DNA of 64,000 bases. Origin: an uncultured virus (IMG/VR IMGVR_UViG_3300042864_000170). Its lineage: Duplodnaviria > Heunggongvirae > Uroviricota > Caudoviricetes. This document shows positions 1-64,000 of this stretch, in pieces. Every line of letters begins with the position of its first letter. Within the stretch, counting starts at the first letter, position 1. The stretch lies in IMG/VR virus record IMGVR_UViG_3300042864_000170; one strand, written 5' to 3'. A model generated the notes under the pieces. It searched no databases. It had not been told where the DNA came from and was given only the letters and a program-made list of their open reading frames with translations. Position numbers and translations under genes: made by a program.

Positions 1-28
1 TCAAGAAAATCTTGAAAATTTTGTACCT

Positions 29-676
29 ATGGTCAGTTATACCGAAAAAATGCCAAAATTTATCAATGTAAGCCATCGTGTGCCTCAACCTGAAACCACA
101 GATTTGTTGGACTCGCTATTTTTAGCAAGAAAAGTCGGTATACATACATGGGATGATAGTGTCAGTGAGTACCTGGCTGAAAATAATATTGAACAATCTG
201 TAATAGATTTCCTAAATGAAAATCCAGGGGTGAATTTTACCGTAAATTTGGAAGAATCTACAATTTACGACATTTCTCGTATTGTTAAAAATCTGTCTCC
301 TTGCATGTTTATCATACCGGGCGGCCTGGAGATGGAAAAAATTACAAAAAGTTATGAATTTTTAAAATCACTTGATATCACTCCTGAAGAAATGAGTGTG
401 ATGTTTAGACTACCTAAAGAAACTGGTGAAAAATTCAATAAATTTATCAAAGACGAGCAACTAAACAATCCCATCACTGAAAAAACTCGTGCAGTGTTTA
501 TCAGCGGCAAGGTACCGAAGACAGTTATCGAATCAAAAATTAAATTCAATTGTGTTGTAAACTTCAGCCTACATAGTGTACACTATACAATACGAGAATT
601 TGTGAAAAATCACCATAATGTGATTCACATACTGGACAAAAAACCACAAAGGAATTTTAACTTTGCCATACTGTAA
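29..676 (+). CDS. Hypothetical phage protein, probably 5'-truncated by the window
   Basis: Long ORF overlapping the helicase start; no motif recognised. Confidence 0.6.
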   Translation: MVSYTEKMPKFINVSHRVPQPETTDLLDSLFLARKVGIHTWDDSVSEYLAENNIEQSVIDFLNENPGVNFTVNLEESTIYDISRIVKNLSPCMFIIPGGLEMEKITKSYEFLKSLDITPEEMSVMFRLPKETGEKFNKFIKDEQLNNPITEKTRAVFISGKVPKTVIESKIKFNCVVNFSLHSVHYTIREFVKNHHNVIHILDKKPQRNFNFAIL

Positions 677-2156
677 AATAATAATAAAAGACGAGGTCAA
701 TGTTAAGATAGAAAATTTAGACCTCGACGCACGAAAGGCTCTGGTCAAGAAATTCAAGTACGAAGACCCCACAGCTAGGTATCGTCCAGCCTATAAATTA
801 GGTCGTTGGGACGGCAGTGTTAGTTTTTTCGGATTAGGTGGAACTACCTATCTATCAATGCTACCACAGGTGTTAACATATCTTGAGAGTAAAAATTACA
901 ACATTGATCTTGAAGATAATCGCAAGCCCATTGCCCTAGATTTTCCTGAAATTTTTGAAGATTTTTGGGGTGATCAGACATGGCCCGAAGGTCATCGATT
1001 TGCAGGCAAACCTATTAGACTGCGTGACGATCAAGTTGAAGCAGTCAATATGTTTCTTAAAAATCCACAGTGTATTCAAGAAATTGCAACTGGTTTTGGC
1101 AAGACAATAACCACCGCAACTTTATCGAAAATTGTGGAAAAATATGGTCGTACAATAACCATTGTTCCTAACAAAAGTCTTGTGGAACAAACAGAGGAAG
1201 ACTTCATTAACTGTAAATTAGATGTAGGTGTTTACTACGGTGACAGAAAAGATCTGAACAAAACGCATACTATTTGCACCTGGCAAAGTTTGAATATTTT
1301 AGACAAAAAATCCAAAGATACCACTGATGAAGAAGTGTTAACTTTAGCAGAATTACTCGAAGGAGTTGCTACAGTTATGGTTGATGAAGTACACATGGCC
1401 AAGGCGGAAGTGTTGAAAAACTTGCTAACCCGAAATCTTGCCAACGCACCAATACGCTGGGGCTTAACTGGTACTGTACCTAAAGCAGACCACGAATTTC
1501 AAAGTTTACGTGCAAGTCTAGGTGAAGTAGTACATCAAGTTCGTGCTCACGAATTACAGGAAAAAGGTGTACTAAGTGATTGCCACGTAAACATTATTCA
1601 AACGGCAGAGTGGAAAGAATTTAGCGGATATCCTGAGGAGTTAAAATTCCTAGTAACCGATAATGATAGGATGAGTTACATATCTACGCTAATTAAAGAG
1701 ATTGCAAACACTGGCAACACCCTTGTGTTAGTTGATAGAATCGAGTGCGGAGAATTCCTACAAACTCATCTTAGTGGCTTATTCAATGTTTTGAAAGAAG
1801 AACCGGATGTTGCTTTTATATCTGGTAGAGTAAAAACCAAAGATAGAAAGACTGAATATGACGAAGTTAAAACTGCTACTAACAAGATTATTGTGGCGAC
1901 TTACGGTGTGGCCGCTGTTGGTATTAATATCCCTAGGATTTTTAATCTGGTTATGTTGGAGTCCGGAAAGAGCTTTACTCGCGTTATACAATCAATTGGG
2001 CGAGGCATTAGAAAAGCAGACGACAAAGACTTCGTACAAATCTGGGATATTACAGCGTCAACGAAGTATGCAAAGAGACACCTTACTGAACGAAAAAAGT
2101 TCTATAAGGATGCGAAATATCCATTCGAAATTCAAAAAGTGAAATATAACAAATAA
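663..2156 (+). CDS. uvsW: UvsW-like SF2 DNA helicase
   Basis: Walker A ATGFGKT, DEVH, motif III TGT, motif VI QSIGRGIR; about 500 aa like T4 UvsW. Confidence 0.9.
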   Translation: MPYCKIIIKDEVNVKIENLDLDARKALVKKFKYEDPTARYRPAYKLGRWDGSVSFFGLGGTTYLSMLPQVLTYLESKNYNIDLEDNRKPIALDFPEIFEDFWGDQTWPEGHRFAGKPIRLRDDQVEAVNMFLKNPQCIQEIATGFGKTITTATLSKIVEKYGRTITIVPNKSLVEQTEEDFINCKLDVGVYYGDRKDLNKTHTICTWQSLNILDKKSKDTTDEEVLTLAELLEGVATVMVDEVHMAKAEVLKNLLTRNLANAPIRWGLTGTVPKADHEFQSLRASLGEVVHQVRAHELQEKGVLSDCHVNIIQTAEWKEFSGYPEELKFLVTDNDRMSYISTLIKEIANTGNTLVLVDRIECGEFLQTHLSGLFNVLKEEPDVAFISGRVKTKDRKTEYDEVKTATNKIIVATYGVAAVGINIPRIFNLVMLESGKSFTRVIQSIGRGIRKADDKDFVQIWDITASTKYAKRHLTERKKFYKDAKYPFEIQKVKYNK

Positions 2157-2659
2157 TGCAAATCTTAACCTTAGAAAACAAAACATTTTATCTCAACGAA
2201 TTACCTGAAGAAGTAGACGATGATCTACGATTTTCAGTATTAGATAATAGTGATAATCAAAATCCTGATTACTTTTTTATCCCACTAATTTTTCTTGAAA
2301 GTTTTACTGGTCCTGCAGCAGTTCTTAAAATAGGTCAGGATGAAATTACTATGCCACTTGATTGGTGTACAATTGTCGGAGATCCAGAAGGACCAGATAT
2401 GGAAGTATTGCCATTAACAAGTCTAAATGATAGAGGATTCAAAACATATTGTTTTAATCCACTTAGTAGCTTTAGGCCAGAATTTCATGAAATTGATATT
2501 ATTGATGTTTATCAAGATGTTAAATGGTATTTTCCTAAAATGAGGGCTGGGCAACTTTTAACCACACCATTACATGCAGGCGAAAAACCTTTATGCGCCT
2601 ATTTTGTTAAAGAAGTTTCTAGACAAAGTGAGATTGTAGATTACACAAGATGTTGGTAA
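2156..2659 (+). CDS. Hypothetical phage protein
   Basis: TAATG-coupled to the helicase. Confidence 0.7.
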   Translation: MQILTLENKTFYLNELPEEVDDDLRFSVLDNSDNQNPDYFFIPLIFLESFTGPAAVLKIGQDEITMPLDWCTIVGDPEGPDMEVLPLTSLNDRGFKTYCFNPLSSFRPEFHEIDIIDVYQDVKWYFPKMRAGQLLTTPLHAGEKPLCAYFVKEVSRQSEIVDYTRCW

Positions 2660-2660
2660 G

Positions 2661-2942
2661 ATGTCACTAATTTTTGAAAGTCCGGATAAGGGTAAAACTG
2701 TTTATGCTAGAAATGCAGGTTCTACTGAAAAAATGCGGATAGACAGTTCCGGCAATGTAGGAATCGGAACAGGATCACCTAGGGCATCATTGCATGACGA
2801 AATAATGGAAAGTAAATTGTGGGGTGATATTCATCGTGCTGCCAAGTCCGATACTGCTTTACAAGCCGCCCTGGACCGTGTTAAAATAACATACTACCTT
2901 ACAGAAGATTACGAAAAAAGATATGGCAACCGCAAAACTTGA
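2661..2942 (+). CDS. Small hypothetical protein (FESPDKGKTVY motif)
   Basis: In operon; carries an internal MRIDSSGNVGIGT segment. Confidence 0.6.
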   Translation: MSLIFESPDKGKTVYARNAGSTEKMRIDSSGNVGIGTGSPRASLHDEIMESKLWGDIHRAAKSDTALQAALDRVKITYYLTEDYEKRYGNRKT

Positions 2943-3387
2943 TATTAAGCGTGAACTAAATGCAGTAGACAGTCGCAACTATGACTTTTACGAAAACCTC
3001 ACCGACGAGGAAAAGAAAGCATTCAGTCCTTACATCTTAATGAGGTATACTGCTAATGTGCAAGGTGATCAATCATTGCAAGAATGGTTCCTAGAAAGGA
3101 CTAACGAGTATGTTAATAAAAATCATTGGGAATTAAGTAAGAATCATAGACCCTTGTTGTGGAAATTATTTGCAGCAACTGGTATTGGTTCTAACATGTA
3201 TCATCCTTATCTTGCCGCAGGTAAAAAGGGCAAAGCAAATAAGATTGAAAAACTGTTAGCTGAAATTTATCCTGCATGGAAGCTAGATGACATTAAGACG
3301 TTAGCTAGCATGATGACTAAGAAAGACATCGACGAACTGTTTGACAAAATGGGTTTTGACAAGAAGCAACGAAAAGATTACGAATGA
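2923..3387 (+). CDS. Possible clamp-loader small subunit (T4 gp62-like)
   Basis: Size and FSPYILMRY..N..VN pattern recall gp62; replication context; weak. Confidence 0.4.
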   Translation: MATAKLDIKRELNAVDSRNYDFYENLTDEEKKAFSPYILMRYTANVQGDQSLQEWFLERTNEYVNKNHWELSKNHRPLLWKLFAATGIGSNMYHPYLAAGKKGKANKIEKLLAEIYPAWKLDDIKTLASMMTKKDIDELFDKMGFDKKQRKDYE

Positions 3388-4079
3388 TAGCATTGGCAGA
3401 TCAACCTTTTAATTGTGTACATTGCGGTAAGAGTTTTATGAAAGAAAAGACTCTAGTAGCGCACATGTGTGAACAAAAAAGGCGTGCTCTGCAGAAAGAT
3501 GAGAAGCGTGTTCAAGCAGGTTATATGGCCTATGTTCGTTTTTATCAACTTACACAAAATGATAAAAAAGGCAAGACCTATGAACATTTTTGTACCAGTG
3601 CTTACTATAATGCCTTTGTAAAGTTTGGCAGTTTTGTCAATAACGTCAATCCTATCTATCCTCAAAAGTTCATTGACTATGTGATTAAAAGTGGTGTCAA
3701 ATTAGACCACTGGTGCAGGGATGAACTGTATGAACAGTACCTATTTGACATGCTCAAAGTAGAACCAGTCGAAGCAGCAGTGCAGAGAACATTGCAAACA
3801 ATGATGGATTGGGGAGACGAGCATAGTGCAAATTTTGCACAATACTTTGATTATGTCAGTTTGAACAAAGCAGTGCATGACATGCTAAATGGTCGCGTTA
3901 GTCCGTGGCTTATCCTAAATTGTACATCGGGTAAGACCATGGTTAGTAAGATGAGTGACGAACAGTTGAGCATGATTACACCTGTATTTGATGTTAAATT
4001 CTGGATGAAGAAATTTAAAGATAGTCCTGCAGATATCTTGATGATTCAAGAACTGTGCAACGAGACTGGGATAAAATGA
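3384..4079 (+). CDS. Protein with N-terminal zinc finger
   Basis: CVHCGKSF-x7-AHMC; ATGA-coupled. Confidence 0.65.
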   Translation: MIALADQPFNCVHCGKSFMKEKTLVAHMCEQKRRALQKDEKRVQAGYMAYVRFYQLTQNDKKGKTYEHFCTSAYYNAFVKFGSFVNNVNPIYPQKFIDYVIKSGVKLDHWCRDELYEQYLFDMLKVEPVEAAVQRTLQTMMDWGDEHSANFAQYFDYVSLNKAVHDMLNGRVSPWLILNCTSGKTMVSKMSDEQLSMITPVFDVKFWMKKFKDSPADILMIQELCNETGIK

Positions 4080-4336
4080 CAGCCTTTATTAACAACATGT
4101 CCCAAGAAGAATTAAAAACATTTCTTCGTAAGGTCATGGGCCCTCCTCGTCGAACATTAGAAGGTCAAGAAAAAGAAAATGTTTGGTTGATGATACAGAT
4201 GCAAGATGAGCCCGACGAGTTTAGTAACAATCAACATAGTATATCTGAAGTCTACAGATTTAATCAGCGAGAATATCATGTGCATTATTTTCCTAACGAA
4301 AGTCCGTATATAGAAGAAATTATGAACGATGATTGA
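4076..4336 (+). CDS. Hypothetical protein
   Basis: Start reassigned to the ATGA overlap at 4076. Confidence 0.55.
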   Translation: MTAFINNMSQEELKTFLRKVMGPPRRTLEGQEKENVWLMIQMQDEPDEFSNNQHSISEVYRFNQREYHVHYFPNESPYIEEIMNDD

Positions 4337-4580
4337 AATTCGAATACCGTTCGACACTATAGTTCAATACAGACATCTTAATTTTATGAAACTACACCAC
4401 GCTAGTAACCACGCTATCCAGTTAGCAGAATGGTGTAAGGATCAGGGATTGATTATGGGACTAGATTTTGAATGGGCAGTATTTCAAGCCGATGAATATG
4501 TAACATTTAAGTTTATGAACAAGGGTGAGAAATATTCAACTATGTTTGCATTAAAGTTTGGGAGCGGCAACGGAGTATGA
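4329..4580 (+). CDS. Small protein of the F-x-L-(R/K)-(W/F) tail family
   Basis: LAEWC core and TMFALKF tail shared with genes at 5189-6115. Confidence 0.55.
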   Translation: MIEIRIPFDTIVQYRHLNFMKLHHASNHAIQLAEWCKDQGLIMGLDFEWAVFQADEYVTFKFMNKGEKYSTMFALKFGSGNGV

Positions 4581-4885
4581 TTACTAAAACACTTTGGACA
4601 CTGAGTAAGCCCGATGCTACAGAAATTGATGCAACATTCCTATTTGGGTTGGGTTGCGAAGTGGAAGTCGTTATGCCCGAATGGCAAGATTTTGAAACTT
4701 CAAATGGAACACGCTGGCGATATCAAAACGAAAATCCCTACATCAAGATAACAACCACTTGCGAAAAACAGGAAATGATGTTAAAATTAAAGTACGGGGA
4801 CGCACTCCTTCTATCAGAAACTCCAACATCTTTTTTAGACTATGAAGACTTCCATATGGCACCATACAGCAGATCAGCAGCCTGA
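4577..4885 (+). CDS. Hypothetical protein
   Basis: ATGA-coupled; MLKLKY segment distantly resembles neighbours. Confidence 0.55.
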   Translation: MITKTLWTLSKPDATEIDATFLFGLGCEVEVVMPEWQDFETSNGTRWRYQNENPYIKITTTCEKQEMMLKLKYGDALLLSETPTSFLDYEDFHMAPYSRSAA

Positions 4886-5192
4886 TAAAAGCGGCTATTA
4901 TATGGGCTTCAGGACCGTAACCCTAGCTGACGATACTTGTGGTGTAGATTACTTTTATTGGAATCATACTGGAGGCATGAACGGCAAGGGAGAATGGCGT
5001 ACTGACAGCACCTGTCATAGTCATTGGGCTAATGTCTATTACTGGACCAAAGATAATCCAGAGCAGTGGGTCGATAGTGATCCTCCTGTGAGATATAGAA
5101 AAGCACCAAAGTCTAATCCAGCATTGGCTATCGCTTGGAACAATGTCCAAGAAGCACTGCGTCAATATGAAATTGTGAAAGCACTAACATGA
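4842..5192 (+). CDS. Hypothetical protein
   Basis: In operon; WH..DQQPDKSGYY N-terminus. Confidence 0.55.
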   Translation: MKTSIWHHTADQQPDKSGYYMGFRTVTLADDTCGVDYFYWNHTGGMNGKGEWRTDSTCHSHWANVYYWTKDNPEQWVDSDPPVRYRKAPKSNPALAIAWNNVQEALRQYEIVKALT

Positions 5193-5389
5193 GACGACTT
5201 AAAAAAGAATTATGGCCATATAAGACCAAAGTTAATCTTTTGCACAGTACCAGAGAAGTTGATGAATGGTTAGGAAAGACCTTGGGCAAATTCAAAGGTA
5301 AATGGAATGTAGTTCATCACAGTACTTCTATTGAATATTATTTTAAACAAGATCGAGATCTTACTATGTTTATGTTGAGGTGGTCATGA
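5189..5389 (+). CDS. Small paralog (FKQDRDLTMFMLRWS tail)
   Basis: Conserved C-terminus shared with the next two genes. Confidence 0.65.
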   Translation: MRRLKKELWPYKTKVNLLHSTREVDEWLGKTLGKFKGKWNVVHHSTSIEYYFKQDRDLTMFMLRWS

Positions 5390-5661
5390 CCAGTATTAGT
5401 TCTATTGTCGGCGGCTTGAACATCGGTTCAGAACACGAACTGCGACCTATGAAAACGGGAGAAGCTGGCGGATGGGGTATGAAATATACCTGGATTGAAA
5501 TGGCTCGAACAGAAAGCACTCCCTTGGATCTAAATGAACAGGCACAGACTTGGTGCAGAGAACGATTTGGAAATAGTGGCAGTCGTTGGTTTGAAAAGAA
5601 AGACAAATTTTATTTTAAAGATGAAAAGGATTTGACCTTATTCATTCTGAGGTGGTCATGA
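5386..5661 (+). CDS. Small paralog (FKDEKDLTLFILRWS tail)
   Basis: Start at ATGA overlap 5386 after GAGGTGG. Confidence 0.65.
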   Translation: MTSISSIVGGLNIGSEHELRPMKTGEAGGWGMKYTWIEMARTESTPLDLNEQAQTWCRERFGNSGSRWFEKKDKFYFKDEKDLTLFILRWS

Positions 5662-5894
5662 GTGATACTGCTAGCTGGATTACATTTGGTAAAGAACGTT
5701 ATTGGCAACATCCAGACATGGAACAATGGTGCCACGAACATATAGGAACCGGTGGGTGGTCCTACCAAACTCCTAAAACTTGGGAAGGCATGAATGGTAA
5801 GATTTGGGTTATGCACAGCATGTTTGGCAACACTACTTTTGCATTTAAAGATTCTAAAGACTTAACTATGTTTTTGTTGAGGTGGGGCACATAA
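5658..5894 (+). CDS. Small paralog (FKDSKDLTMFLLRWGT tail)
   Basis: Start at ATGA overlap 5658 after GAGGTGG. Confidence 0.65.
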   Translation: MSDTASWITFGKERYWQHPDMEQWCHEHIGTGGWSYQTPKTWEGMNGKIWVMHSMFGNTTFAFKDSKDLTMFLLRWGT

Positions 5895-5914
5895 AGTGAT
5901 ATATACTATAGAAC

Positions 5915-6115
5915 ATGATTGAGTTTAAAGTTCCTAGCGTAGGTAAAGCAGAGGCTTGGTGCATGAAGCACGTTGGGCCTCGTCTCTATTATATTCACGA
6001 TAGAATAGGTGGAGAAGGTTGGCGCATTATGCCGCTTCGTGGCGGCGCTGAAATTTTACTTTGCTTAGAGGACGACAAGAAAGCCACAATGGCTATGTTA
6101 ATGCTGATAGAATAA
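5915..6115 (+). CDS. Small divergent paralog
   Basis: AWCMKHVG...GGEGW...DDKKATM resembles 5658-5894. Confidence 0.55.
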   Translation: MIEFKVPSVGKAEAWCMKHVGPRLYYIHDRIGGEGWRIMPLRGGAEILLCLEDDKKATMAMLMLIE

Positions 6116-6498
6116 TGACTACAGAAAATATAAAACAATTTTGCCAACATCACAGTATTCGTGTACTTGATACAAACAAGCGGGCACATCGGTACAGCAA
6201 AGTCAATTTAAATTACTTTAGAGATCCTATGGATTTTAATCGAGTTTATGAAGATGTTATATATGATAGCGAACCGTTGTATACTGTGGAAATTGCTGAA
6301 AGTGAATTAGAAAGAATTGCAGACTTCGAATCCGAGGTGTTTAACAACATGAAGAAGCAAGGGCATTACAGAATGTTTGAAACACTAATGGAGCAGAAAG
6401 AACGAGAGAGAGCACTGCGGGACAAATATCCAGCAGTAAAAAAAGCATACGAACAATATAGCCTAATGTTAAAACTGGCTGAAAGTGGAGAATTATGA
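6115..6498 (+). CDS. Hypothetical protein
   Basis: TAATG-coupled start at 6115. Confidence 0.6.
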   Translation: MTTENIKQFCQHHSIRVLDTNKRAHRYSKVNLNYFRDPMDFNRVYEDVIYDSEPLYTVEIAESELERIADFESEVFNNMKKQGHYRMFETLMEQKERERALRDKYPAVKKAYEQYSLMLKLAESGEL

Positions 6499-6851
6499 GA
6501 TTAGAAGGTTTTGTAGAAAAAGGTTGGGGTCACGAATTAATTTGGGCAACAAACGACAAGTATTGCGGAAAATTACTAAAGTTTAATACCGGTGCTAGAT
6601 TTAGTATGCATTTCCATTCTGTAAAGGAAGAAACCTGGTATGTGTTAAGCGGTGAATTTCAAGTTAGATTTATTGATACGAAGACAGCGGATGAATATTT
6701 AGAAGTATTAAAACCAGGCTCTGTGTGGCATAATAATCCACTGGTACCACATCAACTGATTTGTCTCGAAGAAGGGACCATTATCGAAGTTAGCACACCG
6801 GACAGTGTCGAAGACAATTATCGAGTTGCTAAAGGAGACAGTCAGAAATGA
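6495..6851 (+). CDS. Cupin, mannose-6-phosphate-isomerase-like sugar isomerase
   Basis: KGWG, SMHFH..KEETW, PHQL, EVST cupin motifs. Confidence 0.75.
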   Translation: MRLEGFVEKGWGHELIWATNDKYCGKLLKFNTGARFSMHFHSVKEETWYVLSGEFQVRFIDTKTADEYLEVLKPGSVWHNNPLVPHQLICLEEGTIIEVSTPDSVEDNYRVAKGDSQK

Positions 6852-7636
6852 AAATTTTGATTACAGGGTATAAAGGTTTTATTGGTCAAAATATGGTCAA
6901 TGCACTAAATGACGAACACGAACTGTCTCTTTTTGAATGGGGAGAAGAACTTCCAGATTTTAGAGGCTTAGACTGGTGCATACATTTAGGAGCAAATTCG
7001 TCTACTACTGAAATGGATGTAGACAAGATGCTAGATCAGAATTATGATTTTAGTAGACTTGTTATCAATCAATGTCAGGCAAACAATGTAAATTTGCAAT
7101 ATGCAAGTTCTGCAAGCGTATATGGACTAGGAAAAGAATTTAACGAAAATGCACCTGTTCATTTGCTAAGTCCATATGCATGGAGCAAATATCTTTTTGA
7201 AAGATATGTAAGTGGATTTAGAGAAAAATGGTCTAACATAACAGTCCAGGGATTTAGGTATTTCAACGTGTATGGACCTCATGAAGATCATAAAGGTGAT
7301 CAGTCTAGCCCTCATCATAAGTTTACCAAGCAGGCAGAAGCTACCGGAGTTATCAAGCTATTTGAAAATTCTGAGAATTACAAACGTGATTTTATTTCTG
7401 TACATGAAGTAGTTAGTATTCATAAAAAGTTTTTTAACGTAACTGAATCTGGTATTTGGAATGCCGGTACAGGTCGCGCTACATCGTTTGATAACGTTGC
7501 TCGAACAATTGCAGAAGGAATGAAATGTAGAGTTGAATATATTCCTATGCCTGATAATGTTAAAGCACATTATCAAACATACACATGTGCTGATGTAACT
7601 AACCTAAGAAAGTATTATGACCCGAGTAATGGTTAA
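6848..7636 (+). CDS. hldD: ADP-L-glycero-D-manno-heptose 6-epimerase-like SDR
   Basis: TGYKGFIG, HLGANSSTTE, YASSASVYG, YAWSK, RYFNVYGPHEDHKG. Confidence 0.85.
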   Translation: MKILITGYKGFIGQNMVNALNDEHELSLFEWGEELPDFRGLDWCIHLGANSSTTEMDVDKMLDQNYDFSRLVINQCQANNVNLQYASSASVYGLGKEFNENAPVHLLSPYAWSKYLFERYVSGFREKWSNITVQGFRYFNVYGPHEDHKGDQSSPHHKFTKQAEATGVIKLFENSENYKRDFISVHEVVSIHKKFFNVTESGIWNAGTGRATSFDNVARTIAEGMKCRVEYIPMPDNVKAHYQTYTCADVTNLRKYYDPSNG

Positions 7637-8021
7637 CGGAACATTTGATATTCTGCATCGAGGTCATATTGAAATGCTCAACTTTGCTAAAAGCAAAGGA
7701 GATGCGGTACTGGTTGTGATTGATACTGATCGTAGAGTGCAAGAGTTAAAAGGTGATGATCGTCCTATTAACAACCAAGAAGATCGTAAATTTCATTTAG
7801 AAAATTTAAAAGCAGTTGACAGTGTATTGTTTTTTGACAGCAAAGAACAACTTATAGAAATAATGAAAAGCTGGAAACCAGACGTGTATGTAAAAGGCAG
7901 CGACTGGAAAAAAGATAGACCTAGCACAGCAGAAGAATATTGTAAAGAAGTGATCTATTATGACAGAGTCGGCGAATACTCAACTACCAACACCATTCAG
8001 AATATTATTAATCGGGGATGA
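7617..8021 (+). CDS. hldC: Heptose-1-phosphate adenylyltransferase (RfaE domain II)
   Basis: NGTFDILHRGH, LKGDDRPIN, KGSDW, YSTT. Confidence 0.85.
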   Translation: MTRVMVNGTFDILHRGHIEMLNFAKSKGDAVLVVIDTDRRVQELKGDDRPINNQEDRKFHLENLKAVDSVLFFDSKEQLIEIMKSWKPDVYVKGSDWKKDRPSTAEEYCKEVIYYDRVGEYSTTNTIQNIINRG

Positions 8022-8727
8022 TTGCTTAGATGTTTATCAGTTTGGAACTGTTGACAGAATAAGTCCCGAGGCACCTGTTCCTGTATTCAAATATAGCTCT
8101 AAGGAAGAAAGAGCAGGCATGGCTCGTAATGTCAAACTCAATCTTGAAGCACTGGGCTGTGAAGTTACATACCTATGCGGAGAAACAAGTGTTAAGACCA
8201 GATTAATCGATTCCAAAAGTAAACAACACATTGTAAGAATTGACAATGATGTTAAATCTAATCCTATTGAATTTGCTTCGGCTATTCCTGCGATTTACGA
8301 CGCAGTTGTGATCAGTGACTACAACAAAGGTACAGTTAGCTACGAATTAATCGAAGAACTCGTTGCTTTGAGCATACCAGTGTTCATAGACACTAAAAAG
8401 ACTGACTTAGAACGTTTTCAAGGTGCATGGGTTAAGATTAATGAACTAGAGTATAGCAGATTAACAAGCGAGTGTGCTGGGTTAATTGTTACATTAGGTA
8501 GCAAAGGTGCTAGACTATGGGACGAAGTGCATCCAAGTAAACAAGTAGAAGTAAGTGATGTTTGTGGATGTGGTGATACTTTTTTGGCGGCACTAACCAC
8601 TCAATACCTATATACAAATGATATAAAGAAAGCTATAATGTTTGCTAACGTTGCCGCAGGATTAACTGTACAACATTTAGGAAATTACGCACCATCATAC
8701 GACGAGATTAGAAATGCCGGATATTGA
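7960..8727 (+). CDS. hldA: Heptose-7-phosphate kinase (RfaE domain I, PfkB family)
   Basis: RISPEAPVPV, SDYNKG, DVCGCGDTF. Confidence 0.85.
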   Translation: MTESANTQLPTPFRILLIGDDCLDVYQFGTVDRISPEAPVPVFKYSSKEERAGMARNVKLNLEALGCEVTYLCGETSVKTRLIDSKSKQHIVRIDNDVKSNPIEFASAIPAIYDAVVISDYNKGTVSYELIEELVALSIPVFIDTKKTDLERFQGAWVKINELEYSRLTSECAGLIVTLGSKGARLWDEVHPSKQVEVSDVCGCGDTFLAALTTQYLYTNDIKKAIMFANVAAGLTVQHLGNYAPSYDEIRNAGY

Positions 8728-9304
8728 TATCGACTTTGCTGATAGAACAAAAATTCTCAAAATTATCGAGCATGTACCAGCGGCTATTAAAGATAATGGA
8801 ACTTTTAAAAAGCACAATACTGGCGTATATTGTCATTCTATCCCGTACAATTCCATAACTGATACTGCTAGCTTTGACTATAAAGAAGCTGAAAACCGCG
8901 GGTATTTTAAGATTGACCTATTAAATGTTGGAATTTACAAAGATGTACGAGATGAAGAACATCTCTTAAAATTATTAAATCAAGAACCACTATGGGATCT
9001 TTTACAACAGGACGATTTCACTAATATGTTGTTCCATGTGAACGGTCACGGATCAATTCTAAGACAGATGTTGCCAAATAGCATAAGTCAATTGGCTGCG
9101 GTATTAGCTATGATTAGACCGGCAAAACGCTATCTAATTGGACAAGACTGGAATACTGTAAACGCAGAAATTTGGCAAAAGCCTGCGGGTAATGAGTATT
9201 ATTTTAAAAAAGCTCACGCTATAGCATATGCGGCAGCTATTGTAGTTCAAATGAACTTAATTTGCGAAGGTCTTACTTCCTCGCATTCCTTATTAGCTGA
9301 ATAG
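8714..9304 (+). CDS. dnaE: Miniature DNA polymerase III alpha (C-family) core or fragment
   Basis: PDIDIDF, HNTGV, FKIDLL, LAMIRP, FKKAHAIAYA match DnaE palm/finger motifs. Confidence 0.8.
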   Translation: MPDIDIDFADRTKILKIIEHVPAAIKDNGTFKKHNTGVYCHSIPYNSITDTASFDYKEAENRGYFKIDLLNVGIYKDVRDEEHLLKLLNQEPLWDLLQQDDFTNMLFHVNGHGSILRQMLPNSISQLAAVLAMIRPAKRYLIGQDWNTVNAEIWQKPAGNEYYFKKAHAIAYAAAIVVQMNLICEGLTSSHSLLAE

Positions 9305-9641
9305 ATTTACGTTTTACTCTCTTTTCAGCAATTTCGCTTAGATTAACACTAGGACCAAATACTAACTCTATGTCTTTTACATTAAAAGTTTTTATAAAGG
9401 GTCGGAATACATGCATTTCTTTTTTAAGAAAAATGTTTATGGGTATTTTTCTGTTACTTTCCCACCACCAGACTTCACCCATTTCTAGGAAAATCTGTCG
9501 TTCCTCGACTCCTACGATCATAGATAGATCGTAGATGCTAGCAACATAATCATCAAAGTTAATAACAATACCTACATATTCCTTATCATTGGATTTTAAG
9601 CAGGTTATGAACGGAAAGTTTTCTTGGAACTGGTCTCTCAT
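9273..9641 (-). CDS. Hypothetical phage protein
   Basis: 122-aa ORF convergent with dnaE; WWWESNRKIPI. Confidence 0.65.
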   Translation of the reverse strand: MRDQFQENFPFITCLKSNDKEYVGIVINFDDYVASIYDLSMIVGVEERQIFLEMGEVWWWESNRKIPINIFLKKEMHVFRPFIKTFNVKDIELVFGPSVNLSEIAEKRVKRKSIQLIRNARK

Positions 9642-9661
9642 TAGTTTAAAATAAATACTTT

Positions 9662-10498
9662 ATGCAAAATTTACCAGTCTATTTATATAATTACAAACTC
9701 GATGTAACATTAGATTTGGACGCTACTGTAAGAGGAGTAAACCAGGTTATGTACCAGCGAGACCTAAAGATACAAAAAGGTATCAAAAATCAAGTTAGAA
9801 TTCAGTTTAAAAATAGCGACCAAAAAAATGTTAGAATCTACAACACGCAAACATTTGTATTCAGTATGTTTGATGCTATCAATCAGAGATTAATAGTTGA
9901 AAAACAAATCGAAGTACTAGATGTAGCAACTACTTCAACCAAGGGATTAGCTATACTAACTCTTAATGAGAGTGATACATTAGATTTAGATAGAACCAGT
10001 TATCAATATACAATTAAACTTAGAGAATCTGATGGAGCCTATCTCCCAACTTATTCTAATACTTACTACGGAATGGCAGGAACCCTGCATCTAAGTTCTG
10101 AAGTATTTCCTGTTCTCAAAGACAGCACCACTATAAACACGTTTAATATTACATACAACGACGATATACAGAAGTATGAGCATAAGAGTGGAAACATCTA
10201 TGCTAACCCAGAATACAATGGTAATAGCGCATTGCACACATTAGCCATGTACATGACCGGATATAAGGGGACCGTATACATTCAAGGAACCCTGGACAAC
10301 ACTCCGGGATCAAGTGGAAATTATTCTAACATCGTTACCAAGACTTATACTGGATTTACCGGAATAGATTCGATTAACTTTAATGGTGTCTATACCTATA
10401 TTAGAATTCTACATGTTCCTGGAACTGCACCTGCAGAATCTAATAATGATAATCCTAGTTTCTTCGGATCGTTTGACAAAGCACTTTACAGAAGCTAA
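9662..10498 (+). CDS. Putative virion (baseplate-like) protein
   Basis: Thr/Asn/Tyr-rich, beta-type composition; TAAATA 4 nt upstream. Confidence 0.5.
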   Translation: MQNLPVYLYNYKLDVTLDLDATVRGVNQVMYQRDLKIQKGIKNQVRIQFKNSDQKNVRIYNTQTFVFSMFDAINQRLIVEKQIEVLDVATTSTKGLAILTLNESDTLDLDRTSYQYTIKLRESDGAYLPTYSNTYYGMAGTLHLSSEVFPVLKDSTTINTFNITYNDDIQKYEHKSGNIYANPEYNGNSALHTLAMYMTGYKGTVYIQGTLDNTPGSSGNYSNIVTKTYTGFTGIDSINFNGVYTYIRILHVPGTAPAESNNDNPSFFGSFDKALYRS

Positions 10499-10501
10499 AC
10501 T
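10473..10501 (+). promoter_or_regulatory. sigma70-type promoter for primase
   Basis: TTGACA-N17-TAAACT just upstream of GTG 10508. Confidence 0.55.
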
Positions 10502-10507
10502 GTATAT

Positions 10508-11512
10508 GTGAACGATATACAATCTGCATTACTGACATTACTGCCTTCTAAGAGGAAACTTACATCCGGTGGATGGACCAGTTTTAATGCTCCCTGCTGT
10601 CATCACAGAGGAGAACGTCAAGATGAAAAACTGCGTGGCGGTATTAGAGTAGAGAATGACGGGTTTGTATATCATTGTTTCAATTGTGGATTTGCCGCAG
10701 GATGGACTCCTGGTAAAATTCTAAGCAAGAATACCAAAAGCCTATTTCAATGGATAGGCATGAATGAGATAGACATAGGTAAACTTAATCTTGCGGCACT
10801 CAAGATCAAAGATGACCAGCCCGTTCTTAAGAAAGCACTAAATTTAGTATTATTAGAAAAACCCTTGCCCGATGGCACAATGTCTGTAATGGAATGGATT
10901 AATACCGGGTACTTGCCCGATGTAGCAGAAGACATTGGCAAGATAGTAGAATACATTTTAAGTAGGGGTATGGAGCTCGATTGGTACAATTGGATGTGGA
11001 GTCCTGCATCGGGCTATGTAGATAGAGTACTAATACCGTTTTATCAAGATGGAAAGGTAATAGGATACACTGGCAGAAAAATCAATCCCGGCAACCCTAA
11101 GTACTTGACAGATAGTCAAAGTGGATATGTTTTTAATTTGGATCGTCAAGGGTGGAATCGTCAATGCGTCATAGTCGTAGAAGGACAATTTGATGCTATA
11201 GCTATAGATGGCGTAGCCATTATGACGAACGAGCCTAACGATGCCCAGATTGCAAGATTGACTGGATTAGGAAAAGAAATTATAGTAGTACCAGACAGAG
11301 ATCGCCCCGGTGCCAAGATGCTCAAATCAGCAATAACCAATGGCTGGAGTGCTAGTTTGCCTCCGTGGGGCGATGACGTCAAAGATGTAGCAGATGCTGT
11401 AAAGAAATATGGACGACTGTATGTGTTAGCCACAATCTTGCACTACAAGGTTGCGGGCGAGATAAAAATAAATCTAATGAAGAAGAAACTAGAAGCGTTA
11501 AGAGATGAATAA
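10508..11512 (+). CDS. DNA primase (zinc-binding domain + TOPRIM)
   Basis: PCC..YHCFNC zinc site; VVEGQFDA and PDRD TOPRIM motifs. Confidence 0.85.
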   Translation: MNDIQSALLTLLPSKRKLTSGGWTSFNAPCCHHRGERQDEKLRGGIRVENDGFVYHCFNCGFAAGWTPGKILSKNTKSLFQWIGMNEIDIGKLNLAALKIKDDQPVLKKALNLVLLEKPLPDGTMSVMEWINTGYLPDVAEDIGKIVEYILSRGMELDWYNWMWSPASGYVDRVLIPFYQDGKVIGYTGRKINPGNPKYLTDSQSGYVFNLDRQGWNRQCVIVVEGQFDAIAIDGVAIMTNEPNDAQIARLTGLGKEIIVVPDRDRPGAKMLKSAITNGWSASLPPWGDDVKDVADAVKKYGRLYVLATILHYKVAGEIKINLMKKKLEALRDE

Positions 11513-12977
11513 AAAAGAAAAACCACAAAAACCCAATTATGACTTTGAAGTGCAAAAGCTGTACTTGGAAATGTTTCTAAGCGATGCTGAGACGTTTGTA
11601 CGTTGTCAAAATATTTTTGATCCCAAAAACTTTGATCAGCGACTGCAAGAAAGTGCAGAGTTCATTACAAAATATGTAGATGAATACAAGGTAATGCCCG
11701 AGGCCAATATCGTCAACGCATCTACAAGAAGTCAGTATAACCCAGTTGCATTGCCCAGAGAAAACTATGAATGGTTAATGAATGAGTTTGAAAACTTTAG
11801 CAGACACAAAGGACTAGAAAGGGCAATTATCGAGTCTAGTGATTTGTTAGAGTCCGGAGACTACGGTCCAGTTGAAAAACTAATTAAGGATGCTATACAG
11901 ATATCTCTAAACAAAGATATGGGTACAGATTACTTTGAAGATCCCAGAGCACGTCTGACTAAACTTAAAGATGGCAATGGGCAGATCAGCACAGGATGGC
12001 CCAGCATTGATAAGAAATTATACGGCGGATTTAACCGAGGTGAACTGAATATCTTCTGTGCTGGATCAGGTGGCGGCAAGAGTTTGTTCTTAGCCAACTT
12101 AGGAGTGAACTGGGCACTAGCTGGACTTAATGTCTTATATCTTACATTTGAATTAGCCGAAGGCCTCGTAGGTATGCGACTCGATAGTATGATGACAGGT
12201 ATTACAACTCGAGAGATCTTTAAGAACATCGACGACGTTGAACTCAAGGTCAAGATGTTGGGCAAGAAGAGTGGTAACTTACAGGTTAAGTATATGCCAT
12301 CGGGCAAGAACTGTAACGATATCCGTGCCTACTTGAAAGAGTATCAGGTCAAGAAAGGTTGCAAGCCCGACGTTATTCTAATTGACTATTTGGACTTGAT
12401 GATGCCGTTGAGTGTTAAAGTTAGCCCAAGTGACCTGTTCGTTAAGGACAAGTATGTGTCGGAAGAAATTCGTAACTTGGCTATGGAAACACAATGTATC
12501 ACAGTCACAGCGTCACAGTTAAACCGTAGTGCTGTTGAAGAAATTGAGTTTGATCACAGCCACATCTCGGGCGGATTGAGTAAGATTATGACGGCGGATA
12601 ATGTTATCGGTATCTTTACGTCACGTGCTATGAAAGAACGTGGGCGGTATCAAATACAGTTTATGAAGACACGTAGTTCTAGTGGTGTTGGGCAAAAAGT
12701 TGATCTAGAGTTTAATGTAGATACATTGCGTATTAGCGACCTAGGTGAAGATGAGCAAGAAGGCAGTTTCAGTCAGCAACGGCAACAGGGTGGCGGAAGT
12801 AGTGTCTATGCAGGCCTAAAAAGGACCAGCACAGTGTCAACTACTACTGATCCCGAAACTGGAGAAATTATTCCAATTGATCCTACAAAAGGTGTAGCTG
12901 TTAGTAAAAATAAACACGCCAAGGGTGTTGCCGACATTAGAAGTATGTTGGCTAATTTAAATCCTGAAAAAGATTAA
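11505..12977 (+). CDS. Replicative DnaB/gp41-type helicase
   Basis: GSGGGKS Walker A, IDYLDL, ASQLNR, KTRSS. Confidence 0.9.
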   Translation: MNKKEKPQKPNYDFEVQKLYLEMFLSDAETFVRCQNIFDPKNFDQRLQESAEFITKYVDEYKVMPEANIVNASTRSQYNPVALPRENYEWLMNEFENFSRHKGLERAIIESSDLLESGDYGPVEKLIKDAIQISLNKDMGTDYFEDPRARLTKLKDGNGQISTGWPSIDKKLYGGFNRGELNIFCAGSGGGKSLFLANLGVNWALAGLNVLYLTFELAEGLVGMRLDSMMTGITTREIFKNIDDVELKVKMLGKKSGNLQVKYMPSGKNCNDIRAYLKEYQVKKGCKPDVILIDYLDLMMPLSVKVSPSDLFVKDKYVSEEIRNLAMETQCITVTASQLNRSAVEEIEFDHSHISGGLSKIMTADNVIGIFTSRAMKERGRYQIQFMKTRSSSGVGQKVDLEFNVDTLRISDLGEDEQEGSFSQQRQQGGGSSVYAGLKRTSTVSTTTDPETGEIIPIDPTKGVAVSKNKHAKGVADIRSMLANLNPEKD

Positions 12978-13534
12978 AACCAATTTGCAATTTGTAAACG
13001 ACCTGATTCAGCTATAACTTTGTGCCACTGGTCAATATCATCTGATCCAAATACAGTTTCGACTTCAGCAGGAGCATAACTCCATGAACTCCATGAATGC
13101 CAAGGTTCTTTTCCTGCAACTTCCCCTTCAATGTGTCCGGGCAACCAACGTGTAAATCCTGCAACTACTCTGAAATGTTCAGGACCTTCTCCCTTGCTTA
13201 TTGCGGCAAGAACTGAAACATCATGACTTACTCCAATTCGATTTGTAACTTTAGTAGTGTTAGATGTATACCAGTCTAGACTATGTATTACATGTATTCT
13301 ATTAGTTGACTCTTGACCGCCGTTGTATAAAGGCTGGTCTTGATCTGTATGTAAGCCTACATTCTGCATTACAGTTTGAAACGTGATATCATTTGTAAAT
13401 GGTTTATTGATCTGGAGTCCTATAGCCCCGGTTGCATCATGATCTAATATTAGCAATACTCCTTTACGAAGAATCGGTTCCTGTCGTCTAGGATGAGCTG
13501 CTAAAAGATAACCTCTATAATTTTGTTCAATCAT
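12974..13534 (-). CDS. YqgE/AlgH (DUF179) family protein
   Basis: LLAAHP, GAIGLQINKP, YNGG, GFTRWLPGHIEGE. Confidence 0.8.
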   Translation of the reverse strand: MIEQNYRGYLLAAHPRRQEPILRKGVLLILDHDATGAIGLQINKPFTNDITFQTVMQNVGLHTDQDQPLYNGGQESTNRIHVIHSLDWYTSNTTKVTNRIGVSHDVSVLAAISKGEGPEHFRVVAGFTRWLPGHIEGEVAGKEPWHSWSSWSYAPAEVETVFGSDDIDQWHKVIAESGRLQIANWF

Positions 13535-13563
13535 AATAATATTTAATCAATAAATAATATTCT

Positions 13564-14256
13564 ATGCGAATGATTGAATTTACCAAGGGCTACGAGGAAC
13601 ATGATCGATTAAATCCCAAACTATGGGATGGTATACAACTGCGCCCCGAAGTTAAAGTTAAGCTGTTACAGATTGCAGAAAAATTTAGAGAATTTATAGA
13701 TATCGATGTTCCTGTTATCGATGTACAAATAACCGGAGGTCAAGTCACTTATCACTATACCGAGCAAAGCGATCTTGATCTGCATCTAATTATAGACTAT
13801 GGTAAAATACAGTGTGATCAAGAAGTGGAAGAATTGTTGGACACTAAACGATTACTGTTTAAAGAAAAATTTCAAATCAATATCAGAGGTATTCCTGTAG
13901 AGCCCGGAACAGAAGATCAAACTCGTCCGACTGTAAGTTCAGCGTGGAGTCTTAAAACTAATAGCTGGATACGCGAGCCAAAGAACTATAGTGGCAAAAT
14001 AGACCGTAAAAGCATCGAAAAGCAGTACGAGTACTGGGATAATTTAATCAGGTATGTTTTGAATCAAAACGACTTCGAAATGGCTCAAAAAGTTCTAAAA
14101 TTATTACGAAAATACCGCAAAATAGGTCTAAAACAGACCGGAGAATACGGGATAGAAAATTTAGTATATAAGAGCTTACGTAACAGTAAATCATTAGAAA
14201 AGCTAGTATCTTATATAGATCAGACATTTGATAAAAATTTAAGCATCAATAAGTAA
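13564..14256 (+). CDS. Pol-beta-superfamily nucleotidyltransferase
   Basis: ITGG-x9-SDLDLH; GEYGIENLVYKSLR. Confidence 0.7.
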   Translation: MRMIEFTKGYEEHDRLNPKLWDGIQLRPEVKVKLLQIAEKFREFIDIDVPVIDVQITGGQVTYHYTEQSDLDLHLIIDYGKIQCDQEVEELLDTKRLLFKEKFQINIRGIPVEPGTEDQTRPTVSSAWSLKTNSWIREPKNYSGKIDRKSIEKQYEYWDNLIRYVLNQNDFEMAQKVLKLLRKYRKIGLKQTGEYGIENLVYKSLRNSKSLEKLVSYIDQTFDKNLSINK

Positions 14257-14272
14257 ACTTTTATAAAGAATC

Positions 14273-14302
14273 AAAAGGAGCCTGAGGGTTCCTTTCTTGT
14301 TT
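14273..14302 (+). terminator. Probable intrinsic terminator
   Basis: AAAGGAGCC/GGTTCCTTT hairpin followed by T-rich tract. Confidence 0.5.
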
Positions 14303-14334
14303 GTAAATATCAACAACATTTACACAGGATAAAA

Positions 14335-14934
14335 ATGACCTTAGAAGAAATGATCCGTAAAACTGGCAAGCGCCAGGACTCATTCCAAATAATGATAGAG
14401 CATTTAAAAACTTGTGAAGAACCATTAATAATTGAAACAGGATGCGCTCGTCCTCCACATAAAGAGTGGGGAAGCGAAGACGTAAGTTTTAAAGATGAAG
14501 GATTCAGCACAAGAATTTTTGATGCATTCATTAATCAAAGCGGCGGTGAATTACACTCCGTTGACATCAATCCAGAACACGTAGAATATGCACTTACTCA
14601 AGTAAGCGATCGAGTACAAATCCATTGCAGTGACAGCGTTGAATTTCTCTGGCAAGCAAATCAGAACTTAACTGAAACAGAGAACTATGTAGATCTGTTA
14701 TACTTAGATAGTTATGATTACGAACCAGAAGACCCATGGCCCAGTGCTGCACATCACATTAAAGAACTTGCGGCAATTATGTCTAGACTGCGGCCTGGTT
14801 CACTTGTTGCTGTAGATGATAATTTTATTGTCAATGGGCAACGTCAAGGCAAAGGTGCATACATTTATGATTTTATGCAGAGCATCGGCAAACCTTTAGT
14901 ACATGAAGGTTATCAATACATTTGGAGATTTTAA
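14335..14934 (+). CDS. Class I SAM-dependent methyltransferase
   Basis: IIETG, SVDI, DLLYLDS, VAVDD. Confidence 0.75.
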   Translation: MTLEEMIRKTGKRQDSFQIMIEHLKTCEEPLIIETGCARPPHKEWGSEDVSFKDEGFSTRIFDAFINQSGGELHSVDINPEHVEYALTQVSDRVQIHCSDSVEFLWQANQNLTETENYVDLLYLDSYDYEPEDPWPSAAHHIKELAAIMSRLRPGSLVAVDDNFIVNGQRQGKGAYIYDFMQSIGKPLVHEGYQYIWRF

Positions 14935-15770
14935 TGAAAGTATATGATTGTTTTCCATTCTTTAACGAATTAGACGTTTTAGAAATTCGATTGAAAGAAC
15001 TGTGGGACGTAGTTGACGTATTTGTTTTAGCAGAATCAAATCTAAGTCACAGCGGTAAACCCAAAGAATATATCTTTGAAAATAACAAAGAGAGATTTAG
15101 TCAGTGGATGAGTAAGATTCGTCATATAAAAGTAGAAGACATGCCCGAGACTGAAGACTCGTGGGTCCGTGAACGTTTCCAGCGGGTTTGTCTTGACCGA
15201 GGCCTATATGATATGGAACCCGAAGACATTGTTATTGTCAGTGACTGTGACGAAATTACTCGTGCTGAGATCGTTACTTTGATAAAAGAAGATGAGAATA
15301 ATTATGACAAATACATCTTGAACATTCCGCAATTTCAATATAAACTAAACTACATGAAAGTTTATAACGTTTCAAAAAATGCCAACATCATGGTAACAAG
15401 AGGTCGTTGTTATTCAAACGCACAACAAGAAAGAGAATGGACATTCTTTTGGAACGCAAAGCCAGAAAACACAGTATTTGTGGATCATGGCGGCTGGCAT
15501 TTCACTTACCTAGGTGATGATCAACATGCGATTACCAAAATTCAAAACTTTGCTCACACAGAAACTGATACACCTGATATGATCAAGCGTCACAATATCA
15601 AATGGTTTATACAAAACAAATACGGACATCATGGTCCCAATGACAGCGAAAGATATGAGTGGGTTCAACTAGATGATTACTTTCCCGAATGTGTTACTAG
15701 TAATGTTGAACAATACAAAGATATGATTTTAGAAGGCGCAGTATTACGTGCCACAGATATGTATAGATAA
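14934..15770 (+). CDS. Glycosyltransferase family 17-like
   Basis: YDCFPFFNELDVLEIRL, SDCDEI, GGWHFTY. Confidence 0.8.
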   Translation: MKVYDCFPFFNELDVLEIRLKELWDVVDVFVLAESNLSHSGKPKEYIFENNKERFSQWMSKIRHIKVEDMPETEDSWVRERFQRVCLDRGLYDMEPEDIVIVSDCDEITRAEIVTLIKEDENNYDKYILNIPQFQYKLNYMKVYNVSKNANIMVTRGRCYSNAQQEREWTFFWNAKPENTVFVDHGGWHFTYLGDDQHAITKIQNFAHTETDTPDMIKRHNIKWFIQNKYGHHGPNDSERYEWVQLDDYFPECVTSNVEQYKDMILEGAVLRATDMYR

Positions 15771-15780
15771 GAAAGAAATT

Positions 15781-16557
15781 ATGACAACATTTTCACATTC
15801 AGGTACCATGGGCGACACATTGTGTAGCATGGTTGCAGTTAAAATATTAGGCGGTGGTGATGTTTACCTTCGTCTAGGTAATCTTAAAAAAATGATTCAA
15901 GAAAAGTTAGGGTGGCCTGATGCAGGACGTCACAACGATAAGATGAGACAAGTAGACTTTGATCAAATGGAAGAGTTTATGTTGCATCAACCGTACATTA
16001 ATAGTTTTAAAGTATGGAACGGTGAAGATATTGATTACGAACTTGAAGATGCAGCATTGCATTTAGAGACAGGTTTCTTACCTCGTAATTTTAGTAATCA
16101 ACATGCACTAGCCAATGGCATTGATCACAAATATCATTTCAGACAACTTCAAATAGATCCATGGATGGAATGTCGTAATCCTATTAAGATTCCAGGACGT
16201 CCTATCGTAGTACATCGTAACATGAACTACCAAGACGGAAATGAAAAAGACAGCAAAACATGGCAAAACGTTTGTCAAAGAGGATTAACTGACCAGGGCG
16301 TATTTGTAGGCAGTGAAGAAGAACATGCGGCCTTTGAAGAAATATTCAAAGTATGGGTACCTCATTATAGAACAGAAAATCTAATGGAACTTGCTCGAGT
16401 TATTCAAGGTAGTGAATACTTTGTTACCAGCATGGGTGGACCTAGTGCAGTTGCACTGGCTTTGGGTAAGACTATGATGCTAGAAGTTCGTAAGAACGAA
16501 CCATTCGAGCGTTTAGAAATTAACTATCCTTTTAGATTAAACATTCAATATTTCTAA
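15781..16557 (+). CDS. GT-B / GT9 (heptosyltransferase)-like protein
   Basis: HSGTMGD N-terminus; LMELARVIQGSEYFV; paralog of 37948-38706. Confidence 0.5.
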   Translation: MTTFSHSGTMGDTLCSMVAVKILGGGDVYLRLGNLKKMIQEKLGWPDAGRHNDKMRQVDFDQMEEFMLHQPYINSFKVWNGEDIDYELEDAALHLETGFLPRNFSNQHALANGIDHKYHFRQLQIDPWMECRNPIKIPGRPIVVHRNMNYQDGNEKDSKTWQNVCQRGLTDQGVFVGSEEEHAAFEEIFKVWVPHYRTENLMELARVIQGSEYFVTSMGGPSAVALALGKTMMLEVRKNEPFERLEINYPFRLNIQYF

Positions 16558-16558
16558 A

Positions 16559-17305
16559 ATGCGTGTAGCCTTAATCAGCGGCGGCCATCCCAGGTTTACC
16601 GGAGACTTTATTGCTTTAATGCATCAACTAACTGGCTTTGAGTCTGCGGACCTCTATCTAAATTTTTGGAACAGTGACTGGGTTTCGACTGAAGCAGAGG
16701 GCAGAGCTAGGATAGAATCAGTGCTGTTGCCAAATTACCGTTTAGCAAAACTAAAGATTACAGAACAACCAGCATGGAATCTTCCACTACACTCGCTGTC
16801 ACATCCGCCGGCCTCTCCTGAAAACATTCGTTGGTGGTATCAACGTAGAATAGGAATGTGGCAATCCTTGTACATGGCCTTTGATTTAATTGACCAGGAC
16901 TACGATCTTGTAATTAGATTTAGACCAGACGGCATGCTAAATAGAATTATCGATCTAAGATCACTTGATGTTCAAGATGACATTGTGATTCCTAAAAATG
17001 GATGTGGGTGGAGTCAATGGCCTGTCAATGATCAATTTGCCTTAGGTACTTATAATAGTATGCGATTGTACGCTGACATAGGTAGACAATATAATCAGCT
17101 GGTAGTAGAATCAGATCCACAATGGGAACACAACGGACACGGAAACTGGTCCGGAGAACATATACTGGGCCACTACCTTAATAAGAACAATATAAAATAC
17201 AGATTAGAAAACTTCGATCACGTCTTAACCACAAGAGGTCGTTCTAAGTTTACTGACAAACATTATCACTTGCCCGTTACGCAAGATCCAACAATACTAT
17301 CATGA
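16559..17305 (+). CDS. Putative glycosyltransferase-like protein (G.PRF / YDLVIR.RPD family)
   Basis: Paralog of 19790-20557 and 20554-21330. Confidence 0.5.
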   Translation: MRVALISGGHPRFTGDFIALMHQLTGFESADLYLNFWNSDWVSTEAEGRARIESVLLPNYRLAKLKITEQPAWNLPLHSLSHPPASPENIRWWYQRRIGMWQSLYMAFDLIDQDYDLVIRFRPDGMLNRIIDLRSLDVQDDIVIPKNGCGWSQWPVNDQFALGTYNSMRLYADIGRQYNQLVVESDPQWEHNGHGNWSGEHILGHYLNKNNIKYRLENFDHVLTTRGRSKFTDKHYHLPVTQDPTILS

Positions 17306-18678
17306 ATAAACTTGTAATCTTTGACTTAGATGGTGTACTGATAGAAAGTAGAGAACTACACTATCATAGCCTAAATGCCGCATTAGAATCTGTTGATAAA
17401 AAATATGTGATCAACAGAGACGAACACCTTAGTGTATATGACGGACTCAATACTACTAAAAAATTAAAATTACTATCTGAAACAAAAGGATTGCCTGCAG
17501 AATTTCATGATCTAATATGGCGTAAAAAACAAGAAGCTACATTTGATCTAATTCGCAAATTTGATTTTGATTATAAACTAATTGACATATTCACTAGACT
17601 AAAAAAGCAAGGTTACTTGATTGCAGTAGCCAGTAACAGCATACGAGAAACTGTTAAACTAAGTCTGCTTAAAATAGGAGTCATGGAATATGTTGATTAC
17701 TACGTTAGCAATCAAGATGTTACTTTACCTAAACCGTATCCAGAGATGTACTGGCAGTGTATGACAGTCTGCAATGCCCTACCTCGCAATACACTAATCA
17801 TTGAAGACAGTCACATTGGTAGACAAGGTGCATTGGACAGTGGTGGAAACTTACTGGCTGTAGAAGACTCACACGATGTGACCTGGTCAAAAATTAATAA
17901 TAAATTATCACATATGAACTCACAAACAATTAAAAATAATATTCCTTGGAAAGACAGTAAACTTAATGTGCTGGTACCCATGGCAGGTGCAGGTAGTAGA
18001 TTTGCACAACAAGGATACACATTCCCTAAACCTTTAATTGAAGTCAACGGCAAACCGATGATTCAAGTAGTTGTGGAAAATCTAAACATCGACGCACACT
18101 TTATTTTCATTGTACAAAAAGAACATTACGAAAAATACAATCTAAAGTATTTGCTCAATCTAATTGCACCAGGATGTGATATTGTGCAGGTCGAAGGAGT
18201 AACTGAAGGGGCAGCTTGCAGTACATTGCTGGCTAAAGATTATATCAACAACGATGCTCCGTTAGTTATGGCCAACAGTGATCAATTCATCAAATGGAAC
18301 AGTAACGAATGTATGTACGCATTCAACGCAGATGAAATTGACGGGGGTATCATTACCTTTGAAGCGAGCCATCCAAAGTGGAGTTATGCCCGTGTAGGAG
18401 ATGACGGCTTTGTCAGTGAAGTTGCTGAAAAGAAAGTTATCAGCAACGATGCCACTGTTGGAGTTTACTACTGGAAGCACGGCAGTGACTACGTTAAATA
18501 TGCCGAAGAAATGATTGAAAAGAACATTCGTGTTAACAATGAATTTTATGTTTGCCCCGTGTTTAATCAAGCAATTGAAGCAGGTAAGAAAATTAAAGTT
18601 AAGAAAATTCAAAAGATGTGGGGTATAGGCACTCCGGAAGATCTAAATCATTTCTTAGCAAATCATAAAGAAGATTAA
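17302..18678 (+). CDS. HAD phosphatase fused to sugar-phosphate nucleotidyltransferase
   Basis: FDLDGV...KPYP...EDS; PMAGAGSRF..PKPLI. Confidence 0.85.
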   Translation: MNKLVIFDLDGVLIESRELHYHSLNAALESVDKKYVINRDEHLSVYDGLNTTKKLKLLSETKGLPAEFHDLIWRKKQEATFDLIRKFDFDYKLIDIFTRLKKQGYLIAVASNSIRETVKLSLLKIGVMEYVDYYVSNQDVTLPKPYPEMYWQCMTVCNALPRNTLIIEDSHIGRQGALDSGGNLLAVEDSHDVTWSKINNKLSHMNSQTIKNNIPWKDSKLNVLVPMAGAGSRFAQQGYTFPKPLIEVNGKPMIQVVVENLNIDAHFIFIVQKEHYEKYNLKYLLNLIAPGCDIVQVEGVTEGAACSTLLAKDYINNDAPLVMANSDQFIKWNSNECMYAFNADEIDGGIITFEASHPKWSYARVGDDGFVSEVAEKKVISNDATVGVYYWKHGSDYVKYAEEMIEKNIRVNNEFYVCPVFNQAIEAGKKIKVKKIQKMWGIGTPEDLNHFLANHKED

Positions 18679-18681
18679 AGT

Positions 18682-19362
18682 ATGAGCAAATATATTCTAT
18701 TTGACATCGGTGCAAATCAGGGTCAAGACAGTTTAGACAGAACACGTAACGACACCTCAGTAGAGACCTGGGCATTTGAACCTATTCCCGAATTGTTTAG
18801 TAGAATAGACACTGCAAGAAAAAATGGGTACACATGGCAATTTTATCATCGTGCTGAACCAGCTGGCGTTAGCTACGAAGATCGTTATCATGTATTTCCT
18901 TTGGCAATTAGTGACTATGACGGTGAGTCAACATTTTATGTTGCCGATCGTGATCCAGTAGGTGACTGGGGCGCTAGCAGTCTATATCCATTTGTTGACG
19001 AAGTAAGTCAGACCTGGCCCGGGCGGCGAGACCTAGTTACCACAAGAACTGTTACAGTCAAAGTTTCTAGATTTGATACGTGGTATAAATCACAGGGCCT
19101 GAACTTGGAAAAGATCGATTACTTTCATTGTGATACACAGGGCAGTGACCTACGTGTGCTCAAAGGCATGGGCGACTATGTACGCCTAATTCAAGAAGGT
19201 GTTGTGGAATGTGCTCGGGATGAAGCAGGGAAACTCTACAAAGAAAACCACACAGTGGCCGAGATGAAAGATTTCCTTTCTGAACATGGATTTGCTGTGT
19301 TTCACGAACAATTAAACGACCAGTGGTCAAATGAACTCAACTTATATTTTAGAAAGAAATGA
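18682..19362 (+). CDS. FkbM-family methyltransferase
   Basis: FDIGANQG, AFEP, HCDTQGSD. Confidence 0.8.
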   Translation: MSKYILFDIGANQGQDSLDRTRNDTSVETWAFEPIPELFSRIDTARKNGYTWQFYHRAEPAGVSYEDRYHVFPLAISDYDGESTFYVADRDPVGDWGASSLYPFVDEVSQTWPGRRDLVTTRTVTVKVSRFDTWYKSQGLNLEKIDYFHCDTQGSDLRVLKGMGDYVRLIQEGVVECARDEAGKLYKENHTVAEMKDFLSEHGFAVFHEQLNDQWSNELNLYFRKK

Positions 19363-19808
19363 AACTGATAGCACATCGTGGACTGATCAATGGTCCTAAC
19401 CGTTCATTAGAAAATCAACCACAGCAGATTAAAAATAGTCTAGCTCTGGGCTACGATTGTGAAATTGACCTATGGGTATTTGACGGCAGACTTTATCTAG
19501 GACACGATGGTCCACAGTACAACATTACTAGAGAATTTTTAGATCAACCGGGTCTGTGGATACACGCCAAACACATAGACGCACTTGACTGGTTGTTGGG
19601 CAAAGATTTGAATTATTTCTGGCATCAAGAAGATCATTACACACTGACCAGTAAAAACTACATTTGGGCCTATCCAGGATATCCTGTAACTGGGAGAAGT
19701 GTACAGGTCATGCCCGAAACTGCGGATCTCACACTGAGTAATCTAGACTGGAAATGTCATGCTATATGCAGTGACTGGATTCTAAAGATTCAAGCCCAGC
19801 GCCCGTAA
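19359..19808 (+). CDS. GDPD-like phosphodiesterase
   Basis: IAHRG, EN, EIDLW, LGHD, HAK. Confidence 0.75.
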   Translation: MKLIAHRGLINGPNRSLENQPQQIKNSLALGYDCEIDLWVFDGRLYLGHDGPQYNITREFLDQPGLWIHAKHIDALDWLLGKDLNYFWHQEDHYTLTSKNYIWAYPGYPVTGRSVQVMPETADLTLSNLDWKCHAICSDWILKIQAQRP

Positions 19809-20557
19809 TCGCTACGGTAAGCATCTCGTTCAACAGCGCCAAACTTACGCAACACTACTTCATAGCTGTCTTTATTATGGTTAGTCAGTCCCTGTGCTGC
19901 TATGTGAAATGCCAACATGGTTTCTGGATGATAGATCAAACCTAGTTTATGATGATACTCAACTATGTACTGAGCTAGATCACAGTAAGTGGACATTGCA
20001 CTGCTCTGCCCCAGTGCCATCATGTCGTTGGTCTTGTGCCCATAGCCGTGTACTTCATTTCTGGGAGTGATAACAGTTCGGGGATTTTGTTTTAGATATT
20101 CTAGACAATGTTCTAGATCCAAGGGTGCAGCCAAGCCTAGATCCGGGCGTGTGCGTATGACCAAATCATAGGGCTGTCCCGTGGCCCGTTCATGTACTCG
20201 GCGCTGTAGATCACATTCCCTCACACTGGTATACATGCCCCACATTCGTTCCACGCTGGTTTCCCCTGCTTTGTGGTGTACCCGAGGCGGAGGATAACTG
20301 CTTCGATTCTCTATGCTTAGATTAATCAACTGGTGCCCTGCAGGCAGATAGCTGTTCAAGCGACTGTGTGCTGTTTCATATTCCATGTGACGCCAACTGG
20401 GCGCTACAACATCTACTCCACGATGTTCTTCACATTGACTGTCCTGCCACAGCCAAACAAACCAGTCCACTGTGGTATAGCCCCGGAGATTTTCCAGAAG
20501 CAGATCGAATTCTCTACAGAATCTAGGTTCTCCGGGTAATAACAATGCTACTCTCAT
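19790..20557 (-). CDS. Putative glycosyltransferase-like paralog
   Basis: GEPRF, YDLVIRTRPD, HPET; ATGA-coupled. Confidence 0.55.
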   Translation of the reverse strand: MRVALLLPGEPRFCREFDLLLENLRGYTTVDWFVWLWQDSQCEEHRGVDVVAPSWRHMEYETAHSRLNSYLPAGHQLINLSIENRSSYPPPRVHHKAGETSVERMWGMYTSVRECDLQRRVHERATGQPYDLVIRTRPDLGLAAPLDLEHCLEYLKQNPRTVITPRNEVHGYGHKTNDMMALGQSSAMSTYCDLAQYIVEYHHKLGLIYHPETMLAFHIAAQGLTNHNKDSYEVVLRKFGAVERDAYRSDYGRWA

Positions 20558-21330
20558 GCCCAACTTCCGAAATCGCTAATATATTCTGTTTCACTTATCC
20601 GTTGACCCAACTGTCTAATGTCAATGCGGAATCCGGCAGTGCGTATTCCCATCTGCTGAGATTTCAAATAATCTCCCAGTATGGTCTCGGGATGAAATAT
20701 TTTACCCTGTGCTATATACTGTTCAATCGAATGTAAACAGTCAGCATAACAACTCATGGCAGCACCCCGTCCCACAGCCATAAGATCACTGACTGCATGT
20801 CCATAGCCCGCACGAGTATTATCGGGCATGATCACTGCACGATCATCATGCCCTAGGATTTCAGCACAGCGAGCTAGATCCAAGGTATTGTGTAGCATTA
20901 GATCGGGACGTATCTTCAGTACTAGGTCATAGGGTTGTCCGGTGCTGTGTTCGTGTGCTTGACGCATTTGATCTGTGCGCCAGTTACCCCAGAACATTTT
21001 CCACCCGTTGGCCACGTTGGTAACACCGTCATCACGACCACTGTGAGGGAATGCTAGCTGACTTTGATCCACTAGTTCTAAGTGAGCCAAACGATGCCCA
21101 CCCTGTAGATTCAGCTGAATACGTTCCTGAGCCCACTCCACTGTGGGATTGAGCCACCCGGGTGCCACCAACTCACTGCCCTGACTGCGCCAATAGTCAC
21201 TGCGACTTTGGCTGCGTGACCAAACGGACACAAACCAATCAGCAGAATCAAAGCCCACAAGCCTAGATTGAAACACTGTCAATTCCCTGCAGAACCTAGG
21301 TTCACCGCTGACTAATATGGCCACCTTCAT
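20554..21330 (-). CDS. Putative glycosyltransferase-like paralog
   Basis: GEPRF, YDLVLKIRPD, HPET. Confidence 0.55.
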   Translation of the reverse strand: MKVAILVSGEPRFCRELTVFQSRLVGFDSADWFVSVWSRSQSRSDYWRSQGSELVAPGWLNPTVEWAQERIQLNLQGGHRLAHLELVDQSQLAFPHSGRDDGVTNVANGWKMFWGNWRTDQMRQAHEHSTGQPYDLVLKIRPDLMLHNTLDLARCAEILGHDDRAVIMPDNTRAGYGHAVSDLMAVGRGAAMSCYADCLHSIEQYIAQGKIFHPETILGDYLKSQQMGIRTAGFRIDIRQLGQRISETEYISDFGSWA

Positions 21331-21410
21331 CGGTCAAGAGCCCAACCCAGCAGCGCGAAGCGCGAAGCGGTAAAAAAGAGATTTTTATACACCTTTATCT
21401 ACCCACTTAA

Positions 21411-21974
21411 TCACACTAGATCCAGAACCACGTCACGTAGATTCTTACGTGCCACACGAGTCCTTAAATCTGTCGAGATCAAATCCAGTACACTGCCCAG
21501 ATCATTACCGTTGACCTTAAACGACAGTCCGCCTGCTTCAAGCCACTGTGAACAATTGTCCGGACGATCATCTACTAATATATCCCCCACTGTGCAGTGT
21601 TTATGCTTGTCCCACGAATGCGGTCCAAAGTGTACGGGTACGTCGGGAAAATGTAGTTGTGCCCATAACACCTTGTCATAGAATGCCCAGTGTACATCAT
21701 CTTTGGCGGGCACAGCAGTGAGAAACAGCAAATTCCAACCCAAGATGTCTCTATACTGACGTGCTAGATGTACAAGCTCGCCCACCCTGGGCATAAGTGG
21801 TAGATCACGGTAAAAACGTGTTTGAGTCTTGATCAGTTCCCATTCTTCCACAGTGTTGCGATAGTGTGTGAGTGAATCGGGATTGCGCATTGGTCGACCT
21901 AAAAAGCTAGAAGCAGCTGATTCCCAATCAGCTACGACTCCGTCCATGTCTAGATAAAAGGTATTTTTAGTCAT
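21411..21974 (-). CDS. 5'(3')-deoxyribonucleotidase (HAD)
   Basis: YLDMDGVVAD, LTA, K, LVDD. Confidence 0.85.
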   Translation of the reverse strand: MTKNTFYLDMDGVVADWESAASSFLGRPMRNPDSLTHYRNTVEEWELIKTQTRFYRDLPLMPRVGELVHLARQYRDILGWNLLFLTAVPAKDDVHWAFYDKVLWAQLHFPDVPVHFGPHSWDKHKHCTVGDILVDDRPDNCSQWLEAGGLSFKVNGNDLGSVLDLISTDLRTRVARKNLRDVVLDLV

Positions 21975-21986
21975 AAGTTATACTTG

Positions 21987-22424
21987 TTAGTTATAGATGT
22001 AATTGACAGTGTCCGCATTGACTGACAGCACGCCAGCACCATTGCGTAGGTGAAACACACGAGCCATGTCAGTGGGTGGTGATAGAGTGACAAACTGTGT
22101 TAGAGTGGGTTGCACAACTCGTAGATGATCACGAGTCTGTAGAATCAACTGCCTCCCAGAACCAGCACTGTAGCTCCATATGGTATAGAACACTGCTATG
22201 TGTGGAGTCATCATGTTGGGATGTGTTAGTTCCAGTGTGTTTTTGGGAACTGAATCTTTGTAAACAGCACATACAGCAGCCATGGGCTTACCATAGAGAT
22301 CTAACAGTACAAATATATTACTGCGTTCACTTACTCTGAATTCAATGGGTATTTCGGGACGCACGGGATCGTCCTTGACTATGGCGCAAAGTGGGTCAGT
22401 GAGGGTGGTTATACAGTGTAGCAT
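21987..22424 (-). CDS. Hypothetical phage protein
   Basis: DDPVRP, FYTIWSY, TLSP; TTGACT-N17-TATAAT upstream (about 22445-22473). Confidence 0.65.
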   Translation of the reverse strand: MLHCITTLTDPLCAIVKDDPVRPEIPIEFRVSERSNIFVLLDLYGKPMAAVCAVYKDSVPKNTLELTHPNMMTPHIAVFYTIWSYSAGSGRQLILQTRDHLRVVQPTLTQFVTLSPPTDMARVFHLRNGAGVLSVNADTVNYIYN

Positions 22425-22474
22425 GAGTGTGCGAGTTTAAAATAATTATATACGTACTTATGCTATAAGTCAAG

Positions 22475-22744
22475 AATTTCTATATATAGAGGAAAAAATT
22501 AGCGCAAAAAATTTTCAAAATCCGAACAGCGTGGGTACCGAAAGTTTTAGCGGCTCAAATTTTTGCCGCGCAGTTAAAAAAGGGGGAAGAGATCTCGGCC
22601 CCTGGTGATCTACTCTAACACTGGGGGTGAAAAGTTTGGAGATTTTTTGAGAGAATTTTTGAGAACTTTTGGCATGCTTGCAAGTTAGTGCTTGCTAACA
22701 TGTGCAAGCACTACCTGACCACCCCACCATGGCCGGCCACCACC
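22475..22744. other. Non-coding boundary with phased A/T tracts and inverted repeats
   Basis: A and T tracts spaced about 10-12 bp; AGTGCTTGC/GCAAGCACT inverted repeat. Confidence 0.5.
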
Positions 22745-23041
22745 TCAGGCCTGGACTACCTGGTCCTCATCAGCCAGCAAGCCCAACTCCGAATCACCGT
22801 AGCAGTCAAAGCCCTCTGCTTCTAACTCAGCAATGGCTTCGTTCATGAGACTCTCTACGATGCGAACCTTGTCCACGACCCGTAGTTCTTTGTGGCGTGT
22901 AGCCCGCTTAGTACCCTGCTTGTACACTAGCGCATAGTGCTCAGCACAGTAGCTACGGCCCTCTAGTGCGGCGTGTGTACATGTAGGTGTGTGAGCGTGT
23001 GCGCCAATGTACTGGCATGTGTGTTGTGTAGTGTTAGTCAT
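22745..23041 (-). CDS. Small Cys/His (zinc-binding?) protein
   Basis: CQYI..C..SYCAEH. Confidence 0.6.
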   Translation of the reverse strand: MTNTTQHTCQYIGAHAHTPTCTHAALEGRSYCAEHYALVYKQGTKRATRHKELRVVDKVRIVESLMNEAIAELEAEGFDCYGDSELGLLADEDQVVQA

Positions 23042-23264
23042 TGTTGTCTTTTACTATCTTATCTAGGTCTGCTCGTTGGGATTCAGTGGCTGTTGAGTAG
23101 GCTGTTATGCCCTGTACTACACCCATTTCAAAGCCCGCCCTACGGCTGAGGTAATCACTACAGATGAACAGCGCCAGCATACACCAGAACCATTCACTGT
23201 AGAAGTCTATACCAGCGGCACTGAGTACTGTGCCCACTAGTGCGTATATGATTACTCGGGTCAT
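23034..23264 (-). CDS. Small membrane protein
   Basis: Two hydrophobic segments; ATGA-coupled. Confidence 0.55.
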   Translation of the reverse strand: MTRVIIYALVGTVLSAAGIDFYSEWFWCMLALFICSDYLSRRAGFEMGVVQGITAYSTATESQRADLDKIVKDNND

Positions 23265-24139
23265 GCTCGCTTCATACAGGTAGTCTTGGCCATTGCTTGC
23301 CAGTTCTTTGGAAAGCCCTTGCGCAGGTCTGCTAACTTGAGCACCATACGCAGGCTCAGCTCACGCAACTTGTCCTGGTTCTGTTCCACAAAGCTGACAA
23401 TCTCGTCCTTTTGGATCTGACTGAACTCAAAGCGGGCCAGCATGTCTGCATCGTTAACCACCTGCTTGATACGCAGAATCTTCTCTCTGTTGGTGTCCAT
23501 CTGCAGGTCAATGTAGTGGCAACGGCTTTCCAATGCATCCAAGTGATCACGGAGTCGTTTGCTCTTTACGTGCTCAAACTTGATGTTGGTAATGAAAATG
23601 GCCGCACCTTTGAACTCAAAGCGGTCTGGAATGCCTTCTGAGCGTAGCAGGCGGCTGTCAGTGTTCCAAGCAATGAAACGACGCTCACTGGAGTCCAAGG
23701 CACCCTTGAGGATGTTCAGGCTCAGGTCTTCCATAAGGATACTGTCGCAGTCATCGAACACAACCACGTTCTTAGCGTCAGAGAACTCATACAGTTTAGC
23801 GTACAGTCCCAAGGCACTCATAGCACCTTTGACAATCTCAAACTTGGGTTTCTTCTCAGCCAATGTGTCAAACAGGCCGTCCTTTTGCAGAACCTTCTCA
23901 ACTCCAAAGCTCTTGCCAACACCTGGAGGGCCGCTGACGATCATAGCACGGACATCACCGCTCTTCACAGCCTTGGTCATCTCGTCCAGGATCTCAAAGC
24001 GCTCACCCAGTCGTGCCAGGATCTCTGCGTCTGTTTCCTTAGCCACTTCGTTCTCGCGCTTCTTGATAGCGTCCGTATCGAATTCCAGTACTGTAGTGCC
24101 CTTGCTGGGTTTCTGTGCTGCCTTCTTTGCTGTAGCCAT
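23261..24139 (-). CDS. AAA+ family ATPase
   Basis: GPPGVGKS Walker A, VVVFDD Walker B, ALESR arginine finger. Confidence 0.85.
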   Translation of the reverse strand: MATAKKAAQKPSKGTTVLEFDTDAIKKRENEVAKETDAEILARLGERFEILDEMTKAVKSGDVRAMIVSGPPGVGKSFGVEKVLQKDGLFDTLAEKKPKFEIVKGAMSALGLYAKLYEFSDAKNVVVFDDCDSILMEDLSLNILKGALDSSERRFIAWNTDSRLLRSEGIPDRFEFKGAAIFITNIKFEHVKSKRLRDHLDALESRCHYIDLQMDTNREKILRIKQVVNDADMLARFEFSQIQKDEIVSFVEQNQDKLRELSLRMVLKLADLRKGFPKNWQAMAKTTCMKRA

Positions 24140-24200
24140 TTTGCTTCCTTTAGTGCGTTGTTGATGTATGTATTATATGATCTTTTTACAGAGTTGTCAA

Positions 24201-24291
24201 GCTCTTTGTTGAACACATTAAAAGGAATCTAGTGCCCGTTGGTCCGTGGAGCCCGAACACTAAAAGGGATCTAATGCGTTCAACAAAGGGC
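24201..24291 (-). ncRNA. Long imperfect RNA hairpin with a central bubble
   Basis: 22-bp outer stem (one mismatch) and 9-bp inner stem, four G-U pairs on the minus strand. Confidence 0.55.
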
Positions 24292-24304
24292 TCGCGCCCC
24301 TTGC

Positions 24305-24655
24305 TTAGTCCATTCGGCTTCCGGCGTAGACCTTGTCCAAGCCCAACTTAGCCTTGAGCACCTCTGCGTATGCATAGGCACCCGCTTCCAGGATGTCCAA
24401 GCTCTGAGCAGCCGCCTTGCCTGGATTCCACAGCTGGAGCGAACCTGTGTAGTCTTTGCGGAAGCCAGCGGCTTGCAGGGCCTTGCCCAACTTGCTGTTG
24501 GAGCGTACACCCCACACATTGACCCAAGCAAAGCCACAAGCGCCACGGTCACCGCCCAGTGCGGCATAGGCCTGCTTAACAGCTGAGCGAGCAGCCAGTG
24601 CGGCTTCGTTGGTTGCGTCTTGCACGGCGTCCAGGTTAAAGTCTTTAGCGTTCAT
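24305..24655 (-). CDS. Early hypothetical protein (GACGFAWV motif)
   Basis: Own promoter and AAGGAG SD. Confidence 0.75.
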   Translation of the reverse strand: MNAKDFNLDAVQDATNEAALAARSAVKQAYAALGGDRGACGFAWVNVWGVRSNSKLGKALQAAGFRKDYTGSLQLWNPGKAAAQSLDILEAGAYAYAEVLKAKLGLDKVYAGSRMD

Positions 24656-24720
24656 TTAAAAGCTCCTTAGTGCGTTGTTGATGTATGTATTATAACAAGG
24701 TTTTACCACCTTGTCAACTG

Positions 24721-24921
24721 TTATTTGCTGGTGCTGTTGTGGCTTTTAAACAACATGCCGCAGAGGAAGTTCAAGCCCCATGCTTGGAACAGAGTGACTT
24801 CCTTCAGTCCAAACAGTTCGGGCATCAACCAGTCCCACAGGAGCATAGTGGGCAGGGCCATGATCAAGCTGATGCCAACTAGAGTTGCAACGGCTAGGAC
24901 AAAAGCGGCGACGGTTTGCAT
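24721..24921 (-). CDS. Small membrane protein
   Basis: Hydrophobic; start reassigned to MQTV. Confidence 0.6.
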   Translation of the reverse strand: MQTVAAFVLAVATLVGISLIMALPTMLLWDWLMPELFGLKEVTLFQAWGLNFLCGMLFKSHNSTSK

Positions 24922-24935
24922 AGTGCGATCCTTGT

Positions 24936-25154
24936 TTACTTGTTCAACTTGTTCAGGGCATCCAGGTGCTCTGCTTTGGCCAGCTCGATGTCGTAGACCA
25001 TCTTGCACAGATAGACTATCATGCCTACGCAGAAGCCAATGCCAATCTGTTCTACGGTGAAGTAGGTGAACACTACGTTGGCACAGAAGCCTGCGATAAG
25101 GGCAATGCCCAGGAGTTTGCCCATGTTGAGCAGTGCGGTTTGTTTAGGAGTCAT
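24936..25154 (-). CDS. Small membrane protein
   Basis: Two TM segments; start MTPKQ. Confidence 0.6.
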   Translation of the reverse strand: MTPKQTALLNMGKLLGIALIAGFCANVVFTYFTVEQIGIGFCVGMIVYLCKMVYDIELAKAEHLDALNKLNK

Positions 25155-25155
25155 T

Positions 25156-25290
25156 TCATTTTCCTTTAGTTTGTTTGGCTTCCTGAGCGGCAATCTTGCC
25201 GGAGTAGGCTTTGCCTGCGGTGTGGATCAGACCAGTCTTGGTGTAGGTAATAACGCCGCCGGTGCTTGATGGAATTGATTTCTGTGTCAT
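25156..25290 (-). CDS. Small early protein (44 aa)
   Basis: AAGGA SD after promoter 25318-25346. Confidence 0.55.
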   Translation of the reverse strand: MTQKSIPSSTGGVITYTKTGLIHTAGKAYSGKIAAQEAKQTKGK

Positions 25291-25340
25291 TGTGTGTCCT
25301 TGTTTGTTTATGTGTGTATTATAGCACGGAAAAGCCTCGG

Positions 25341-25397
25341 TGTCAACCCCTGCGAAGTACCCAGGCGAGTTGCAGGGTCTAGTGGCAGGGGTTGGCA
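25341..25397. repeat. 57-bp palindromic direct repeat, copy 1
   Basis: 54/57 identical to 30429-30485; ends form TGTCAACCCCTGC/GCAGGGGTTGRCA inverted repeat. Confidence 0.9.
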
Positions 25398-25407
25398 CTC
25401 CGGCCAA

Positions 25408-25647
25408 TTATGCTATTTCTTTAAAGACTTTGTAGCCACGAGCGGTCAAGGTTGAGATAGCCTGTTGGATCTCTACGGCCTTACCGTGCTCCCACTCCAG
25501 CATCTCTTTGGCACCCTTGATGGTGTCTTCATCGCCGTACTGGTTGAAGAAGTTGTGCTTGTAGGAATAGAACTTACGACCATCCTCGTCCAGTCGCATC
25601 TGGATGGTGCCAAGGCCCCTGTAGTCTACGATCTCGTTTAGCTTCAT
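25408..25647 (-). CDS. Early hypothetical protein
   Basis: Own promoter, AGGAG SD. Confidence 0.7.
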   Translation of the reverse strand: MKLNEIVDYRGLGTIQMRLDEDGRKFYSYKHNFFNQYGDEDTIKGAKEMLEWEHGKAVEIQQAISTLTARGYKVFKEIA

Positions 25648-25732
25648 CTTTTGCTCCTAGTGTGTTAGTGTATGCTTGTATTATAACGCCAATTTACCAG
25701 AGTGTAAACCAATAGCCCTTGCGGGCTAAGGG

Positions 25733-26119
25733 TTATACCCAGCCTTCTACCATCATAACGGGCTTCTTAAGGGCTCGCTTAACAAAGGTCTCGGGCTCGT
25801 CGTCAACCCGCACTAGCATGTAGCCAAATGCCTCTACCAAGTCCACTTCTGCCACTTCTAGTTCCACGCCTGCTTTCTCAAAGGCAATGTTCATCTTTGT
25901 TAGGGCATACTTAACGCCTGCACAGAAGGCCTCGTGCTCGCTGTCTGTAACGTCTTCAAAGTCGAACGCTTCTACCATCACTGCCTCGTAGTCCTGTCCG
26001 TCTGCTACAATGAACGGGCGGATCTTAGCCCAAGCCTTCTGGTCCACGCAGTCAAAATGGTCACAGGCTTCGTTAAGGTCGAAACTGTTAAACGCATCAT
26101 AGTTTACTTTTTTAGCCAT
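25733..26119 (-). CDS. Acidic early hypothetical protein
   Basis: Start MAKKV downstream of promoter. Confidence 0.7.
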   Translation of the reverse strand: MAKKVNYDAFNSFDLNEACDHFDCVDQKAWAKIRPFIVADGQDYEAVMVEAFDFEDVTDSEHEAFCAGVKYALTKMNIAFEKAGVELEVAEVDLVEAFGYMLVRVDDEPETFVKRALKKPVMMVEGWV

Positions 26120-26180
26120 CTGTCGCCCCTTTTGTGTTAGTGTGTATGTATTATAACTTCGTTTTACTACTCTGTCAACC

Positions 26181-26307
26181 ACCCTACGCTCTGTAGGGTT
26201 ATTATATCCGTTGCCCCACCTAAGTGCCCCAGTTCCTCTAGGGCTTTAACACTGTTCCTCAGCGTCCTTAAATGCTCTTTACTTCAGCAACCTTATTCTT
26301 TCTTCTT
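26181..26307 (-). ncRNA. Promoter-driven small RNA with two AGGAA-loop hairpins (RsmY/CsrB-like)
   Basis: Perfect promoter 26314-26342, no AUG, three-way junction with G-U pairs. Confidence 0.7.
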
Positions 26308-26327
26308 GTATGTATTATAACGTCTTT

Positions 26328-26546
26328 TCAAAGACCTGTCAACCTAAAGGGTTTTAGAACTTCTTTGGCTTCTTTGTACTGTGGCAATTTAGCCACAGCC
26401 GCATCGATGGTCATTAAGTGGGCCTGCACCAACAATTCTTCTGCATACAGGCGGTCGTCTTCCGACACTTCCGTGTACCATTGTTTGAGCTGTTTGGTAG
26501 GCAGGTTCAACAAGAACATTAGGTTACCCTTATCGTGATCGTTCAT
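26328..26546 (-). CDS. Early hypothetical protein
   Basis: Start MNDHD, TAATG-coupled. Confidence 0.65.
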   Translation of the reverse strand: MNDHDKGNLMFLLNLPTKQLKQWYTEVSEDDRLYAEELLVQAHLMTIDAAVAKLPQYKEAKEVLKPFRLTGL

Positions 26547-26629
26547 TAAAATTCTCCCATGATAATCATTGCAAGACCCATGACGATCACGGGCATCAGT
26601 ACTATGGCTAGGTTGATCATTGCTTGCAT
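26546..26629 (-). CDS. 27-aa hydrophobic microprotein MQAMINLAIVLMPVIVMGLAMIIMGEF
   Basis: Below ORF-track cutoff; TAATG-coupled at both ends. Confidence 0.6.
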   Translation of the reverse strand: MQAMINLAIVLMPVIVMGLAMIIMGEF

Positions 26630-26853
26630 TAGATCCACTCCTTATAGTCGCCATGTTCTTCGTTGTCGTTGAAGCCTGCGGTGTAGGCCACGATCTCATT
26701 GGGTGTCATATCCTTGAGAGTGACACGCCCTGAGGCTTTGGTGTCACCTAGGTAGTAGTGGGGATTGTAGTCCCTGCGGTAATAGCTGTCTGCCATGCCG
26801 CGATCATAAGGACCACCGTGTCGTGTGTCCATCTCGATGTGTTCTCTAATCAT
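26629..26853 (-). CDS. Early hypothetical protein (HGGPYDRG..DSYY)
   Basis: Own promoter, AAGGAG SD. Confidence 0.7.
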   Translation of the reverse strand: MIREHIEMDTRHGGPYDRGMADSYYRRDYNPHYYLGDTKASGRVTLKDMTPNEIVAYTAGFNDNEEHGDYKEWI

Positions 26854-26920
26854 CTTTGCTCCTTAGTGTCTATGTGTGTATTGTAACAGGAATTCAAAGC
26901 CCTGTCAACCACTAAGGTCT

Positions 26921-27238
26921 TTACCAAACCAACTCTTTTGCTGGGTAACGGATGGAACCTTCGTAGTCCAACTGGCTCTGCTCAAACTCTGTGAGGTAGT
27001 CGTCCTTGACAATGCGGAAGTCGATCACTGTTTCACGGAAGTGATCGTTGTCTGACTCAATCTGTGCTCGCAGGCACATGACCGCCATGGTAGCATCGGC
27101 AGAGCCACCTTTGAACTTCTTGACCACGTAGTCCGAACCGCCCTTGGCTTTCCAGTACTGTGGGCACTCGTTCTTGCCGTCCCAATCATGGGCACCGTAG
27201 TTCTCGTAGTATTGTGTAGTGATTAACAGTTTAGCCAT
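26921..27238 (-). CDS. Early hypothetical protein (ENYGAHDWDG..CPQYWK.KGG)
   Basis: Own promoter, AAGGAG SD. Confidence 0.75.
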   Translation of the reverse strand: MAKLLITTQYYENYGAHDWDGKNECPQYWKAKGGSDYVVKKFKGGSADATMAVMCLRAQIESDNDHFRETVIDFRIVKDDYLTEFEQSQLDYEGSIRYPAKELVW

Positions 27239-27306
27239 TGTGTGCTCCTTGTTGCGATGTATGTATTATAACATCAAAAAGAAACCCTGTCAAGTGCAGG
27301 GTTATT

Positions 27307-27381
27307 TGGTCCGGCCACCAGGAATCGAACCTGGATTGACTGCTTAGAAGGCAGATGTTCTGTCCATTGAACTATGGCCAG
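27307..27381 (-). tRNA. tRNA-Arg (UCU)
   Basis: Cloverleaf: CTGGCCA/TGGCCGG acceptor, CTTCTAA anticodon loop, GGTTCGATTCC T-arm, encoded CCA. Confidence 0.95.
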
Positions 27382-27387
27382 GAATCT

Positions 27388-27675
27388 TTATCTACAGTGA
27401 GTGCGCCAGCCAAAGAACTGACCATAGCCGTTATAGACCGGAGTATGGTAGCATACCGGCTGTGGGGGCAAGGGTTGGTAGATGATCTGCGGTTGTGGTT
27501 GGTAGATCACAGGAGGTTGTTGAACGATTACAGGAGGCTGAACGGGCTGTTGTTTAGCCATTGAATTGCCTATGAATCCGCCTAGGATGATACCCAGCAA
27601 GACATCCTCTGGACCAGCTGCCTGTGCAGTGCCCAAGGATGCGATCAGTGCGATTGAAGTAAGGATTCGTTTCAT
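27388..27675 (-). CDS. Secreted/membrane Pro-Gln-rich protein
   Basis: Signal peptide, GxxxG-like segment, PPVI repeats. Confidence 0.65.
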   Translation of the reverse strand: MKRILTSIALIASLGTAQAAGPEDVLLGIILGGFIGNSMAKQQPVQPPVIVQQPPVIYQPQPQIIYQPLPPQPVCYHTPVYNGYGQFFGWRTHCR

Positions 27676-27701
27676 AGTTCTATTATACAGTCAATTATTT
27701 A

Positions 27702-27911
27702 TCAAGTCAACTCTTTAAATGTTCGCCCTTTGAGATCCAGCTTGAGCGGTGTACGGAACTTCTTTACCTGATCTGTGCCCGCAGGTATGTAGGCAATAGC
27801 TGTGGCACTTCGACCTGTAACCCGCTCGTTGAAGATGTAGACATGGTTACCGGCGTTGCTGTCTGTCCACTGTGTGGTTTCCTGATAGACTTTAATCGAT
27901 TTGGATGTCAT
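27702..27911 (-). CDS. Early hypothetical protein
   Basis: In cassette operon. Confidence 0.6.
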   Translation of the reverse strand: MTSKSIKVYQETTQWTDSNAGNHVYIFNERVTGRSATAIAYIPAGTDQVKKFRTPLKLDLKGRTFKELT

Positions 27912-28077
27912 GTATCTTACCCTCGTTGAAGATGTAGTAAAGGTTCATAGAACCGTAGTAGACCCAGATGCAGTCATTGCCCGGAGTCATTGTGTAGTGT
28001 GTGATTCCCTTGCGGGCCATGTCCTCTTCGACTAGGATGACCTCTAGTGGGTTAAGGTCTGGATGTATCTTAAGCAC
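27892..28077 (-). CDS. Early hypothetical protein
   Basis: In cassette operon. Confidence 0.55.
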   Translation of the reverse strand: MLKIHPDLNPLEVILVEEDMARKGITHYTMTPGNDCIWVYYGSMNLYYIFNEGKIHDIQID

Positions 28078-28273
28078 GTTTCAGCACTCCGAAGATCGAG
28101 TTCTGGAGTTCAGCGGCTTCCTCAGTCTCGAGGTAGAAGTCAGTCCGTGGATCCCAGTAGCGGCCTTCCTTAGGATCGTAGTAGGCAACACGGCCATTGG
28201 GATAGTGGAAGGGTCCTTCAAGTCCTTTGCGTGGACCGTATTCCTTGTTGTGTTTGAAAACAATGTAGCTCAT
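28070..28273 (-). CDS. Early hypothetical protein (GLEGPF..YYDPKEG.Y)
   Basis: Own promoter, AAGGAG SD. Confidence 0.7.
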   Translation of the reverse strand: MSYIVFKHNKEYGPRKGLEGPFHYPNGRVAYYDPKEGRYWDPRTDFYLETEEAAELQNSIFGVLKRA

Positions 28274-28644
28274 TGACTGCTCCTTGTTGCGATGTATGTA
28301 TTATAACACCGGGATAGTATTCTGTCAACCAATTCCTTGCGTCTTGTAGGGTCTTTAAGGGCTCTTCTCTATCGCTGAGAACACGATGGTTTCCACAGGC
28401 TCGGACATGATAGCCTACTTGATCATTGCCTATGATACGAAAGCTTCGATCTCTGCGGAACCATTCTTCGTCGACATTGTTTAAGTTCATGTATGTATTA
28501 TAGCAAGGTTTTACCACTCTGTCAACCTCTTTTGGTGTTGTATTTTTGCCACAAAAGGTGAGCCCCGCAACAGCTTCACAGCGTGGCAGGGCTCGGGGGT
28601 TTGCCTGGGACACTACCCCCAGGACTTCGGAGCGAACTCTCTAC

Positions 28645-28914
28645 TTACGCAAGGCCGAGAGCCATAGCCTTGTAACCTGCGGCAATGATCTTGCGGCTTG
28701 GTTGACCCATAACATACTCGGTCACTTCAACACCGTTACCGGCTTTGCGGTTGTTTGCATACACTGCGAAACCGCTTTGACGAATACGGCTGACTTCAGC
28801 TGTGACATTCTTGATACCGAAACGCTTTGCAGCCTGTGCAGGAGTCAATGCCTCGCCTGCTTTCAATGCTGTGAATAGTTTCCCGGCTTTGGTTTCTGGA
28901 TTAATCGTTTTCAT
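28645..28914 (-). CDS. Winged-helix DNA-binding protein
   Basis: LTPAQAAKRFGIKNVTAEVSRIRQSG HTH pattern. Confidence 0.65.
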   Translation of the reverse strand: MKTINPETKAGKLFTALKAGEALTPAQAAKRFGIKNVTAEVSRIRQSGFAVYANNRKAGNGVEVTEYVMGQPSRKIIAAGYKAMALGLA

Positions 28915-28979
28915 TTTGTCTTCCTTGTTAGATACTGCTGTGCAGTTATTATCTATTATAGAGAAGACTGACTGGTAAA

Positions 28980-29198
28980 TCAAGCACTAATTTTGCCAAA
29001 TTCACGATCGACATAATGTCCGATCAGTTTACGCTGGATAAGGGTAATCAAATCCCCGTGCTGATCCGAAACAATGAATCGAACAGGGCAACGACCCCAA
29101 GTACCGGACCTTTGGAACTCTGCAAACCATTTGCGGTGTTGCTTGTTCTCCGGATCGAATGCCGTCCAAGGACGACCAATATAATCTAATCTACTCAT
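28980..29198 (-). CDS. Early hypothetical protein
   Basis: Start MSRLD; WGRCPVRF. Confidence 0.6.
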   Translation of the reverse strand: MSRLDYIGRPWTAFDPENKQHRKWFAEFQRSGTWGRCPVRFIVSDQHGDLITLIQRKLIGHYVDREFGKISA

Positions 29199-29282
29199 AG
29201 TGTTCTCTCTGAATACCCCGTTATACATGTTATCGAAGAGGACTTATTGACATTGCCTCTACGCACACTGCAGGGGTTATTC

Positions 29283-29702
29283 TTAGTAAGGGGCGTCTTC
29301 CATGTCAGCCAGCTGGGCAATCACTTGGGCTTTAGTAGGAGTGGGTTTGGCTTCTGCCTTCTTAGCAGCCACCTTGGCTTCGATAGCCTTCATAGTAGGC
29401 TTGGCCTTTGCAGCTTTGGCAACCTTAGCCTCTTTAGCAGGCACTTCGCTACGCTTGTCGATCTCAGCAGCCAGTGCAGCCAACACATCAGCATTGGTCT
29501 TGCCGTTGGTAGTGGCAAAGTCGATCTCCATGAGATAAGCAACAGCGTCCTCTTTGGTCATAGCGTGTTTCAGCTCGATGATATCAATATCGGTATGACC
29601 GTTCTTGATCAGCACCTTGGTACGCAGTGCGTCATTGGCAAAACGAACTTTGAATTGGCCATCTTGTTTAGAAACGCCAGCATGGGTAAAAGATTTAGAC
29701 AT
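29283..29702 (-). CDS. Early protein with Ala/Lys-rich (histone-like) tail
   Basis: KVRFAND core; AKVAKAAKAKP tail. Confidence 0.65.
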   Translation of the reverse strand: MSKSFTHAGVSKQDGQFKVRFANDALRTKVLIKNGHTDIDIIELKHAMTKEDAVAYLMEIDFATTNGKTNADVLAALAAEIDKRSEVPAKEAKVAKAAKAKPTMKAIEAKVAAKKAEAKPTPTKAQVIAQLADMEDAPY

Positions 29703-29784
29703 AAAATTTCCTTTGTGTTTGTCTGTGTGTACGAACAGCACCGCGCTGTCCATGTATTAATTATAACCTCTTTTGGAGGAACTG

Positions 29785-29964
29785 TCAACCAAAATATGGC
29801 GAATAGACTTCCTCCTCTTGTGGCGTATCAGCAACACTGTTGCCTTCAATCCAACCGTAGACCATCTCCACGGGGCAATCCAATGTCAGTGCAATCATTC
29901 TGGCACTCATGCCATCGATGTACAGTTGCTCAATGTCGTATGCCAGTTCAGCGATCTTGCTCAT
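29785..29964 (-). CDS. 59-aa HTH-like protein (not in ORF track)
   Basis: MSKIAELAYDIEQLYIDGMSARMIALTLDCPVEMVYGWI...; ATGA-coupled. Confidence 0.6.
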   Translation of the reverse strand: MSKIAELAYDIEQLYIDGMSARMIALTLDCPVEMVYGWIEGNSVADTPQEEEVYSPYFG

Positions 29965-30374
29965 TCCATTTCCTCCTCTTGCTTCTCTTGTTCAAATGCC
30001 AGTTCTAACGGAATCCAATTCTCTTGTGTGCCGTAGTGACGAACATACCACTGAGCCTTGCCTTTCCAGTTCATGCTGAGGATGTAGTCGTACTCCTCGC
30101 CGCTGACATTTTTGTAATAGTCCTCAATGTCTTTGTATTTCTCAATCGACAACTCTTCACCGCGTTGTGTGTAGGCACCCTGTTTAGTTTCCTCAACAGA
30201 GTCGCACAGGCTTGAGAAACCGCCCAAGTCAATCAAGTCACGCAGTTTGAACGGATCGCTGTAGTGCTTGAGCAAGAGCTGGCCGTTGTGTGCCAGGTAG
30301 CCGTCCCAGTGACAGTAGACTTGCTGTACTGTGCCATCTGCAAACTCAAGTGCGATAGTGCTTCGTGTACCCAT
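29961..30374 (-). CDS. Early hypothetical protein (MGTRS..YCHWDGY)
   Basis: Own promoter, GGAG SD. Confidence 0.75.
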   Translation of the reverse strand: MGTRSTIALEFADGTVQQVYCHWDGYLAHNGQLLLKHYSDPFKLRDLIDLGGFSSLCDSVEETKQGAYTQRGEELSIEKYKDIEDYYKNVSGEEYDYILSMNWKGKAQWYVRHYGTQENWIPLELAFEQEKQEEEME

Positions 30375-30428
30375 TGTGTGCTCCAGTGTGTTTGTGTAAG
30401 TGTTAATTATAGCAAGGTTTTACCAAAC

Positions 30429-30485
30429 TGTCAACCCCTGCGAAGTACCCAGGCGTGTTGCAGGGTCTAATGGCAGGGGTTGACA
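30429..30485. repeat. 57-bp palindromic direct repeat, copy 2
   Basis: Matches 25341-25397. Confidence 0.9.
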
Positions 30486-30487
30486 TT

Positions 30488-30730
30488 TCAGCAATCGGGA
30501 TCAAAGTCTGCCCACTCTTGCGCTTCGTCGGGCTGTCCGTCAGCTTCCTCTTGCTCCAGGCGCTCTGCACAGTCCAGGAAGTTTTGGCACAGCTCGCGCA
30601 TATACTCATAAGCTGCTTTCTCAGTGCGGCTCAAGTCCAGCTCGCTCATAGAGTCCGCATTGTCCATTGCTTCCACGCAGTGACGCAGATCATTCATTGT
30701 GTTCTCAAACATGCAGTAAGACATATTCAT
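30488..30730 (-). CDS. Acidic early protein (MSYCMFENT..DL)
   Basis: Own promoter, AAGGAG SD. Confidence 0.7.
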   Translation of the reverse strand: MNMSYCMFENTMNDLRHCVEAMDNADSMSELDLSRTEKAAYEYMRELCQNFLDCAERLEQEEADGQPDEAQEWADFDPDC

Positions 30731-30802
30731 ATCAGCTCCTTTGTTGTGTATGTGTGTATTATAACACTGTTTGGCTACCCTGTCAACCAAAGACCCTACA
30801 GC

Positions 30803-31066
30803 TTACTCGGGCTTTACGCCCATAGCTTCAACAGCTTTCACGCCCTCTGCTGTAAGATAAAGTACACGATTGCGGGTAGCTGTAACAACAAACACAGCGC
30901 CCTCTTGCCCATCGTTCCAGCTGTCGTAGCGCACAGCAGGGTTTTTAAGCAGAGCAGTTATAGCCATCTTACGAGCACGTTCGCCCTCGTTGTAAGTGCC
31001 ATTGCATCCGCACATGCAGCCGGGCTTGCCAGTGTAAGAGCGGGTAGTTTGATTGACTGTAAGCAT
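30803..31066 (-). CDS. Early protein with CMCGC motif
   Basis: Own promoter, AAGGAG SD. Confidence 0.65.
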   Translation of the reverse strand: MLTVNQTTRSYTGKPGCMCGCNGTYNEGERARKMAITALLKNPAVRYDSWNDGQEGAVFVVTATRNRVLYLTAEGVKAVEAMGVKPE

Positions 31067-31116
31067 GTCTACTCCTTGTTGCGATGTATGTATTATAACA
31101 AGATTTTGCCAACTTG

Positions 31117-31341
31117 TCAAGCCAGCGTAGCAGAAACCTTATCCGCTGTAGGGTCATACTTGAGGAACAGTTTGCCCGCACCGTCATCAGTGTCTGTCAC
31201 AAGGTAGCAGAACTCGTGCCCGTTGGTGATGCCCAGGAAGCGGGCTGTCTTGAGTTTGGGTCGGCCTTTGACGGGCAGTGCCTGCTCTAGCATAACTGCT
31301 GGCATGTTGGTGAGGAGTTTGAGTTTGTCCGCTGTAATCAT
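31117..31341 (-). CDS. Early hypothetical protein
   Basis: ATGA-coupled; stop lies inside the next -35 box. Confidence 0.6.
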   Translation of the reverse strand: MITADKLKLLTNMPAVMLEQALPVKGRPKLKTARFLGITNGHEFCYLVTDTDDGAGKLFLKYDPTADKVSATLA

Positions 31342-31493
31342 TCCGCCTCCAACTCGCAGTCCTCTAACACAGCATCTGCGGTCTCAATAAAGCCCAACAG
31401 CTCATTGCCTGCACAGTTCTTGCCCTGTGCAAACAGGAAGTCCGCAAACTGTTCCATCTTTCCCAACAGCTCTTCAACATCTGTACGCTTCAT
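31338..31493 (-). CDS. 51-aa acidic early protein (not in ORF track)
   Basis: MKRTDVEELLGKMEQFADFLFAQG...; promoter and AGGAG SD. Confidence 0.65.
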   Translation of the reverse strand: MKRTDVEELLGKMEQFADFLFAQGKNCAGNELLGFIETADAVLEDCELEAE

Positions 31494-31575
31494 GTCTGCT
31501 CCTGTTTAGTGTATGTGTGTATTATAACGCAAAAGGGCACTGCTGTCAACAATGCCCTTCCACTTTACTGTACTA

Positions 31576-31962
31576 TTAAATGCCCTCGCACTCCGCAATC
31601 ACAGCGTTAACATGCTGGGGGTCCAAACGCATTAAGCCCGCAATAAACTTATCTCCTACATCGCACGACACGTAATTGTCGCCCTGCATACCCTGCTCGC
31701 TGTACTCCACGTCGTTTGCTTCTGCTTGCGTAAAGCCCAACGTAACCAAGTACTCACGCAGTTCTGCTTTAAACTGCTTGTCTGTGTAAATTAGTCCCAT
31801 TGTGTTAACGTCCCAGCTGTCTGCTGTAAAGTACACACACAGCTCGCCGAAGTCTCTCTCGTCGTTAATGAACTGCAAGTCTAGTTTCGTAACGTCTACA
31901 GCTTTAGCTGTGCGGCTCCAGTAGCCGAGTCCGTTTGTGTGCAGTGTAGTGTATGTTTGCAT
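31576..31962 (-). CDS. Early hypothetical protein (LIYTD..F; YSEQGMQG)
   Basis: Own promoter, AAGGA SD. Confidence 0.7.
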   Translation of the reverse strand: MQTYTTLHTNGLGYWSRTAKAVDVTKLDLQFINDERDFGELCVYFTADSWDVNTMGLIYTDKQFKAELREYLVTLGFTQAEANDVEYSEQGMQGDNYVSCDVGDKFIAGLMRLDPQHVNAVIAECEGI

Positions 31963-32045
31963 TTTAATTTCCTTTTCGTTTAACATGTGTGTATTATAAC
32001 GCAAAAAGGTACACAGGGCAACCAAAGACCCTATGTGCTGTAGGG

Positions 32046-32222
32046 TTATAAAGTAAACACTGCTACAGTGTCTCCTGCTTGCTTAATGCTTTGTGTTGCA
32101 TGTGCGAGCATAGTTTTATATTTGTACATGCTTGCTTTATTTTTTTGTGCTACTGCTAGCGGCACAAATTTTCCTGCAATTAGATAAGTGTTATTGCGTT
32201 GCAGTGTATACATTTTTAACAT
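32046..32222 (-). CDS. Small basic early protein
   Basis: Own promoter, AGGA SD. Confidence 0.55.
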   Translation of the reverse strand: MLKMYTLQRNNTYLIAGKFVPLAVAQKNKASMYKYKTMLAHATQSIKQAGDTVAVFTL

Positions 32223-32305
32223 TTTGGTTCCTGTTTGTTTTAACATGTGTGTATTATAACACTGTTTTGTAAAACGAGCAACCAAAGCCCCTGGGGGCTG
32301 TAGGG

Positions 32306-32854
32306 TTATTCTTGATCCTCTTGGTTCTCTTCTTCCCAGTCAGCCATACTCTCGCTGATGCAGAAGTAGTCGTCTAACTCCTCGCCGATCATGTCACGCA
32401 CCGTGTCAGCAGTTGCGCCACCGTACTCACAGCAGTCGTCACTACCGTTGTCCCACTTGCCCACAAACTGCATGCCAGGCTCGTAGTAGAAGGCCACTAG
32501 ATCAAAGCCCAAGTCCATCAACTGCTCATATGCACGGATGGGTGGTGCCCAGGCACTGTCGAAGCCAGCTGTGACAGTGTTAGCATCCTCGATCTCTACA
32601 TTGCTAGACTCTACATCCCACTTGGTGCCCCAGTTGGCCACATTGAAGTCATACCAGGAACTGTATCCGTACTTCTCTCGGTTAGCTTTTTCAGCATCGT
32701 TGGTGCCCATCTGAGCCACAGTGTCCAGCAGTTCGGCAGGGCAAGGAATGAACTCCTGCAGGAACTTGCCCTCTTGCAGAGCCTTGGCGGCCCGCTGGAT
32801 CATTTGGGGGTCTGCGTGACGCAGTGTAATACCGTTTGAACACCAATTAGGCAT
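32306..32854 (-). CDS. DUF1281/YubB-like ferredoxin-fold protein
   Basis: MPNWCSN, NWGTKWD, FDSAWAPP, YYEPG. Confidence 0.7.
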   Translation of the reverse strand: MPNWCSNGITLRHADPQMIQRAAKALQEGKFLQEFIPCPAELLDTVAQMGTNDAEKANREKYGYSSWYDFNVANWGTKWDVESSNVEIEDANTVTAGFDSAWAPPIRAYEQLMDLGFDLVAFYYEPGMQFVGKWDNGSDDCCEYGGATADTVRDMIGEELDDYFCISESMADWEEENQEDQE

Positions 32855-33059
32855 CGTAGCTCTCCTCGCCAAGTTCAGTAATCTCTTCTTCCACCACACT
32901 GATATCAACAATGCGGAACCGTTGTGTCATATCGCTAACACCACAGAACGCATCTGTGAAGCTTTGGTTCTCTGCCAGAAACTCCAGCACACTTTGACGA
33001 TCCGTGCCCTCGGGCACTTCAATCTCCTGACGGAGAACAGTTGTAACCATTGCTTTCAT
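32847..33059 (-). CDS. Early hypothetical protein
   Basis: TAATG-coupled start MKAMV. Confidence 0.6.
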   Translation of the reverse strand: MKAMVTTVLRQEIEVPEGTDRQSVLEFLAENQSFTDAFCGVSDMTQRFRIVDISVVEEEITELGEESYDA

Positions 33060-33328
33060 TAGATGATCTCCTCTTCCCACTCGTAAAAAGAAACAGCCGG
33101 GTCCAACTTCTTCAACTGCTTTGCCGCAGTCATCAGTTCCTTGTAGCGACGATTGACTTCTGTGCGGCTCAGTTCGCCATCACAGGTCAAGTTCTCCGGA
33201 CTCAATGCGGCATCGATCATGTCTGCGATACGCTGGCGACCCTTGGCACTCTGGATCTCGTATTGCTCGCCTTTGAAGAAACTGTTCCAGTGATTCTTCT
33301 GCTCGATAAACTTCTCTAGTGCTTTCAT
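33059..33328 (-). CDS. Early hypothetical protein (LSPENLTCDGE)
   Basis: Own promoter, AAGGAG SD. Confidence 0.7.
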   Translation of the reverse strand: MKALEKFIEQKNHWNSFFKGEQYEIQSAKGRQRIADMIDAALSPENLTCDGELSRTEVNRRYKELMTAAKQLKKLDPAVSFYEWEEEII

Positions 33329-33384
33329 CTTTGCTCCTTAGTGTGTAAGTGTGTATTATAGCAAGAAAACAGGGGATTGTCAAC

Positions 33385-33565
33385 TACCCGTTAGTCCGTC
33401 TCTAACGTTCGGTGTGCCAAACATTACGCCCTAGTTCCCCGTCAGCAACTCGTGTAAACTTTCGTTTACAACTGCCTTCATGCCCCACAGCAACCTGTCC
33501 CCGTCGGAACTCTTCGCTTGCTGTGGGCCCTAACGGACTAGGTAACCCTGTTTATTTCTTACTAT
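33385..33565 (-). ncRNA. Promoter-driven multi-branch structured RNA (about 180 nt)
   Basis: Perfect promoter 33571-33599; closing stem UAGUCCGU/ACGGACUA and three internal hairpins. Confidence 0.7.
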
Positions 33566-33595
33566 GCCTTATTATAGCAAGGTTTTACCAACTTG

Positions 33596-33826
33596 TCAAC
33601 CAAATGCTTTGTATAACCCTACAATGCCTATGGCTAATGATACAACGTTGACCACAGCCTGTGGCTTATTTGCCACACGGATAGCCCATGCCAAGAACGC
33701 TACAGTGCCCACAGCGAACGCGATAATATTGTAAGGATAGACACTGGGACCTATTGCGTTGAGTACGTGCCCGGCAATGATCGCCACGGCACCCACCCAC
33801 TGTAGTACTTCATTCTTATTAAACAT
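33596..33826 (-). CDS. Small three-TM membrane protein
   Basis: Hydrophobic; stop lies in the next -35 box. Confidence 0.65.
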   Translation of the reverse strand: MFNKNEVLQWVGAVAIIAGHVLNAIGPSVYPYNIIAFAVGTVAFLAWAIRVANKPQAVVNVVSLAIGIVGLYKAFG

Positions 33827-34199
33827 CAACACCTTCACGATCAACCATGTCGCTCAACTCAGCGAATTTTTGTTTGTACTTGTAGACTTCGCGTTTGGCT
33901 TCGTGCAGTGCTTCGCCGATGCAGTCCTCTGCGGTGCCGTCTGTCAGTACTTCGCGAGCATCCTTGTACAGACATCCGCCCAGGTAGTGCGAACCCATCT
34001 CAAGGCTGTCAACCATTACACGCACTCGCAACATGAACCAATCCAAGTTGCCATTGTCGATGTCTTTACACATCTTGCTAACTTCTTCTTCACTATCAAA
34101 GTCAAAGCAATCACGTGGGTTCAGGTCTTCGTAGCTCTTGTCTACGATCACAGTAAAGCCATCGCGCTCGTAAGTTGCCAGTTCATCGTAGTATCGCAT
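33819..34199 (-). CDS. Early hypothetical protein
   Basis: In cassette operon. Confidence 0.65.
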   Translation of the reverse strand: MRYYDELATYERDGFTVIVDKSYEDLNPRDCFDFDSEEEVSKMCKDIDNGNLDWFMLRVRVMVDSLEMGSHYLGGCLYKDAREVLTDGTAEDCIGEALHEAKREVYKYKQKFAELSDMVDREGVDV

Positions 34200-34208
34200 A
34201 GTTGCCTT

Positions 34209-34439
34209 TCAATAGTGGTGACGTGAGCCGGGATCGCAGAAGTCTGCATTGTCGGGAGTCCACTCCTCGTCTTCTTCAACAATGGTGTCCTCATCCTCTT
34301 CGTCCAGGATGTCGTTAGCACGGCACATGTCTTTAACATCGTCCTCGCTCATGTAGGCCAATGCCATCTCTGCCACAGCTTCTGCTGAGATCAAACCCTC
34401 ATCCATCATCTCTAACAGCTTCGTAGTGTACTTGCGCAT
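34209..34439 (-). CDS. Acidic early protein
   Basis: Own promoter; YMSEDDV.DM. Confidence 0.65.
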   Translation of the reverse strand: MRKYTTKLLEMMDEGLISAEAVAEMALAYMSEDDVKDMCRANDILDEEDEDTIVEEDEEWTPDNADFCDPGSRHHY

Positions 34440-34501
34440 ATCAGCTCCTTGTTGCGATGTATGTATTATAACAGGTTTTACCAACCCTGTCAACCGAAGG
34501 G

Positions 34502-34858
34502 TTATTCAACGCCCACAGACACATCGACCTCAATATCTGTAACGTCGCCAGCGAGATCGTACTTAATACCCGTCACAGCCGCGCCGTAGTTGACCTGCTT
34601 GAGACGCTCTCTGATCATGCTTTCGAGGTCGCCCATCATATCGCCAATGAAGTCAGTGGCGCTGTCTTTAACGCCACGCAGGGTTTCGTTGATCCCATTG
34701 CGCGACATGTCCTCTTGCCCGTCCATGATCATCTCAATGAAAGCTTCTGTCTGGCTGATCAGTACTTGCTCTACAACGGCATTGACCAGTTCGCGCTTGC
34801 CAAACAACAACTCAACGGCCTTAAAGGTCTGCTCACCTGCTTTATACACTACAGTCAT
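34502..34858 (-). CDS. Acidic early protein
   Basis: Own promoter, AGGAG SD. Confidence 0.65.
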   Translation of the reverse strand: MTVVYKAGEQTFKAVELLFGKRELVNAVVEQVLISQTEAFIEMIMDGQEDMSRNGINETLRGVKDSATDFIGDMMGDLESMIRERLKQVNYGAAVTGIKYDLAGDVTDIEVDVSVGVE

Positions 34859-34909
34859 CGTCTTCTCCTGTTAAACAAGTATGTATTATAACACGGTTTT
34901 ACCAAAGTG

Positions 34910-35182
34910 TCAAGCGGTTTCTAACATATTTGCAGGCACCCTCCACAGGCCCTGGTTAGTACGAACTGTTACGTATTTGATCGCGATCTTGTCTACGACA
35001 CCCTGCATAGTGATGCCTGTTTTAGTGCTAGTGAACTTCACAGCACTGCCCAGCGTGACAGAGCGTTTGGTCTTCTCTGCAAGGCGTGCTCGGGCAAATT
35101 TCACAGCGTCGATGATGCTGGTCAGTTGATCGTTAGTGAAGTTGCCTGCAAGAATCTCATTGTTGATAGATTGAACGGACAT
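34910..35182 (-). CDS. Early protein with SH3-like C-terminus
   Basis: Own promoter; G.V.KIAIKYVTV..WRVPANML. Confidence 0.65.
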   Translation of the reverse strand: MSVQSINNEILAGNFTNDQLTSIIDAVKFARARLAEKTKRSVTLGSAVKFTSTKTGITMQGVVDKIAIKYVTVRTNQGLWRVPANMLETA

Positions 35183-35209
35183 ATCAGCTCCTTTGTGTGT
35201 AAGTGTATA

Positions 35210-35371
35210 TTATACGGTAAAACCGATAACCTTGTCAACCATTGGGTTTTTGCGAGCCACAGCCCGCCATGCCCGATTGGCCTTGGTCCATTGTTCGTGA
35301 TTGGTGGTAAAGCCCGGGAATCGATCCTTGGCCCAGATCACAAAGTTCAAACGTTCAATTTCGTTCTTCAT
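35210..35371 (-). CDS. Small early protein
   Basis: Coupled to the upstream stop; runs through the next promoter. Confidence 0.45.
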   Translation of the reverse strand: MKNEIERLNFVIWAKDRFPGFTTNHEQWTKANRAWRAVARKNPMVDKVIGFTV

Positions 35372-35649
35372 CACATGCTCCAGTAGAGTTCGCTTGACGG
35401 ATCGCAACTGCGGGGAGTGTCGTGTGCGATCTCAACCATTGCCCCAGTCATCAAGTTCTTAACAGTCTTCATGCTGGGAGTCCAGTCGAAGCGGAAGCCG
35501 TCTTCTGGCCTGTACAAATGGAACAAGTCCGCTACAGTGCGGCGCATGGCATTGTCATCCGCTACGGGCCAAACTGTAGTAGAGAACAAGCGCTCTCCGG
35601 TCTTTGTACGACGATCTGCTTTGTAGATGTATAGTGTATAACTCATCAT
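35371..35649 (-). CDS. Early hypothetical protein (DTPRSCDPSSELYWSM)
   Basis: Own promoter, AAGGAG SD. Confidence 0.7.
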   Translation of the reverse strand: MMSYTLYIYKADRRTKTGERLFSTTVWPVADDNAMRRTVADLFHLYRPEDGFRFDWTPSMKTVKNLMTGAMVEIAHDTPRSCDPSSELYWSM

Positions 35650-35720
35650 TGCTCCTTAGTGTGTAAGTGTCAATTATAACACGGTTTTACCAACTTGTCA
35701 AGTGTTACTTGAAGTGACAC

Positions 35721-36059
35721 TTAGTCCCCACGAACGTCTGTATTTAAAACAGGCTTAACCATTCTGCGGATCTCTACTTCACGCTTGTGGGCTTCTGCCT
35801 TGCCTCGTATAACTTCATGCACGTATACTTCAATCTCGCTCTTGTCGCTCAGTGTGCGCAACTCAGCACAGAGCAGCCAGTTCTTAGTCTCAGTCTTGGC
35901 ACGATAGAAGTGTTTAGCGGCACGACTCAAAACACTCTTGTTCACAGTGCTCTCTGTCTTAGCTGTGACGCCAATGTAGTTCTTGCCGTTGACCACAAGC
36001 TCATAGATGATATGATTGCGGTCTACACGCTTCTTACGGGTTACTGTTTGTGTCGTCAT
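35721..36059 (-). CDS. GIY-YIG-like protein
   Basis: IIYEL..NYIG, R, E, LN; ATG 5 nt from the -10 box. Confidence 0.6.
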   Translation of the reverse strand: MTTQTVTRKKRVDRNHIIYELVVNGKNYIGVTAKTESTVNKSVLSRAAKHFYRAKTETKNWLLCAELRTLSDKSEIEVYVHEVIRGKAEAHKREVEIRRMVKPVLNTDVRGD

Positions 36060-36186
36060 AGTGTATTATAGCAAGGTTTTACCAATCAGTCAACCAAAGA
36101 CCCTCCAAATGATCTGTGTTCAAAATACAACAAGACAGGCACTCCAAAAGATGCTATAATACATACTTAAACAACAAAGGAAGCAC

Positions 36187-36438
36187 ATGTCAAAAGTATA
36201 CACTGCAAACACTGCAAAAGCTAAAATTGTATATAATAAAGAAAAAGAAGTATATACTATTATCTGCGCTTTTAATGTTACAGAACAAACAGATAAAGGT
36301 GCTTGGAAGTTTCCCACTCGTGCTAAATGCGATTTTGTTAGCGGAGATTTTGTTTGGGAAACTATACAAAAAGATAAAGAGCGTATTATCTCTACTGCAA
36401 AACAAACTATGCGTACAGATAATATTGAGTTTGTTTAA
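36187..36438 (+). CDS. Early hypothetical protein, divergent cassette
   Basis: AAGACA-N17-TATAAT (36132-36160) with the same ACATAC leader and AAGGA SD. Confidence 0.65.
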   Translation: MSKVYTANTAKAKIVYNKEKEVYTIICAFNVTEQTDKGAWKFPTRAKCDFVSGDFVWETIQKDKERIISTAKQTMRTDNIEFV

Positions 36439-36534
36439 AAGATAATCCAGATAATCAGTTATTGATTATCTACATAATAGACTATACTGTATATAGTGAG
36501 ATAATACTCCAATATACCAGTATAGTCATTATAT

Positions 36535-36752
36535 ATCCCGTATATACGCAAGTGTCATTATACGGGCCCGCAGACCTTGTTCCTGCTCAATGAGCTAGAC
36601 TTTGCCGCTTACCACATTCCGGCCGGTCTTTCACTGTATAGTACACAGGTCTAGGACTTCTGCTCATGTACTTGGTCCCCACTCCCATCCGGTAAGCGAC
36701 TGTGGTTAAGCTCATACACTACCTATACAGTTACGGTTTTCTCTACTGTATG
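36535..36752 (-). ncRNA. Candidate rod-shaped structured RNA
   Basis: TTGCCC-N17-TATACT at 36758-36786; nested stems 36590/36709, 36604/36691, 36640/36665. Confidence 0.5.
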
Positions 36753-37046
36753 CGTATAGTATAACATCATTAGCTAGTTTGGGCAACTGTGGGGCTGAAA
36801 AACCCTGCTAATAACCGGTGTATTTCCAGCATTTCTGTGGCGAAAATGCCACTTTTCCAGCATAAGATGCTGTGGTTTGGCTGTGGATTCACCGTGATTT
36901 CTAGGGTGCGGGCTGTGGTGGGGCCATGGTGAAGAGAGGTTATCGTAAAATGGTTTTCACCGTTCTTCCTCAGGTTCTCTCAGGTTCTCCCACCGCCAAT
37001 CATTGTAGAAGTTTGAGTTCTCTTTACTGTGTGAGGGGCCTCTTAT

Positions 37047-37173
37047 AGCGGGGTATTTGACTATGTGTATATACGCTGTATGACTAATCCCCAATAGACC
37101 TACAGCGGGGTATTTGACTATGTGTATATATAAGAATCCCGCTATAACGTATTAGGCTGTAGCGGGGTATTTG
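37047..37173. repeat. Three AGCGGGGTATTTG repeats with exact 57-bp period
   Basis: Starts 37047, 37104, 37161; first two share 27 bp. Confidence 0.85.
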
Positions 37174-37207
37174 GGTGTATACAGTGTAGTGTATATATAC
37201 TGTGTGT

Positions 37208-37939
37208 TTAGAACTTAATCCATGTCCAGTCCATACCGTGTACAGGTGTTAGTCCCACATGACTTCTTGGTATAAAGTATTTGTCCGTTTTGATCTTTAA
37301 TTGATCAACTAGATTACTATACACACTGTCGACCATTACTAGACTTTCTGCGCCTTCTATGATCTTTAGCCAGTCGAAGATGCTGTCAGTTTCCGCTTTG
37401 ATATACACTGTTTGCCAGTCGCTGGGTATTATACTGGGATCGAAGTTGGCCGTGTGATCGCTGCCTTCTAGATGTACTACTGCGTATTTTTCATTGGTAA
37501 TGATCTTGTCATATAGACGTTGTTCTCTTTGTGCATCACGCTGAATACACTCGCTAAGTTTCCACTTGTTTAAGAATGGTACGCCCGCTTTGATGTACTT
37601 GTATTGATCAAACTTGGTCTGTTGAAAGTACAGTTCTTCGTGGAATTTATGGCCCGTCAGTGCTTGATACAGGGGGATGATCTCGTCACAATGAAAGTTC
37701 TTCAGGGCCTTCATGGGTTGGTCGTAGAAGAAACTGCCCGGGTCTGTCTGCACTGGAATCCATTTGATCCAGGGTACTGTGTGTTCAAAGTGCGAGATGA
37801 ATTCTGTACATATGGGCCACAGAATATCCCAGCCTTGATCGTGATAAAATTTAGCTATGGGCAGAGCTATCACTATGTCGCCTAGACCTCTTGATTGTAC
37901 TATGCCCAGTTTGGGTCTACGTGGAGATTTTGCTGTCAT
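37208..37939 (-). CDS. GT9-like glycosyltransferase
   Basis: RGLGDIVIALP; SIFDWLKIIEGA..VMVDS. Confidence 0.55.
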   Translation of the reverse strand: MTAKSPRRPKLGIVQSRGLGDIVIALPIAKFYHDQGWDILWPICTEFISHFEHTVPWIKWIPVQTDPGSFFYDQPMKALKNFHCDEIIPLYQALTGHKFHEELYFQQTKFDQYKYIKAGVPFLNKWKLSECIQRDAQREQRLYDKIITNEKYAVVHLEGSDHTANFDPSIIPSDWQTVYIKAETDSIFDWLKIIEGAESLVMVDSVYSNLVDQLKIKTDKYFIPRSHVGLTPVHGMDWTWIKF

Positions 37940-37947
37940 ATTGTTGA

Positions 37948-38706
37948 TTAAAAGTATTCGCCGCGGGGATGATCCGGGAACCAGCATTCATTGCGTTCCT
38001 GTGGTAGATCTCTGCGTAGTTCACAGGCCCAGTCCGCTCCCAGTCCTATGGCCAGACTCAAACCTAGGCTTTGATTGCCCACGAACTGATCCGCACCCGC
38101 AATGACTTCAGCCAACTCCAGTAGGGTCTCTGTGGGATGATAGGGTATGGCCCAGTTGGCAAACTTACAGAACTCTTGATGCTCTTCGGGTAGACCCACA
38201 AACACAGCTCGATCTTCTGCTTGATCACGAATGGCTGTCCAACCTGTTAGACTGTCGGGACTGTTCCAACGAGCGGACCTGTTGACCACTATTTCCGCAA
38301 TGGGCGTGGGCTTGGGCACGGTGAGCCAGGGTTGATTGCGTAAAATTGTGCGCAGACCCGGCTCTCGGATCTTGAATGCTTCTGCGTAGCAGTCCACATA
38401 GTTGCCCGGGTGACCCACGAACAAGGGTCTGAATAGATCCAAATTGTGCGTGATTTCCTCTTTGGGATCCAGTGCATCACAGCGTGTGATGTAGTCCTGG
38501 GCCAGGAAAAAGCTCTGCATGAAGTCTAGATCTTTTGGGGTCATGCGACCCTGATGGAATGGGTTTGGGGGGCTACCGTAGTAGTGTTGACCTATCCAGT
38601 CAACTTGATTGAGGTGTAGATAAAATTCTCCACCGCCAAAGTGACGCATTATGGGCAGAGCATATATGATGTCGCCCATGGTACCTGAATGTTTGTATCG
38701 TTTCAT
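37948..38706 (-). CDS. GT9-like glycosyltransferase
   Basis: HSGTMGDIIYALP; LLELAEVIAGADQFVGNQS. Confidence 0.6.
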   Translation of the reverse strand: MKRYKHSGTMGDIIYALPIMRHFGGGEFYLHLNQVDWIGQHYYGSPPNPFHQGRMTPKDLDFMQSFFLAQDYITRCDALDPKEEITHNLDLFRPLFVGHPGNYVDCYAEAFKIREPGLRTILRNQPWLTVPKPTPIAEIVVNRSARWNSPDSLTGWTAIRDQAEDRAVFVGLPEEHQEFCKFANWAIPYHPTETLLELAEVIAGADQFVGNQSLGLSLAIGLGADWACELRRDLPQERNECWFPDHPRGEYF

Positions 38707-38781
38707 AATGTTAGTATTTAATCTAAGCTGATTTGTCAATGTCGAGATCAAGGATAAATATCACACTATTGTAACATCATT

Positions 38782-39609
38782 ATGACCTATCCACTATATT
38801 CCAGTCCATTGACTCTAATCCAGATCGACGACTACAACACCATCTACAACAATGTGGAAGAAATTCTGGGCACGGGCATAGATGGCTATGGGTTGACCTG
38901 GCTGAACAGTGTGCCCGTGACCAATCGCAACAGGGTCACAGCCCAGGGTTGGCATAACTTGATTGCTGACATTAATCAAATACATCTTCACGTACTAAAC
39001 GTCACTACATCAACAGTGGGCCCCACAACAGGCACTACCCTGGTCTCCACAGCCACACATAATGATCTACACTACAGAGCTCTTTGGCTCTTGGACGATG
39101 TGCGTCGGTACACTTGCCATCCTAGCCAGTACTTCTCAGATGGTGGTAATACTATAGATCGCACAGGCGCTGTGACCACAAGCCCTTATAGAGGGGGTGT
39201 TAGTACCAGTACAACTACATCATGGGTTGGGGAAATCAGCCATGTGGTCACGGCCAGTTGGACTACTAGCCTGCTAGGTCACTATTTCTTTAACACTGGG
39301 GGTGAGTTTGTTTGGAGCAGTTTCTACGATGACACCACGGGGGTCAACGATCTAGATCAGGAGTGGGCTGCATTTATACTCTATATACAGGATACCCAGA
39401 ACTGGAAATATACCAGAACACAGTGGCGCGACACAGCCTGGCCCACTACCAGTACCTACTGGACCAGTGGTACCCTGCAGATCAGCATGGTAGCACAAAA
39501 GGACGTTAACACCGGCAAGGGTGTGGAATTTACCATAACCTATACAGATACCACGGCTCCTGGCTTTATCATCACGCCCAAGACCCATTTTGAGAACATC
39601 GTACTATAA
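38782..39609 (+). CDS. Putative virion structural protein
   Basis: Thr-rich, YFFNTGG; TAAATA upstream at 38755. Confidence 0.55.
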   Translation: MTYPLYSSPLTLIQIDDYNTIYNNVEEILGTGIDGYGLTWLNSVPVTNRNRVTAQGWHNLIADINQIHLHVLNVTTSTVGPTTGTTLVSTATHNDLHYRALWLLDDVRRYTCHPSQYFSDGGNTIDRTGAVTTSPYRGGVSTSTTTSWVGEISHVVTASWTTSLLGHYFFNTGGEFVWSSFYDDTTGVNDLDQEWAAFILYIQDTQNWKYTRTQWRDTAWPTTSTYWTSGTLQISMVAQKDVNTGKGVEFTITYTDTTAPGFIITPKTHFENIVL

Positions 39610-39624
39610 AAGAGAACAACATAT

Positions 39625-40449
39625 ATGGCAGCGGGAAACTTTAAACTATACAACAACAGTGCAAACACCATCACTGTTACCACATTCTCTTTTACAATTG
39701 ACAACACTAAGATACTGCAACACGCGAATCTCACAGTATTTGGAGAGGGCAGTGACATTACCACAACGCCCATTACCCTGGCTAGTCCGTTGGTGTTGCC
39801 CCCACGTACATACAGTTCTGAATTTACCACATTCCATACTTCGGCCACACTGGTCACAGGTGACTATCTCAGTGTTTTAACAGTGTCTGGTCAGTACCCG
39901 GACGCTAGTTCAACTACTACATCAGAGACCACAACAGTGCGTATTTCTGGAACATCGCAGCCAGACCCAGAAGTTCCTTACACACCTACAGGTGACGGCG
40001 GTGGTGGCGGTGGTGTTTCTTGTGCTGACAGCAACAGTAGTAGTTGCTCGGCCAGCGGCAGCGGCAGCGGCAGCGCCGGTGCTTGCGTAGTAGCAACAGC
40101 GTTGACTACCGCTGGCACTTGGTCTTTATCTGAAAAAATGGAATTAGTAAAGTGGTGCGAAAATGCTTTACATGATACAATGTTAGGTGAAACATTTCGA
40201 CGCGGTTATCAGGTTATTGGATCAAAAATCATTCTTCCTTTATTGTTTAAAAACGGAACAAGGTGGACATCTAAATATGTAGAATGGTCATTTACTAATG
40301 CTACAAATATGTTACGCGGTAACAGATTTAATAAATTATCTATACCAAATAGTGTTGTTTGGTTAGCGGCAATGACTGTAACTGGTGCTGTTGTAAGTAA
40401 AAGATATGCAAGAAAATCGTGGATATCCTTATATAGGAAAAACAAATAA
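39625..40449 (+). CDS. Virion-like protein: Thr-rich beta domain, Gly/Ser linker, CVVATAL C-terminal domain
   Basis: Domain boundaries visible in the translation. Confidence 0.55.
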   Translation: MAAGNFKLYNNSANTITVTTFSFTIDNTKILQHANLTVFGEGSDITTTPITLASPLVLPPRTYSSEFTTFHTSATLVTGDYLSVLTVSGQYPDASSTTTSETTTVRISGTSQPDPEVPYTPTGDGGGGGGVSCADSNSSSCSASGSGSGSAGACVVATALTTAGTWSLSEKMELVKWCENALHDTMLGETFRRGYQVIGSKIILPLLFKNGTRWTSKYVEWSFTNATNMLRGNRFNKLSIPNSVVWLAAMTVTGAVVSKRYARKSWISLYRKNK

Positions 40450-40452
40450 GTC

Positions 40453-41982
40453 ATGGCAAATAATTTTGATACTAATCTAAGAATTACCAGTTCACTCGGA
40501 TTTAGAATATCTGGTGGCGCTGTTAAAGGCCCAGTTCCAACATTAGAGACACTGAAATATCTATGGGAACCAGTTAAGAGGGCACCTACGGCTGTTACTC
40601 AAACAAAGATATTACGAGTAACACCTAATCCCGTTCCTACCTTTGTATTTCCACCAGCTTCGACCAGTACCACAGATCTTGTTTTGCAAAATCCAACTAA
40701 CTGGGCAGATTTGTTAAAATGGTACAGTACTGCTACACGACAGACTCTTACCCTACATAATGACGGAAATACTCCTTTGACCGTAGGAGACACTGATGGT
40801 AATGGTATTAAACGATCTTTTCCTAACGGAGTCTTTCCAATATTTCATACTACCAGTTCCTTTGTTATCCCTCCGGGCGGCAGTCAAAACTTTATTATCT
40901 CTTATTATGGAACTGAAGTAGGTCAATATTCTAATTTCTTAAATATTGTTTCTGATTTTGATGCTGTAAACTATAAGATACCTACATTTCAAAATGTAGA
41001 ACGTACCTTTAGTATGCGTGTAAGTCCCATCACTGCAACTACCACGGCAACACAGCTAGGAGAACAAGTACGTCAAAGTTTTGAAATTATGCCCGTATAT
41101 GATCTAATTGATCAGCCAGATGTACTATTAGATTTTACTACATCGTTTGGAAACAACAACCCAGGATGGAGCATCGTTGATAAAGCCAACAATACCTTTA
41201 CTGTAAGATTGCGTGTGCTAGAGCTAAACAACACACCCGGAACCTATACTAACAATGTAACTATTGCATCTGAAGGCGGTGTTGGAATTAACTCTGTAGT
41301 CACAGTCACTAACATAGTTAATGTAGCTATTGACCTTTCGAGATTTGAATCCTTGGGTTATTGGGTAAGTCCTGCTGCACCGTATAACAGTGTTATAGGA
41401 ATGAGTTACGACAAGATTGATCAAGTTAAAGTTCTTACCATAGGTGTAGGTACAGGTGGAGATGGCACAGATTTATATGGTGCTGGTGGTCAAGTCTTTA
41501 CAGCAACCAGCACATTGGGCTATCTTGCCACAGCTACAGACTATCCGTATAGTGGATGGGCCACTGTATATAGATTCCCGTTATCGTCTACTGGACCTGT
41601 ACAGCATCTCAGTAGCGCCACAAATAGTGACGGCCTGCCACTGTATAAGGTAAAGAGTACACCAGGATTGGACTACGAAACATCTTTTGGTTTAGAATCT
41701 TCTGTAGGATCTATGTTCATTGTCAATGACGACGGCAACGGAAACGTTAATGTTTCATTAAATCAGTTGAGGGACATATCGGATCTTAACAGTGATTTTG
41801 ATACAACACTAAAAAATCTAACTAGAGCATTCCATTATTATTCGAATGTTGATACTCCGCCTAGGTATTACCAGTTAGACTCCGGCGCTATACTTGATGG
41901 AACAGTGACACGTAAATTTATAGGATTTGACAATTCGGGTACAGTACTGACCAGCATTGTGTCGCTGCCTAAGAGTTTCTAA
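40453..41982 (+). CDS. Putative virion protein with Ig-like domains
   Basis: TLTLHNDGNTPLTV..IPPGGSQNF Ig-like pattern. Confidence 0.55.
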   Translation: MANNFDTNLRITSSLGFRISGGAVKGPVPTLETLKYLWEPVKRAPTAVTQTKILRVTPNPVPTFVFPPASTSTTDLVLQNPTNWADLLKWYSTATRQTLTLHNDGNTPLTVGDTDGNGIKRSFPNGVFPIFHTTSSFVIPPGGSQNFIISYYGTEVGQYSNFLNIVSDFDAVNYKIPTFQNVERTFSMRVSPITATTTATQLGEQVRQSFEIMPVYDLIDQPDVLLDFTTSFGNNNPGWSIVDKANNTFTVRLRVLELNNTPGTYTNNVTIASEGGVGINSVVTVTNIVNVAIDLSRFESLGYWVSPAAPYNSVIGMSYDKIDQVKVLTIGVGTGGDGTDLYGAGGQVFTATSTLGYLATATDYPYSGWATVYRFPLSSTGPVQHLSSATNSDGLPLYKVKSTPGLDYETSFGLESSVGSMFIVNDDGNGNVNVSLNQLRDISDLNSDFDTTLKNLTRAFHYYSNVDTPPRYYQLDSGAILDGTVTRKFIGFDNSGTVLTSIVSLPKSF

Positions 41983-42021
41983 AAGATTCGGAAGCATTCT
42001 CTACTAAGATAATTAGTAGTA

Positions 42022-44967
42022 ATGCTTCTAGATCAATACCCCAAAATCAATACAGACCTAATCAAAGAAATCCCCTGGGGAGGGGATGAGTTTTATTATG
42101 ACCAACAATTATACAACTTAGGTGAAGGCGATACTGAATTCTTAGTGATAAATCCTTATGCAAGACATTCTAGTGTCTTGAACTTTGTAAATGATGTGCC
42201 TAAAACAAGAAAATGTCTAGTTTGGACATACAAAGGTGAGTGGGTAGCCAAACTGTTTAAAGATGGGTGGCACCCATATGCTGGATATGAAACACATGAA
42301 ATAGAAGTACCAAAGAATCACATGTGGGCAAAAACGCCTATCTGGAAAAAGAATTCTGCAATAGCAAGTTCTATTACATTTGAATTTAATCCTATAGAAA
42401 GTTATGTATATAATCAAGACGATGCTGACTATACGTTAGTTTGGTACATTGATCCTAGAGTCAATCCTTTAGAAGATAAAATATGGGCATTTACTTGTGA
42501 GGTGCCTGGCGCCAACGTTAAAGGCGAGAAAGACATGGGATACGTTATGCCTGAAATGCGAGTTACATGGAATCCTGATCTTCCTAAACTACTCATCGAT
42601 GTCAACGAATGTTATCCGCCATTTTGGTTTCTGGATTACGTTACTGCACTTGAGCTGGATCCTAACTACAGTCCAAAACCAGGTACTTGGTTGATTAAGT
42701 TTGAACCTAAACGTAAAAAAACTTCTAAATGGGAATGGTTAGGCACAGTTAGTCCTGAGTTTAAAATTGAACAAAATCCTAGCCTACCAGAAATGCGTTT
42801 TGATTTAGATTACGACATTCCTTGGCACGATCTAGCCTATGAACATATATGGTATCTAGACAAAGAAATAAACGGGGAGAAGATTTGGGCTTTGAAAATT
42901 ACTCCCAGTGCAGAGATTGTGGGTGTTAAAGAAATAGGAACAGTTACTCCTCTGATTGCCGAAACACTGGATGTAATCTTTATTAGTTACCATGAATCTA
43001 ATGCAGAAGAGAATTGGCAGCGTGTTTTAGAAAAAGCACCACATGCCAAACGTGTGGATGGTGTTACTGGTATCTTTGAGGCACATAAGGCAGCGGCTAA
43101 GTTATCCAAGACTGACATGTTCTATGTAGTCGACGGTGATGCTTACTTAGTCGATGACTGGCAGTTCGACTACCAACCAGAGATATTTGATAGAGACTGT
43201 ACATACGTCTGGCACAGTAAGAATCCTGTTAATGATTTAGAATATGGTTACGGTGGCGTTAAATTATTCCCTAAGCGGGCATTTGGCAAAATCAAAGTTT
43301 GGAAAACATTAGACCTACTGACGACTATTGTTCCTAAATTAAAAGTCTTCGATAAAGTCAGTAACATTACAACATTTAACACAGACGAGTTTGCCACATG
43401 GCGAAGTGCATTTAGGGAAACAATTAAGTTATGCAATACCATTGCACAAGATCCCGATAATGCTGAAGCTATTGATAGATTGGCAGCATGGGAGACTCTG
43501 GGAGTAGATAGGCCGTTCGGTAATTATGCATTATCTGCTGTACATTCTGCTAAAGAGTTCTTTGATGCAAATAAAAATACACCAACATTACAACAAATAA
43601 ATAACAGGTCCTGGTTACTCACAATGTTCAACTCAAAAAAAATAACTGCCTTCGATTACAAACCTATTAAAATTGTCAAAAAAGAAGATGTAGTTGCAGT
43701 TGCAACAAATACAACCACAATATGTGCAGTGCCCTGGATGCATCTTGCATTTGAACCTAGTGGAAAAGTAATTCCGTGTTGCCTAACCTCTGTACATAAT
43801 TATTTTGCTGGTGATCTAACACATCAGAGCATTGAAGAAATTTGGAACAGCGGCAATATGAAATCTTTAAGAAAAGATATGATAGGGGGCAAAGAGCCCG
43901 AAATATGCCGTAAATGTTTTGATAGAGAACGGGTCACTGGTGAAAGTGGTCGTTTCTATCACAATAGAGACTTTCCAGAGGTAGTAAAAAAAATTCCAGA
44001 AATTACACTAGCAGACGGAACATGCACTACTATGGAGTTGAAGTATTGGGATTTCCGTTTTAGTAATCTTTGCAATTTTAAATGTCGTAGTTGCGGACCA
44101 CGTTACAGTTCAGCATGGGTGCCGGATGCTAAAAAATTAGGCCTCACTGATCAAGAAAAAATATGGAGCATCGAATCAGTAGATGATAAGAATAACTTTG
44201 ATTTTCTAAAAGATCAAATTAACCATGTGGAAAGAATTTACTTTGCTGGAGGCGAACCTCTACTCATGCCTGAACACTGGCAAATTTTAGAAATGTTGGT
44301 AGAAAAACAACGATTTGATGTTAAACTATCATATAACACAAATGCATCAGTGTTATCTTATAATAAGAAAAATGTTATTGACTACTGGCGGCGATGGAAC
44401 TTTGGCAAATTAGAAATATGGCCCAGTATCGATGAAGTTGGAGAACGTGCAGAACTCATTCGAGCCGGCACTGTATGGTCTAAGGTTGAGTCAAATCTAA
44501 AAGAATTGATGACATTAGATAATGCTATCATACGCCCGGGTATTACTGTAGGTGCTTGGAATGTTGGCAGATTTCCTGAAATTATTAAACATTTGATTTC
44601 AATAGGAGTTATACGTCAACATCCTAAAACCAAATTTATTAATTACAATAATTTCTTCATCAATTTGTTAGAACATCCTTCACATTATCATGTTAGTATT
44701 CTACCCGATGATTATCGTGCAGAGACTGTAATTAAATTAGAAACTTTTGTCAAAGAGCACAACGAAACATATAATACAAGCATAGATCATCTTTTAACAC
44801 ATATCATACATGAATTAAAAAAACCATTTGATTTAACATCAGCAAAGAAATTTGTAACAGTGACGGAACAATTGGATAAGTTAAGAGGTGAGAATACTTA
44901 TGAAATCATACCAGAAATGAAATTAGTGTTAGAAGCAACAAGGAATAATGAATATGGACAAGATTGA
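42022..44967 (+). CDS. Fusion: three internal repeats + GT-A-like domain + twitch/SPASM radical SAM
   Basis: Repeats W.LD...W...G.V.P; FISYHE..VVDGD; CAVPW..PCC..CRKC; CNFKCRSC; FAGGEP. Confidence 0.8.
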   Translation: MLLDQYPKINTDLIKEIPWGGDEFYYDQQLYNLGEGDTEFLVINPYARHSSVLNFVNDVPKTRKCLVWTYKGEWVAKLFKDGWHPYAGYETHEIEVPKNHMWAKTPIWKKNSAIASSITFEFNPIESYVYNQDDADYTLVWYIDPRVNPLEDKIWAFTCEVPGANVKGEKDMGYVMPEMRVTWNPDLPKLLIDVNECYPPFWFLDYVTALELDPNYSPKPGTWLIKFEPKRKKTSKWEWLGTVSPEFKIEQNPSLPEMRFDLDYDIPWHDLAYEHIWYLDKEINGEKIWALKITPSAEIVGVKEIGTVTPLIAETLDVIFISYHESNAEENWQRVLEKAPHAKRVDGVTGIFEAHKAAAKLSKTDMFYVVDGDAYLVDDWQFDYQPEIFDRDCTYVWHSKNPVNDLEYGYGGVKLFPKRAFGKIKVWKTLDLLTTIVPKLKVFDKVSNITTFNTDEFATWRSAFRETIKLCNTIAQDPDNAEAIDRLAAWETLGVDRPFGNYALSAVHSAKEFFDANKNTPTLQQINNRSWLLTMFNSKKITAFDYKPIKIVKKEDVVAVATNTTTICAVPWMHLAFEPSGKVIPCCLTSVHNYFAGDLTHQSIEEIWNSGNMKSLRKDMIGGKEPEICRKCFDRERVTGESGRFYHNRDFPEVVKKIPEITLADGTCTTMELKYWDFRFSNLCNFKCRSCGPRYSSAWVPDAKKLGLTDQEKIWSIESVDDKNNFDFLKDQINHVERIYFAGGEPLLMPEHWQILEMLVEKQRFDVKLSYNTNASVLSYNKKNVIDYWRRWNFGKLEIWPSIDEVGERAELIRAGTVWSKVESNLKELMTLDNAIIRPGITVGAWNVGRFPEIIKHLISIGVIRQHPKTKFINYNNFFINLLEHPSHYHVSILPDDYRAETVIKLETFVKEHNETYNTSIDHLLTHIIHELKKPFDLTSAKKFVTVTEQLDKLRGENTYEIIPEMKLVLEATRNNEYGQD

Positions 44968-46297
44968 TCAATTAAGAACAGAAATTATTGAAAGTGAGAC
45001 ATTTTGTTTTTATCCTTTTACACAACTAAGTTCTAATCCCGCTGGCCACCTTAAACCGTGTTGTAATTATGTAGGAACAATGACACACCCGAACGGAGAT
45101 ATCATTAGCATTTTATCCGGGGATAATTTTAGTGATGCGTGGAACAGCGAACACCTTGTTGATTTAAGAAAAAAATTACATACAGGAGATACTCCTGATG
45201 CTTGCAGGCGTTGCATTCGAGACGGCGACGTTAGTATGCGTACACGGTCAATTGAAGATTATAAAAATAATCGAAAAACATTAGAGATAGTTGCCAACAG
45301 CATAAACAACAGTTACGAAGTGTTACACCAACCAACATATTTAGAATTAAAGCCTAGTAATTTGTGCAACCTTAAATGTGTCATGTGCAACAGTTACGAC
45401 AGTAGTCAGATTGCTAAAGAGTTAGGTGAACTTAATAATAAATTTGGTGGCATCAAAGTATTAGATGGAAGATTTATTGAAATTTCCAGTGTGTTTGGAA
45501 TCACTGAACATAATAAAACATGGAAAGATGTCGAACATCCCGATTGGTCTGATAATGAAGAAATATGGGAAAGTTTTACAAAATTAGCACCTGGACTAGA
45601 AGTATTAAGTTTTGCCGGTGGTGAACCTACAATTATGCCATTTGTGTTAAAGGCACTGCAATATGTTGTAGACAATGATCATGCTAAAAATATTACTGTA
45701 TTTTTGTCCAGTAACTTTACAAACCTAAATAAAAACTTTTTAGAGTTAATGCCTAAGTTTAAAAAGTTTGAACTCATTGCCAGTATTGACGGGTTTGATA
45801 AAGTCAACGATTATGCTAGATATCCTAGTAAATGGCGCCAGGTATCAAAGAATTACATTGAAGCAAAGAGTTATATGAAACACAGCAATGTTAAGATATT
45901 GAATAATATCACCGTTAGCTCATTGAACATTGTTAACTTAGATAGCCTATTATATTTTATAGAAGAACAGGCCAAAGTGCATCCATACTTTAAAGAGTGG
46001 CCATATAACATCAACTTAATTATGTTTCCGATGGAACAACAAATATCAATGTTACCACAGTCTCTGAAAGATTTAGCTACACAGAGATTAACAGCATATC
46101 TAGAAAATAGTCAAGTCATTAAAGATTTTCCCGGACTAGATGGAAAGATACACTTGTTATTAAATGAATTAACCAAGCCTGACAATCCGAAACTGTTTAA
46201 GGTATTCAAACATAGAATTAAAATACTTGATGACCATAGAGGAATTTCAATCGGCGATTATATTCCAGACTTGAAAGATGCTTTTAAACATGACTAA
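44948..46297 (+). CDS. Twitch/SPASM-domain radical SAM enzyme
   Basis: CFYPF..PCC..CRRC; CNLKCVMC; FAGGEP. Confidence 0.85.
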   Translation: MNMDKIDQLRTEIIESETFCFYPFTQLSSNPAGHLKPCCNYVGTMTHPNGDIISILSGDNFSDAWNSEHLVDLRKKLHTGDTPDACRRCIRDGDVSMRTRSIEDYKNNRKTLEIVANSINNSYEVLHQPTYLELKPSNLCNLKCVMCNSYDSSQIAKELGELNNKFGGIKVLDGRFIEISSVFGITEHNKTWKDVEHPDWSDNEEIWESFTKLAPGLEVLSFAGGEPTIMPFVLKALQYVVDNDHAKNITVFLSSNFTNLNKNFLELMPKFKKFELIASIDGFDKVNDYARYPSKWRQVSKNYIEAKSYMKHSNVKILNNITVSSLNIVNLDSLLYFIEEQAKVHPYFKEWPYNINLIMFPMEQQISMLPQSLKDLATQRLTAYLENSQVIKDFPGLDGKIHLLLNELTKPDNPKLFKVFKHRIKILDDHRGISIGDYIPDLKDAFKHD

Positions 46298-47525
46298 GAC
46301 ATATTGCCCGTTAGCATGGAATCATTTTTCTACACACACTGATGGCAATATGCGTCTTTGTTGTAATTCTACTAATGCAGGAAGATTAAAGAAAGATGGC
46401 AAGTTTGTAAAAATAAATGAGATAACAAGTTTGATTGAATTTTACAATATTGATCAATTAAAAAATATAAGAAAGAAAATGATAGACGGCGAGCGGGTGG
46501 CCGAGTGCCAGCATTGTTATAATGTTGAGGACAATGGGGGTGAAAGTGTTAGAAATTGGTTTGTAAAGAGATGGCCGATTGAAGATATTATAACAAACAC
46601 TGAAATGCATACGGGCAAGTTAGAATCTGTTGATGTAAATTACTTAGATTTAAGTTGGTCGAATAAGTGTAATCTACAATGCAAGATGTGTACCCCGGGA
46701 GCTAGCGATCAACTAATAAAAGAATTTAAATTCCTCAACATTAAACCATGGGGTGAAAAAGAAAGTGATTATAAAGCTCAATGGAACTATGATCAAATTA
46801 AACATATCCTTGACCTAGTAAAGACTGACGGATTAGTGCAGATATTAGTAACCGGTGGTGAACCATTAATCAACAACGATTTTTATACATTTTGTAAAGA
46901 ACTAATTAGTTCAGGTTTATCTAAACAGGTTGACTTATCTATACATACAAATTTAACTGTGACACCGTCAAAATGGTTTGACATCTGGAGCCATTTTAAG
47001 ACTATGACTATTAAAGTAAGTATTGATGCTGTTGCTGATATGTACGAATATATTAGATATCCTGGAAAATGGAACATTGTTAAAGATAATATTGATAGCA
47101 TAGTTCAATATTCGAATGAAAACGAAAATATTGGTATCGAGTTTCACACTGTGTTTTCTATTTTTAATACACATAAATTTACAGAATTGTTAGATTATAT
47201 TGTGAGGTTGGAAGGAAAGAATATTTTAAACTTTCCTCACATAAATTATATCTACGATCCAAGCTATGCATCCCCGAGTAATTTACCAACAGCTTATAAA
47301 AATACAGTGTATCAAGAAATTGCAACCTGGTTTGAAAACAATAGAGAACTACTTGAAAAAGATGCAGTTAAAGAAAAGGCTAACATATTGAGTGCAATGA
47401 TTACATTTTTAATCGGAACACCTGAGTCAGATATAAATTTTAAAAACAGTGTTTCGATAATAAAAAAGATGGATGCTTATCGAAATCACAATACAGAAAA
47501 ATATTTGCCGTGGTGGAAAAATTAA
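46290..47525 (+). CDS. Twitch/SPASM-domain radical SAM enzyme
   Basis: CPLAW..LCC..CQHC; CNLQCKMC; TGGEP. Confidence 0.85.
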   Translation: MTKTYCPLAWNHFSTHTDGNMRLCCNSTNAGRLKKDGKFVKINEITSLIEFYNIDQLKNIRKKMIDGERVAECQHCYNVEDNGGESVRNWFVKRWPIEDIITNTEMHTGKLESVDVNYLDLSWSNKCNLQCKMCTPGASDQLIKEFKFLNIKPWGEKESDYKAQWNYDQIKHILDLVKTDGLVQILVTGGEPLINNDFYTFCKELISSGLSKQVDLSIHTNLTVTPSKWFDIWSHFKTMTIKVSIDAVADMYEYIRYPGKWNIVKDNIDSIVQYSNENENIGIEFHTVFSIFNTHKFTELLDYIVRLEGKNILNFPHINYIYDPSYASPSNLPTAYKNTVYQEIATWFENNRELLEKDAVKEKANILSAMITFLIGTPESDINFKNSVSIIKKMDAYRNHNTEKYLPWWKN

Positions 47526-47528
47526 CTG

Positions 47529-48311
47529 TTAGGTATATTTTATAAAATTAGTTCTATCCCAGTCCGGACCACGAAACTCCATTCTGTCATCAGTCCATCC
47601 TATGGGTTGATACCCGTAACAATCAAAATCCTGAGGATAAGTTGTTTTAGTTATAGTTACAGGATATTTTCGGTCTTTCATATCTTTAGATAATACATCT
47701 ATGCAAAACGTTTTATAAAAATCAAATGCTGGCGGTCTGCATAGATATGCTTTATTACATTGACCAACTAAAAACATTTTTAAATTTAATGGATGTTTTT
47801 CTAAATATGAAAAAGTGCTAGCTGTAACCTGAGGAAACATGGTTGAAAAGAAATCATCAACAATAACAACTCCATAGTCAGACAAAAAATGATCAGCTAA
47901 AATTAAATCTTTATAGCATTGTGCATAACTATGATCGCCATCAATATGAAACCATGAATAATCGCGAGAATGTTCTTGAAAAATAGAATAATGAAAATGC
48001 ACCAAACTGTTAGAATAATCATTTATTAATCTTAGATTTAATCCCTCAATCTTTGATAGTAAATTTGAATAAGTTGTGTCCATCCATTCACCGGGATCTA
48101 CAATCACCTGCTGTGTGTTGTTGGCCTGTGCATATAGCCCACTTAGCATTGCAGACTTTCCATGTAATACACCTATTTCTAAAAAATTACGCACAACTTT
48201 ATTTTCGGTTTGATAACCTAATAACGAGTCCCATACTAATGCACTGGGAAATTGTAAGGACCCTGGTATATCTTCAGATATAACATTATATTGATTTAAA
48301 AAACTTTTCAT
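47529..48311 (-). CDS. Class I SAM methyltransferase (Methyltransf_24-like)
   Basis: LEIGVLHGKS, HIDGDHSY, IVDD. Confidence 0.8.
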   Translation of the reverse strand: MKSFLNQYNVISEDIPGSLQFPSALVWDSLLGYQTENKVVRNFLEIGVLHGKSAMLSGLYAQANNTQQVIVDPGEWMDTTYSNLLSKIEGLNLRLINDYSNSLVHFHYSIFQEHSRDYSWFHIDGDHSYAQCYKDLILADHFLSDYGVVIVDDFFSTMFPQVTASTFSYLEKHPLNLKMFLVGQCNKAYLCRPPAFDFYKTFCIDVLSKDMKDRKYPVTITKTTYPQDFDCYGYQPIGWTDDRMEFRGPDWDRTNFIKYT

Positions 48312-50272
48312 TTTTTAAAATCTATTTCTGTGTAATTAACTATCTTAATAGGGATAACTTTGCTAGGCTCCTCTAAAACAGTTATTAGTTTTGGCCAACC
48401 AACTTGATCTCCATCTAAATGAGTGCCGTCGAGGTGTATTACAATACAATCATTTTCAAAATTATCTTCAACTCTAATTATTTTTCTTGTTTGAAGATCT
48501 GAAAACTGTACAATTTTACCAACTGTTAATTCTTCTAAAATGTAAGGAACATGTGAAAATAATATTGCAGGCCCCCAATTTCTAGCAACACCATTTAACC
48601 AATTCTCATCCGAATGCCGGCTAATTGCATAAACATTTGAACTTGGGGTACTTTTTAAGAAACCTGAATATTCGAATAAAAACTTTTTAGCTATTTGATC
48701 TTCGGGATGATCTTTAACCCATTCTGTGTAATAGTATATTGCTTTTTCTGGTTGACCTATTGCAATATAATATTGGGCAATGACTTGATTTCTATTGAGA
48801 AGATATGTCGACGGATAAGTGGTTTTTATACCTAAGTCGGAAACTAATCGACAAAAATCTTCAAATCTTTTTAATCGAACTAGGAATGTGTTATTACCAT
48901 CTACACTTTTCCAAAAAGTTCCGCCGAGTGTTTTGTCAATACCGAATTTTTCTGCGTTCTCCCATCCAGGAGTTCCGTTAGCAAATCCGCAAAATGCTGC
49001 ACTGGGATTTACATATAATTTATTTTTTGAATTACGTCTTAAAAACTCTAAGACCATTAATGAATCTTCTTCAGTTTCTCCCGGTAACCCAAACATGACA
49101 TTGTAAACTGCATTAAGTCCGGTCCTTGCATGAGATTCAGCAATTTTATCAATATCGGCACCTTTTGATAATAACTTTCCTACACTCCTCATAAGTGTAG
49201 GGTTTGGAGTTTCTAATCCGTAGGCCATGACCACACATCCGGACTGTTTTAATTTTATCATCAGTTCTTCGGTCATTTCTTTTCTAATAACTGCCTGTCC
49301 GGCCCATTGTATTTTAATTTTATTTTCAATGAGGTATTCGGCAAACTTTTCAATTGCGCTTATCTTCCCGTTACATAAACTATCTTGAAAGTCAATAAAG
49401 TCAATTTCAGGATATAATTTTAATTGGTACTTAACTTCTTCAATCATGCTTTCTGCAGACCGAAATCGATATGATTCCCAATAAGGTTGCTCATTACAGA
49501 ATATACATTTATTAGGACACCCTCGACTAGACGCCATTGGTAATCGTGTTGGGGATAGGTAAGGAGCTAATGAAAAATCACTGTAGTGGGGTATCGGAAG
49601 AGTGTCGATTTTTGGAATCATTGGCCTTGTTGGAGTAGCATGTACTGCTCCGTCTTTAAACACTAACAATCCAGGGCAATCGAGCAATGATTGATTTTTT
49701 CGAACACGCTCAATTATGTCTACTAATGTTTCTTCTCCCTCAGCCTGGGCGACTGCATCTATTAACGGATTTTTTGCCAAAACATTACCAGCTAGATATC
49801 GGTGGGCATGAGGACCACCGACAATAATCTTTAGCTCAGGCTTACGTGCTTTGAGCAGTTTGATAAGATGCATCGAAGTATGCATTGAAGTGTTGTATAA
49901 ACTAAATCCAACTAATGGTGTATTAGTCGACACCACTAACTCGACAAAGTCATCAATTTCTTTTTTGTATTCGGTTAACAGGTCATTAACGCAGTCTTTA
50001 GATTCCCAAAACCACTGAGATTGATCTATGTCCCACATTATGGAAAATTTCTCAGGTCTAATAGCAAAAAATTCAACATTTAAATCTAATGGTAAAATCT
50101 TGTATCCTTTCTGCCGAACATAGGCTGAAAGTGATGCTAAAGAAAGCGGAGCTGTTTGCACTCCCCATCCAGGTGCCTGGACTAGTATTATATCGGGATT
50201 GTTCAAATTACCATGATTTGTAGTTGAATTTGGAAAAACATCAGTTAGTAATTGTATAGATCTATCAGGCAT
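48308..50272 (-). CDS. Cobalamin-binding radical SAM enzyme
   Basis: PLSLASL, IVGGPH, EGE, SRGCPNKCIFC, GLPGET. Confidence 0.9.
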   Translation of the reverse strand: MPDRSIQLLTDVFPNSTTNHGNLNNPDIILVQAPGWGVQTAPLSLASLSAYVRQKGYKILPLDLNVEFFAIRPEKFSIMWDIDQSQWFWESKDCVNDLLTEYKKEIDDFVELVVSTNTPLVGFSLYNTSMHTSMHLIKLLKARKPELKIIVGGPHAHRYLAGNVLAKNPLIDAVAQAEGEETLVDIIERVRKNQSLLDCPGLLVFKDGAVHATPTRPMIPKIDTLPIPHYSDFSLAPYLSPTRLPMASSRGCPNKCIFCNEQPYWESYRFRSAESMIEEVKYQLKLYPEIDFIDFQDSLCNGKISAIEKFAEYLIENKIKIQWAGQAVIRKEMTEELMIKLKQSGCVVMAYGLETPNPTLMRSVGKLLSKGADIDKIAESHARTGLNAVYNVMFGLPGETEEDSLMVLEFLRRNSKNKLYVNPSAAFCGFANGTPGWENAEKFGIDKTLGGTFWKSVDGNNTFLVRLKRFEDFCRLVSDLGIKTTYPSTYLLNRNQVIAQYYIAIGQPEKAIYYYTEWVKDHPEDQIAKKFLFEYSGFLKSTPSSNVYAISRHSDENWLNGVARNWGPAILFSHVPYILEELTVGKIVQFSDLQTRKIIRVEDNFENDCIVIHLDGTHLDGDQVGWPKLITVLEEPSKVIPIKIVNYTEIDFKK

Positions 50273-50381
50273 AGCGGTATTTATTAAATAAAATACTGTT
50301 ATATTAACAACATTTGATCTCTCAGTAAATAGATGCTATATTTAGGGTTCCTAGTCTTGAAAAAAATATTGAAATTAAAGT

Positions 50382-50933
50382 ATGATAGTGAATAAGGATG
50401 CATTTAGTAGCGGTCAAATAGGAAGTAAGATTTGGCTCTGCGAAGAATTAGAAAAACTTTTTGATTCTGTCGATAGTATTTGGATCTACGGCGGATGGTA
50501 TGGAGTAACAGCGTTCCTATTAAACAGTCGAGGCAATATACAGATTGGAAAGATACGCAGTTACGACGTTGATCCAAAATGCGAAGCTGTGGCGGACATG
50601 ATCAACGAGAATTGGGTTATAGATAACTGGAAGTTTAAAGCTAAAACCCAGGACTGTAATCTACTTGATCTGGACTGGCACGGCCCAGATTTGGTTATAA
50701 ATACAAGCACCGAACACTTCGAAAGTTTGGATTGGTGGAACAGTATCCCAAAAGGAACCACTGTAGTACTTCAAGGCAACAATATGCCGCACGAAGACCA
50801 CCACATACACAGCAGTAGTTTAGACGAGTTCATCGGGACTTATCCAGTTAGTAACCTACTGTACCGCGGCCAAAAAGACTTTGAGTACCCCACTTGGAAG
50901 TTCTCAAGATTTATGCTTATTGGCATTAAGTAA
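50382..50933 (+). CDS. SAM-dependent methyltransferase-like protein
   Basis: YGGWYG, SYDVD, INTSTEH. Confidence 0.65.
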   Translation: MIVNKDAFSSGQIGSKIWLCEELEKLFDSVDSIWIYGGWYGVTAFLLNSRGNIQIGKIRSYDVDPKCEAVADMINENWVIDNWKFKAKTQDCNLLDLDWHGPDLVINTSTEHFESLDWWNSIPKGTTVVLQGNNMPHEDHHIHSSSLDEFIGTYPVSNLLYRGQKDFEYPTWKFSRFMLIGIK

Positions 50934-51032
50934 TCCTAGATTTTACCAAAACCGGTTGCTTTTTACCAACTTTGACTGTATAATAGTCATTGTTGTATAA
51001 TTATTTTACCACTAACGAAAAAGGAGGTCTAT

Positions 51033-51614
51033 ATGACTGAGTTAACGCTAGATAGGGATCAAGATACACAGGTGCAAGTTTCTTCGACTTTGTTGAAGAT
51101 CATCACATTATTGTTGATGATTGTAGCTGCTTATGGATCTGTATCTCTATTACAATGGGCCATTGCTAACAAGCAATCTAATTATCAAGTAACAGATAGT
51201 TCCCAAATTACAACAGAAGTTCGCGAAAGACAATTAGCTTGTCTCGCCAAGAACATCTATTATGAAGCAGGCAATCAGCCGTTTGAGGGCAAGGTTGCAG
51301 TTGCACAAGTTACAATAAACAGAACTGAAAGCGGGCAGTATCCAAGCGATATCTGCAAGACAATCTATCAAAAGAACATTGTCTATGAAAAGGTCCTATG
51401 CCAATTTAGTTGGGTCTGTGACAGGACTGTTCCAACTAGGGCAGTGAACAAGGCTTCTTTTAAAGAAAGCGAAGAAGTCGCTAAGAAAGTTCTACTAGAA
51501 GGATTTCGCCTTCCTAGCCTAAAAGAGGCCATGTACTTCCACGGTGATTATATCAATCCAGGCTGGAAGAGAGAACGTATCACTAAAATCGGCAATCACA
51601 TTTTTTACAAGTAA
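51033..51614 (+). CDS. SleB/Hydrolase_2 cell-wall hydrolase with N-terminal TM
   Basis: CLAKNIYYEA, AVAQVTINR, CQFSW, IGNHIFY. Confidence 0.9.
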   Translation: MTELTLDRDQDTQVQVSSTLLKIITLLLMIVAAYGSVSLLQWAIANKQSNYQVTDSSQITTEVRERQLACLAKNIYYEAGNQPFEGKVAVAQVTINRTESGQYPSDICKTIYQKNIVYEKVLCQFSWVCDRTVPTRAVNKASFKESEEVAKKVLLEGFRLPSLKEAMYFHGDYINPGWKRERITKIGNHIFYK

Positions 51615-51622
51615 GGACAAGT

Positions 51623-51943
51623 ATGTTTATCATTGATCAAATTAAAGACGCAGTATTATTTCTTGTTAAATTTGCTAAAGATCACCTTGGGCATGTAAGT
51701 GCCCATACATTAGGTTGGGTTACAATTATCCTACTGCATCTGTCTAGTATTCCTACTCTTGTAGCAGTATTGATGGCGCAGAGCGATAAGCTGCCTCCTG
51801 TAGATTTAATGGTATTTGTTTGGAGTGCATTGATCACGCTGTTTTTTAAAGCTCTTATTGAACGTAACTTCTTGTACATTGCTACTATCTGTTTGGGCTT
51901 TGCGGCACAGACAGTAATTATGAGTTTGATCCTATTCAAATAA
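51623..51943 (+). CDS. Three-TM membrane protein
   Basis: Hydrophobic; follows the hydrolase. Confidence 0.6.
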   Translation: MFIIDQIKDAVLFLVKFAKDHLGHVSAHTLGWVTIILLHLSSIPTLVAVLMAQSDKLPPVDLMVFVWSALITLFFKALIERNFLYIATICLGFAAQTVIMSLILFK

Positions 51944-51951
51944 ATAAATCT

Positions 51952-52203
51952 ATGCGAATCACAGAACTACTTGCCGAAAAGAAAATAGCCGCACCTACTG
52001 CTAGCCAATGCTCTATTGGGCGTTCTAGATTGAGTAATGTGCGCTATTCACAATGCGTGAGCCGCGGCATGCTTAAACATGATAGCAATCATACTGACGG
52101 TACGGGTACACAGGGCAAGGCAGGCAGCGGTGTAAGACTCAAAGGCAAAAAGTCTAAGAGTGAATTACACGGCGGCCCTGTTAAAGACTACGACAGTAAA
52201 TGA
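51952..52203 (+). CDS. Small basic late protein (MRITELL)
   Basis: TAAATA 5 nt upstream. Confidence 0.6.
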   Translation: MRITELLAEKKIAAPTASQCSIGRSRLSNVRYSQCVSRGMLKHDSNHTDGTGTQGKAGSGVRLKGKKSKSELHGGPVKDYDSK

Positions 52204-52557
52204 TTACCACTCGTCATTCTGATTGAGTTTCAGCACGGCCGTTTCTAACAACTCGTGATGATCTAACTCGGCGAAACACTTGTCGAGTTCATATATTTTT
52301 TCTTCGTTATTAAAATTAGTTTCCCATTCCGAAACGCCTAACATTTCCATTAGTTCTGTAAACGTTATAGTCTCTCCCCGAACCTGGCTAACCCAAATAC
52401 AGGTTAAGAAACTGCACATAAAAATCACACGTTGATTTTCTATACCGTATTCTTCGCACCATTCTAAAGTTTTATTCAAATAGTAGTCGATGTCGTCAAT
52501 ACGATGCTCTAACTGTATGATCCATTCTTTAGTATCATCTCTAGACCAGTATGCCAT
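52204..52557 (-). CDS. Hypothetical acidic protein
   Basis: TAATG-coupled to the upstream Cys-rich ORF. Confidence 0.6.
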   Translation of the reverse strand: MAYWSRDDTKEWIIQLEHRIDDIDYYLNKTLEWCEEYGIENQRVIFMCSFLTCIWVSQVRGETITFTELMEMLGVSEWETNFNNEEKIYELDKCFAELDHHELLETAVLKLNQNDEW

Positions 52558-52721
52558 TAATTGTACCCTCTGCTATTATCTAATTCTATGCACTCTGGAC
52601 ATTCGCAGTCCGGGCAGTATTCGCATTCAGTACAACTATGATTGCAGTGTGCAGGACATCCGCATTTGCATTTAGCTGTAAATCGTTTGTAGTTTTGAAA
52701 GTCATCCATGTATTGTTCCAT
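52557..52721 (-). CDS. 54-aa metallothionein-like Cys-rich protein (not in ORF track)
   Basis: [43 protein letters not shown] upstream. Confidence 0.7.
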
Positions 52722-52761
52722 GTTTTTCTCCTGCTTGGATATTTATAGTGTAAATAGTAGT

Positions 52762-53085
52762 ATGATCAACATAACATCAAATGCTAAGACAAAGATTACA
52801 GACCTCCTAATGGAGGAAAATAATCCAAAACTTGCCTTAAGAACCTTTGTACAAGGTGGCGGCTGTTCTGGATTTAGTTACGGATTTACCTTTGATGAAG
52901 AATTTAACGAAGATGATTTCCAATTTCCAATTGGTGAATTTAAAGTCGTAGTAGATGCTATGAGTATGCAGTATCTACAAGGTGCCGAAATTGATTACAA
53001 AGAAGATCTTTCCGGATCTAGCTTTTCAATAAAAAATCCAAACGCTCAATCCACTTGCGGCTGCGGCAGTAGCTTCTCCATTTAA
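52762..53085 (+). CDS. erpA: A-type Fe-S cluster carrier (ErpA/IscA)
   Basis: [24 protein letters not shown]; start reassigned to 52762. Confidence 0.9.
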
Positions 53086-53103
53086 ATTTTGGTAAAATGT
53101 CCA

Positions 53104-53132
53104 TTGACACTGTTCCAAAAATGTTGTATAAT
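53104..53132 (+). promoter_or_regulatory. sigma70 promoter for ligase
   Basis: TTGACA-N17-TATAAT. Confidence 0.75.
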
Positions 53133-53163
53133 TGTCTTATCGTAACACACTAATGAAACACAC

Positions 53164-54456
53164 ATGACAACTCCTTGCGATGCAGTAATCCGCAGTCTGG
53201 AAGAACACTCCAGCCGACTAAACAAAGAAGCAATCCTAGAAGCAGAAATCGACAACGTAGAGTTGTTTGAAGGCTTTCAACTGGCTCTAAGTCCATTTAT
53301 TACATTTGGTGTAAAGAAAGTACCTACCAGCACAGGTGGTAGCGGACAGGGTCTGCCTTGGGTTGCATTTAAAGAACTGTGCGAACTTCTACGCACTCGA
53401 CAACTAACAGGCGATGCCGCACGTGATGCAATCGAATTGGCATTGAGTGCAAGCACACAGAAGCAATGGAATGATTGGTATCGTCGTATCCTAATCAAGG
53501 ATCTCCGTTGCGGTGTTAGTGAAAAGACTATCAATAAGATTAAGAAAGACGCTGTACCATTGTTCGAGTGCATGTTGGCTCACGACGGCGCCAACCACGA
53601 AAGCAAAGTCGCAGGTAAGAAACTGCTTGAGCCTAAACTGGACGGTGTTCGTGCTGTGTTGATTGTTGATGCCGATGCTAAGACTGCAACTGTCTACAGC
53701 CGCAATGGCAAAATTTTAGAAAACTTTGGACACATTACCAAAGGCATTGAAGATAACATCGAACTGTTTGATCGCAGTATTGTCATTGACGGTGAAGTGG
53801 TTAGCTCTAGCTTCCAAGCACTAATGAAACAGGTACATCGTAAAAGCGATGCAGATGCCAGCGATGCACGACTGATGGCCTTTGATGTTCTTCCACTTAG
53901 TGAATTCCGAAAAGGTAAAAGCATTCTGGGACAACGCCGTCGTAGTAATCTCCTACGCAGTATGCAGTCTGTACTGGATAAGATTGGGAACATTGATATT
54001 ATTCCTCAACTTGAAGTGGATCTAGACACAGCAGTTGGTGAAATGCAATTTAAACAATATAACAAAGATGCCATTGATGCAGGGTTTGAAGGCATTATGA
54101 TCAAAGACATTGATGCACCTTATGTCTGTAAGCGTCATGTGGCGTGGCTCAAACAAAAGCCATTTATCGAAGTAAGTTTAACCATTGTGGGCATCGAGCC
54201 AGGAACAGGTAAAAATGAAGGCAAAATGGGCGCAGTTATCTGCGAAGGCGAAGAGGATGGCAAGTTCATCCGTGTTAATGTTGGCTCTGGCTGGACAGAT
54301 GATCAGAGAGCCGAAGTTGACGATGAGGTTATTGGTCAAGTCTTGGAAGTGCGAGCAGATGCAATTACTCGGAGCCAAGATAGTGAAGACGTATACAGCC
54401 TCCGATTTCCACGGGCTCTTCGATTCCGAGGTTTTAAAGCAGGTGAGAAACTATAA
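53164..54456 (+). CDS. ATP-dependent DNA ligase
   Basis: EPKLDGVR, DGE, EGIMIK, LRFPR. Confidence 0.92.
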   Translation: MTTPCDAVIRSLEEHSSRLNKEAILEAEIDNVELFEGFQLALSPFITFGVKKVPTSTGGSGQGLPWVAFKELCELLRTRQLTGDAARDAIELALSASTQKQWNDWYRRILIKDLRCGVSEKTINKIKKDAVPLFECMLAHDGANHESKVAGKKLLEPKLDGVRAVLIVDADAKTATVYSRNGKILENFGHITKGIEDNIELFDRSIVIDGEVVSSSFQALMKQVHRKSDADASDARLMAFDVLPLSEFRKGKSILGQRRRSNLLRSMQSVLDKIGNIDIIPQLEVDLDTAVGEMQFKQYNKDAIDAGFEGIMIKDIDAPYVCKRHVAWLKQKPFIEVSLTIVGIEPGTGKNEGKMGAVICEGEEDGKFIRVNVGSGWTDDQRAEVDDEVIGQVLEVRADAITRSQDSEDVYSLRFPRALRFRGFKAGEKL

Positions 54457-54457
54457 T

Positions 54458-54700
54458 ATGGATAAAGAAGCTGTTAAAAATTTAATGTTCGGAGGCTTCT
54501 GCGAGTTGGCCAGGGACGATCGATTCTACCACCGCAGTGCCGTAGGTCCAGAATACTGTTATTTTACTGATCGGGGCAAGATTGCCATAACGGACTTTAT
54601 GATTCAAATGGCAGTAAATATACACAAAGCTGAAGTAGCTGATTTAGATAGGAGAGCTAAAGAAATGGTCATTAAAGGACTTAAAGGAGAAAGTGTTTAA
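54458..54700 (+). CDS. Hypothetical protein
   Basis: Start MDKEAV right after the ligase. Confidence 0.6.
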
Positions 54701-54702
54701 TC

Positions 54703-54921
54703 GTGGCTAAAGAAGATATGATCAGCCTTGAGGGCAGGATCGAAGAAGTACTACCCAACGCAATGTTTCGGGTAAGGTTGGAACAAGGTTCCGCAGTTCT
54801 GGGATTCATCTCGGGCAAGATGCGACAGAACAGAATTCAAATACTGTTAGGGGATAGAGTTAGGGTAGAAATGAGCCCATACGACTTAACTAAATGTCGT
54901 ATAGTATATCGTTCAAAATAA
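54703..54921 (+). CDS. infA: Translation initiation factor IF-1
   Basis: [35 protein letters not shown]. Confidence 0.95.
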
Positions 54922-54933
54922 AATTTGGGTCAT

Positions 54934-54963
54934 AAAAAAAGCACCTTACGGTGCTTTTCTTTT
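54934..54963. terminator. Bidirectional intrinsic terminator
   Basis: A7-GCACC-TTAC-GGTGC-T tract between convergent genes. Confidence 0.8.
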
Positions 54964-55474
54964 ATCCTAAGTAGTTGGCCCACGATGGGTGTGGTATATC
55001 CCACTTTTGCTGTCTACGCTTGTCTACTAATTGATAGTAGGTGGGCTTAACTGGCTTGTGCTTTGGCACAATCTTCTTGTCGTTACCCTTGTTTGCATTA
55101 CAGCTCGCGCAGGCGCAGACAGTGTTTTCAAAGGTAGTCTTACCACCGTGACTAACTGGCAGCACGTGGTCTAACGTGGCTGTTTTACGGCTTACATCAT
55201 CCCCACAGTACTGGCATGTATAGCCATCACGAAGGAACACATTATGTTTGGAATAACGAATTGCAGTCTTGCGCTTTTCGTACTCGCGAAGAATCATAAC
55301 GGCAGGAACCTGTGTTTCCCAGTTTGCACTATGCACGACCCAATTATCGTAGACATCTAACACAGTGGCTTTTTCAAGCACTATGAACTTAATAGATTCT
55401 TCCCAGGAAATTGTGCTCAACGGTAGCCAAGAAATCGGGGCTCCGTCTGCATTTAACAATAATGTCGAACTCAT
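54962..55474 (-). CDS. HNH endonuclease (McrA-like)
   Basis: RDGYTCQYCG, DHVLPVSHGG, CASCNANK. Confidence 0.9.
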   Translation of the reverse strand: MSSTLLLNADGAPISWLPLSTISWEESIKFIVLEKATVLDVYDNWVVHSANWETQVPAVMILREYEKRKTAIRYSKHNVFLRDGYTCQYCGDDVSRKTATLDHVLPVSHGGKTTFENTVCACASCNANKGNDKKIVPKHKPVKPTYYQLVDKRRQQKWDIPHPSWANYLG

Positions 55475-55550
55475 TTACTACTTTCAAAGGTTGTTGTGAC
55501 CCAGTATTTATTATACAGTCATTTACCATAAAGAGCAACTAAATAGTCAT

Positions 55551-55838
55551 ATGAGTCACTCAACTTTTATACATTCCGGCATTGTAAACCCTGCCAAACC
55601 AAATATTACAGTAAAGGAGTCCGCAGATGCTGTTGATACAGTAACATTGGATATTCCATTACTTACTCGAATTTTAGAACTAGCCCGCGAGGACGTAAAA
55701 TCGGATGCAGACCTGCACTTTGTTATCACTAACATTTTGGCTATTAAGAACAAGGGTGTACTCACTATGCAAGATTATGACAAGATTCTAGAGAAACCGG
55801 ATCAGTTAGAGTCAATTAGAAAACTAGCAGGATTATAA
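55551..55838 (+). CDS. Small late protein
   Basis: TAAATA 5 nt upstream; IRKLAGL C-terminus. Confidence 0.6.
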
Positions 55839-55840
55839 AA

Positions 55841-58540
55841 ATGACCATTCAAGTTATCAATACAGGTTCTAATGCAAACTCAGGCGACGGTGACAGCATA
55901 CGATCTGCATTTATCAAAGTAAATCAAAATTTTACAGAAATTGCCACACTGCTAGGAACAACTGGTACTGATTTTACAGAAGCAGTAGCAGACGCTGGTG
56001 CTACGCTATTAGTTCATAGTAGTCATAGTGGCATGACTGCTGTATATAATGATGCATTAAATATTGTTCAATTTACTGTAGCTGCCGGTCCTACCGGCCC
56101 TGCTGGGCCACAAGGTGAGACTGGCCCAACTGGCCCTGCCGGTACCGGGGGCGGATTTTCAACCACGTCGTCTCTGGTTAACGGATCTTTTGTTACTAGT
56201 CTAAATAGCTTTGGAAACTTAGTAACTTCCGGTAATGTATTACCCAATGCTAGTAACCAATTTAACTTAGGATCTGACCTACGTAGATGGAATACCGTCT
56301 ATGTTAACACACTTACCATTCGTCAAGCTATTGTTGTTGGAGGTTATGATAGTGACAATTATAGTAGAATACGTCACTTAGAATCAACTCCATTTACCGG
56401 AGGTGAATATCGAGCATACGGATTCGCCTCGGCATACGAGCAATCAACAGTTTTAGTAAATGAAGATGCAAACATAAATCAAGTTTTATTTCTAGGGGAT
56501 ACGGGACCGGGTGATTCACAGACATTATTCGGTATCGGTGTTGCTGACAATTCATTTGAAACCTATACAGTCCCTACCACCGGACAGGAAACTACCTGGG
56601 TTAAAAAGTTAGAACTAACTGGACAAGGCAATCTATACCTAAACAGTGGAACGATACATGTAGCATCTACATCCATGTACTTTGACAATTACCAAGTATC
56701 TGTAGATCCAACAACCGGAATTAGTATAGATGGTATTAGACAAGGAAGAGTAAATCCTGGTCAATTTGGAAGATTTGCACTCTACGGAACAACTAATAAT
56801 ACAGAAATTTCTCCTAGTTTAGCAATGTCTTACAATTTCGATAGTCAGGTAATTTTTATTGGTGGTGCTACCTCTAATACTGGTACAAGTGTTGCTTGGT
56901 CTAGAGAACTTTTTATACCAGGTGCCGCAGGTTGGTCATTTTCACAACACTTTGATCAACCAGATGCATTAGATTTTAGATGGGTTAGAACTAGAGGAAC
57001 AGCAACTGCACCAACACCTTTGTTAGAAAATGATAATATTGCAGAGCTTGTGTTTTCAACTCGAACTCCAACACAATTCATGGCTCCCGCAAGAATACAC
57101 GTTCGAGTTGAAAACACAGGGACTTTCCCCACTGCCAAGTTTATGTTTTTTACTAACTCCGGAACTACTACTACTAGCATAGTTTCATCGGAGCTTTCAT
57201 CAACAGGAACATTTAAGTTTACAAAGATAGGGTCACTGGCAACAGGTACAGACTTACAAGTGCAAAACAGTTTAATTCCAACAGATGATATAAGATTTGA
57301 TTTAGGTAGTGCTGATAAACAATGGCGTAGTTTGTATGTTGGGACTAGCACCGTATATTTTGGCGGTATTCCTTTGCAAGTTACACTCGAAGGTGATATA
57401 AGTGTAAATGGTATTGTAGTTGCAAGTACCGGATCACAAGGACTAACTGGCCCACAAGGACCTGCTGGTGGTCAAGGAGCTGTAGGTCCAACTGGTCCTG
57501 CTGGTCCACAAGGCGTTCAAGGAGACGTGGGTCCAACTGGCCCTGCCGGTGGTCAAGGATCGGTAGGTGCAACTGGCCCTGCTGGTCCACAAGGCGTTCA
57601 AGGAGACGTGGGTCCAACTGGCCCATCCGGTGGCCCGCAAGGTCCACAAGGCGTTCAAGGAGACGTAGGTCCACAGGGGCCTACTGGTGCAACTGGCCCT
57701 GCTGGTCCACAAGGCGTTCAAGGAGACGTGGGTCCAACTGGCCCATCCGGTGGCCCGCAAGGTCCACAAGGCGTTCAAGGAGACGTGGGTCCAACTGGCC
57801 CACAGGGTGTTCAAGGAGCTGTAGGTCCAACTGGTCCAACTGGACCATCAGGTGCTCAAGGAATTCCAGGCGATACAGGACCTACAGGTGCAGGCCCAAC
57901 TGGTCCACAAGGACCATCTGGTGATACAGGACCTACTGGCCCATCAGGCGCCACTGGACCAGCAGGACCGGCAAGCGCAGTAGCAGGACCTTCGGGTCCT
58001 ACTGGGCCATCGGGACCCACAGGAGTCGACGGGGCCACAGGACCCACCGGGCCAACCGGGCCATCAGGACCTAGTGGAGCAAACGGCATAGGATTTATTG
58101 GACCATCAGGGCCAACTGGGCCAAGTGGTTCACAAGGCGTTCAAGGAAACGTAGGTCCAACTGGTCCACAAGGAGTAACTGGACCACAAGGACCACAAGG
58201 CGATACAGGGCCAACTGGCCCTAGTGCTTCTATTACGTGGTCAGTATCATCTACTGGAACTAGTGATTACGTATTCAGCGGACCCGGTGTAGTTGCAGGC
58301 AACACTAATGATCCTGTGCTATATCTATACAGAGGATTTACCTATACTTTTATCAACACTACGGGTGGCAGTCATCCCTTTGCTATTAGAGTAAGTGACG
58401 GCGGCGCAGCTTATACTGACGGCGTTTCAGGCAGTCAAGCAGGCACACAGACATTTACTGTGCCAATGAATGCACCATCTACACTGTATTATCAATGCAC
58501 TATCCATGGCGTAATGGGTAATGTTATCAACATAGTCTAA
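55841..58540 (+). CDS. Collagen-like tail fibre/virion protein
   Basis: N-terminal [16 protein letters not shown]; long Gly-X-Y tract; C-terminal LYYQCTIH..M. Confidence 0.8.
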
Positions 58541-58570
58541 TCAGTGTTAACTTACGAGTAAATACACATT

Positions 58571-58873
58571 ATGAGAGCAACTGAAATTATTCGTGGCGTA
58601 CTGGATCTTATTGATCAAGTTGAGTGCGCCCAACAATCTACACAGCAAGATCCGATCGGTGGTGCCTTTGCACAACTGTTTGCACAATTATCAGCAGAAC
58701 CTGTAGAAGTTAAATCTGCTGGCATGTATGACAACAGTCCAGACGTGCATGTACAAGGCATTGACAGCGTGACCACAGCCGCAGGGCTAGGCGGACTAAA
58801 CGGTCCTAAAAACCCTAGTGACATTAGATCAGACAGCGTAAGCATGTATCCAAACTTTCAAACCAAGGAATAA
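58571..58873 (+). CDS. Small late protein (MRATEII)
   Basis: TAAATA 6 nt upstream. Confidence 0.6.
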   Translation: MRATEIIRGVLDLIDQVECAQQSTQQDPIGGAFAQLFAQLSAEPVEVKSAGMYDNSPDVHVQGIDSVTTAAGLGGLNGPKNPSDIRSDSVSMYPNFQTKE

Positions 58874-58875
58874 CA

Positions 58876-59166
58876 ATGAGTAGATATCACACCCTTTATG
58901 CTAGCAATAGCGCCACTCCAAAATTCACCACACTGCAAACAGGTGCAGCCAGTGTTAATACAGCAATTACCGCAAGACGTATTACTGTAGTAACCAACGG
59001 TACTAGCCAGTTCATGTCATTCGGTACAGGAACTGTTGCTGCAACGACTGCCAGCTGTGTAGTTCCTGCAAACTCTATGATGGATTTTAATGTTACTACA
59101 GGAACGCACGTTGCGTTTATCAGTCCAACGGGTTTAGGTTACGTTACACTTATCGACGCTGATTAA
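58876..59166 (+). CDS. Small virion-like beta protein
   Basis: Thr/Ala-rich; AAGGA SD. Confidence 0.55.
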   Translation: MSRYHTLYASNSATPKFTTLQTGAASVNTAITARRITVVTNGTSQFMSFGTGTVAATTASCVVPANSMMDFNVTTGTHVAFISPTGLGYVTLIDAD

Positions 59167-59168
59167 TT

Positions 59169-60881
59169 ATGGCGGTTGATCGCTATCAGAACAGCACAGC
59201 CTATGAACATCCACAGGAGAGCAATCTTCTAAATATTCATAAGACTATGCAGTACAACAGCCAGGGGCAACCCGTGGCTCGTGTACATGTTGATGGTATC
59301 AATCTTGAAGGTGATGTTATTGTTGACACTGTAAGTTTAAGTACATCAACACTGGCTGCATTAGAAAGCATTAGTGTTCGTCAAGAAGGCACCTGGACAG
59401 TTAGCATAGGAACCAACGGACAAGTTGTAGTCAGCAATTTTACATCAACTGTAAATATTTCTTCTCTACCTGCTATCACAGGAACAGTCACAGTAAGTAA
59501 TTTTACTTCAACTGTATTTGTAAGCAATACACTGACAATCAGCAACACCAGTTTTGCTGTAACTAACTTTCCAACCACCTCCACAGTATACCAAGGTACA
59601 ATACCGTGGACTATAACTGGCACAGTTGCTATCTCAAGCCTTCCGGAAGTAGAGATTAAAAACGATTCAGGTAATCCTATACCCGTCAGTGGTACGGTAA
59701 CTGCCACACTAACTGGCACTAACACATTTACATTGGGCACAGGATCTACTGATGCGTTTGGTAGACTGCGAGTCAGTGAGCCTTATACACTGTTTGACAG
59801 TAGAGCAAGATATTACGACCACAATGATTTTAGCAGTAGCACCAGCACTGGCGGCACAGTGGTCTACGAAACAGACAGTTCTACATTTAGACTGGCAGTG
59901 AGCACAAGTAATGGATCCAGTGTCATACGAGAAACCAAAAGAGTTTTTCCTTATCAGCCAGGCAAGAGTCTGCTGGTGTTGGCCACTTTTGCCATGAACA
60001 CTCCCAAGGCCAACCTGCGTCAGCGTGTGGGATATTTTACCACCAACAACGGAGTCTATTTTGAAAATGATGGCGCATATAACTATTTGGTAATAAGAAG
60101 TTATAGTACAGGTGCGTTGGTTGAAGATAGGATAAGACAAGACGCTTGGGACAATCCATTCGCCGCATTAAATGTAGACAGGACACAGATATTTTGGACA
60201 GACATTGAGTGGTTGGGCGTGGGAAGTGTTCGCTGTGGATTTGTTGTCAACGGTGCTTATGTGCTTTGCCACACATTCCATCATGCCAATGTTGTGAATA
60301 ATACCACCACTTATATGACCACGGCTGTACTGCCAGTGCGTTATGAAATAACCAATACTGGAGCCACTGCTTCATCCAGTATGATGAGACAGATATGCTC
60401 CACTGTAATCAGCGAAGGTGGCTACAACGCATTTACCTACAGCGAATCAGCAGGACGTGGCACCAGTGTGTTGAGATTGGTCAATGCCGGAACATACTAT
60501 CCGTTGGTCAGCATTAGATTGGCCAGCACAAGATTAGATGCTATTGTGTTGCCCAGACAAGTGGATGTGCTGAGTCCCACAGTGAATTACTATCGTTGGA
60601 GATTGGTGCTAAACCCTACCCTAACTGGTGCTACTTGGGCAGGAACCAGTACTTCAGGAACTGTTGAATATGACACGGCCGCCACAGGAGTTTCGGGCGG
60701 TATAGAACTACAAACTGGTTATGTCAGCAGTAGAGAACTATCGGAACTAGGAGCAGATGCGTTTGCGTTTCAGTTAGGCAGAACATTGGCAGGAGTCAGC
60801 GATATTGTGACACTAACTATGGCAGCAACATCAAACAACGCAGACGTGCTGGCACAAATTGGCTGGCAAGAAATTACTTAA
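59169..60881 (+). CDS. Putative virion structural protein
   Basis: Thr/Val/Ser repeats, then DAFGRLRVSEP..YQPGKS..EWLGVG domain. Confidence 0.65.
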   Translation: MAVDRYQNSTAYEHPQESNLLNIHKTMQYNSQGQPVARVHVDGINLEGDVIVDTVSLSTSTLAALESISVRQEGTWTVSIGTNGQVVVSNFTSTVNISSLPAITGTVTVSNFTSTVFVSNTLTISNTSFAVTNFPTTSTVYQGTIPWTITGTVAISSLPEVEIKNDSGNPIPVSGTVTATLTGTNTFTLGTGSTDAFGRLRVSEPYTLFDSRARYYDHNDFSSSTSTGGTVVYETDSSTFRLAVSTSNGSSVIRETKRVFPYQPGKSLLVLATFAMNTPKANLRQRVGYFTTNNGVYFENDGAYNYLVIRSYSTGALVEDRIRQDAWDNPFAALNVDRTQIFWTDIEWLGVGSVRCGFVVNGAYVLCHTFHHANVVNNTTTYMTTAVLPVRYEITNTGATASSSMMRQICSTVISEGGYNAFTYSESAGRGTSVLRLVNAGTYYPLVSIRLASTRLDAIVLPRQVDVLSPTVNYYRWRLVLNPTLTGATWAGTSTSGTVEYDTAATGVSGGIELQTGYVSSRELSELGADAFAFQLGRTLAGVSDIVTLTMAATSNNADVLAQIGWQEIT

Positions 60882-60888
60882 ATACATT

Positions 60889-61329
60889 ATGAAAAAACTA
60901 TTATTAACCCTATTATTAGCAGTGGCGGCAGTTCCTGCTCTAGCACAAAAGACACCTAAAGGTGCAACTTATGACGCACAGATTATACGTGTAAGCGACG
61001 GTGACACTATTGTGATTGCAGCACCATTCCTTCCTGCTCCACTAAAGCCAGAACTAGCAGTTCGTATATTTGGTGTTGATACTCCGGAAAAAGGACACAG
61101 AGCACAGTGCCCGCAAGAAAACGAGAGAGCATTAGTGGCCAGCAAATTTACCACACATGCGATTCAATCCCACCCTAAACATCAAGTTATCATCTACGGT
61201 TGGGACAAGTTTGGCGGTCGCATTCTAGGAGACATCTTAGTCAATGGACAGAGCATTCGTCAAGGATTAATTGCCAACGGTCTAGCACGCGAATATTACG
61301 GCGATGCTAAACAAAGTTGGTGTAACTAA
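60889..61329 (+). CDS. Secreted thermonuclease (SNase family)
   Basis: Signal peptide; DGDT, RIFGVDTPE, DKFGGRILG; start reassigned to 60889. Confidence 0.85.
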   Translation: MKKLLLTLLLAVAAVPALAQKTPKGATYDAQIIRVSDGDTIVIAAPFLPAPLKPELAVRIFGVDTPEKGHRAQCPQENERALVASKFTTHAIQSHPKHQVIIYGWDKFGGRILGDILVNGQSIRQGLIANGLAREYYGDAKQSWCN

Positions 61330-61467
61330 ACCACCTTAGGTCCGTTGTCGTAACGGTTAGCCCACCGGGCAGGCGTCCGTCTAGCAAACGTAAATTGCCG
61401 GCGTAATTACACTGCTGAGCCATAAAAAATTCGGCGCCGGATTAAGTAACCGGCAACTAAATACATC

Positions 61468-61758
61468 ATGAGAGCAAAAGAATTCACCATTAATGTACCT
61501 ATTACCATTACAATTAATGGTGATGAAGATCCTGTGGTTAATGCTGCTGGTCAAAACCCACCCGAGGAAGCCGATACAGAATTGCAGCAAAATCCTGTGA
61601 TGATCAGCCCACAGCAGCAAGAACTAGAACTTGCTAAAGCCGCAGCAGGCAAAGACAGCCCTGTTATAGACAAACTAACAGGTCAGGAAACAGTGGGCGA
61701 AGAGCCCCCTGAGCAGAACGACATTATTCAACAACTAAAAGCATTAATGTCAAGATAA
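61468..61758 (+). CDS. Small acidic late protein (MRAKEF)
   Basis: TAAATA 4 nt upstream. Confidence 0.6.
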   Translation: MRAKEFTINVPITITINGDEDPVVNAAGQNPPEEADTELQQNPVMISPQQQELELAKAAAGKDSPVIDKLTGQETVGEEPPEQNDIIQQLKALMSR

Positions 61759-61779
61759 CAGCATACGATAAATATCGTT

Positions 61780-63471
61780 ATGCCAATCTATAAAATACAA
61801 GCCGGTAGAATAATAACTGTCAATTCTTACGACTGGGTAGGGGACAAGGGCACAATTTGGTATGATGAGACATTAGGGGACCTACGCATAGGTGACGGCG
61901 TTACCCCTGGCGGCAGATTACTGCAATTTAATGGTTCGGGTAGTGGCGTTACTATTACAGGCAGCGTATCTAATAGTACTCAATTGGAAACTAGTTACGC
62001 AGGCGATTCCGGTGATGGATTTATTGAAGAAGCCACTGGAAATTTATGGGTATGGGACGGGACAGTTTGGGTTGATGTAGGAAAAATACAAGGCCCTACA
62101 GGCTATACAGGTTCGCAGGGTAATATTGGCTATACAGGCTCGCGTGGAGATACCGGGTACACTGGATCTCAGGGAAATCTCGGATATACGGGCTACACAG
62201 GCAGTCAAGGTTTTACAGGTAGTCAAGGGAATGTAGGTTATACTGGATCAGTTGGTGATACTGGATTTACTGGTAGTCAAGGCAATACTGGATTTACTGG
62301 AAGTGCCGGTGTTGATGGATCAGTTGGTGATACTGGATTTACTGGTAGTCAAGGCAATACTGGATTTACTGGAAGTGCCGGTGTTGATGGATCAGTTGGT
62401 GATACTGGATTTACTGGTAGTCAAGGCGATATAGGATTTACTGGAAGTGCCGGTGTTGATGGATCAGTTGGTGATACTGGATTTACTGGTAGTCAAGGCG
62501 ATATAGGATTTACTGGAAGTCGTGGATATACTGGATCACAAGGTTTTACCGGATCACAAGGTGAATTAGGATTTACAGGTAGTCAAGGTGATCTAGGTTT
62601 TACTGGAAGCATTGGATACTCGGGTTCACAAGGAGAATTAGGATTTACAGGTAGTCAGGGAAATGTGGGCTATGTGGGTAGTCGAGGTACTGACGGTACT
62701 AGTGTACAGATTTTAGGTAGTACTTCTACCTACGCAACTCTCCCCGGGTCCTATCTAGGAAATATCGGTGATGGATACATTACATCTGATAATGGCCACT
62801 TAAACATTTGGGTCGGTGATGATTGGTTAGATGTTGGAAATATTGTAGGACCGCAGGGAGAGTTAGGGTATACTGGAAGTATTGGTTTTACTGGTAGCCA
62901 AGGCATAGATGGATATACTGGTTCACAAGGCGATGTGGGCTATGTAGGTTCGAGAGGCAACGTAGGTTATGTAGGTTCGCAGGGAGAAAAAGGCGATGTG
63001 GGCTATGTAGGTTCACAAGGCGATGTGGGCTATGTAGGTTCGAGAGGCAACGTAGGTTATGTAGGTTCGCAAGGAGAAAAAGGTGATGTAGGCAGCGCCG
63101 GTGATCTAGGTTATACAGGTAGTATTGGATTCACAGGTAGTGCAGGTGTTGACGGTGTAATAGGACGTGATGGTTATACAGGTAGTCAAGGGGACATTGG
63201 CTATACAGGTAGTGCCGTAGAAGGTCTTGTTTCAGACGGTATCGGTTCTATTACTATACAATCGGGTTACACCCTAGTATTTCCAGATGGCTCGGGACAA
63301 CTGTCAGCTGCACCTAGAATGTATACCAATGCAGATGCTGCAAACGGATTAAGCCTAAGCGATCTTAAACCCGGTGACTATTACTATGATGATGTCAATG
63401 CTGCTATATTCATTTGTTACGATACTGGATTAGGATATTTTGACATATTAGACTTGACAGTGAGAGCATAA
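61780..63471 (+). CDS. Collagen-like (G-Y/F-T-G-S-x) repeat virion fibre
   Basis: Hexapeptide Gly-X-Y repeats with 72-bp DNA duplications; two W.DVG.I.GP modules. Confidence 0.8.
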
Positions 63472-63494
63472 TAAAATAGGGTAAATATAATACT

Positions 63495-64000
63495 GTGACC
63501 ATTTATTACTTTCCCTATCCAACAGCTCAACCTGCACCCGCTACTGTAGCAGGTGACAATTACTTCGGTGCTCAAGACGCTTATATCAACCAAAACGGCG
63601 CTGCCAGAACGGGCGTATTAGGTACTGGGTTGTCTGCTGGTAAGATTACACTGGGCAACTACGATTTAACAAAACCTTACCTGGGCGTAACAGGTTCTAG
63701 ATTTCCCGGTCTAGCTTCACCTCCTACTCCGCCTAATATTGTAGCAACGACCTTAGTTCCTACATTGAATTTTACACAAGGCACACTGGCCACCTTTAAT
63801 CCGGTAAGTGTGTACGGCGGAAGTGCGATACCAACTGAAATTTTAAATGTTAGTATCAATCCTGCACTGCCTGCTGGACTTGCTATTAAAAAAACTAGAG
63901 TTGATCTAAATGTCTCTGGCACTGCTCCTACTATATCAGGATCTGGAACTTCGTGGTCTGTAACATATCAATATACTTCTAACGGACAAACTCCTGTTGC
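63495..64000 (+). CDS. Partial virion protein with putative Ig domain (runs off the window)
   Basis: GTG start 7 nt after TAAATA; open to the end; SINPALPAGL motif. Confidence 0.6.
   Translation, partial: MTIYYFPYPTAQPAPATVAGDNYFGAQDAYINQNGAARTGVLGTGLSAGKITLGNYDLTKPYLGVTGSRFPGLASPPTPPNIVATTLVPTLNFTQGTLATFNPVSVYGGSAIPTEILNVSINPALPAGLAIKKTRVDLNVSGTAPTISGSGTSWSVTYQYTSNGQTPV

Follow-up and report, generated by a model that had tools for sequence, protein, structure and literature searches.

What is transcribed from a perfect promoter that is not followed by a gene? The question is raised by positions 26342-26181 on the minus strand of the stretch of DNA analysed here (the window, 64,000 nucleotides of an uncultured virus of the Caudoviricetes). 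A sequence-only reading of this stretch had proposed a phage small RNA that resembles the RsmY/CsrB sponges and titrates the host regulator CsrA/RsmA at the start of infection. Phage-encoded small RNAs are few and almost none of them has a known role. A full-text literature search returned, within the article text that it covered, no report of a phage-encoded CsrA sponge RNA.

A promoter cassette without a reading frame

A pattern scan of the window found a 12/12 match to TTGACA-N17-TATAAT at 26342-26314 (-), with the -35 box TTGACA at 26342-26337, a spacer of 17 nt, and the -10 box TATAAT at 26319-26314. The -35 box overlaps the final codons of the upstream gene, which encodes a 72-aa protein. 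Judged from the position of the -10 box, the transcript should start at about 26307, and it is predicted to begin with an A-rich single-stranded 5' leader (26292-26307). The next promoter on the minus strand is again perfect (26150-26178) and drives the downstream gene of a 128-aa protein (26119-25733). Neither an ATG nor an ORF of at least 25 aa starts on the minus strand between the RNA promoter and position 26178, and the earlier observation of a perfect promoter without a following AUG is thus correct. The hairpin ACCCUAC-AGAGC-GUAGGGU (26181-26199), which adjoins the next -35 box, is a cassette-boundary hairpin that is present in only part of the RNA family described below, and it is not followed by a U tract. 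The 128-aa protein (25733-26119) is acidic and is not matched by Pfam. In relatives, its gene usually lies next to the RNA (e.g. L136, L160, L162, L171, L146), and it is also found without the RNA (L015).

The promoter is one of many. Perfect copies of TTGACA-N17-TATAAT occur 19 times in the 64-kb window against an expectation of 0.01, and 18 of the 19 are located on the minus strand, where they span 24172-35701. The usual plan of these minus-strand cassettes consists of a hairpin, the promoter, an ACAUACA...AAGGAGC leader, and an ATG. Only two of the 18, those at 26342 and 33599, do not have the usual UTR, AAGGAG, and ATG. The RNA occupies the slot of the ORF in a standard promoter-to-hairpin cassette, with 11 promoters of the array upstream and seven downstream of it. 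The whole array extends over 24172-36093 and contains four near-perfect sigma-70 consensus promoters in addition to the 18 perfect ones. Nearly every promoter is followed by the ACAUACA...AAGGAGC leader and a small ORF without Pfam match, and many are preceded by a short hairpin that touches the -35 box. This part of the minus strand is a modular early region made of promoter cassettes. Searching 35 early-region proteins against Pfam revealed no RNA-binding or CsrA-like protein, the only matches being a winged-helix HTH and an AAA ATPase.

The second cassette without an ORF (33384-33599) consists of a perfect promoter at 33599-33571 and about 185 nt without an SD-ATG. Its fold has a free energy of -65.3 kcal/mol (z -5.25; none of 200 shuffles as good), and it has no match in Rfam, where the best hit, CRISPR-DR24 at E 3.4, is noise. 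It is probably another phage non-coding RNA. The sole tRNA of the window, tRNA-Arg(TCT) at 27307-27381 (-), is located directly upstream of the promoter at 27293 and about 1 kb upstream of the RNA; no other tRNA was called by ARAGORN or Rfam RF00005.

The phage and its closest relatives

The window belongs to a giant phage. By its DnaB-type helicase, the closest cultured relative is Pseudomonas phage PA5oct with 53% identity, and the helicases of jumbo phages of Agrobacterium, Sinorhizobium, and Xanthomonas reach 44-52%. Outside the early region, the window encodes HAD/nucleotidyl-transferase genes (17302-18678) and, within 40453-50272, a cluster of radical-SAM/SPASM and B12-binding radical-SAM genes (42022-44967, 44948-46297, 48308-50272), which may serve DNA or peptide modification. 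Two regions with collagen-repeat proteins (55841-58540, 61780-63471) may encode fibres.

The nearest record, an IMG/VR contig of 107 kb that is rated 29% complete (G001), is identical at the locus and is therefore uninformative on the RNA. Ten viral loci were retrieved with the upstream 72-aa protein, and five of these are identical at the RNA locus. A further one, which is 99% identical (L014), keeps the RNA with two stem changes, both from G-U to A-U. Between the upstream gene and the RNA cassette this relative carries an extra cassette with a promoter and a small ORF (3214-3430). Three relatives whose flanking protein is 62-78% identical (L015-L017) miss the RNA, and the promoter of the upstream gene runs straight to the downstream gene. 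The covariance model did not find the RNA elsewhere in these three records, which are 4-16% complete. Because some close relatives do not have the RNA at the syntenic place, the RNA cassette is best seen as an insertion, and the RNA is either dispensable to these phages or has spread recently. Cassettes seem to be gained and lost as units, as in the extra cassette of L014 and the missing RNA cassette of L015-L017.

Fold of the transcript

The segment 26308-26181 on the minus strand has a minimum free energy of -39.5 kcal/mol with a z-score of -5.41, and none of 200 shuffles is as stable, whereas the plus strand of the same segment reaches only -25.5 kcal/mol with a z-score of -2.93. The assignment to the minus strand, which the sequence-only reading had preferred, is therefore right. 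Its fold had been drawn by eye, and the minimum free energy structure reproduces every one of the stems named there (P1-P4). The conserved core comprises 92 nt (26205-26296; all positions on the minus strand) and is matched by the covariance model R1 with 116.9 bits. P1 pairs GUUGCU (26286-26291) with GGCAAC (26215-26210). It is followed by an 11-nt purine-rich internal loop, J1/2 (GAAGUAAAGAG, 26275-26285), which faces a single G, and by P2, in which CAUUUAAG (26267-26274) pairs with CUUAGGUG (26224-26217). P1 and P2 enclose two hairpins, P3 with GACGCUG-AGGAA-CAGUGUU (26248-26266, loop 26259-26255) and P4 with GCCCUAG-AGGAA-CUGGGGC (26226-26244, loop 26237-26233).

A family of related RNAs

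Comparing the locus with 50,697 phage records, by megablast with 1.2 kb and by blastn with 196 nt, gave nothing. In Rfam, the whole window matched only the tRNA-Arg at the gathering threshold, the region 26150-26345 had no match at E <= 10, and the loci of six relatives yielded at E <= 1 only tRNAs and weak matches overlying them. The Infernal/Rfam comparison that had been suggested with the sequence-only reading thus leads to no known family, Csr/Rsm included. Because of the missing Rfam match we consider the RNA to represent a new family, which, as far as sequence and model searches reach, is absent from Rfam 15 and from the 50,697 deposited phage genomes.

Relatives were found by pattern scans. 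A first pattern that was based on the loops gave one true match among the 114 loci listed, a divergent copy inside a tRNA cluster, while the others were mostly noise from coding EE-repeats. A second pattern used P1 and J1/2 alone, leaving the interior of P2, P3, P4, and both loops free, and was run over viral, bacterial-genome, and metagenome collections. Model R1 confirmed 88 matches, many of which are duplicates because the viral and metagenome collections overlap. Two weak R1 matches (L168 with 13.7 bits and L189 with 12.9 bits) were dropped. The 88 matches collapse to 40 distinct cores in 45 distinct contexts, all on uncultured phage and metagenome contigs, and many of the contig names suggest freshwater or lake samples. 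Each of the five records searched contains one copy of the RNA. In the bacterial genome collection none of the 44 pattern-matched loci fits model R1, and this collection therefore provides neither a clue to the host nor a prophage copy. Model R2 had no credible match in PA5oct, Atu_ph07, Phosso, and XaC1 (best match 16 bits, E 0.28). Four RNA-library runs contain 5-10% of the sampled words; these are assembled contigs with short low-depth pieces, none of which spans the RNA.

Covariation and conservation

RNAalifold, applied to a MAFFT alignment of the 40 variants that was built from sequence only, returned the same four helices with 26 pairs. In the 28-pair structure 96.6% of the 1120 cells pair, compared to 34-48% if the partners are slid by one to three columns. 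The covariation score, the percentage of paired cells, and the number of doubly changed cells were reached by none of 500 shuffles. Three pairs are changed on both sides, a number that 99 of the 500 shuffles also reached. For further pair types, every one of the shuffles reached the observed count. The covariation in related phages that had been suggested as a check is present with one compensatory pair each in P2 (columns 27/77: UA in 37 and CG in three variants), P3 (columns 32/49: CG in 22 and AU in 17), and P4 (columns 58/68: UA in 18, UG in 10, CG in seven, unpaired in five), the stem of P4 being otherwise nearly invariant. Unpaired cells are found at columns 26/78 of P2 in 13 and at columns 31/50 of P3 in 18 of the 40 variants. 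All cells of P1 pair with one-sided changes only; the search pattern had fixed GGUUG and all of GGCAAC, so that the last two pairs of P1 could vary on the 5' side only. The segment GAAGUAAAGAG in J1/2 is present in 28 of the 40 variants, and it was also partly fixed by the search pattern. Because the variants are close to each other (pairwise identity 78-99%) and not phylogenetically independent, the covariation rests on few events. Mutual information, computed for all variable column pairs, indicated no pseudoknot or tertiary pairing outside the nested helices.

At the DNA level, the core is 94-97% identical in six loci, compared to 73-76% for the adjacent protein gene, and phages whose AAA-ATPase is only 60-61% identical still have the RNA. 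We regard it as very likely that the locus contains a real gene for a structured RNA. In nine of the 45 contexts (L281, L247, L290, L190, L175, L272, L307, L191, L148) the core is followed by a conserved extension of about 85 nt, which contains a hairpin, GUGCAGAGCAC/GGGCCUAGCCC, with apparent compensatory changes. As judged by eye, an AGGAAC of the extension seems to be part of a stem and not of a loop. The window copy does not have this second domain.

The GGA sites in the relatives

The window copy contains the four GGA sites that had been listed, two in the loops of P3 and P4, one as AAGGA, and one as ACGGA. Four GGA sites in this purine-rich transcript of 127 nt are however what is expected by chance (4.5 +/- 1.6 in 5000 shuffles, P(>=4) = 0.72), and the only notable feature is the placement of two of them in loops. 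The sites were followed in the relatives, for which the search had left both hairpins free. At the apex of P3, GAGGAAC is present in 38 of the 40 variants, with GGGGAAC and GAGAAAC once each, so that GGA is kept in 39 of 40; among the elements left free by the search this is the most conserved one. The apex of P4 is GAGGAAC in 24 variants, GAGCAC in 14, and GAGAAC and GAGAAAC in one each, which corresponds to loops of AGGAA, AGCA, AGAA, and AGAAA, and GGA is thus lost in 16 of 40. The AAGGA at the border of P2 and P3 is kept in 14 and the 3' ACGGA in seven of the 40 variants, and 13 variants retain a single GGA in the whole core. Eleven variants have a bulged U in P3, all of them with a 4-nt loop in P4, a link that may reflect shared descent. 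Conservation in the family thus concerns a single apex of seven letters together with its closing pairs. The comparison with the relatives removes three of the four GGA sites, and the expectation that the loops are kept in homologs holds for P3 and in part for P4.

Csr/Rsm sponge RNAs should carry many GGA sites, more than expected by chance and mostly in loops or single strands, conserve them, match a Csr/Rsm covariance model, and end at an intrinsic terminator. In the phage RNA, the number of sites is at chance level with two of them in loops, only the site in P3 is generally kept, no Rfam model matches at E <= 10, and the window copy has no U tract, with a crude scan detecting terminator-like sites in seven of the 45 contexts. 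In addition, the RNA is often the 5' leader of the gene or tRNA that follows. Accordingly, of the proposed phage RNA the conserved, strand-specific, and structured non-coding RNA with a consensus host-type promoter in the early region stands, while its identity as an RsmY/CsrB-like sponge is not supported, and we consider the sponge reading to be weak. One conserved hairpin of the AGGA type makes binding of CsrA/RsmA possible, which in a model would occur at one or two sites and not as in a multi-site sponge. Two GGA loops in one genome are not sufficient to call a CsrA sponge.

Genomic contexts of the RNA

In 43 of the 45 contexts the core is preceded by a promoter of the sigma-70 type (two mismatches at most), whose end is 12-31 nt away. 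In the remaining two the core has no promoter of its own and is found 2 nt after a tRNA-Asp inside an array of nine tRNAs. tRNAs are present within 400 nt in a total of seven contexts, which show four layouts (Trp-RNA-Cys-Lys-Ile; Asp-RNA-Asn-Ala-Glu...; Ser-Ser-RNA-Glu-Asp, as part of an array with at least 11 tRNAs; and RNA-Met), and absent from the other 38. The next gene is co-oriented in all of the 43 contexts that are informative, two being too short to tell. In 20 contexts, a second promoter downstream of the core precedes the ORF, in 16 the core runs directly into a Shine-Dalgarno sequence and an ORF 17-111 nt further on, and in seven it runs into a co-oriented tRNA. No promoter thus separates the RNA from the next ORF or tRNA in 23 of the 43 informative contexts, and the RNA could therefore be a cis-acting leader. 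Within 110 nt of the core, the crude scan gave a terminator-like site in only seven of the 45 contexts.

Possible functions of the RNA

Our preferred reading is that the locus encodes a stable structured phage RNA, whose P3 hairpin with GAGGAAC is the element by which a partner is recognised in trans. We give it a probability of roughly 0.45. Host RNA polymerase would produce the RNA at high level from the consensus sigma-70-type early promoter, and in some relatives the RNA would instead be cut out of the precursor of a tRNA operon. The functional unit would be the core of about 82 to 92 nt, in which P1 and P2 would close a three-way junction that holds up the two 7-bp hairpins. The RNA would act through recognition of the apical hairpin P3 (U-GAGGAAC-A), assisted by the identical P4 loop in about 60% of the variants. 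The partner would most likely be an abundant protein or RNP of the host or the phage, which is bound or titrated early in infection, and CsrA/RsmA is one candidate. Promoter, missing ORF, fold, covariation, family, contexts, and conservation pattern are observations, whereas the accumulation of a discrete RNA, its action in trans, and its partner are inferred. The RNA replaces an ORF in the cassette and a tRNA in the array, which argues for a separately acting, cut-out RNA product, and the near-invariant apex of P3 suggests specific recognition by a protein or RNP. In support of a separate product we also count that PA5oct makes four ORF-less RNAs, of which two are abundant (PMC7318152). The occurrence as stand-alone cassette, as 5' leader of mRNAs, and as member of tRNA arrays suggests a general-purpose module for seizing a host machine, for which a regulator, RNA polymerase, and the translation or tRNA apparatus are candidates. 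The function is directly testable, because 40 variants and covariation support are available, the core is delimited to 92 nt, mutations can be aimed at a single invariant hairpin, and the promoter is likely active in laboratory bacteria.

A cis-acting leader would explain equally well the constant position close to the promoter, the common orientation of the downstream genes, and the lack of terminators. Such a leader could work like the put RNAs of phage HK022. The nascent RNA with its two hairpins would bind to host RNA polymerase during transcription, and the polymerase would then resist hairpin terminators and Rho in the downstream cassettes or tRNA arrays. The put RNAs are described as about 70 nt long with two stem-loops, putL being located just downstream of PL; putL needs no protein factor and is active even when the nascent transcript no longer tethers it to the complex (PMC9378689). 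The position of the phage RNA agrees with this, because two stem-loops are found just past the promoter (43/45 contexts, 12-31 nt after the -10 box), the next gene is always co-oriented (43/43) and in 23 of 43 contexts not separated by a promoter, and an own terminator is usually absent. The identity of the downstream gene varies, as for a portable module, and the high sequence conservation would be that of a ligand of a conserved host enzyme. However, the downstream gene is preceded by a perfect promoter of its own in 20 of the 43 contexts and would not need such a module there, the window RNA is located late in the promoter array, and its two hairpins lie inside P1 and P2, which differs from the description of put. 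A put-like leader seems unlikely. By analogy one might imagine, with the same reserve, that promoter and RNA form a portable unit that moves between early cassettes and tRNA arrays of giant lake phages and whose nascent RNA latches onto host RNA polymerase and protects it from termination. If true, factor-independent antitermination by an RNA would for the first time be found outside lambdoid phages, and for the first time in the service of tRNA operons. It is unlikely that the RNA is a phage-borne CsrA/RsmA decoy, in which one CsrA dimer would occupy the GGA loops of both P3 and P4 at a distance of about 22 nt and massive early transcription would titrate the regulator. It is attractive that the 5-nt loop of P3 presents A-GGA-A closed by a G-C pair, with GGA kept in 39 of 40 variants and repeated in P4 in 24, and that the consensus promoter implies a high copy number. 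In addition, the closest cultured relatives include Pseudomonas and Xanthomonas phages, whose hosts possess Rsm proteins. Proteins of the CsrA family bind to short hairpins whose loop contains GGA, and csrA alleles are known in phages (PMC7366521). However, the losses of GGA from P4 (16/40) and of the AAGGA (kept in 14/40) and ACGGA (7/40), the 13 cores with a single GGA, and the chance-level count do not fit a decoy. The same is true for the missing Csr/Rsm match in Rfam at E <= 10 and the missing terminator. All seven letters of GAGGAAC are fixed in P3, beyond the GGA, which points to a more specific partner. Furthermore, the five phage records that were searched yielded no csrA, and other relatives infect Agrobacterium and Sinorhizobium. 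The distribution of CsrA is patchy; some classes of proteobacteria do not have it, and the chromosome of S. meliloti carries no csrA (PMC7366521).

The seven contexts in or beside tRNA arrays, with four layouts and a copy that follows tRNA-Asp by 2 nt, could mean that the RNA is a stable RNA with a role in translation or tRNA biology, such as a decoy for a defence nuclease of the host that targets tRNA or rRNA, and travels with the tRNA arrays. The window copy has its tRNA-Arg(TCT) 1 kb upstream, and T4 provides a precedent (PMC3014915). However, neither ARAGORN nor the Rfam tRNA model calls the core, although the flanking tRNAs of the relatives are called, the loops have, by eye, no anticodon-loop or T-loop signatures, and 38 of the 45 contexts have no tRNA within 400 nt. 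A link to tRNA biology is very unlikely. We consider it highly improbable that the RNA is a base-pairing small RNA that recognises mRNAs of the phage or the host through a seed in J1/2 (GAAGUAAAGAG) or in the loops. The 11-nt unpaired, conserved, and purine-rich segment, the exposed loops, and the A-rich 5' leader would suit such a role. However, complements in the window are at chance level, both for the loops (seven sites, two of which are the locus itself, against 5.6 expected) and, with two mismatches at most, for J1/2 (15 against 19.3 expected), and the conservation of J1/2 is partly imposed by the search pattern. A number of other candidates were compared by eye and dropped, as their register or motifs disagree with the RNA and Rfam gives no match; these are a tRNA-like RNA, a Y-RNA-like RNA, boxB/nut, a mimic of the sarcin-ricin loop, a CRISPR-repeat mimic (RNA anti-CRISPR), a type III antitoxin, a riboswitch, and a self-cleaving ribozyme.

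Comparison with known systems

The phage RNA shares with CsrB, CsrC, RsmX, RsmY, and RsmZ that it is non-coding, has a strong promoter, and presents A-GGA in hairpin loops. Bridging of two loops by a CsrA dimer follows a spacing rule, and the two loops of the phage RNA are spaced such that one dimer could bridge them. Unlike the CsrB/Rsm RNAs, it has one or two conserved sites instead of many, with AGCA as second loop in 14 of 40 variants, has neither a terminator nor an Rfam match, and is phage-borne. The promoters of CsrB/Rsm-type RNAs are controlled by GacA/UvrY, whereas that of the phage RNA is a constitutive consensus promoter. The putL and putR RNAs of HK022 are alike in their length of about 70-90 nt, in the two adjacent stem-loops just after an early host-type promoter, and in the co-oriented genes and terminator-like hairpins downstream (PMC9378689). 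They differ in that the hairpins of the phage RNA are enclosed by two more helices and in that it belongs to giant phages of the virulent type and is also found in tRNA arrays.

In PA5oct, a related giant phage dependent on host RNA polymerase, the regions ncRNA001-004 are transcribed without containing an ORF, and two of them are very abundant. In contrast to the RNA described here, they are 236-619 nt long and reported without known promoters (PMC7318152); model R2 finds nothing in PA5oct. The small RNAs RNAC and RNAD of phage T4 have no known role. They are co-transcribed with tRNA genes (PMC3014915), and presumably they are likewise cut out and act on their own. The locus has no sequence match in the phage collection, and most copies of the RNA have their own promoter among early protein genes. 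A position within a phage tRNA array as in T4 is found in seven of the 45 contexts; the window, with its nearest tRNA at a distance of 1 kb, is not one of them. Small stable RNAs of phages are an already known though thinly populated kind, within which a life in both promoter cassettes and tRNA arrays is unusual.

What the first reader, a model, noticed from the sequence alone, without database searches (positions are those of the whole stretch)
33385..33599. Promoter-driven four-way-junction RNA occupying a whole cassette
Seen on the minus strand after a perfect promoter, with no credible ORF: closing stem UAGUCCGU/ACGGACUA, hairpin CCCACAGCAA/UUGCUGUGGG, hairpin UGUAAAC-GAAA-GUUUACA, and hairpin UAAUGUUUGG-CACA-CCGAACGUUA (two G-U pairs). 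The motif GAGUU..GACGGGGA occurs twice. I do not recognise it as a known family. Inference: an undescribed phage ncRNA, possibly a two-site protein decoy.
Basis: partly seen in the sequence, partly recalled or inferred. Interest (0 to 1): 0.75.

Follow-up and report, generated by a model that had tools for sequence, protein, structure and literature searches.

The report
New structured RNA of jumbo phages
The flagged stretch is a real gene for a folded non-coding RNA of about 208 bases, one member of a large, apparently undescribed RNA family in uncultured lake-water giant phages, where it often sits beside tRNA genes; what it does is unknown.

Summary
The RNA runs from about 33565 to about 33358 on the minus strand. 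It starts at the predicted start site of a perfect sigma-70 promoter. It closes with a terminal helix (P0) whose 3' strand lies inside the next promoter.

Comparative analysis gives this layout: P0; a three-way junction (P1/P2/P3); then a 3' hairpin domain. The family has at least 108 model-confirmed IMG/VR loci. On 69 distinct sequences, 48 of 62 pairs show changes on both sides.

The second "GACGGGGA" is simply the 3' strand of P1.

- No Rfam family matches.
- No GenBank phage holds it.
- No bacterial copy was found.
- It is single-copy in 4 of 5 near-complete genomes of about 350 kb.

In many relatives it lies in tRNA operons, with a tRNA starting 0-9 bases after P0. It is often preceded by an rrn-like boxA leader.

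My best reading is a stable, trans-acting structured RNA released by processing, with an unknown partner. Function is not shown. Expression evidence is weak: metatranscriptome contigs only.

The parts
33571..33599 (-). Promoter of the RNA: -35 TTGACA 33599-33594, 17-base spacer, -10 TATAAT 33576-33571
   Evidence: 12 of 12 matches, TG before the -10. The first base of helix P0 (33565) lies 6 bases after the -10, which is at the predicted start site (inference from spacing).
33358..33565 (-). The whole RNA element, about 208 nt, from the first to the last base of terminal helix P0
   Evidence: fold of 208 nt: -83.6 kcal/mol, z = -6.1, 0 of 200 shuffles as good. (model R2, 100.4 bits over 33361-33558; the window's subfamily was in the seed). 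Ends are inferred, not measured.
33546..33565 (-). P0, 5' strand (AUAGUAAGAAA + 3-base bulge + ACAGGG)
   Evidence: Family-wide, P0 has 10 of 12 modelled pairs changed on both sides. Duplex energy is -20 kcal/mol or stronger in 41 of 57 distinct relatives.
33358..33374 (-). P0, 3' strand (CCCUGU UUUCUUGCUAU); it lies in the spacer and first bases of the -10 of the next promoter
   Evidence: U5->C in L061/L060/L119 turns a U:G pair into C:G.
33530..33542 (-). P1, 5' strand (CCUAGU CCGUUAG)
   Evidence: A->G here is matched by U->C in L119; family pair 22-285 is CG 36, GC 23, AU 4, UA 3.
33430..33445 (-).
33484..33527 (-).
   Evidence: 3 pairs changed on both sides within the subfamily. helices 6 and 9 (7 of 8 and 5 of 5 pairs changed on both sides).
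33477..33482 (-). Junction P2/P3, CAUGAA; A, G, A, A are invariant across the 49 sequences of alignment A3
   Evidence: invariant columns.
33447..33476 (-). P3 hairpin with GAAA loop (GUAAAC-GAAA-GUUUAC plus basal pairs)
   Evidence: It is invariant within the subfamily. Family helix 10 has 5 of 5 pairs changed on both sides. The loop is GNRA in 32 of 40 short-P3 relatives.
33408..33421 (-).
   Evidence: helix 6: 86.7% paired, changes on one side only. Weakly supported.
33389..33407 (-). P5 hairpin CGUUAG-AGACGGA-CUAACG
   Evidence: 4 of 6 pairs changed on both sides in 6 sequences. Two metatranscriptome contigs carry both sides of one such change, at 33391 and 33405. The loop AGACG[GU] occurs in 46 of 64 relatives.
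33355..33383 (-). Next promoter (12 of 12), overlapping the RNA's 3' end; it drives the 89-aa ORF 33328..33059

Best explanation
This is a single-copy gene for a highly structured non-coding RNA of about 208 nt, carried by an uncultured lake-water jumbo phage (genome about 350-380 kb).

Shown: the fold is conserved by compensatory changes across a large phage-only family. It consists of a long terminal helix (P0) that pairs the very first and last bases; a three-way junction (P1/P2/P3) with near-invariant junction bases and variable arms; a GNRA-capped P3; and a 3' hairpin domain.

Inferred: in the window the RNA starts at the +1 of its own consensus sigma-70 promoter. In many relatives it is instead cut out of a tRNA-operon precursor. 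There its 3' end would be made by RNase P cleavage of the tRNA that begins 0-9 bases after P0, and the 20-26 bp P0 would act as a processing and protection stem, like the stems that flank rRNAs.

Inferred: the mature, exonuclease-protected particle acts in trans as a structured scaffold that binds a protein or other macromolecule. That would put it in the same kind as the other phage RNAs found at tRNA islands (ROOL, GOLLD, T4 species I/II RNA). The partner and the effect are unknown.
For: Structure
- Model-based alignment A5: 92 sequences, 69 distinct, 62 pairs. 89.9% of cells are paired, against 68.1% in shuffles and 39-48% with partners slid. 48 pairs change on both sides. 0 of 500 shuffles reach any of the five measures.
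- G:U 426 against A:C 62 of 3640 paired cells, so the pairing is at the RNA level and on this strand.
- No further covarying pairs turned up outside the model.

Family
- 108 of 118 IMG/VR loci holding the 19-base core pattern match model R2 at E <= 0.001.
- 80 bacterial or archaeal loci with the same pattern score 16.3 bits or less.
- One copy in 4 of 5 genomes that are 98-100% complete.

Ends and context
- P0 starts 6 bases after the -10 in the window. The same geometry is seen in L033-type relatives.
- 18 of 57 distinct members have such a promoter; 23 of 57 instead have a boxA-like leader; none has both.
- Of the 24 of 57 distinct members that have a same-strand tRNA downstream in the DNA held, 19 have it starting -4 to +12 bases from the P0 end.
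- The RNA heads a 23-tRNA array in G005 and lies inside a 25-tRNA array in G003.

Expression hint
- In three metatranscriptome runs from three studies, the main pieces laid on the 1.2-kb stretch were contigs of 156-205 nt on the RNA itself: the only piece in X21 and X22, the longest of four in X24.

Not coding
- Arm lengths vary by non-multiples of 3, and a 1-base indel is found in close relatives.
Against: - No transcript ends, strand or abundance were measured. The RNA-library data are assembled contigs, which cannot prove transcription. One run (X19) covered relatives' flanking genes but not the RNA.
- In the window there is no terminator-like site after the RNA, and its 3' end sits inside the next promoter. 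It could therefore simply be the 5' leader of a longer transcript.
- A5 is fitted to the model and the members are related, so the shuffle controls overstate significance.
- No phage RNase III, Ro60 or RtcB gene was found in 5 genomes, so processing would have to be done by the host.
- One complete relative (G004) lacks the RNA, so it is dispensable for at least some members of the clade.
- No binding partner is identified. The trans-acting scaffold role rests on analogy only.
Confidence: 0.5

Rival explanations
1. It is a cis-acting operon leader. The structure sits first in early or tRNA transcripts and works on the same transcript: it could protect the 5' end, organise processing of the downstream tRNAs, or take part in processive antitermination together with the boxA-like leader.
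For: It is usually the first element after the promoter. 18 of 57 members have the start site at P0, and 23 of 57 have a promoter, a hairpin and a boxA-like motif 61-71 bases upstream of the GGUUACC core, with one at 118. A tRNA or a gene follows at once. There is no terminator after it in the window.
Against: In the window, and in 6 sigma-70-type relatives seen in the alignment (L034, L038, L110, L138, L151, L167), a second full-strength promoter stands between the RNA and the next gene, and even overlaps the RNA. That makes control of that gene by the RNA pointless. RNase P cleavage 0-9 bases downstream would cut it off from the tRNAs. The fold is far more elaborate than known leader stabilisers. 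In a few relatives a tRNA abuts it on the 5' side as well (L198, L144, L182).
Confidence: 0.2
2. It is a ligand-binding RNA: a free-standing aptamer that senses or soaks up a small molecule, for example a nucleotide second messenger of host defence. The three-way junction would be the pocket.
For: The pattern of near-invariant junction bases with freely varying, covarying arms and a GNRA-capped helix is typical of aptamers. It is expressed from an early-type consensus promoter.
Against: There is no expression platform. No known riboswitch family matches. The long P0 and the tRNA-operon setting are not riboswitch-like. No ligand is suggested by neighbouring genes.
Confidence: 0.08
3. It is a ribozyme, either self-cleaving or acting on other RNAs such as tRNA precursors.
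For: Its size, the two multi-helix junctions and the invariant unpaired bases would suit one. It is placed among RNAs that need processing.
Against: No ribozyme family, RNase P RNA included, matches at E <= 10 in the window or E <= 1 in 20 relatives. No pseudoknot or further covarying contact was found.
Confidence: 0.05
4. One reading: a four-way-junction RNA that presents two copies of GAGUU..GACGGGGA as a two-site protein decoy.
For: Both copies exist in the window. GACG-type loops do recur on two arms in the family: P2 holds GACGG in 24 of 64, and the P5 loop is AGACG[GU] in 46 of 64. A protein recognising two GACG loops is therefore still possible.
Against: The second copy is a helix strand that covaries with its partner. 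The closing stem is unsupported. GAGUU is not conserved.
Confidence: 0.05
5. It is not an RNA at all, but a DNA-level element (inverted-repeat mobile element, origin, recombination site) or a small protein gene on either strand.
For: It is flanked by 17-26 bp inverted repeats (P0), and its place in the genome varies between relatives. Stop-free frames of 42-73 codons occur on the opposite strand.
Against: G:U outnumbers A:C by 426 to 62. The inverted repeats covary rather than being conserved. It is single-copy. Arm lengths break any frame.
Confidence: 0.02

Closest known systems
ROOL and GOLLD RNAs (ornate phage/prophage RNAs)
   Same: They are phage-encoded, elaborately folded non-coding RNAs of unknown function, 'often near tRNA islands' (PMC12286853, passages read). 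No protein partner is known for them. The RNA here is likewise phage-borne, and in many relatives it sits inside or at the head of tRNA arrays.
   Different: This RNA is much smaller, about 200-330 nt; the passages read say many GOLLD members exceed 800 nt, and the ROOL size of about 580 nt is recalled. It does not match the Rfam library, which should hold both families. It has a long terminal helix. No multimer contacts were seen or tested.
Phage T4 species I and II RNAs
   Same: [quoted passage not shown] That they are cut out of the same precursor, and that their function has remained unknown, is recalled, not in the passage.
   Different: A blastn search of GenBank phages with three family members found nothing.
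rRNA operon architecture (boxB-boxA leader, RNase III processing stem around 16S/23S, spacer tRNAs)
   Same: In 23 of 57 relatives the order is promoter, small hairpin, a boxA-like motif (GUUCUUUAAAAA), a long helix enclosing the structured RNA, then tRNAs. The motif with its flanks resembles the E. coli rrn boxA and spacer printed in PMC2724277.
   Different: The enclosed RNA is about 200 nt and matches no rRNA family. Nus-factor binding and RNase III cleavage are untested. The window copy has no boxA-like site near it.
Stable RNAs closed by a terminal stem (Y RNA, 4.5S/SRP RNA, 6S RNA)
   Same: The 5' and 3' ends are paired in a long helix, there is an internal functional domain, the gene is single-copy, and the action is in trans as a protein-binding particle (established knowledge, recalled).
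   Different: No Rfam match to any of them. No Ro60/TROVE gene in 5 phage genomes. The branching pattern differs.
Unnamed candidates in the IMG/VR structured-RNA catalogue (Fremin et al. 2023, PMC10690425)
   Same: That screen clustered IMG/VR intergenic regions and reported 8,495 covarying candidates absent from Rfam (abstract and passages read). This family could be among them.
   Different: This could not be checked. The alignment archives were unreadable, and six contig identifiers of family members were not found in the readable tables. The passages read (abstract, parts of the Introduction, Results, Discussion and Methods) do not describe such an RNA.

Membership tests
Any Rfam 15 family | Match to the family's covariance model | tested here: not met
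   Window at gathering score: only a tRNA at 27310-27381. 33200-33800 at E <= 10: only CRISPR-DR24 at 14.5 bits (gathering score 35), E = 7.3. 20 relatives at E <= 1: only tRNAs, plus two sub-threshold plastid UTR hits lying on tRNAs.
ROOL / GOLLD | Sequence-structure match to the family model | tested here: not met
   The Rfam library was searched as a whole. No hit to any family apart from tRNA and those sub-threshold hits was returned.
ROOL / GOLLD | Encoded in phages or prophages near tRNA islands | tested here: met
   for relatives. In the window itself the nearest tRNA is 6 kb away.
Y RNA | Ro60 (TROVE) partner encoded nearby or in the genome | tested here: not met
   PF05731 found in 0 of 5 genomes; controls were positive. 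A host Ro60 cannot be excluded.
Riboswitch | Aptamer in a 5' UTR coupled to an expression platform that controls the gene downstream | tested here: not met
   A full consensus promoter lies between the RNA and the next ORF. In relatives a tRNA follows within 0-9 bases. No terminator-like site follows it.
Riboswitch | Binding of a specific ligand | not testable with these tools
   Needs in-line probing or ITC.
RNA anti-CRISPR (repeat mimic) | Unit resembling a CRISPR repeat of the host's system | tested here: inconclusive
   The only signal is a 14.5-bit, E = 7.3 hit to CRISPR-DR24 on the P5 hairpin, which is chance level. The host and its repeats are unknown.
Miniature inverted-repeat mobile element | Many copies per genome with conserved terminal inverted repeats | tested here: not met
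   One copy in the window and in each of 4 genomes. The terminal repeats covary, with many G:U pairs.
rrn-type antitermination leader (context, not the RNA itself) | boxA sequence downstream of the promoter | tested here: inconclusive
   A boxA-like motif occurs in 23 of 57 relatives, compared by eye with the sequence printed in PMC2724277. It is absent near the window copy. Nus binding is untested.

The most novel reading that the evidence does not exclude
This is a new class of phage 'ornate' RNA that is built and expressed like a miniature ribosomal RNA: boxA-led, enclosed by a processing stem, and co-transcribed with tRNAs. It would act on the translation or tRNA machinery of the infected cell, or self-assemble or sequester a host factor or defence signal. 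In that case these giant phages carry a dedicated catalytic or scaffolding RNA with no cellular counterpart.
Probability: 0.15. Interest if true: 0.85.

Novelty: new variant of a known kind. Interest (0 to 1): 0.62.

Why it matters
Complex, strongly covarying RNAs of more than 200 nt with no assigned function are rare, and they have repeatedly led to new biology (riboswitches, ribozymes, RNA-only cages). This one is abundant in lake-water giant phages and single-copy. It is wired into tRNA operons with an rRNA-like leader and processing stem. That adds a third, much smaller and easier-to-handle example to the unexplained link between phage tRNA islands and ornate RNAs (ROOL, GOLLD). Its small size makes chemical probing, structure determination and pull-downs straightforward. 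For annotation, it explains an 'empty' promoter-to-promoter cassette, and it shows a promoter overlapping a functional RNA helix.

Tried and rejected
- RNAalifold first proposed an outer helix AUAAACA/UGUUUG. It was superseded once P0 was recognised.
- I considered alternative pairing of the GACGG loops with the P1 5' strand (a switch). It was rejected because the P2 loop stays GACGG where P1 has CCACU.
- A pseudoknot search by pairwise covariation found nothing beyond the model.
- Known families were checked through Rfam only, and none matched: tRNA-like, tmRNA, 5S, SRP, 6S, RNase P, Y RNA, ribozymes and riboswitches (ARAGORN).
- Phage-encoded partners or processing enzymes were sought. TROVE, RNase III (PF14622) and RtcB were found in 0 of 5 genomes each.
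- Cellular homologues: 90 pattern matches in 596 Gb of genomes; of the 80 loci that could be scored, none is real. This test sees only copies with the exact 19-base core.
- Isolated phages: blastn with three members found nothing. The nearest isolates by helicase (PA5oct group, Atu_ph07, about 52-53% aa) lack it.
- Earlier findings of this scan: nothing on record.
- Prior description in print: six full-text searches found none. The Fremin catalogue could not be checked.
- Metatranscriptomes: parts of the stretch without cover, and run X19's lack of cover on the RNA, are not counted as evidence either way.

Full report
WHAT IS IN THE SEQUENCE.

On the minus strand a perfect TTGACA-17-TATAAT promoter lies at 33599..33571, and a second one at 33383..33355. 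The region from 28 to 36 kb holds 13 such 12/12 promoters on that strand, each in front of a small ORF. Between the two promoters there is no credible ORF: only 28 aa on the minus strand and 79 aa on the plus strand. A 1-base indel in 3 of 6 close relatives falls inside both.

The stretch folds far better than shuffled sequence. For 181 nt the fold is -64.5 kcal/mol, z = -4.99, with 0 of 200 shuffles as good. For the full 208 nt it is -83.6 kcal/mol, z = -6.1, again 0 of 200. Both motif copies exist, with spacers of 2 and 3 bases.

THE GENOME.

The window is nearly identical to an IMG/VR record of 107 kb that is rated 29% complete. Relatives include contigs of 345-383 kb rated 98-100% complete. 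DNA holders are lake-water and freshwater metagenomes. No GenBank phage matches by blastn. By DnaB-like helicase the nearest isolates are the Pseudomonas phage PA5oct group (53% aa) and Agrobacterium phage Atu_ph07. This is therefore an uncultured freshwater jumbo phage.

RELATIVES AND THE REVISED FOLD.

The flanking 89-aa ORF has more than 581 relatives in IMG/VR. Among the 136 loci held at that point, blastn found the RNA at 88-100% identity in 24.
- The 3' end forms a hairpin CGUUAG-AGACGGA-CUAACG in which 4 pairs change on both sides.
- An A-to-G change at the fourth base of the 5' strand CCUAGU is matched by a U-to-C change in ACUAGG.

A first model (R1) found diverged members. These revealed a near-invariant core: GGUUACCUA-NN-CC-NN-UAGG.

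Reading those sequences showed that the 22-26 bases before the core are the reverse complement of the bases after a conserved ..UUCC. This is a terminal helix, P0, whose sequence differs between lineages but stays paired. Duplex energy is -20 kcal/mol or stronger in 41 of 57 distinct members.

In the window P0 joins 33565-33555 with 33368-33358, and 33551-33546 with 33374-33369.

FAMILY-WIDE TEST.

Model R2 has 198 positions and 62 pairs, with the structure taken from a typical member's fold.
- It matched 91 of 99 plus 17 of 19 pattern loci at E <= 0.001, and the window once, at 100.4 bits.
- As a control, 80 bacterial or archaeal loci holding the same 19-base pattern scored 16.3 bits or less.
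- On the resulting alignment (92 sequences, 69 distinct), 89.9% of cells pair, against 68.1% in shuffles and 39-48% with partners slid.
- 48 of 62 pairs change on both sides, and 0 of 500 shuffles reach any measure.
- G:U cells outnumber A:C cells by 426 to 62. That places the structure in RNA, on this strand.

Two cautions apply: the alignment is fitted to the model, and the sequences are related.

No extra covarying contact such as a pseudoknot was found.

ANATOMY.

- P0 is the terminal helix.
- P1 is made of CCUAnn/nnUAGG plus CCGUU/GRYGG, with a 3-5-base bulge.
- P2 is a long hairpin. Its tip is often C-GACG-G; GACGG occurs in 24 of 64 members.
- The P2/P3 junction is CAUGAA, nearly invariant.
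- P3 is variable in length, from 32 to 104 bases for the P3 region. It is GNRA-capped in 32 of 40 short forms.
- After the 3' strand of P1 comes GUAAUGA.
- The 3' domain follows. In most members it is P4 plus P5, with the loop A-GACGK-U in 46 of 64. In others it is a single hairpin.
- The window's subfamily has a small hairpin (33421-33408) in place of P4, then P5 (33407-33389).

GENOMIC SETTING.

The RNA is single-copy in 4 of 5 near-complete genomes and absent from one. In G005 it heads a 23-tRNA array. In G003 it lies inside a 25-tRNA array. In G002 the tRNAs are 4 kb away, and in G006 there are none within 6 kb.

Across 57 distinct members, 24 have a same-strand tRNA downstream in the DNA held. 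In 19 of those the tRNA starts -4 to +12 bases from the end of P0. One of the 19 (L149) has an ill-defined P0.

There are two ways of expression, and they exclude each other:
- 18 of 57 have a sigma-70 promoter placed so that transcription starts at the first base of P0. This is the window's type.
- 23 of 57 have, 61-71 bases upstream of the GGUUACC core (one at 118), a motif GUUCUUUAAAAA preceded by a promoter and a small hairpin.
- None has both, and 16 have neither.

That motif, with its flanks, is close to the E. coli rrn boxA and spacer printed in PMC2724277 (passages read). The layout is promoter, boxB-like hairpin, boxA-like motif, a long helix enclosing a structured RNA, then tRNAs. 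This is the layout of an rRNA operon in miniature. The window itself has no such motif near the RNA.

EXPRESSION.

Six RNA-library runs hold a small share of the 1.2-kb stretch. Four were laid.
- In X21 a contig of 158 nt covers 33335-33492.
- In X22 a contig of 156 nt covers 33379-33534.
- In X24 a contig of 205 nt covers 33358-33538 and then runs on unlike the window, that is, it diverges exactly at the end of P0. X24 also has three short pieces (34-42 bases) elsewhere on the stretch.
- These three runs come from three studies. In X21 and X22 the RNA contig is the only piece laid on the stretch.
- X21 and X22 carry both sides of one compensatory P5 pair (33391 and 33405).
- X19 holds relatives' flanking genes but not the RNA.

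Contigs cannot show strand, ends or level, and DNA can contaminate RNA libraries. This is a hint only.

WHAT IT IS NOT.

- No Rfam family matches.
- It is not a riboswitch by context.
- It is not a mobile element.
- It is not coding. Stop-free frames on the opposite strand are not kept in register.
- No phage Ro60, RNase III or RtcB gene was found.
- It is not present in PA5oct or Atu_ph07.

MOST LIKELY MECHANISM.

Shown: a conserved, single-copy, elaborately folded RNA whose first and last bases pair. It is placed at a transcription start or directly upstream of a tRNA.

Inferred: it is released as a discrete stable RNA. Its 5' end would come from initiation, or from cleavage in or next to P0. 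Its 3' end would come from RNase P cutting the next tRNA, or from cleavage of P0 as with the rRNA processing stems. It would then act in trans as a scaffold for an unknown partner. I put about 0.9 on 'real structured ncRNA family' and about 0.5 on this mode of action.

COMPARISON AND NOVELTY.

The closest kind is the group of phage RNAs at tRNA islands:
- ROOL and GOLLD (PMC12286853, passages read);
- T4 species I/II RNAs (PMC2330249, passage read).

This RNA shares their setting and their unknown function, but it does not match the Rfam library, which should hold both models, and it is several times smaller. Six literature searches found no description of it. A bulk catalogue of 8,495 IMG/VR candidates (PMC10690425) may contain it unnamed, and I could not read its alignment files. 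I therefore rate it a new variant of a known kind, with interest 0.62.

Noticed in passing
L143, L145, L147, L174, L176, L178, L196, L199 and others, 40-130 bases upstream of the RNA: The tRNA-operon leaders of relatives carry a sigma-70-like promoter, a small hairpin and GUUCUUUAAAAA. With its flanks this closely resembles the E. coli rrn boxA and spacer printed in PMC2724277. That suggests Nus-dependent antitermination of phage tRNA operons. It is present in 23 of 57 distinct members.
   Followed up: partly
L034, L038, L110, L138, L151, L167 (alignment A4, columns 140-200): In sigma-70-type relatives the -35 hexamer TTGACA of the next promoter doubles as the 3' strand of RNA helix P4, pairing with GUCAA. 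Array-type members have UGCAC/GUGCA there instead. In the window, the next promoter's spacer and -10 double as the 3' strand of P0.
   Followed up: partly
window 28300-36093, minus strand: There are 13 perfect 12/12 TTGACA-N17/18-TATAAT promoters in 8 kb, each ahead of a small ORF. This is a dense early-gene cassette array driven by host-consensus promoters.
   Followed up: no
window 33596-33844 (-): An 82-aa predicted membrane protein has a weak DUF6552 match (22.3 bits, below the cut-off of 27). Its stop codon overlaps the RNA's promoter. The same gene ends just upstream of the RNA in 6 of the 9 diverged members printed.
   Followed up: partly
window 42022-50272: Four consecutive radical-SAM proteins are present: two with SPASM domains, one plain, and one with a B12-binding domain on the opposite strand. 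This looks like a peptide- or cofactor-modification cluster in a phage.
   Followed up: no
window 55841-58540 and 61780-63471 (+): Two large proteins carry collagen triple-helix repeats. One also has a weak endosialidase-like tail-spike match. They are probably fibre proteins.
   Followed up: no
window 27307-27381 (-): A single tRNA-Arg(TCT) is the only tRNA in the 64-kb window, whereas relatives G003 and G005 carry arrays of 25 and 23 tRNAs.
   Followed up: partly
G004 (352,754 bp, direct terminal repeats): This complete relative has the DUF6552-like gene but no copy of the RNA (best hit 13.3 bits). The RNA has therefore been lost, or replaced beyond recognition, in at least one lineage.
   Followed up: partly
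L018, L149, L153, L156, L161, L226 and others (P3 region of 81-104 bases): One subfamily carries a conserved insert of about 50-70 bases in P3 (..GGCGAGACACCAUCGAGCC..). It is a module of its own with no Rfam match.
   Followed up: no
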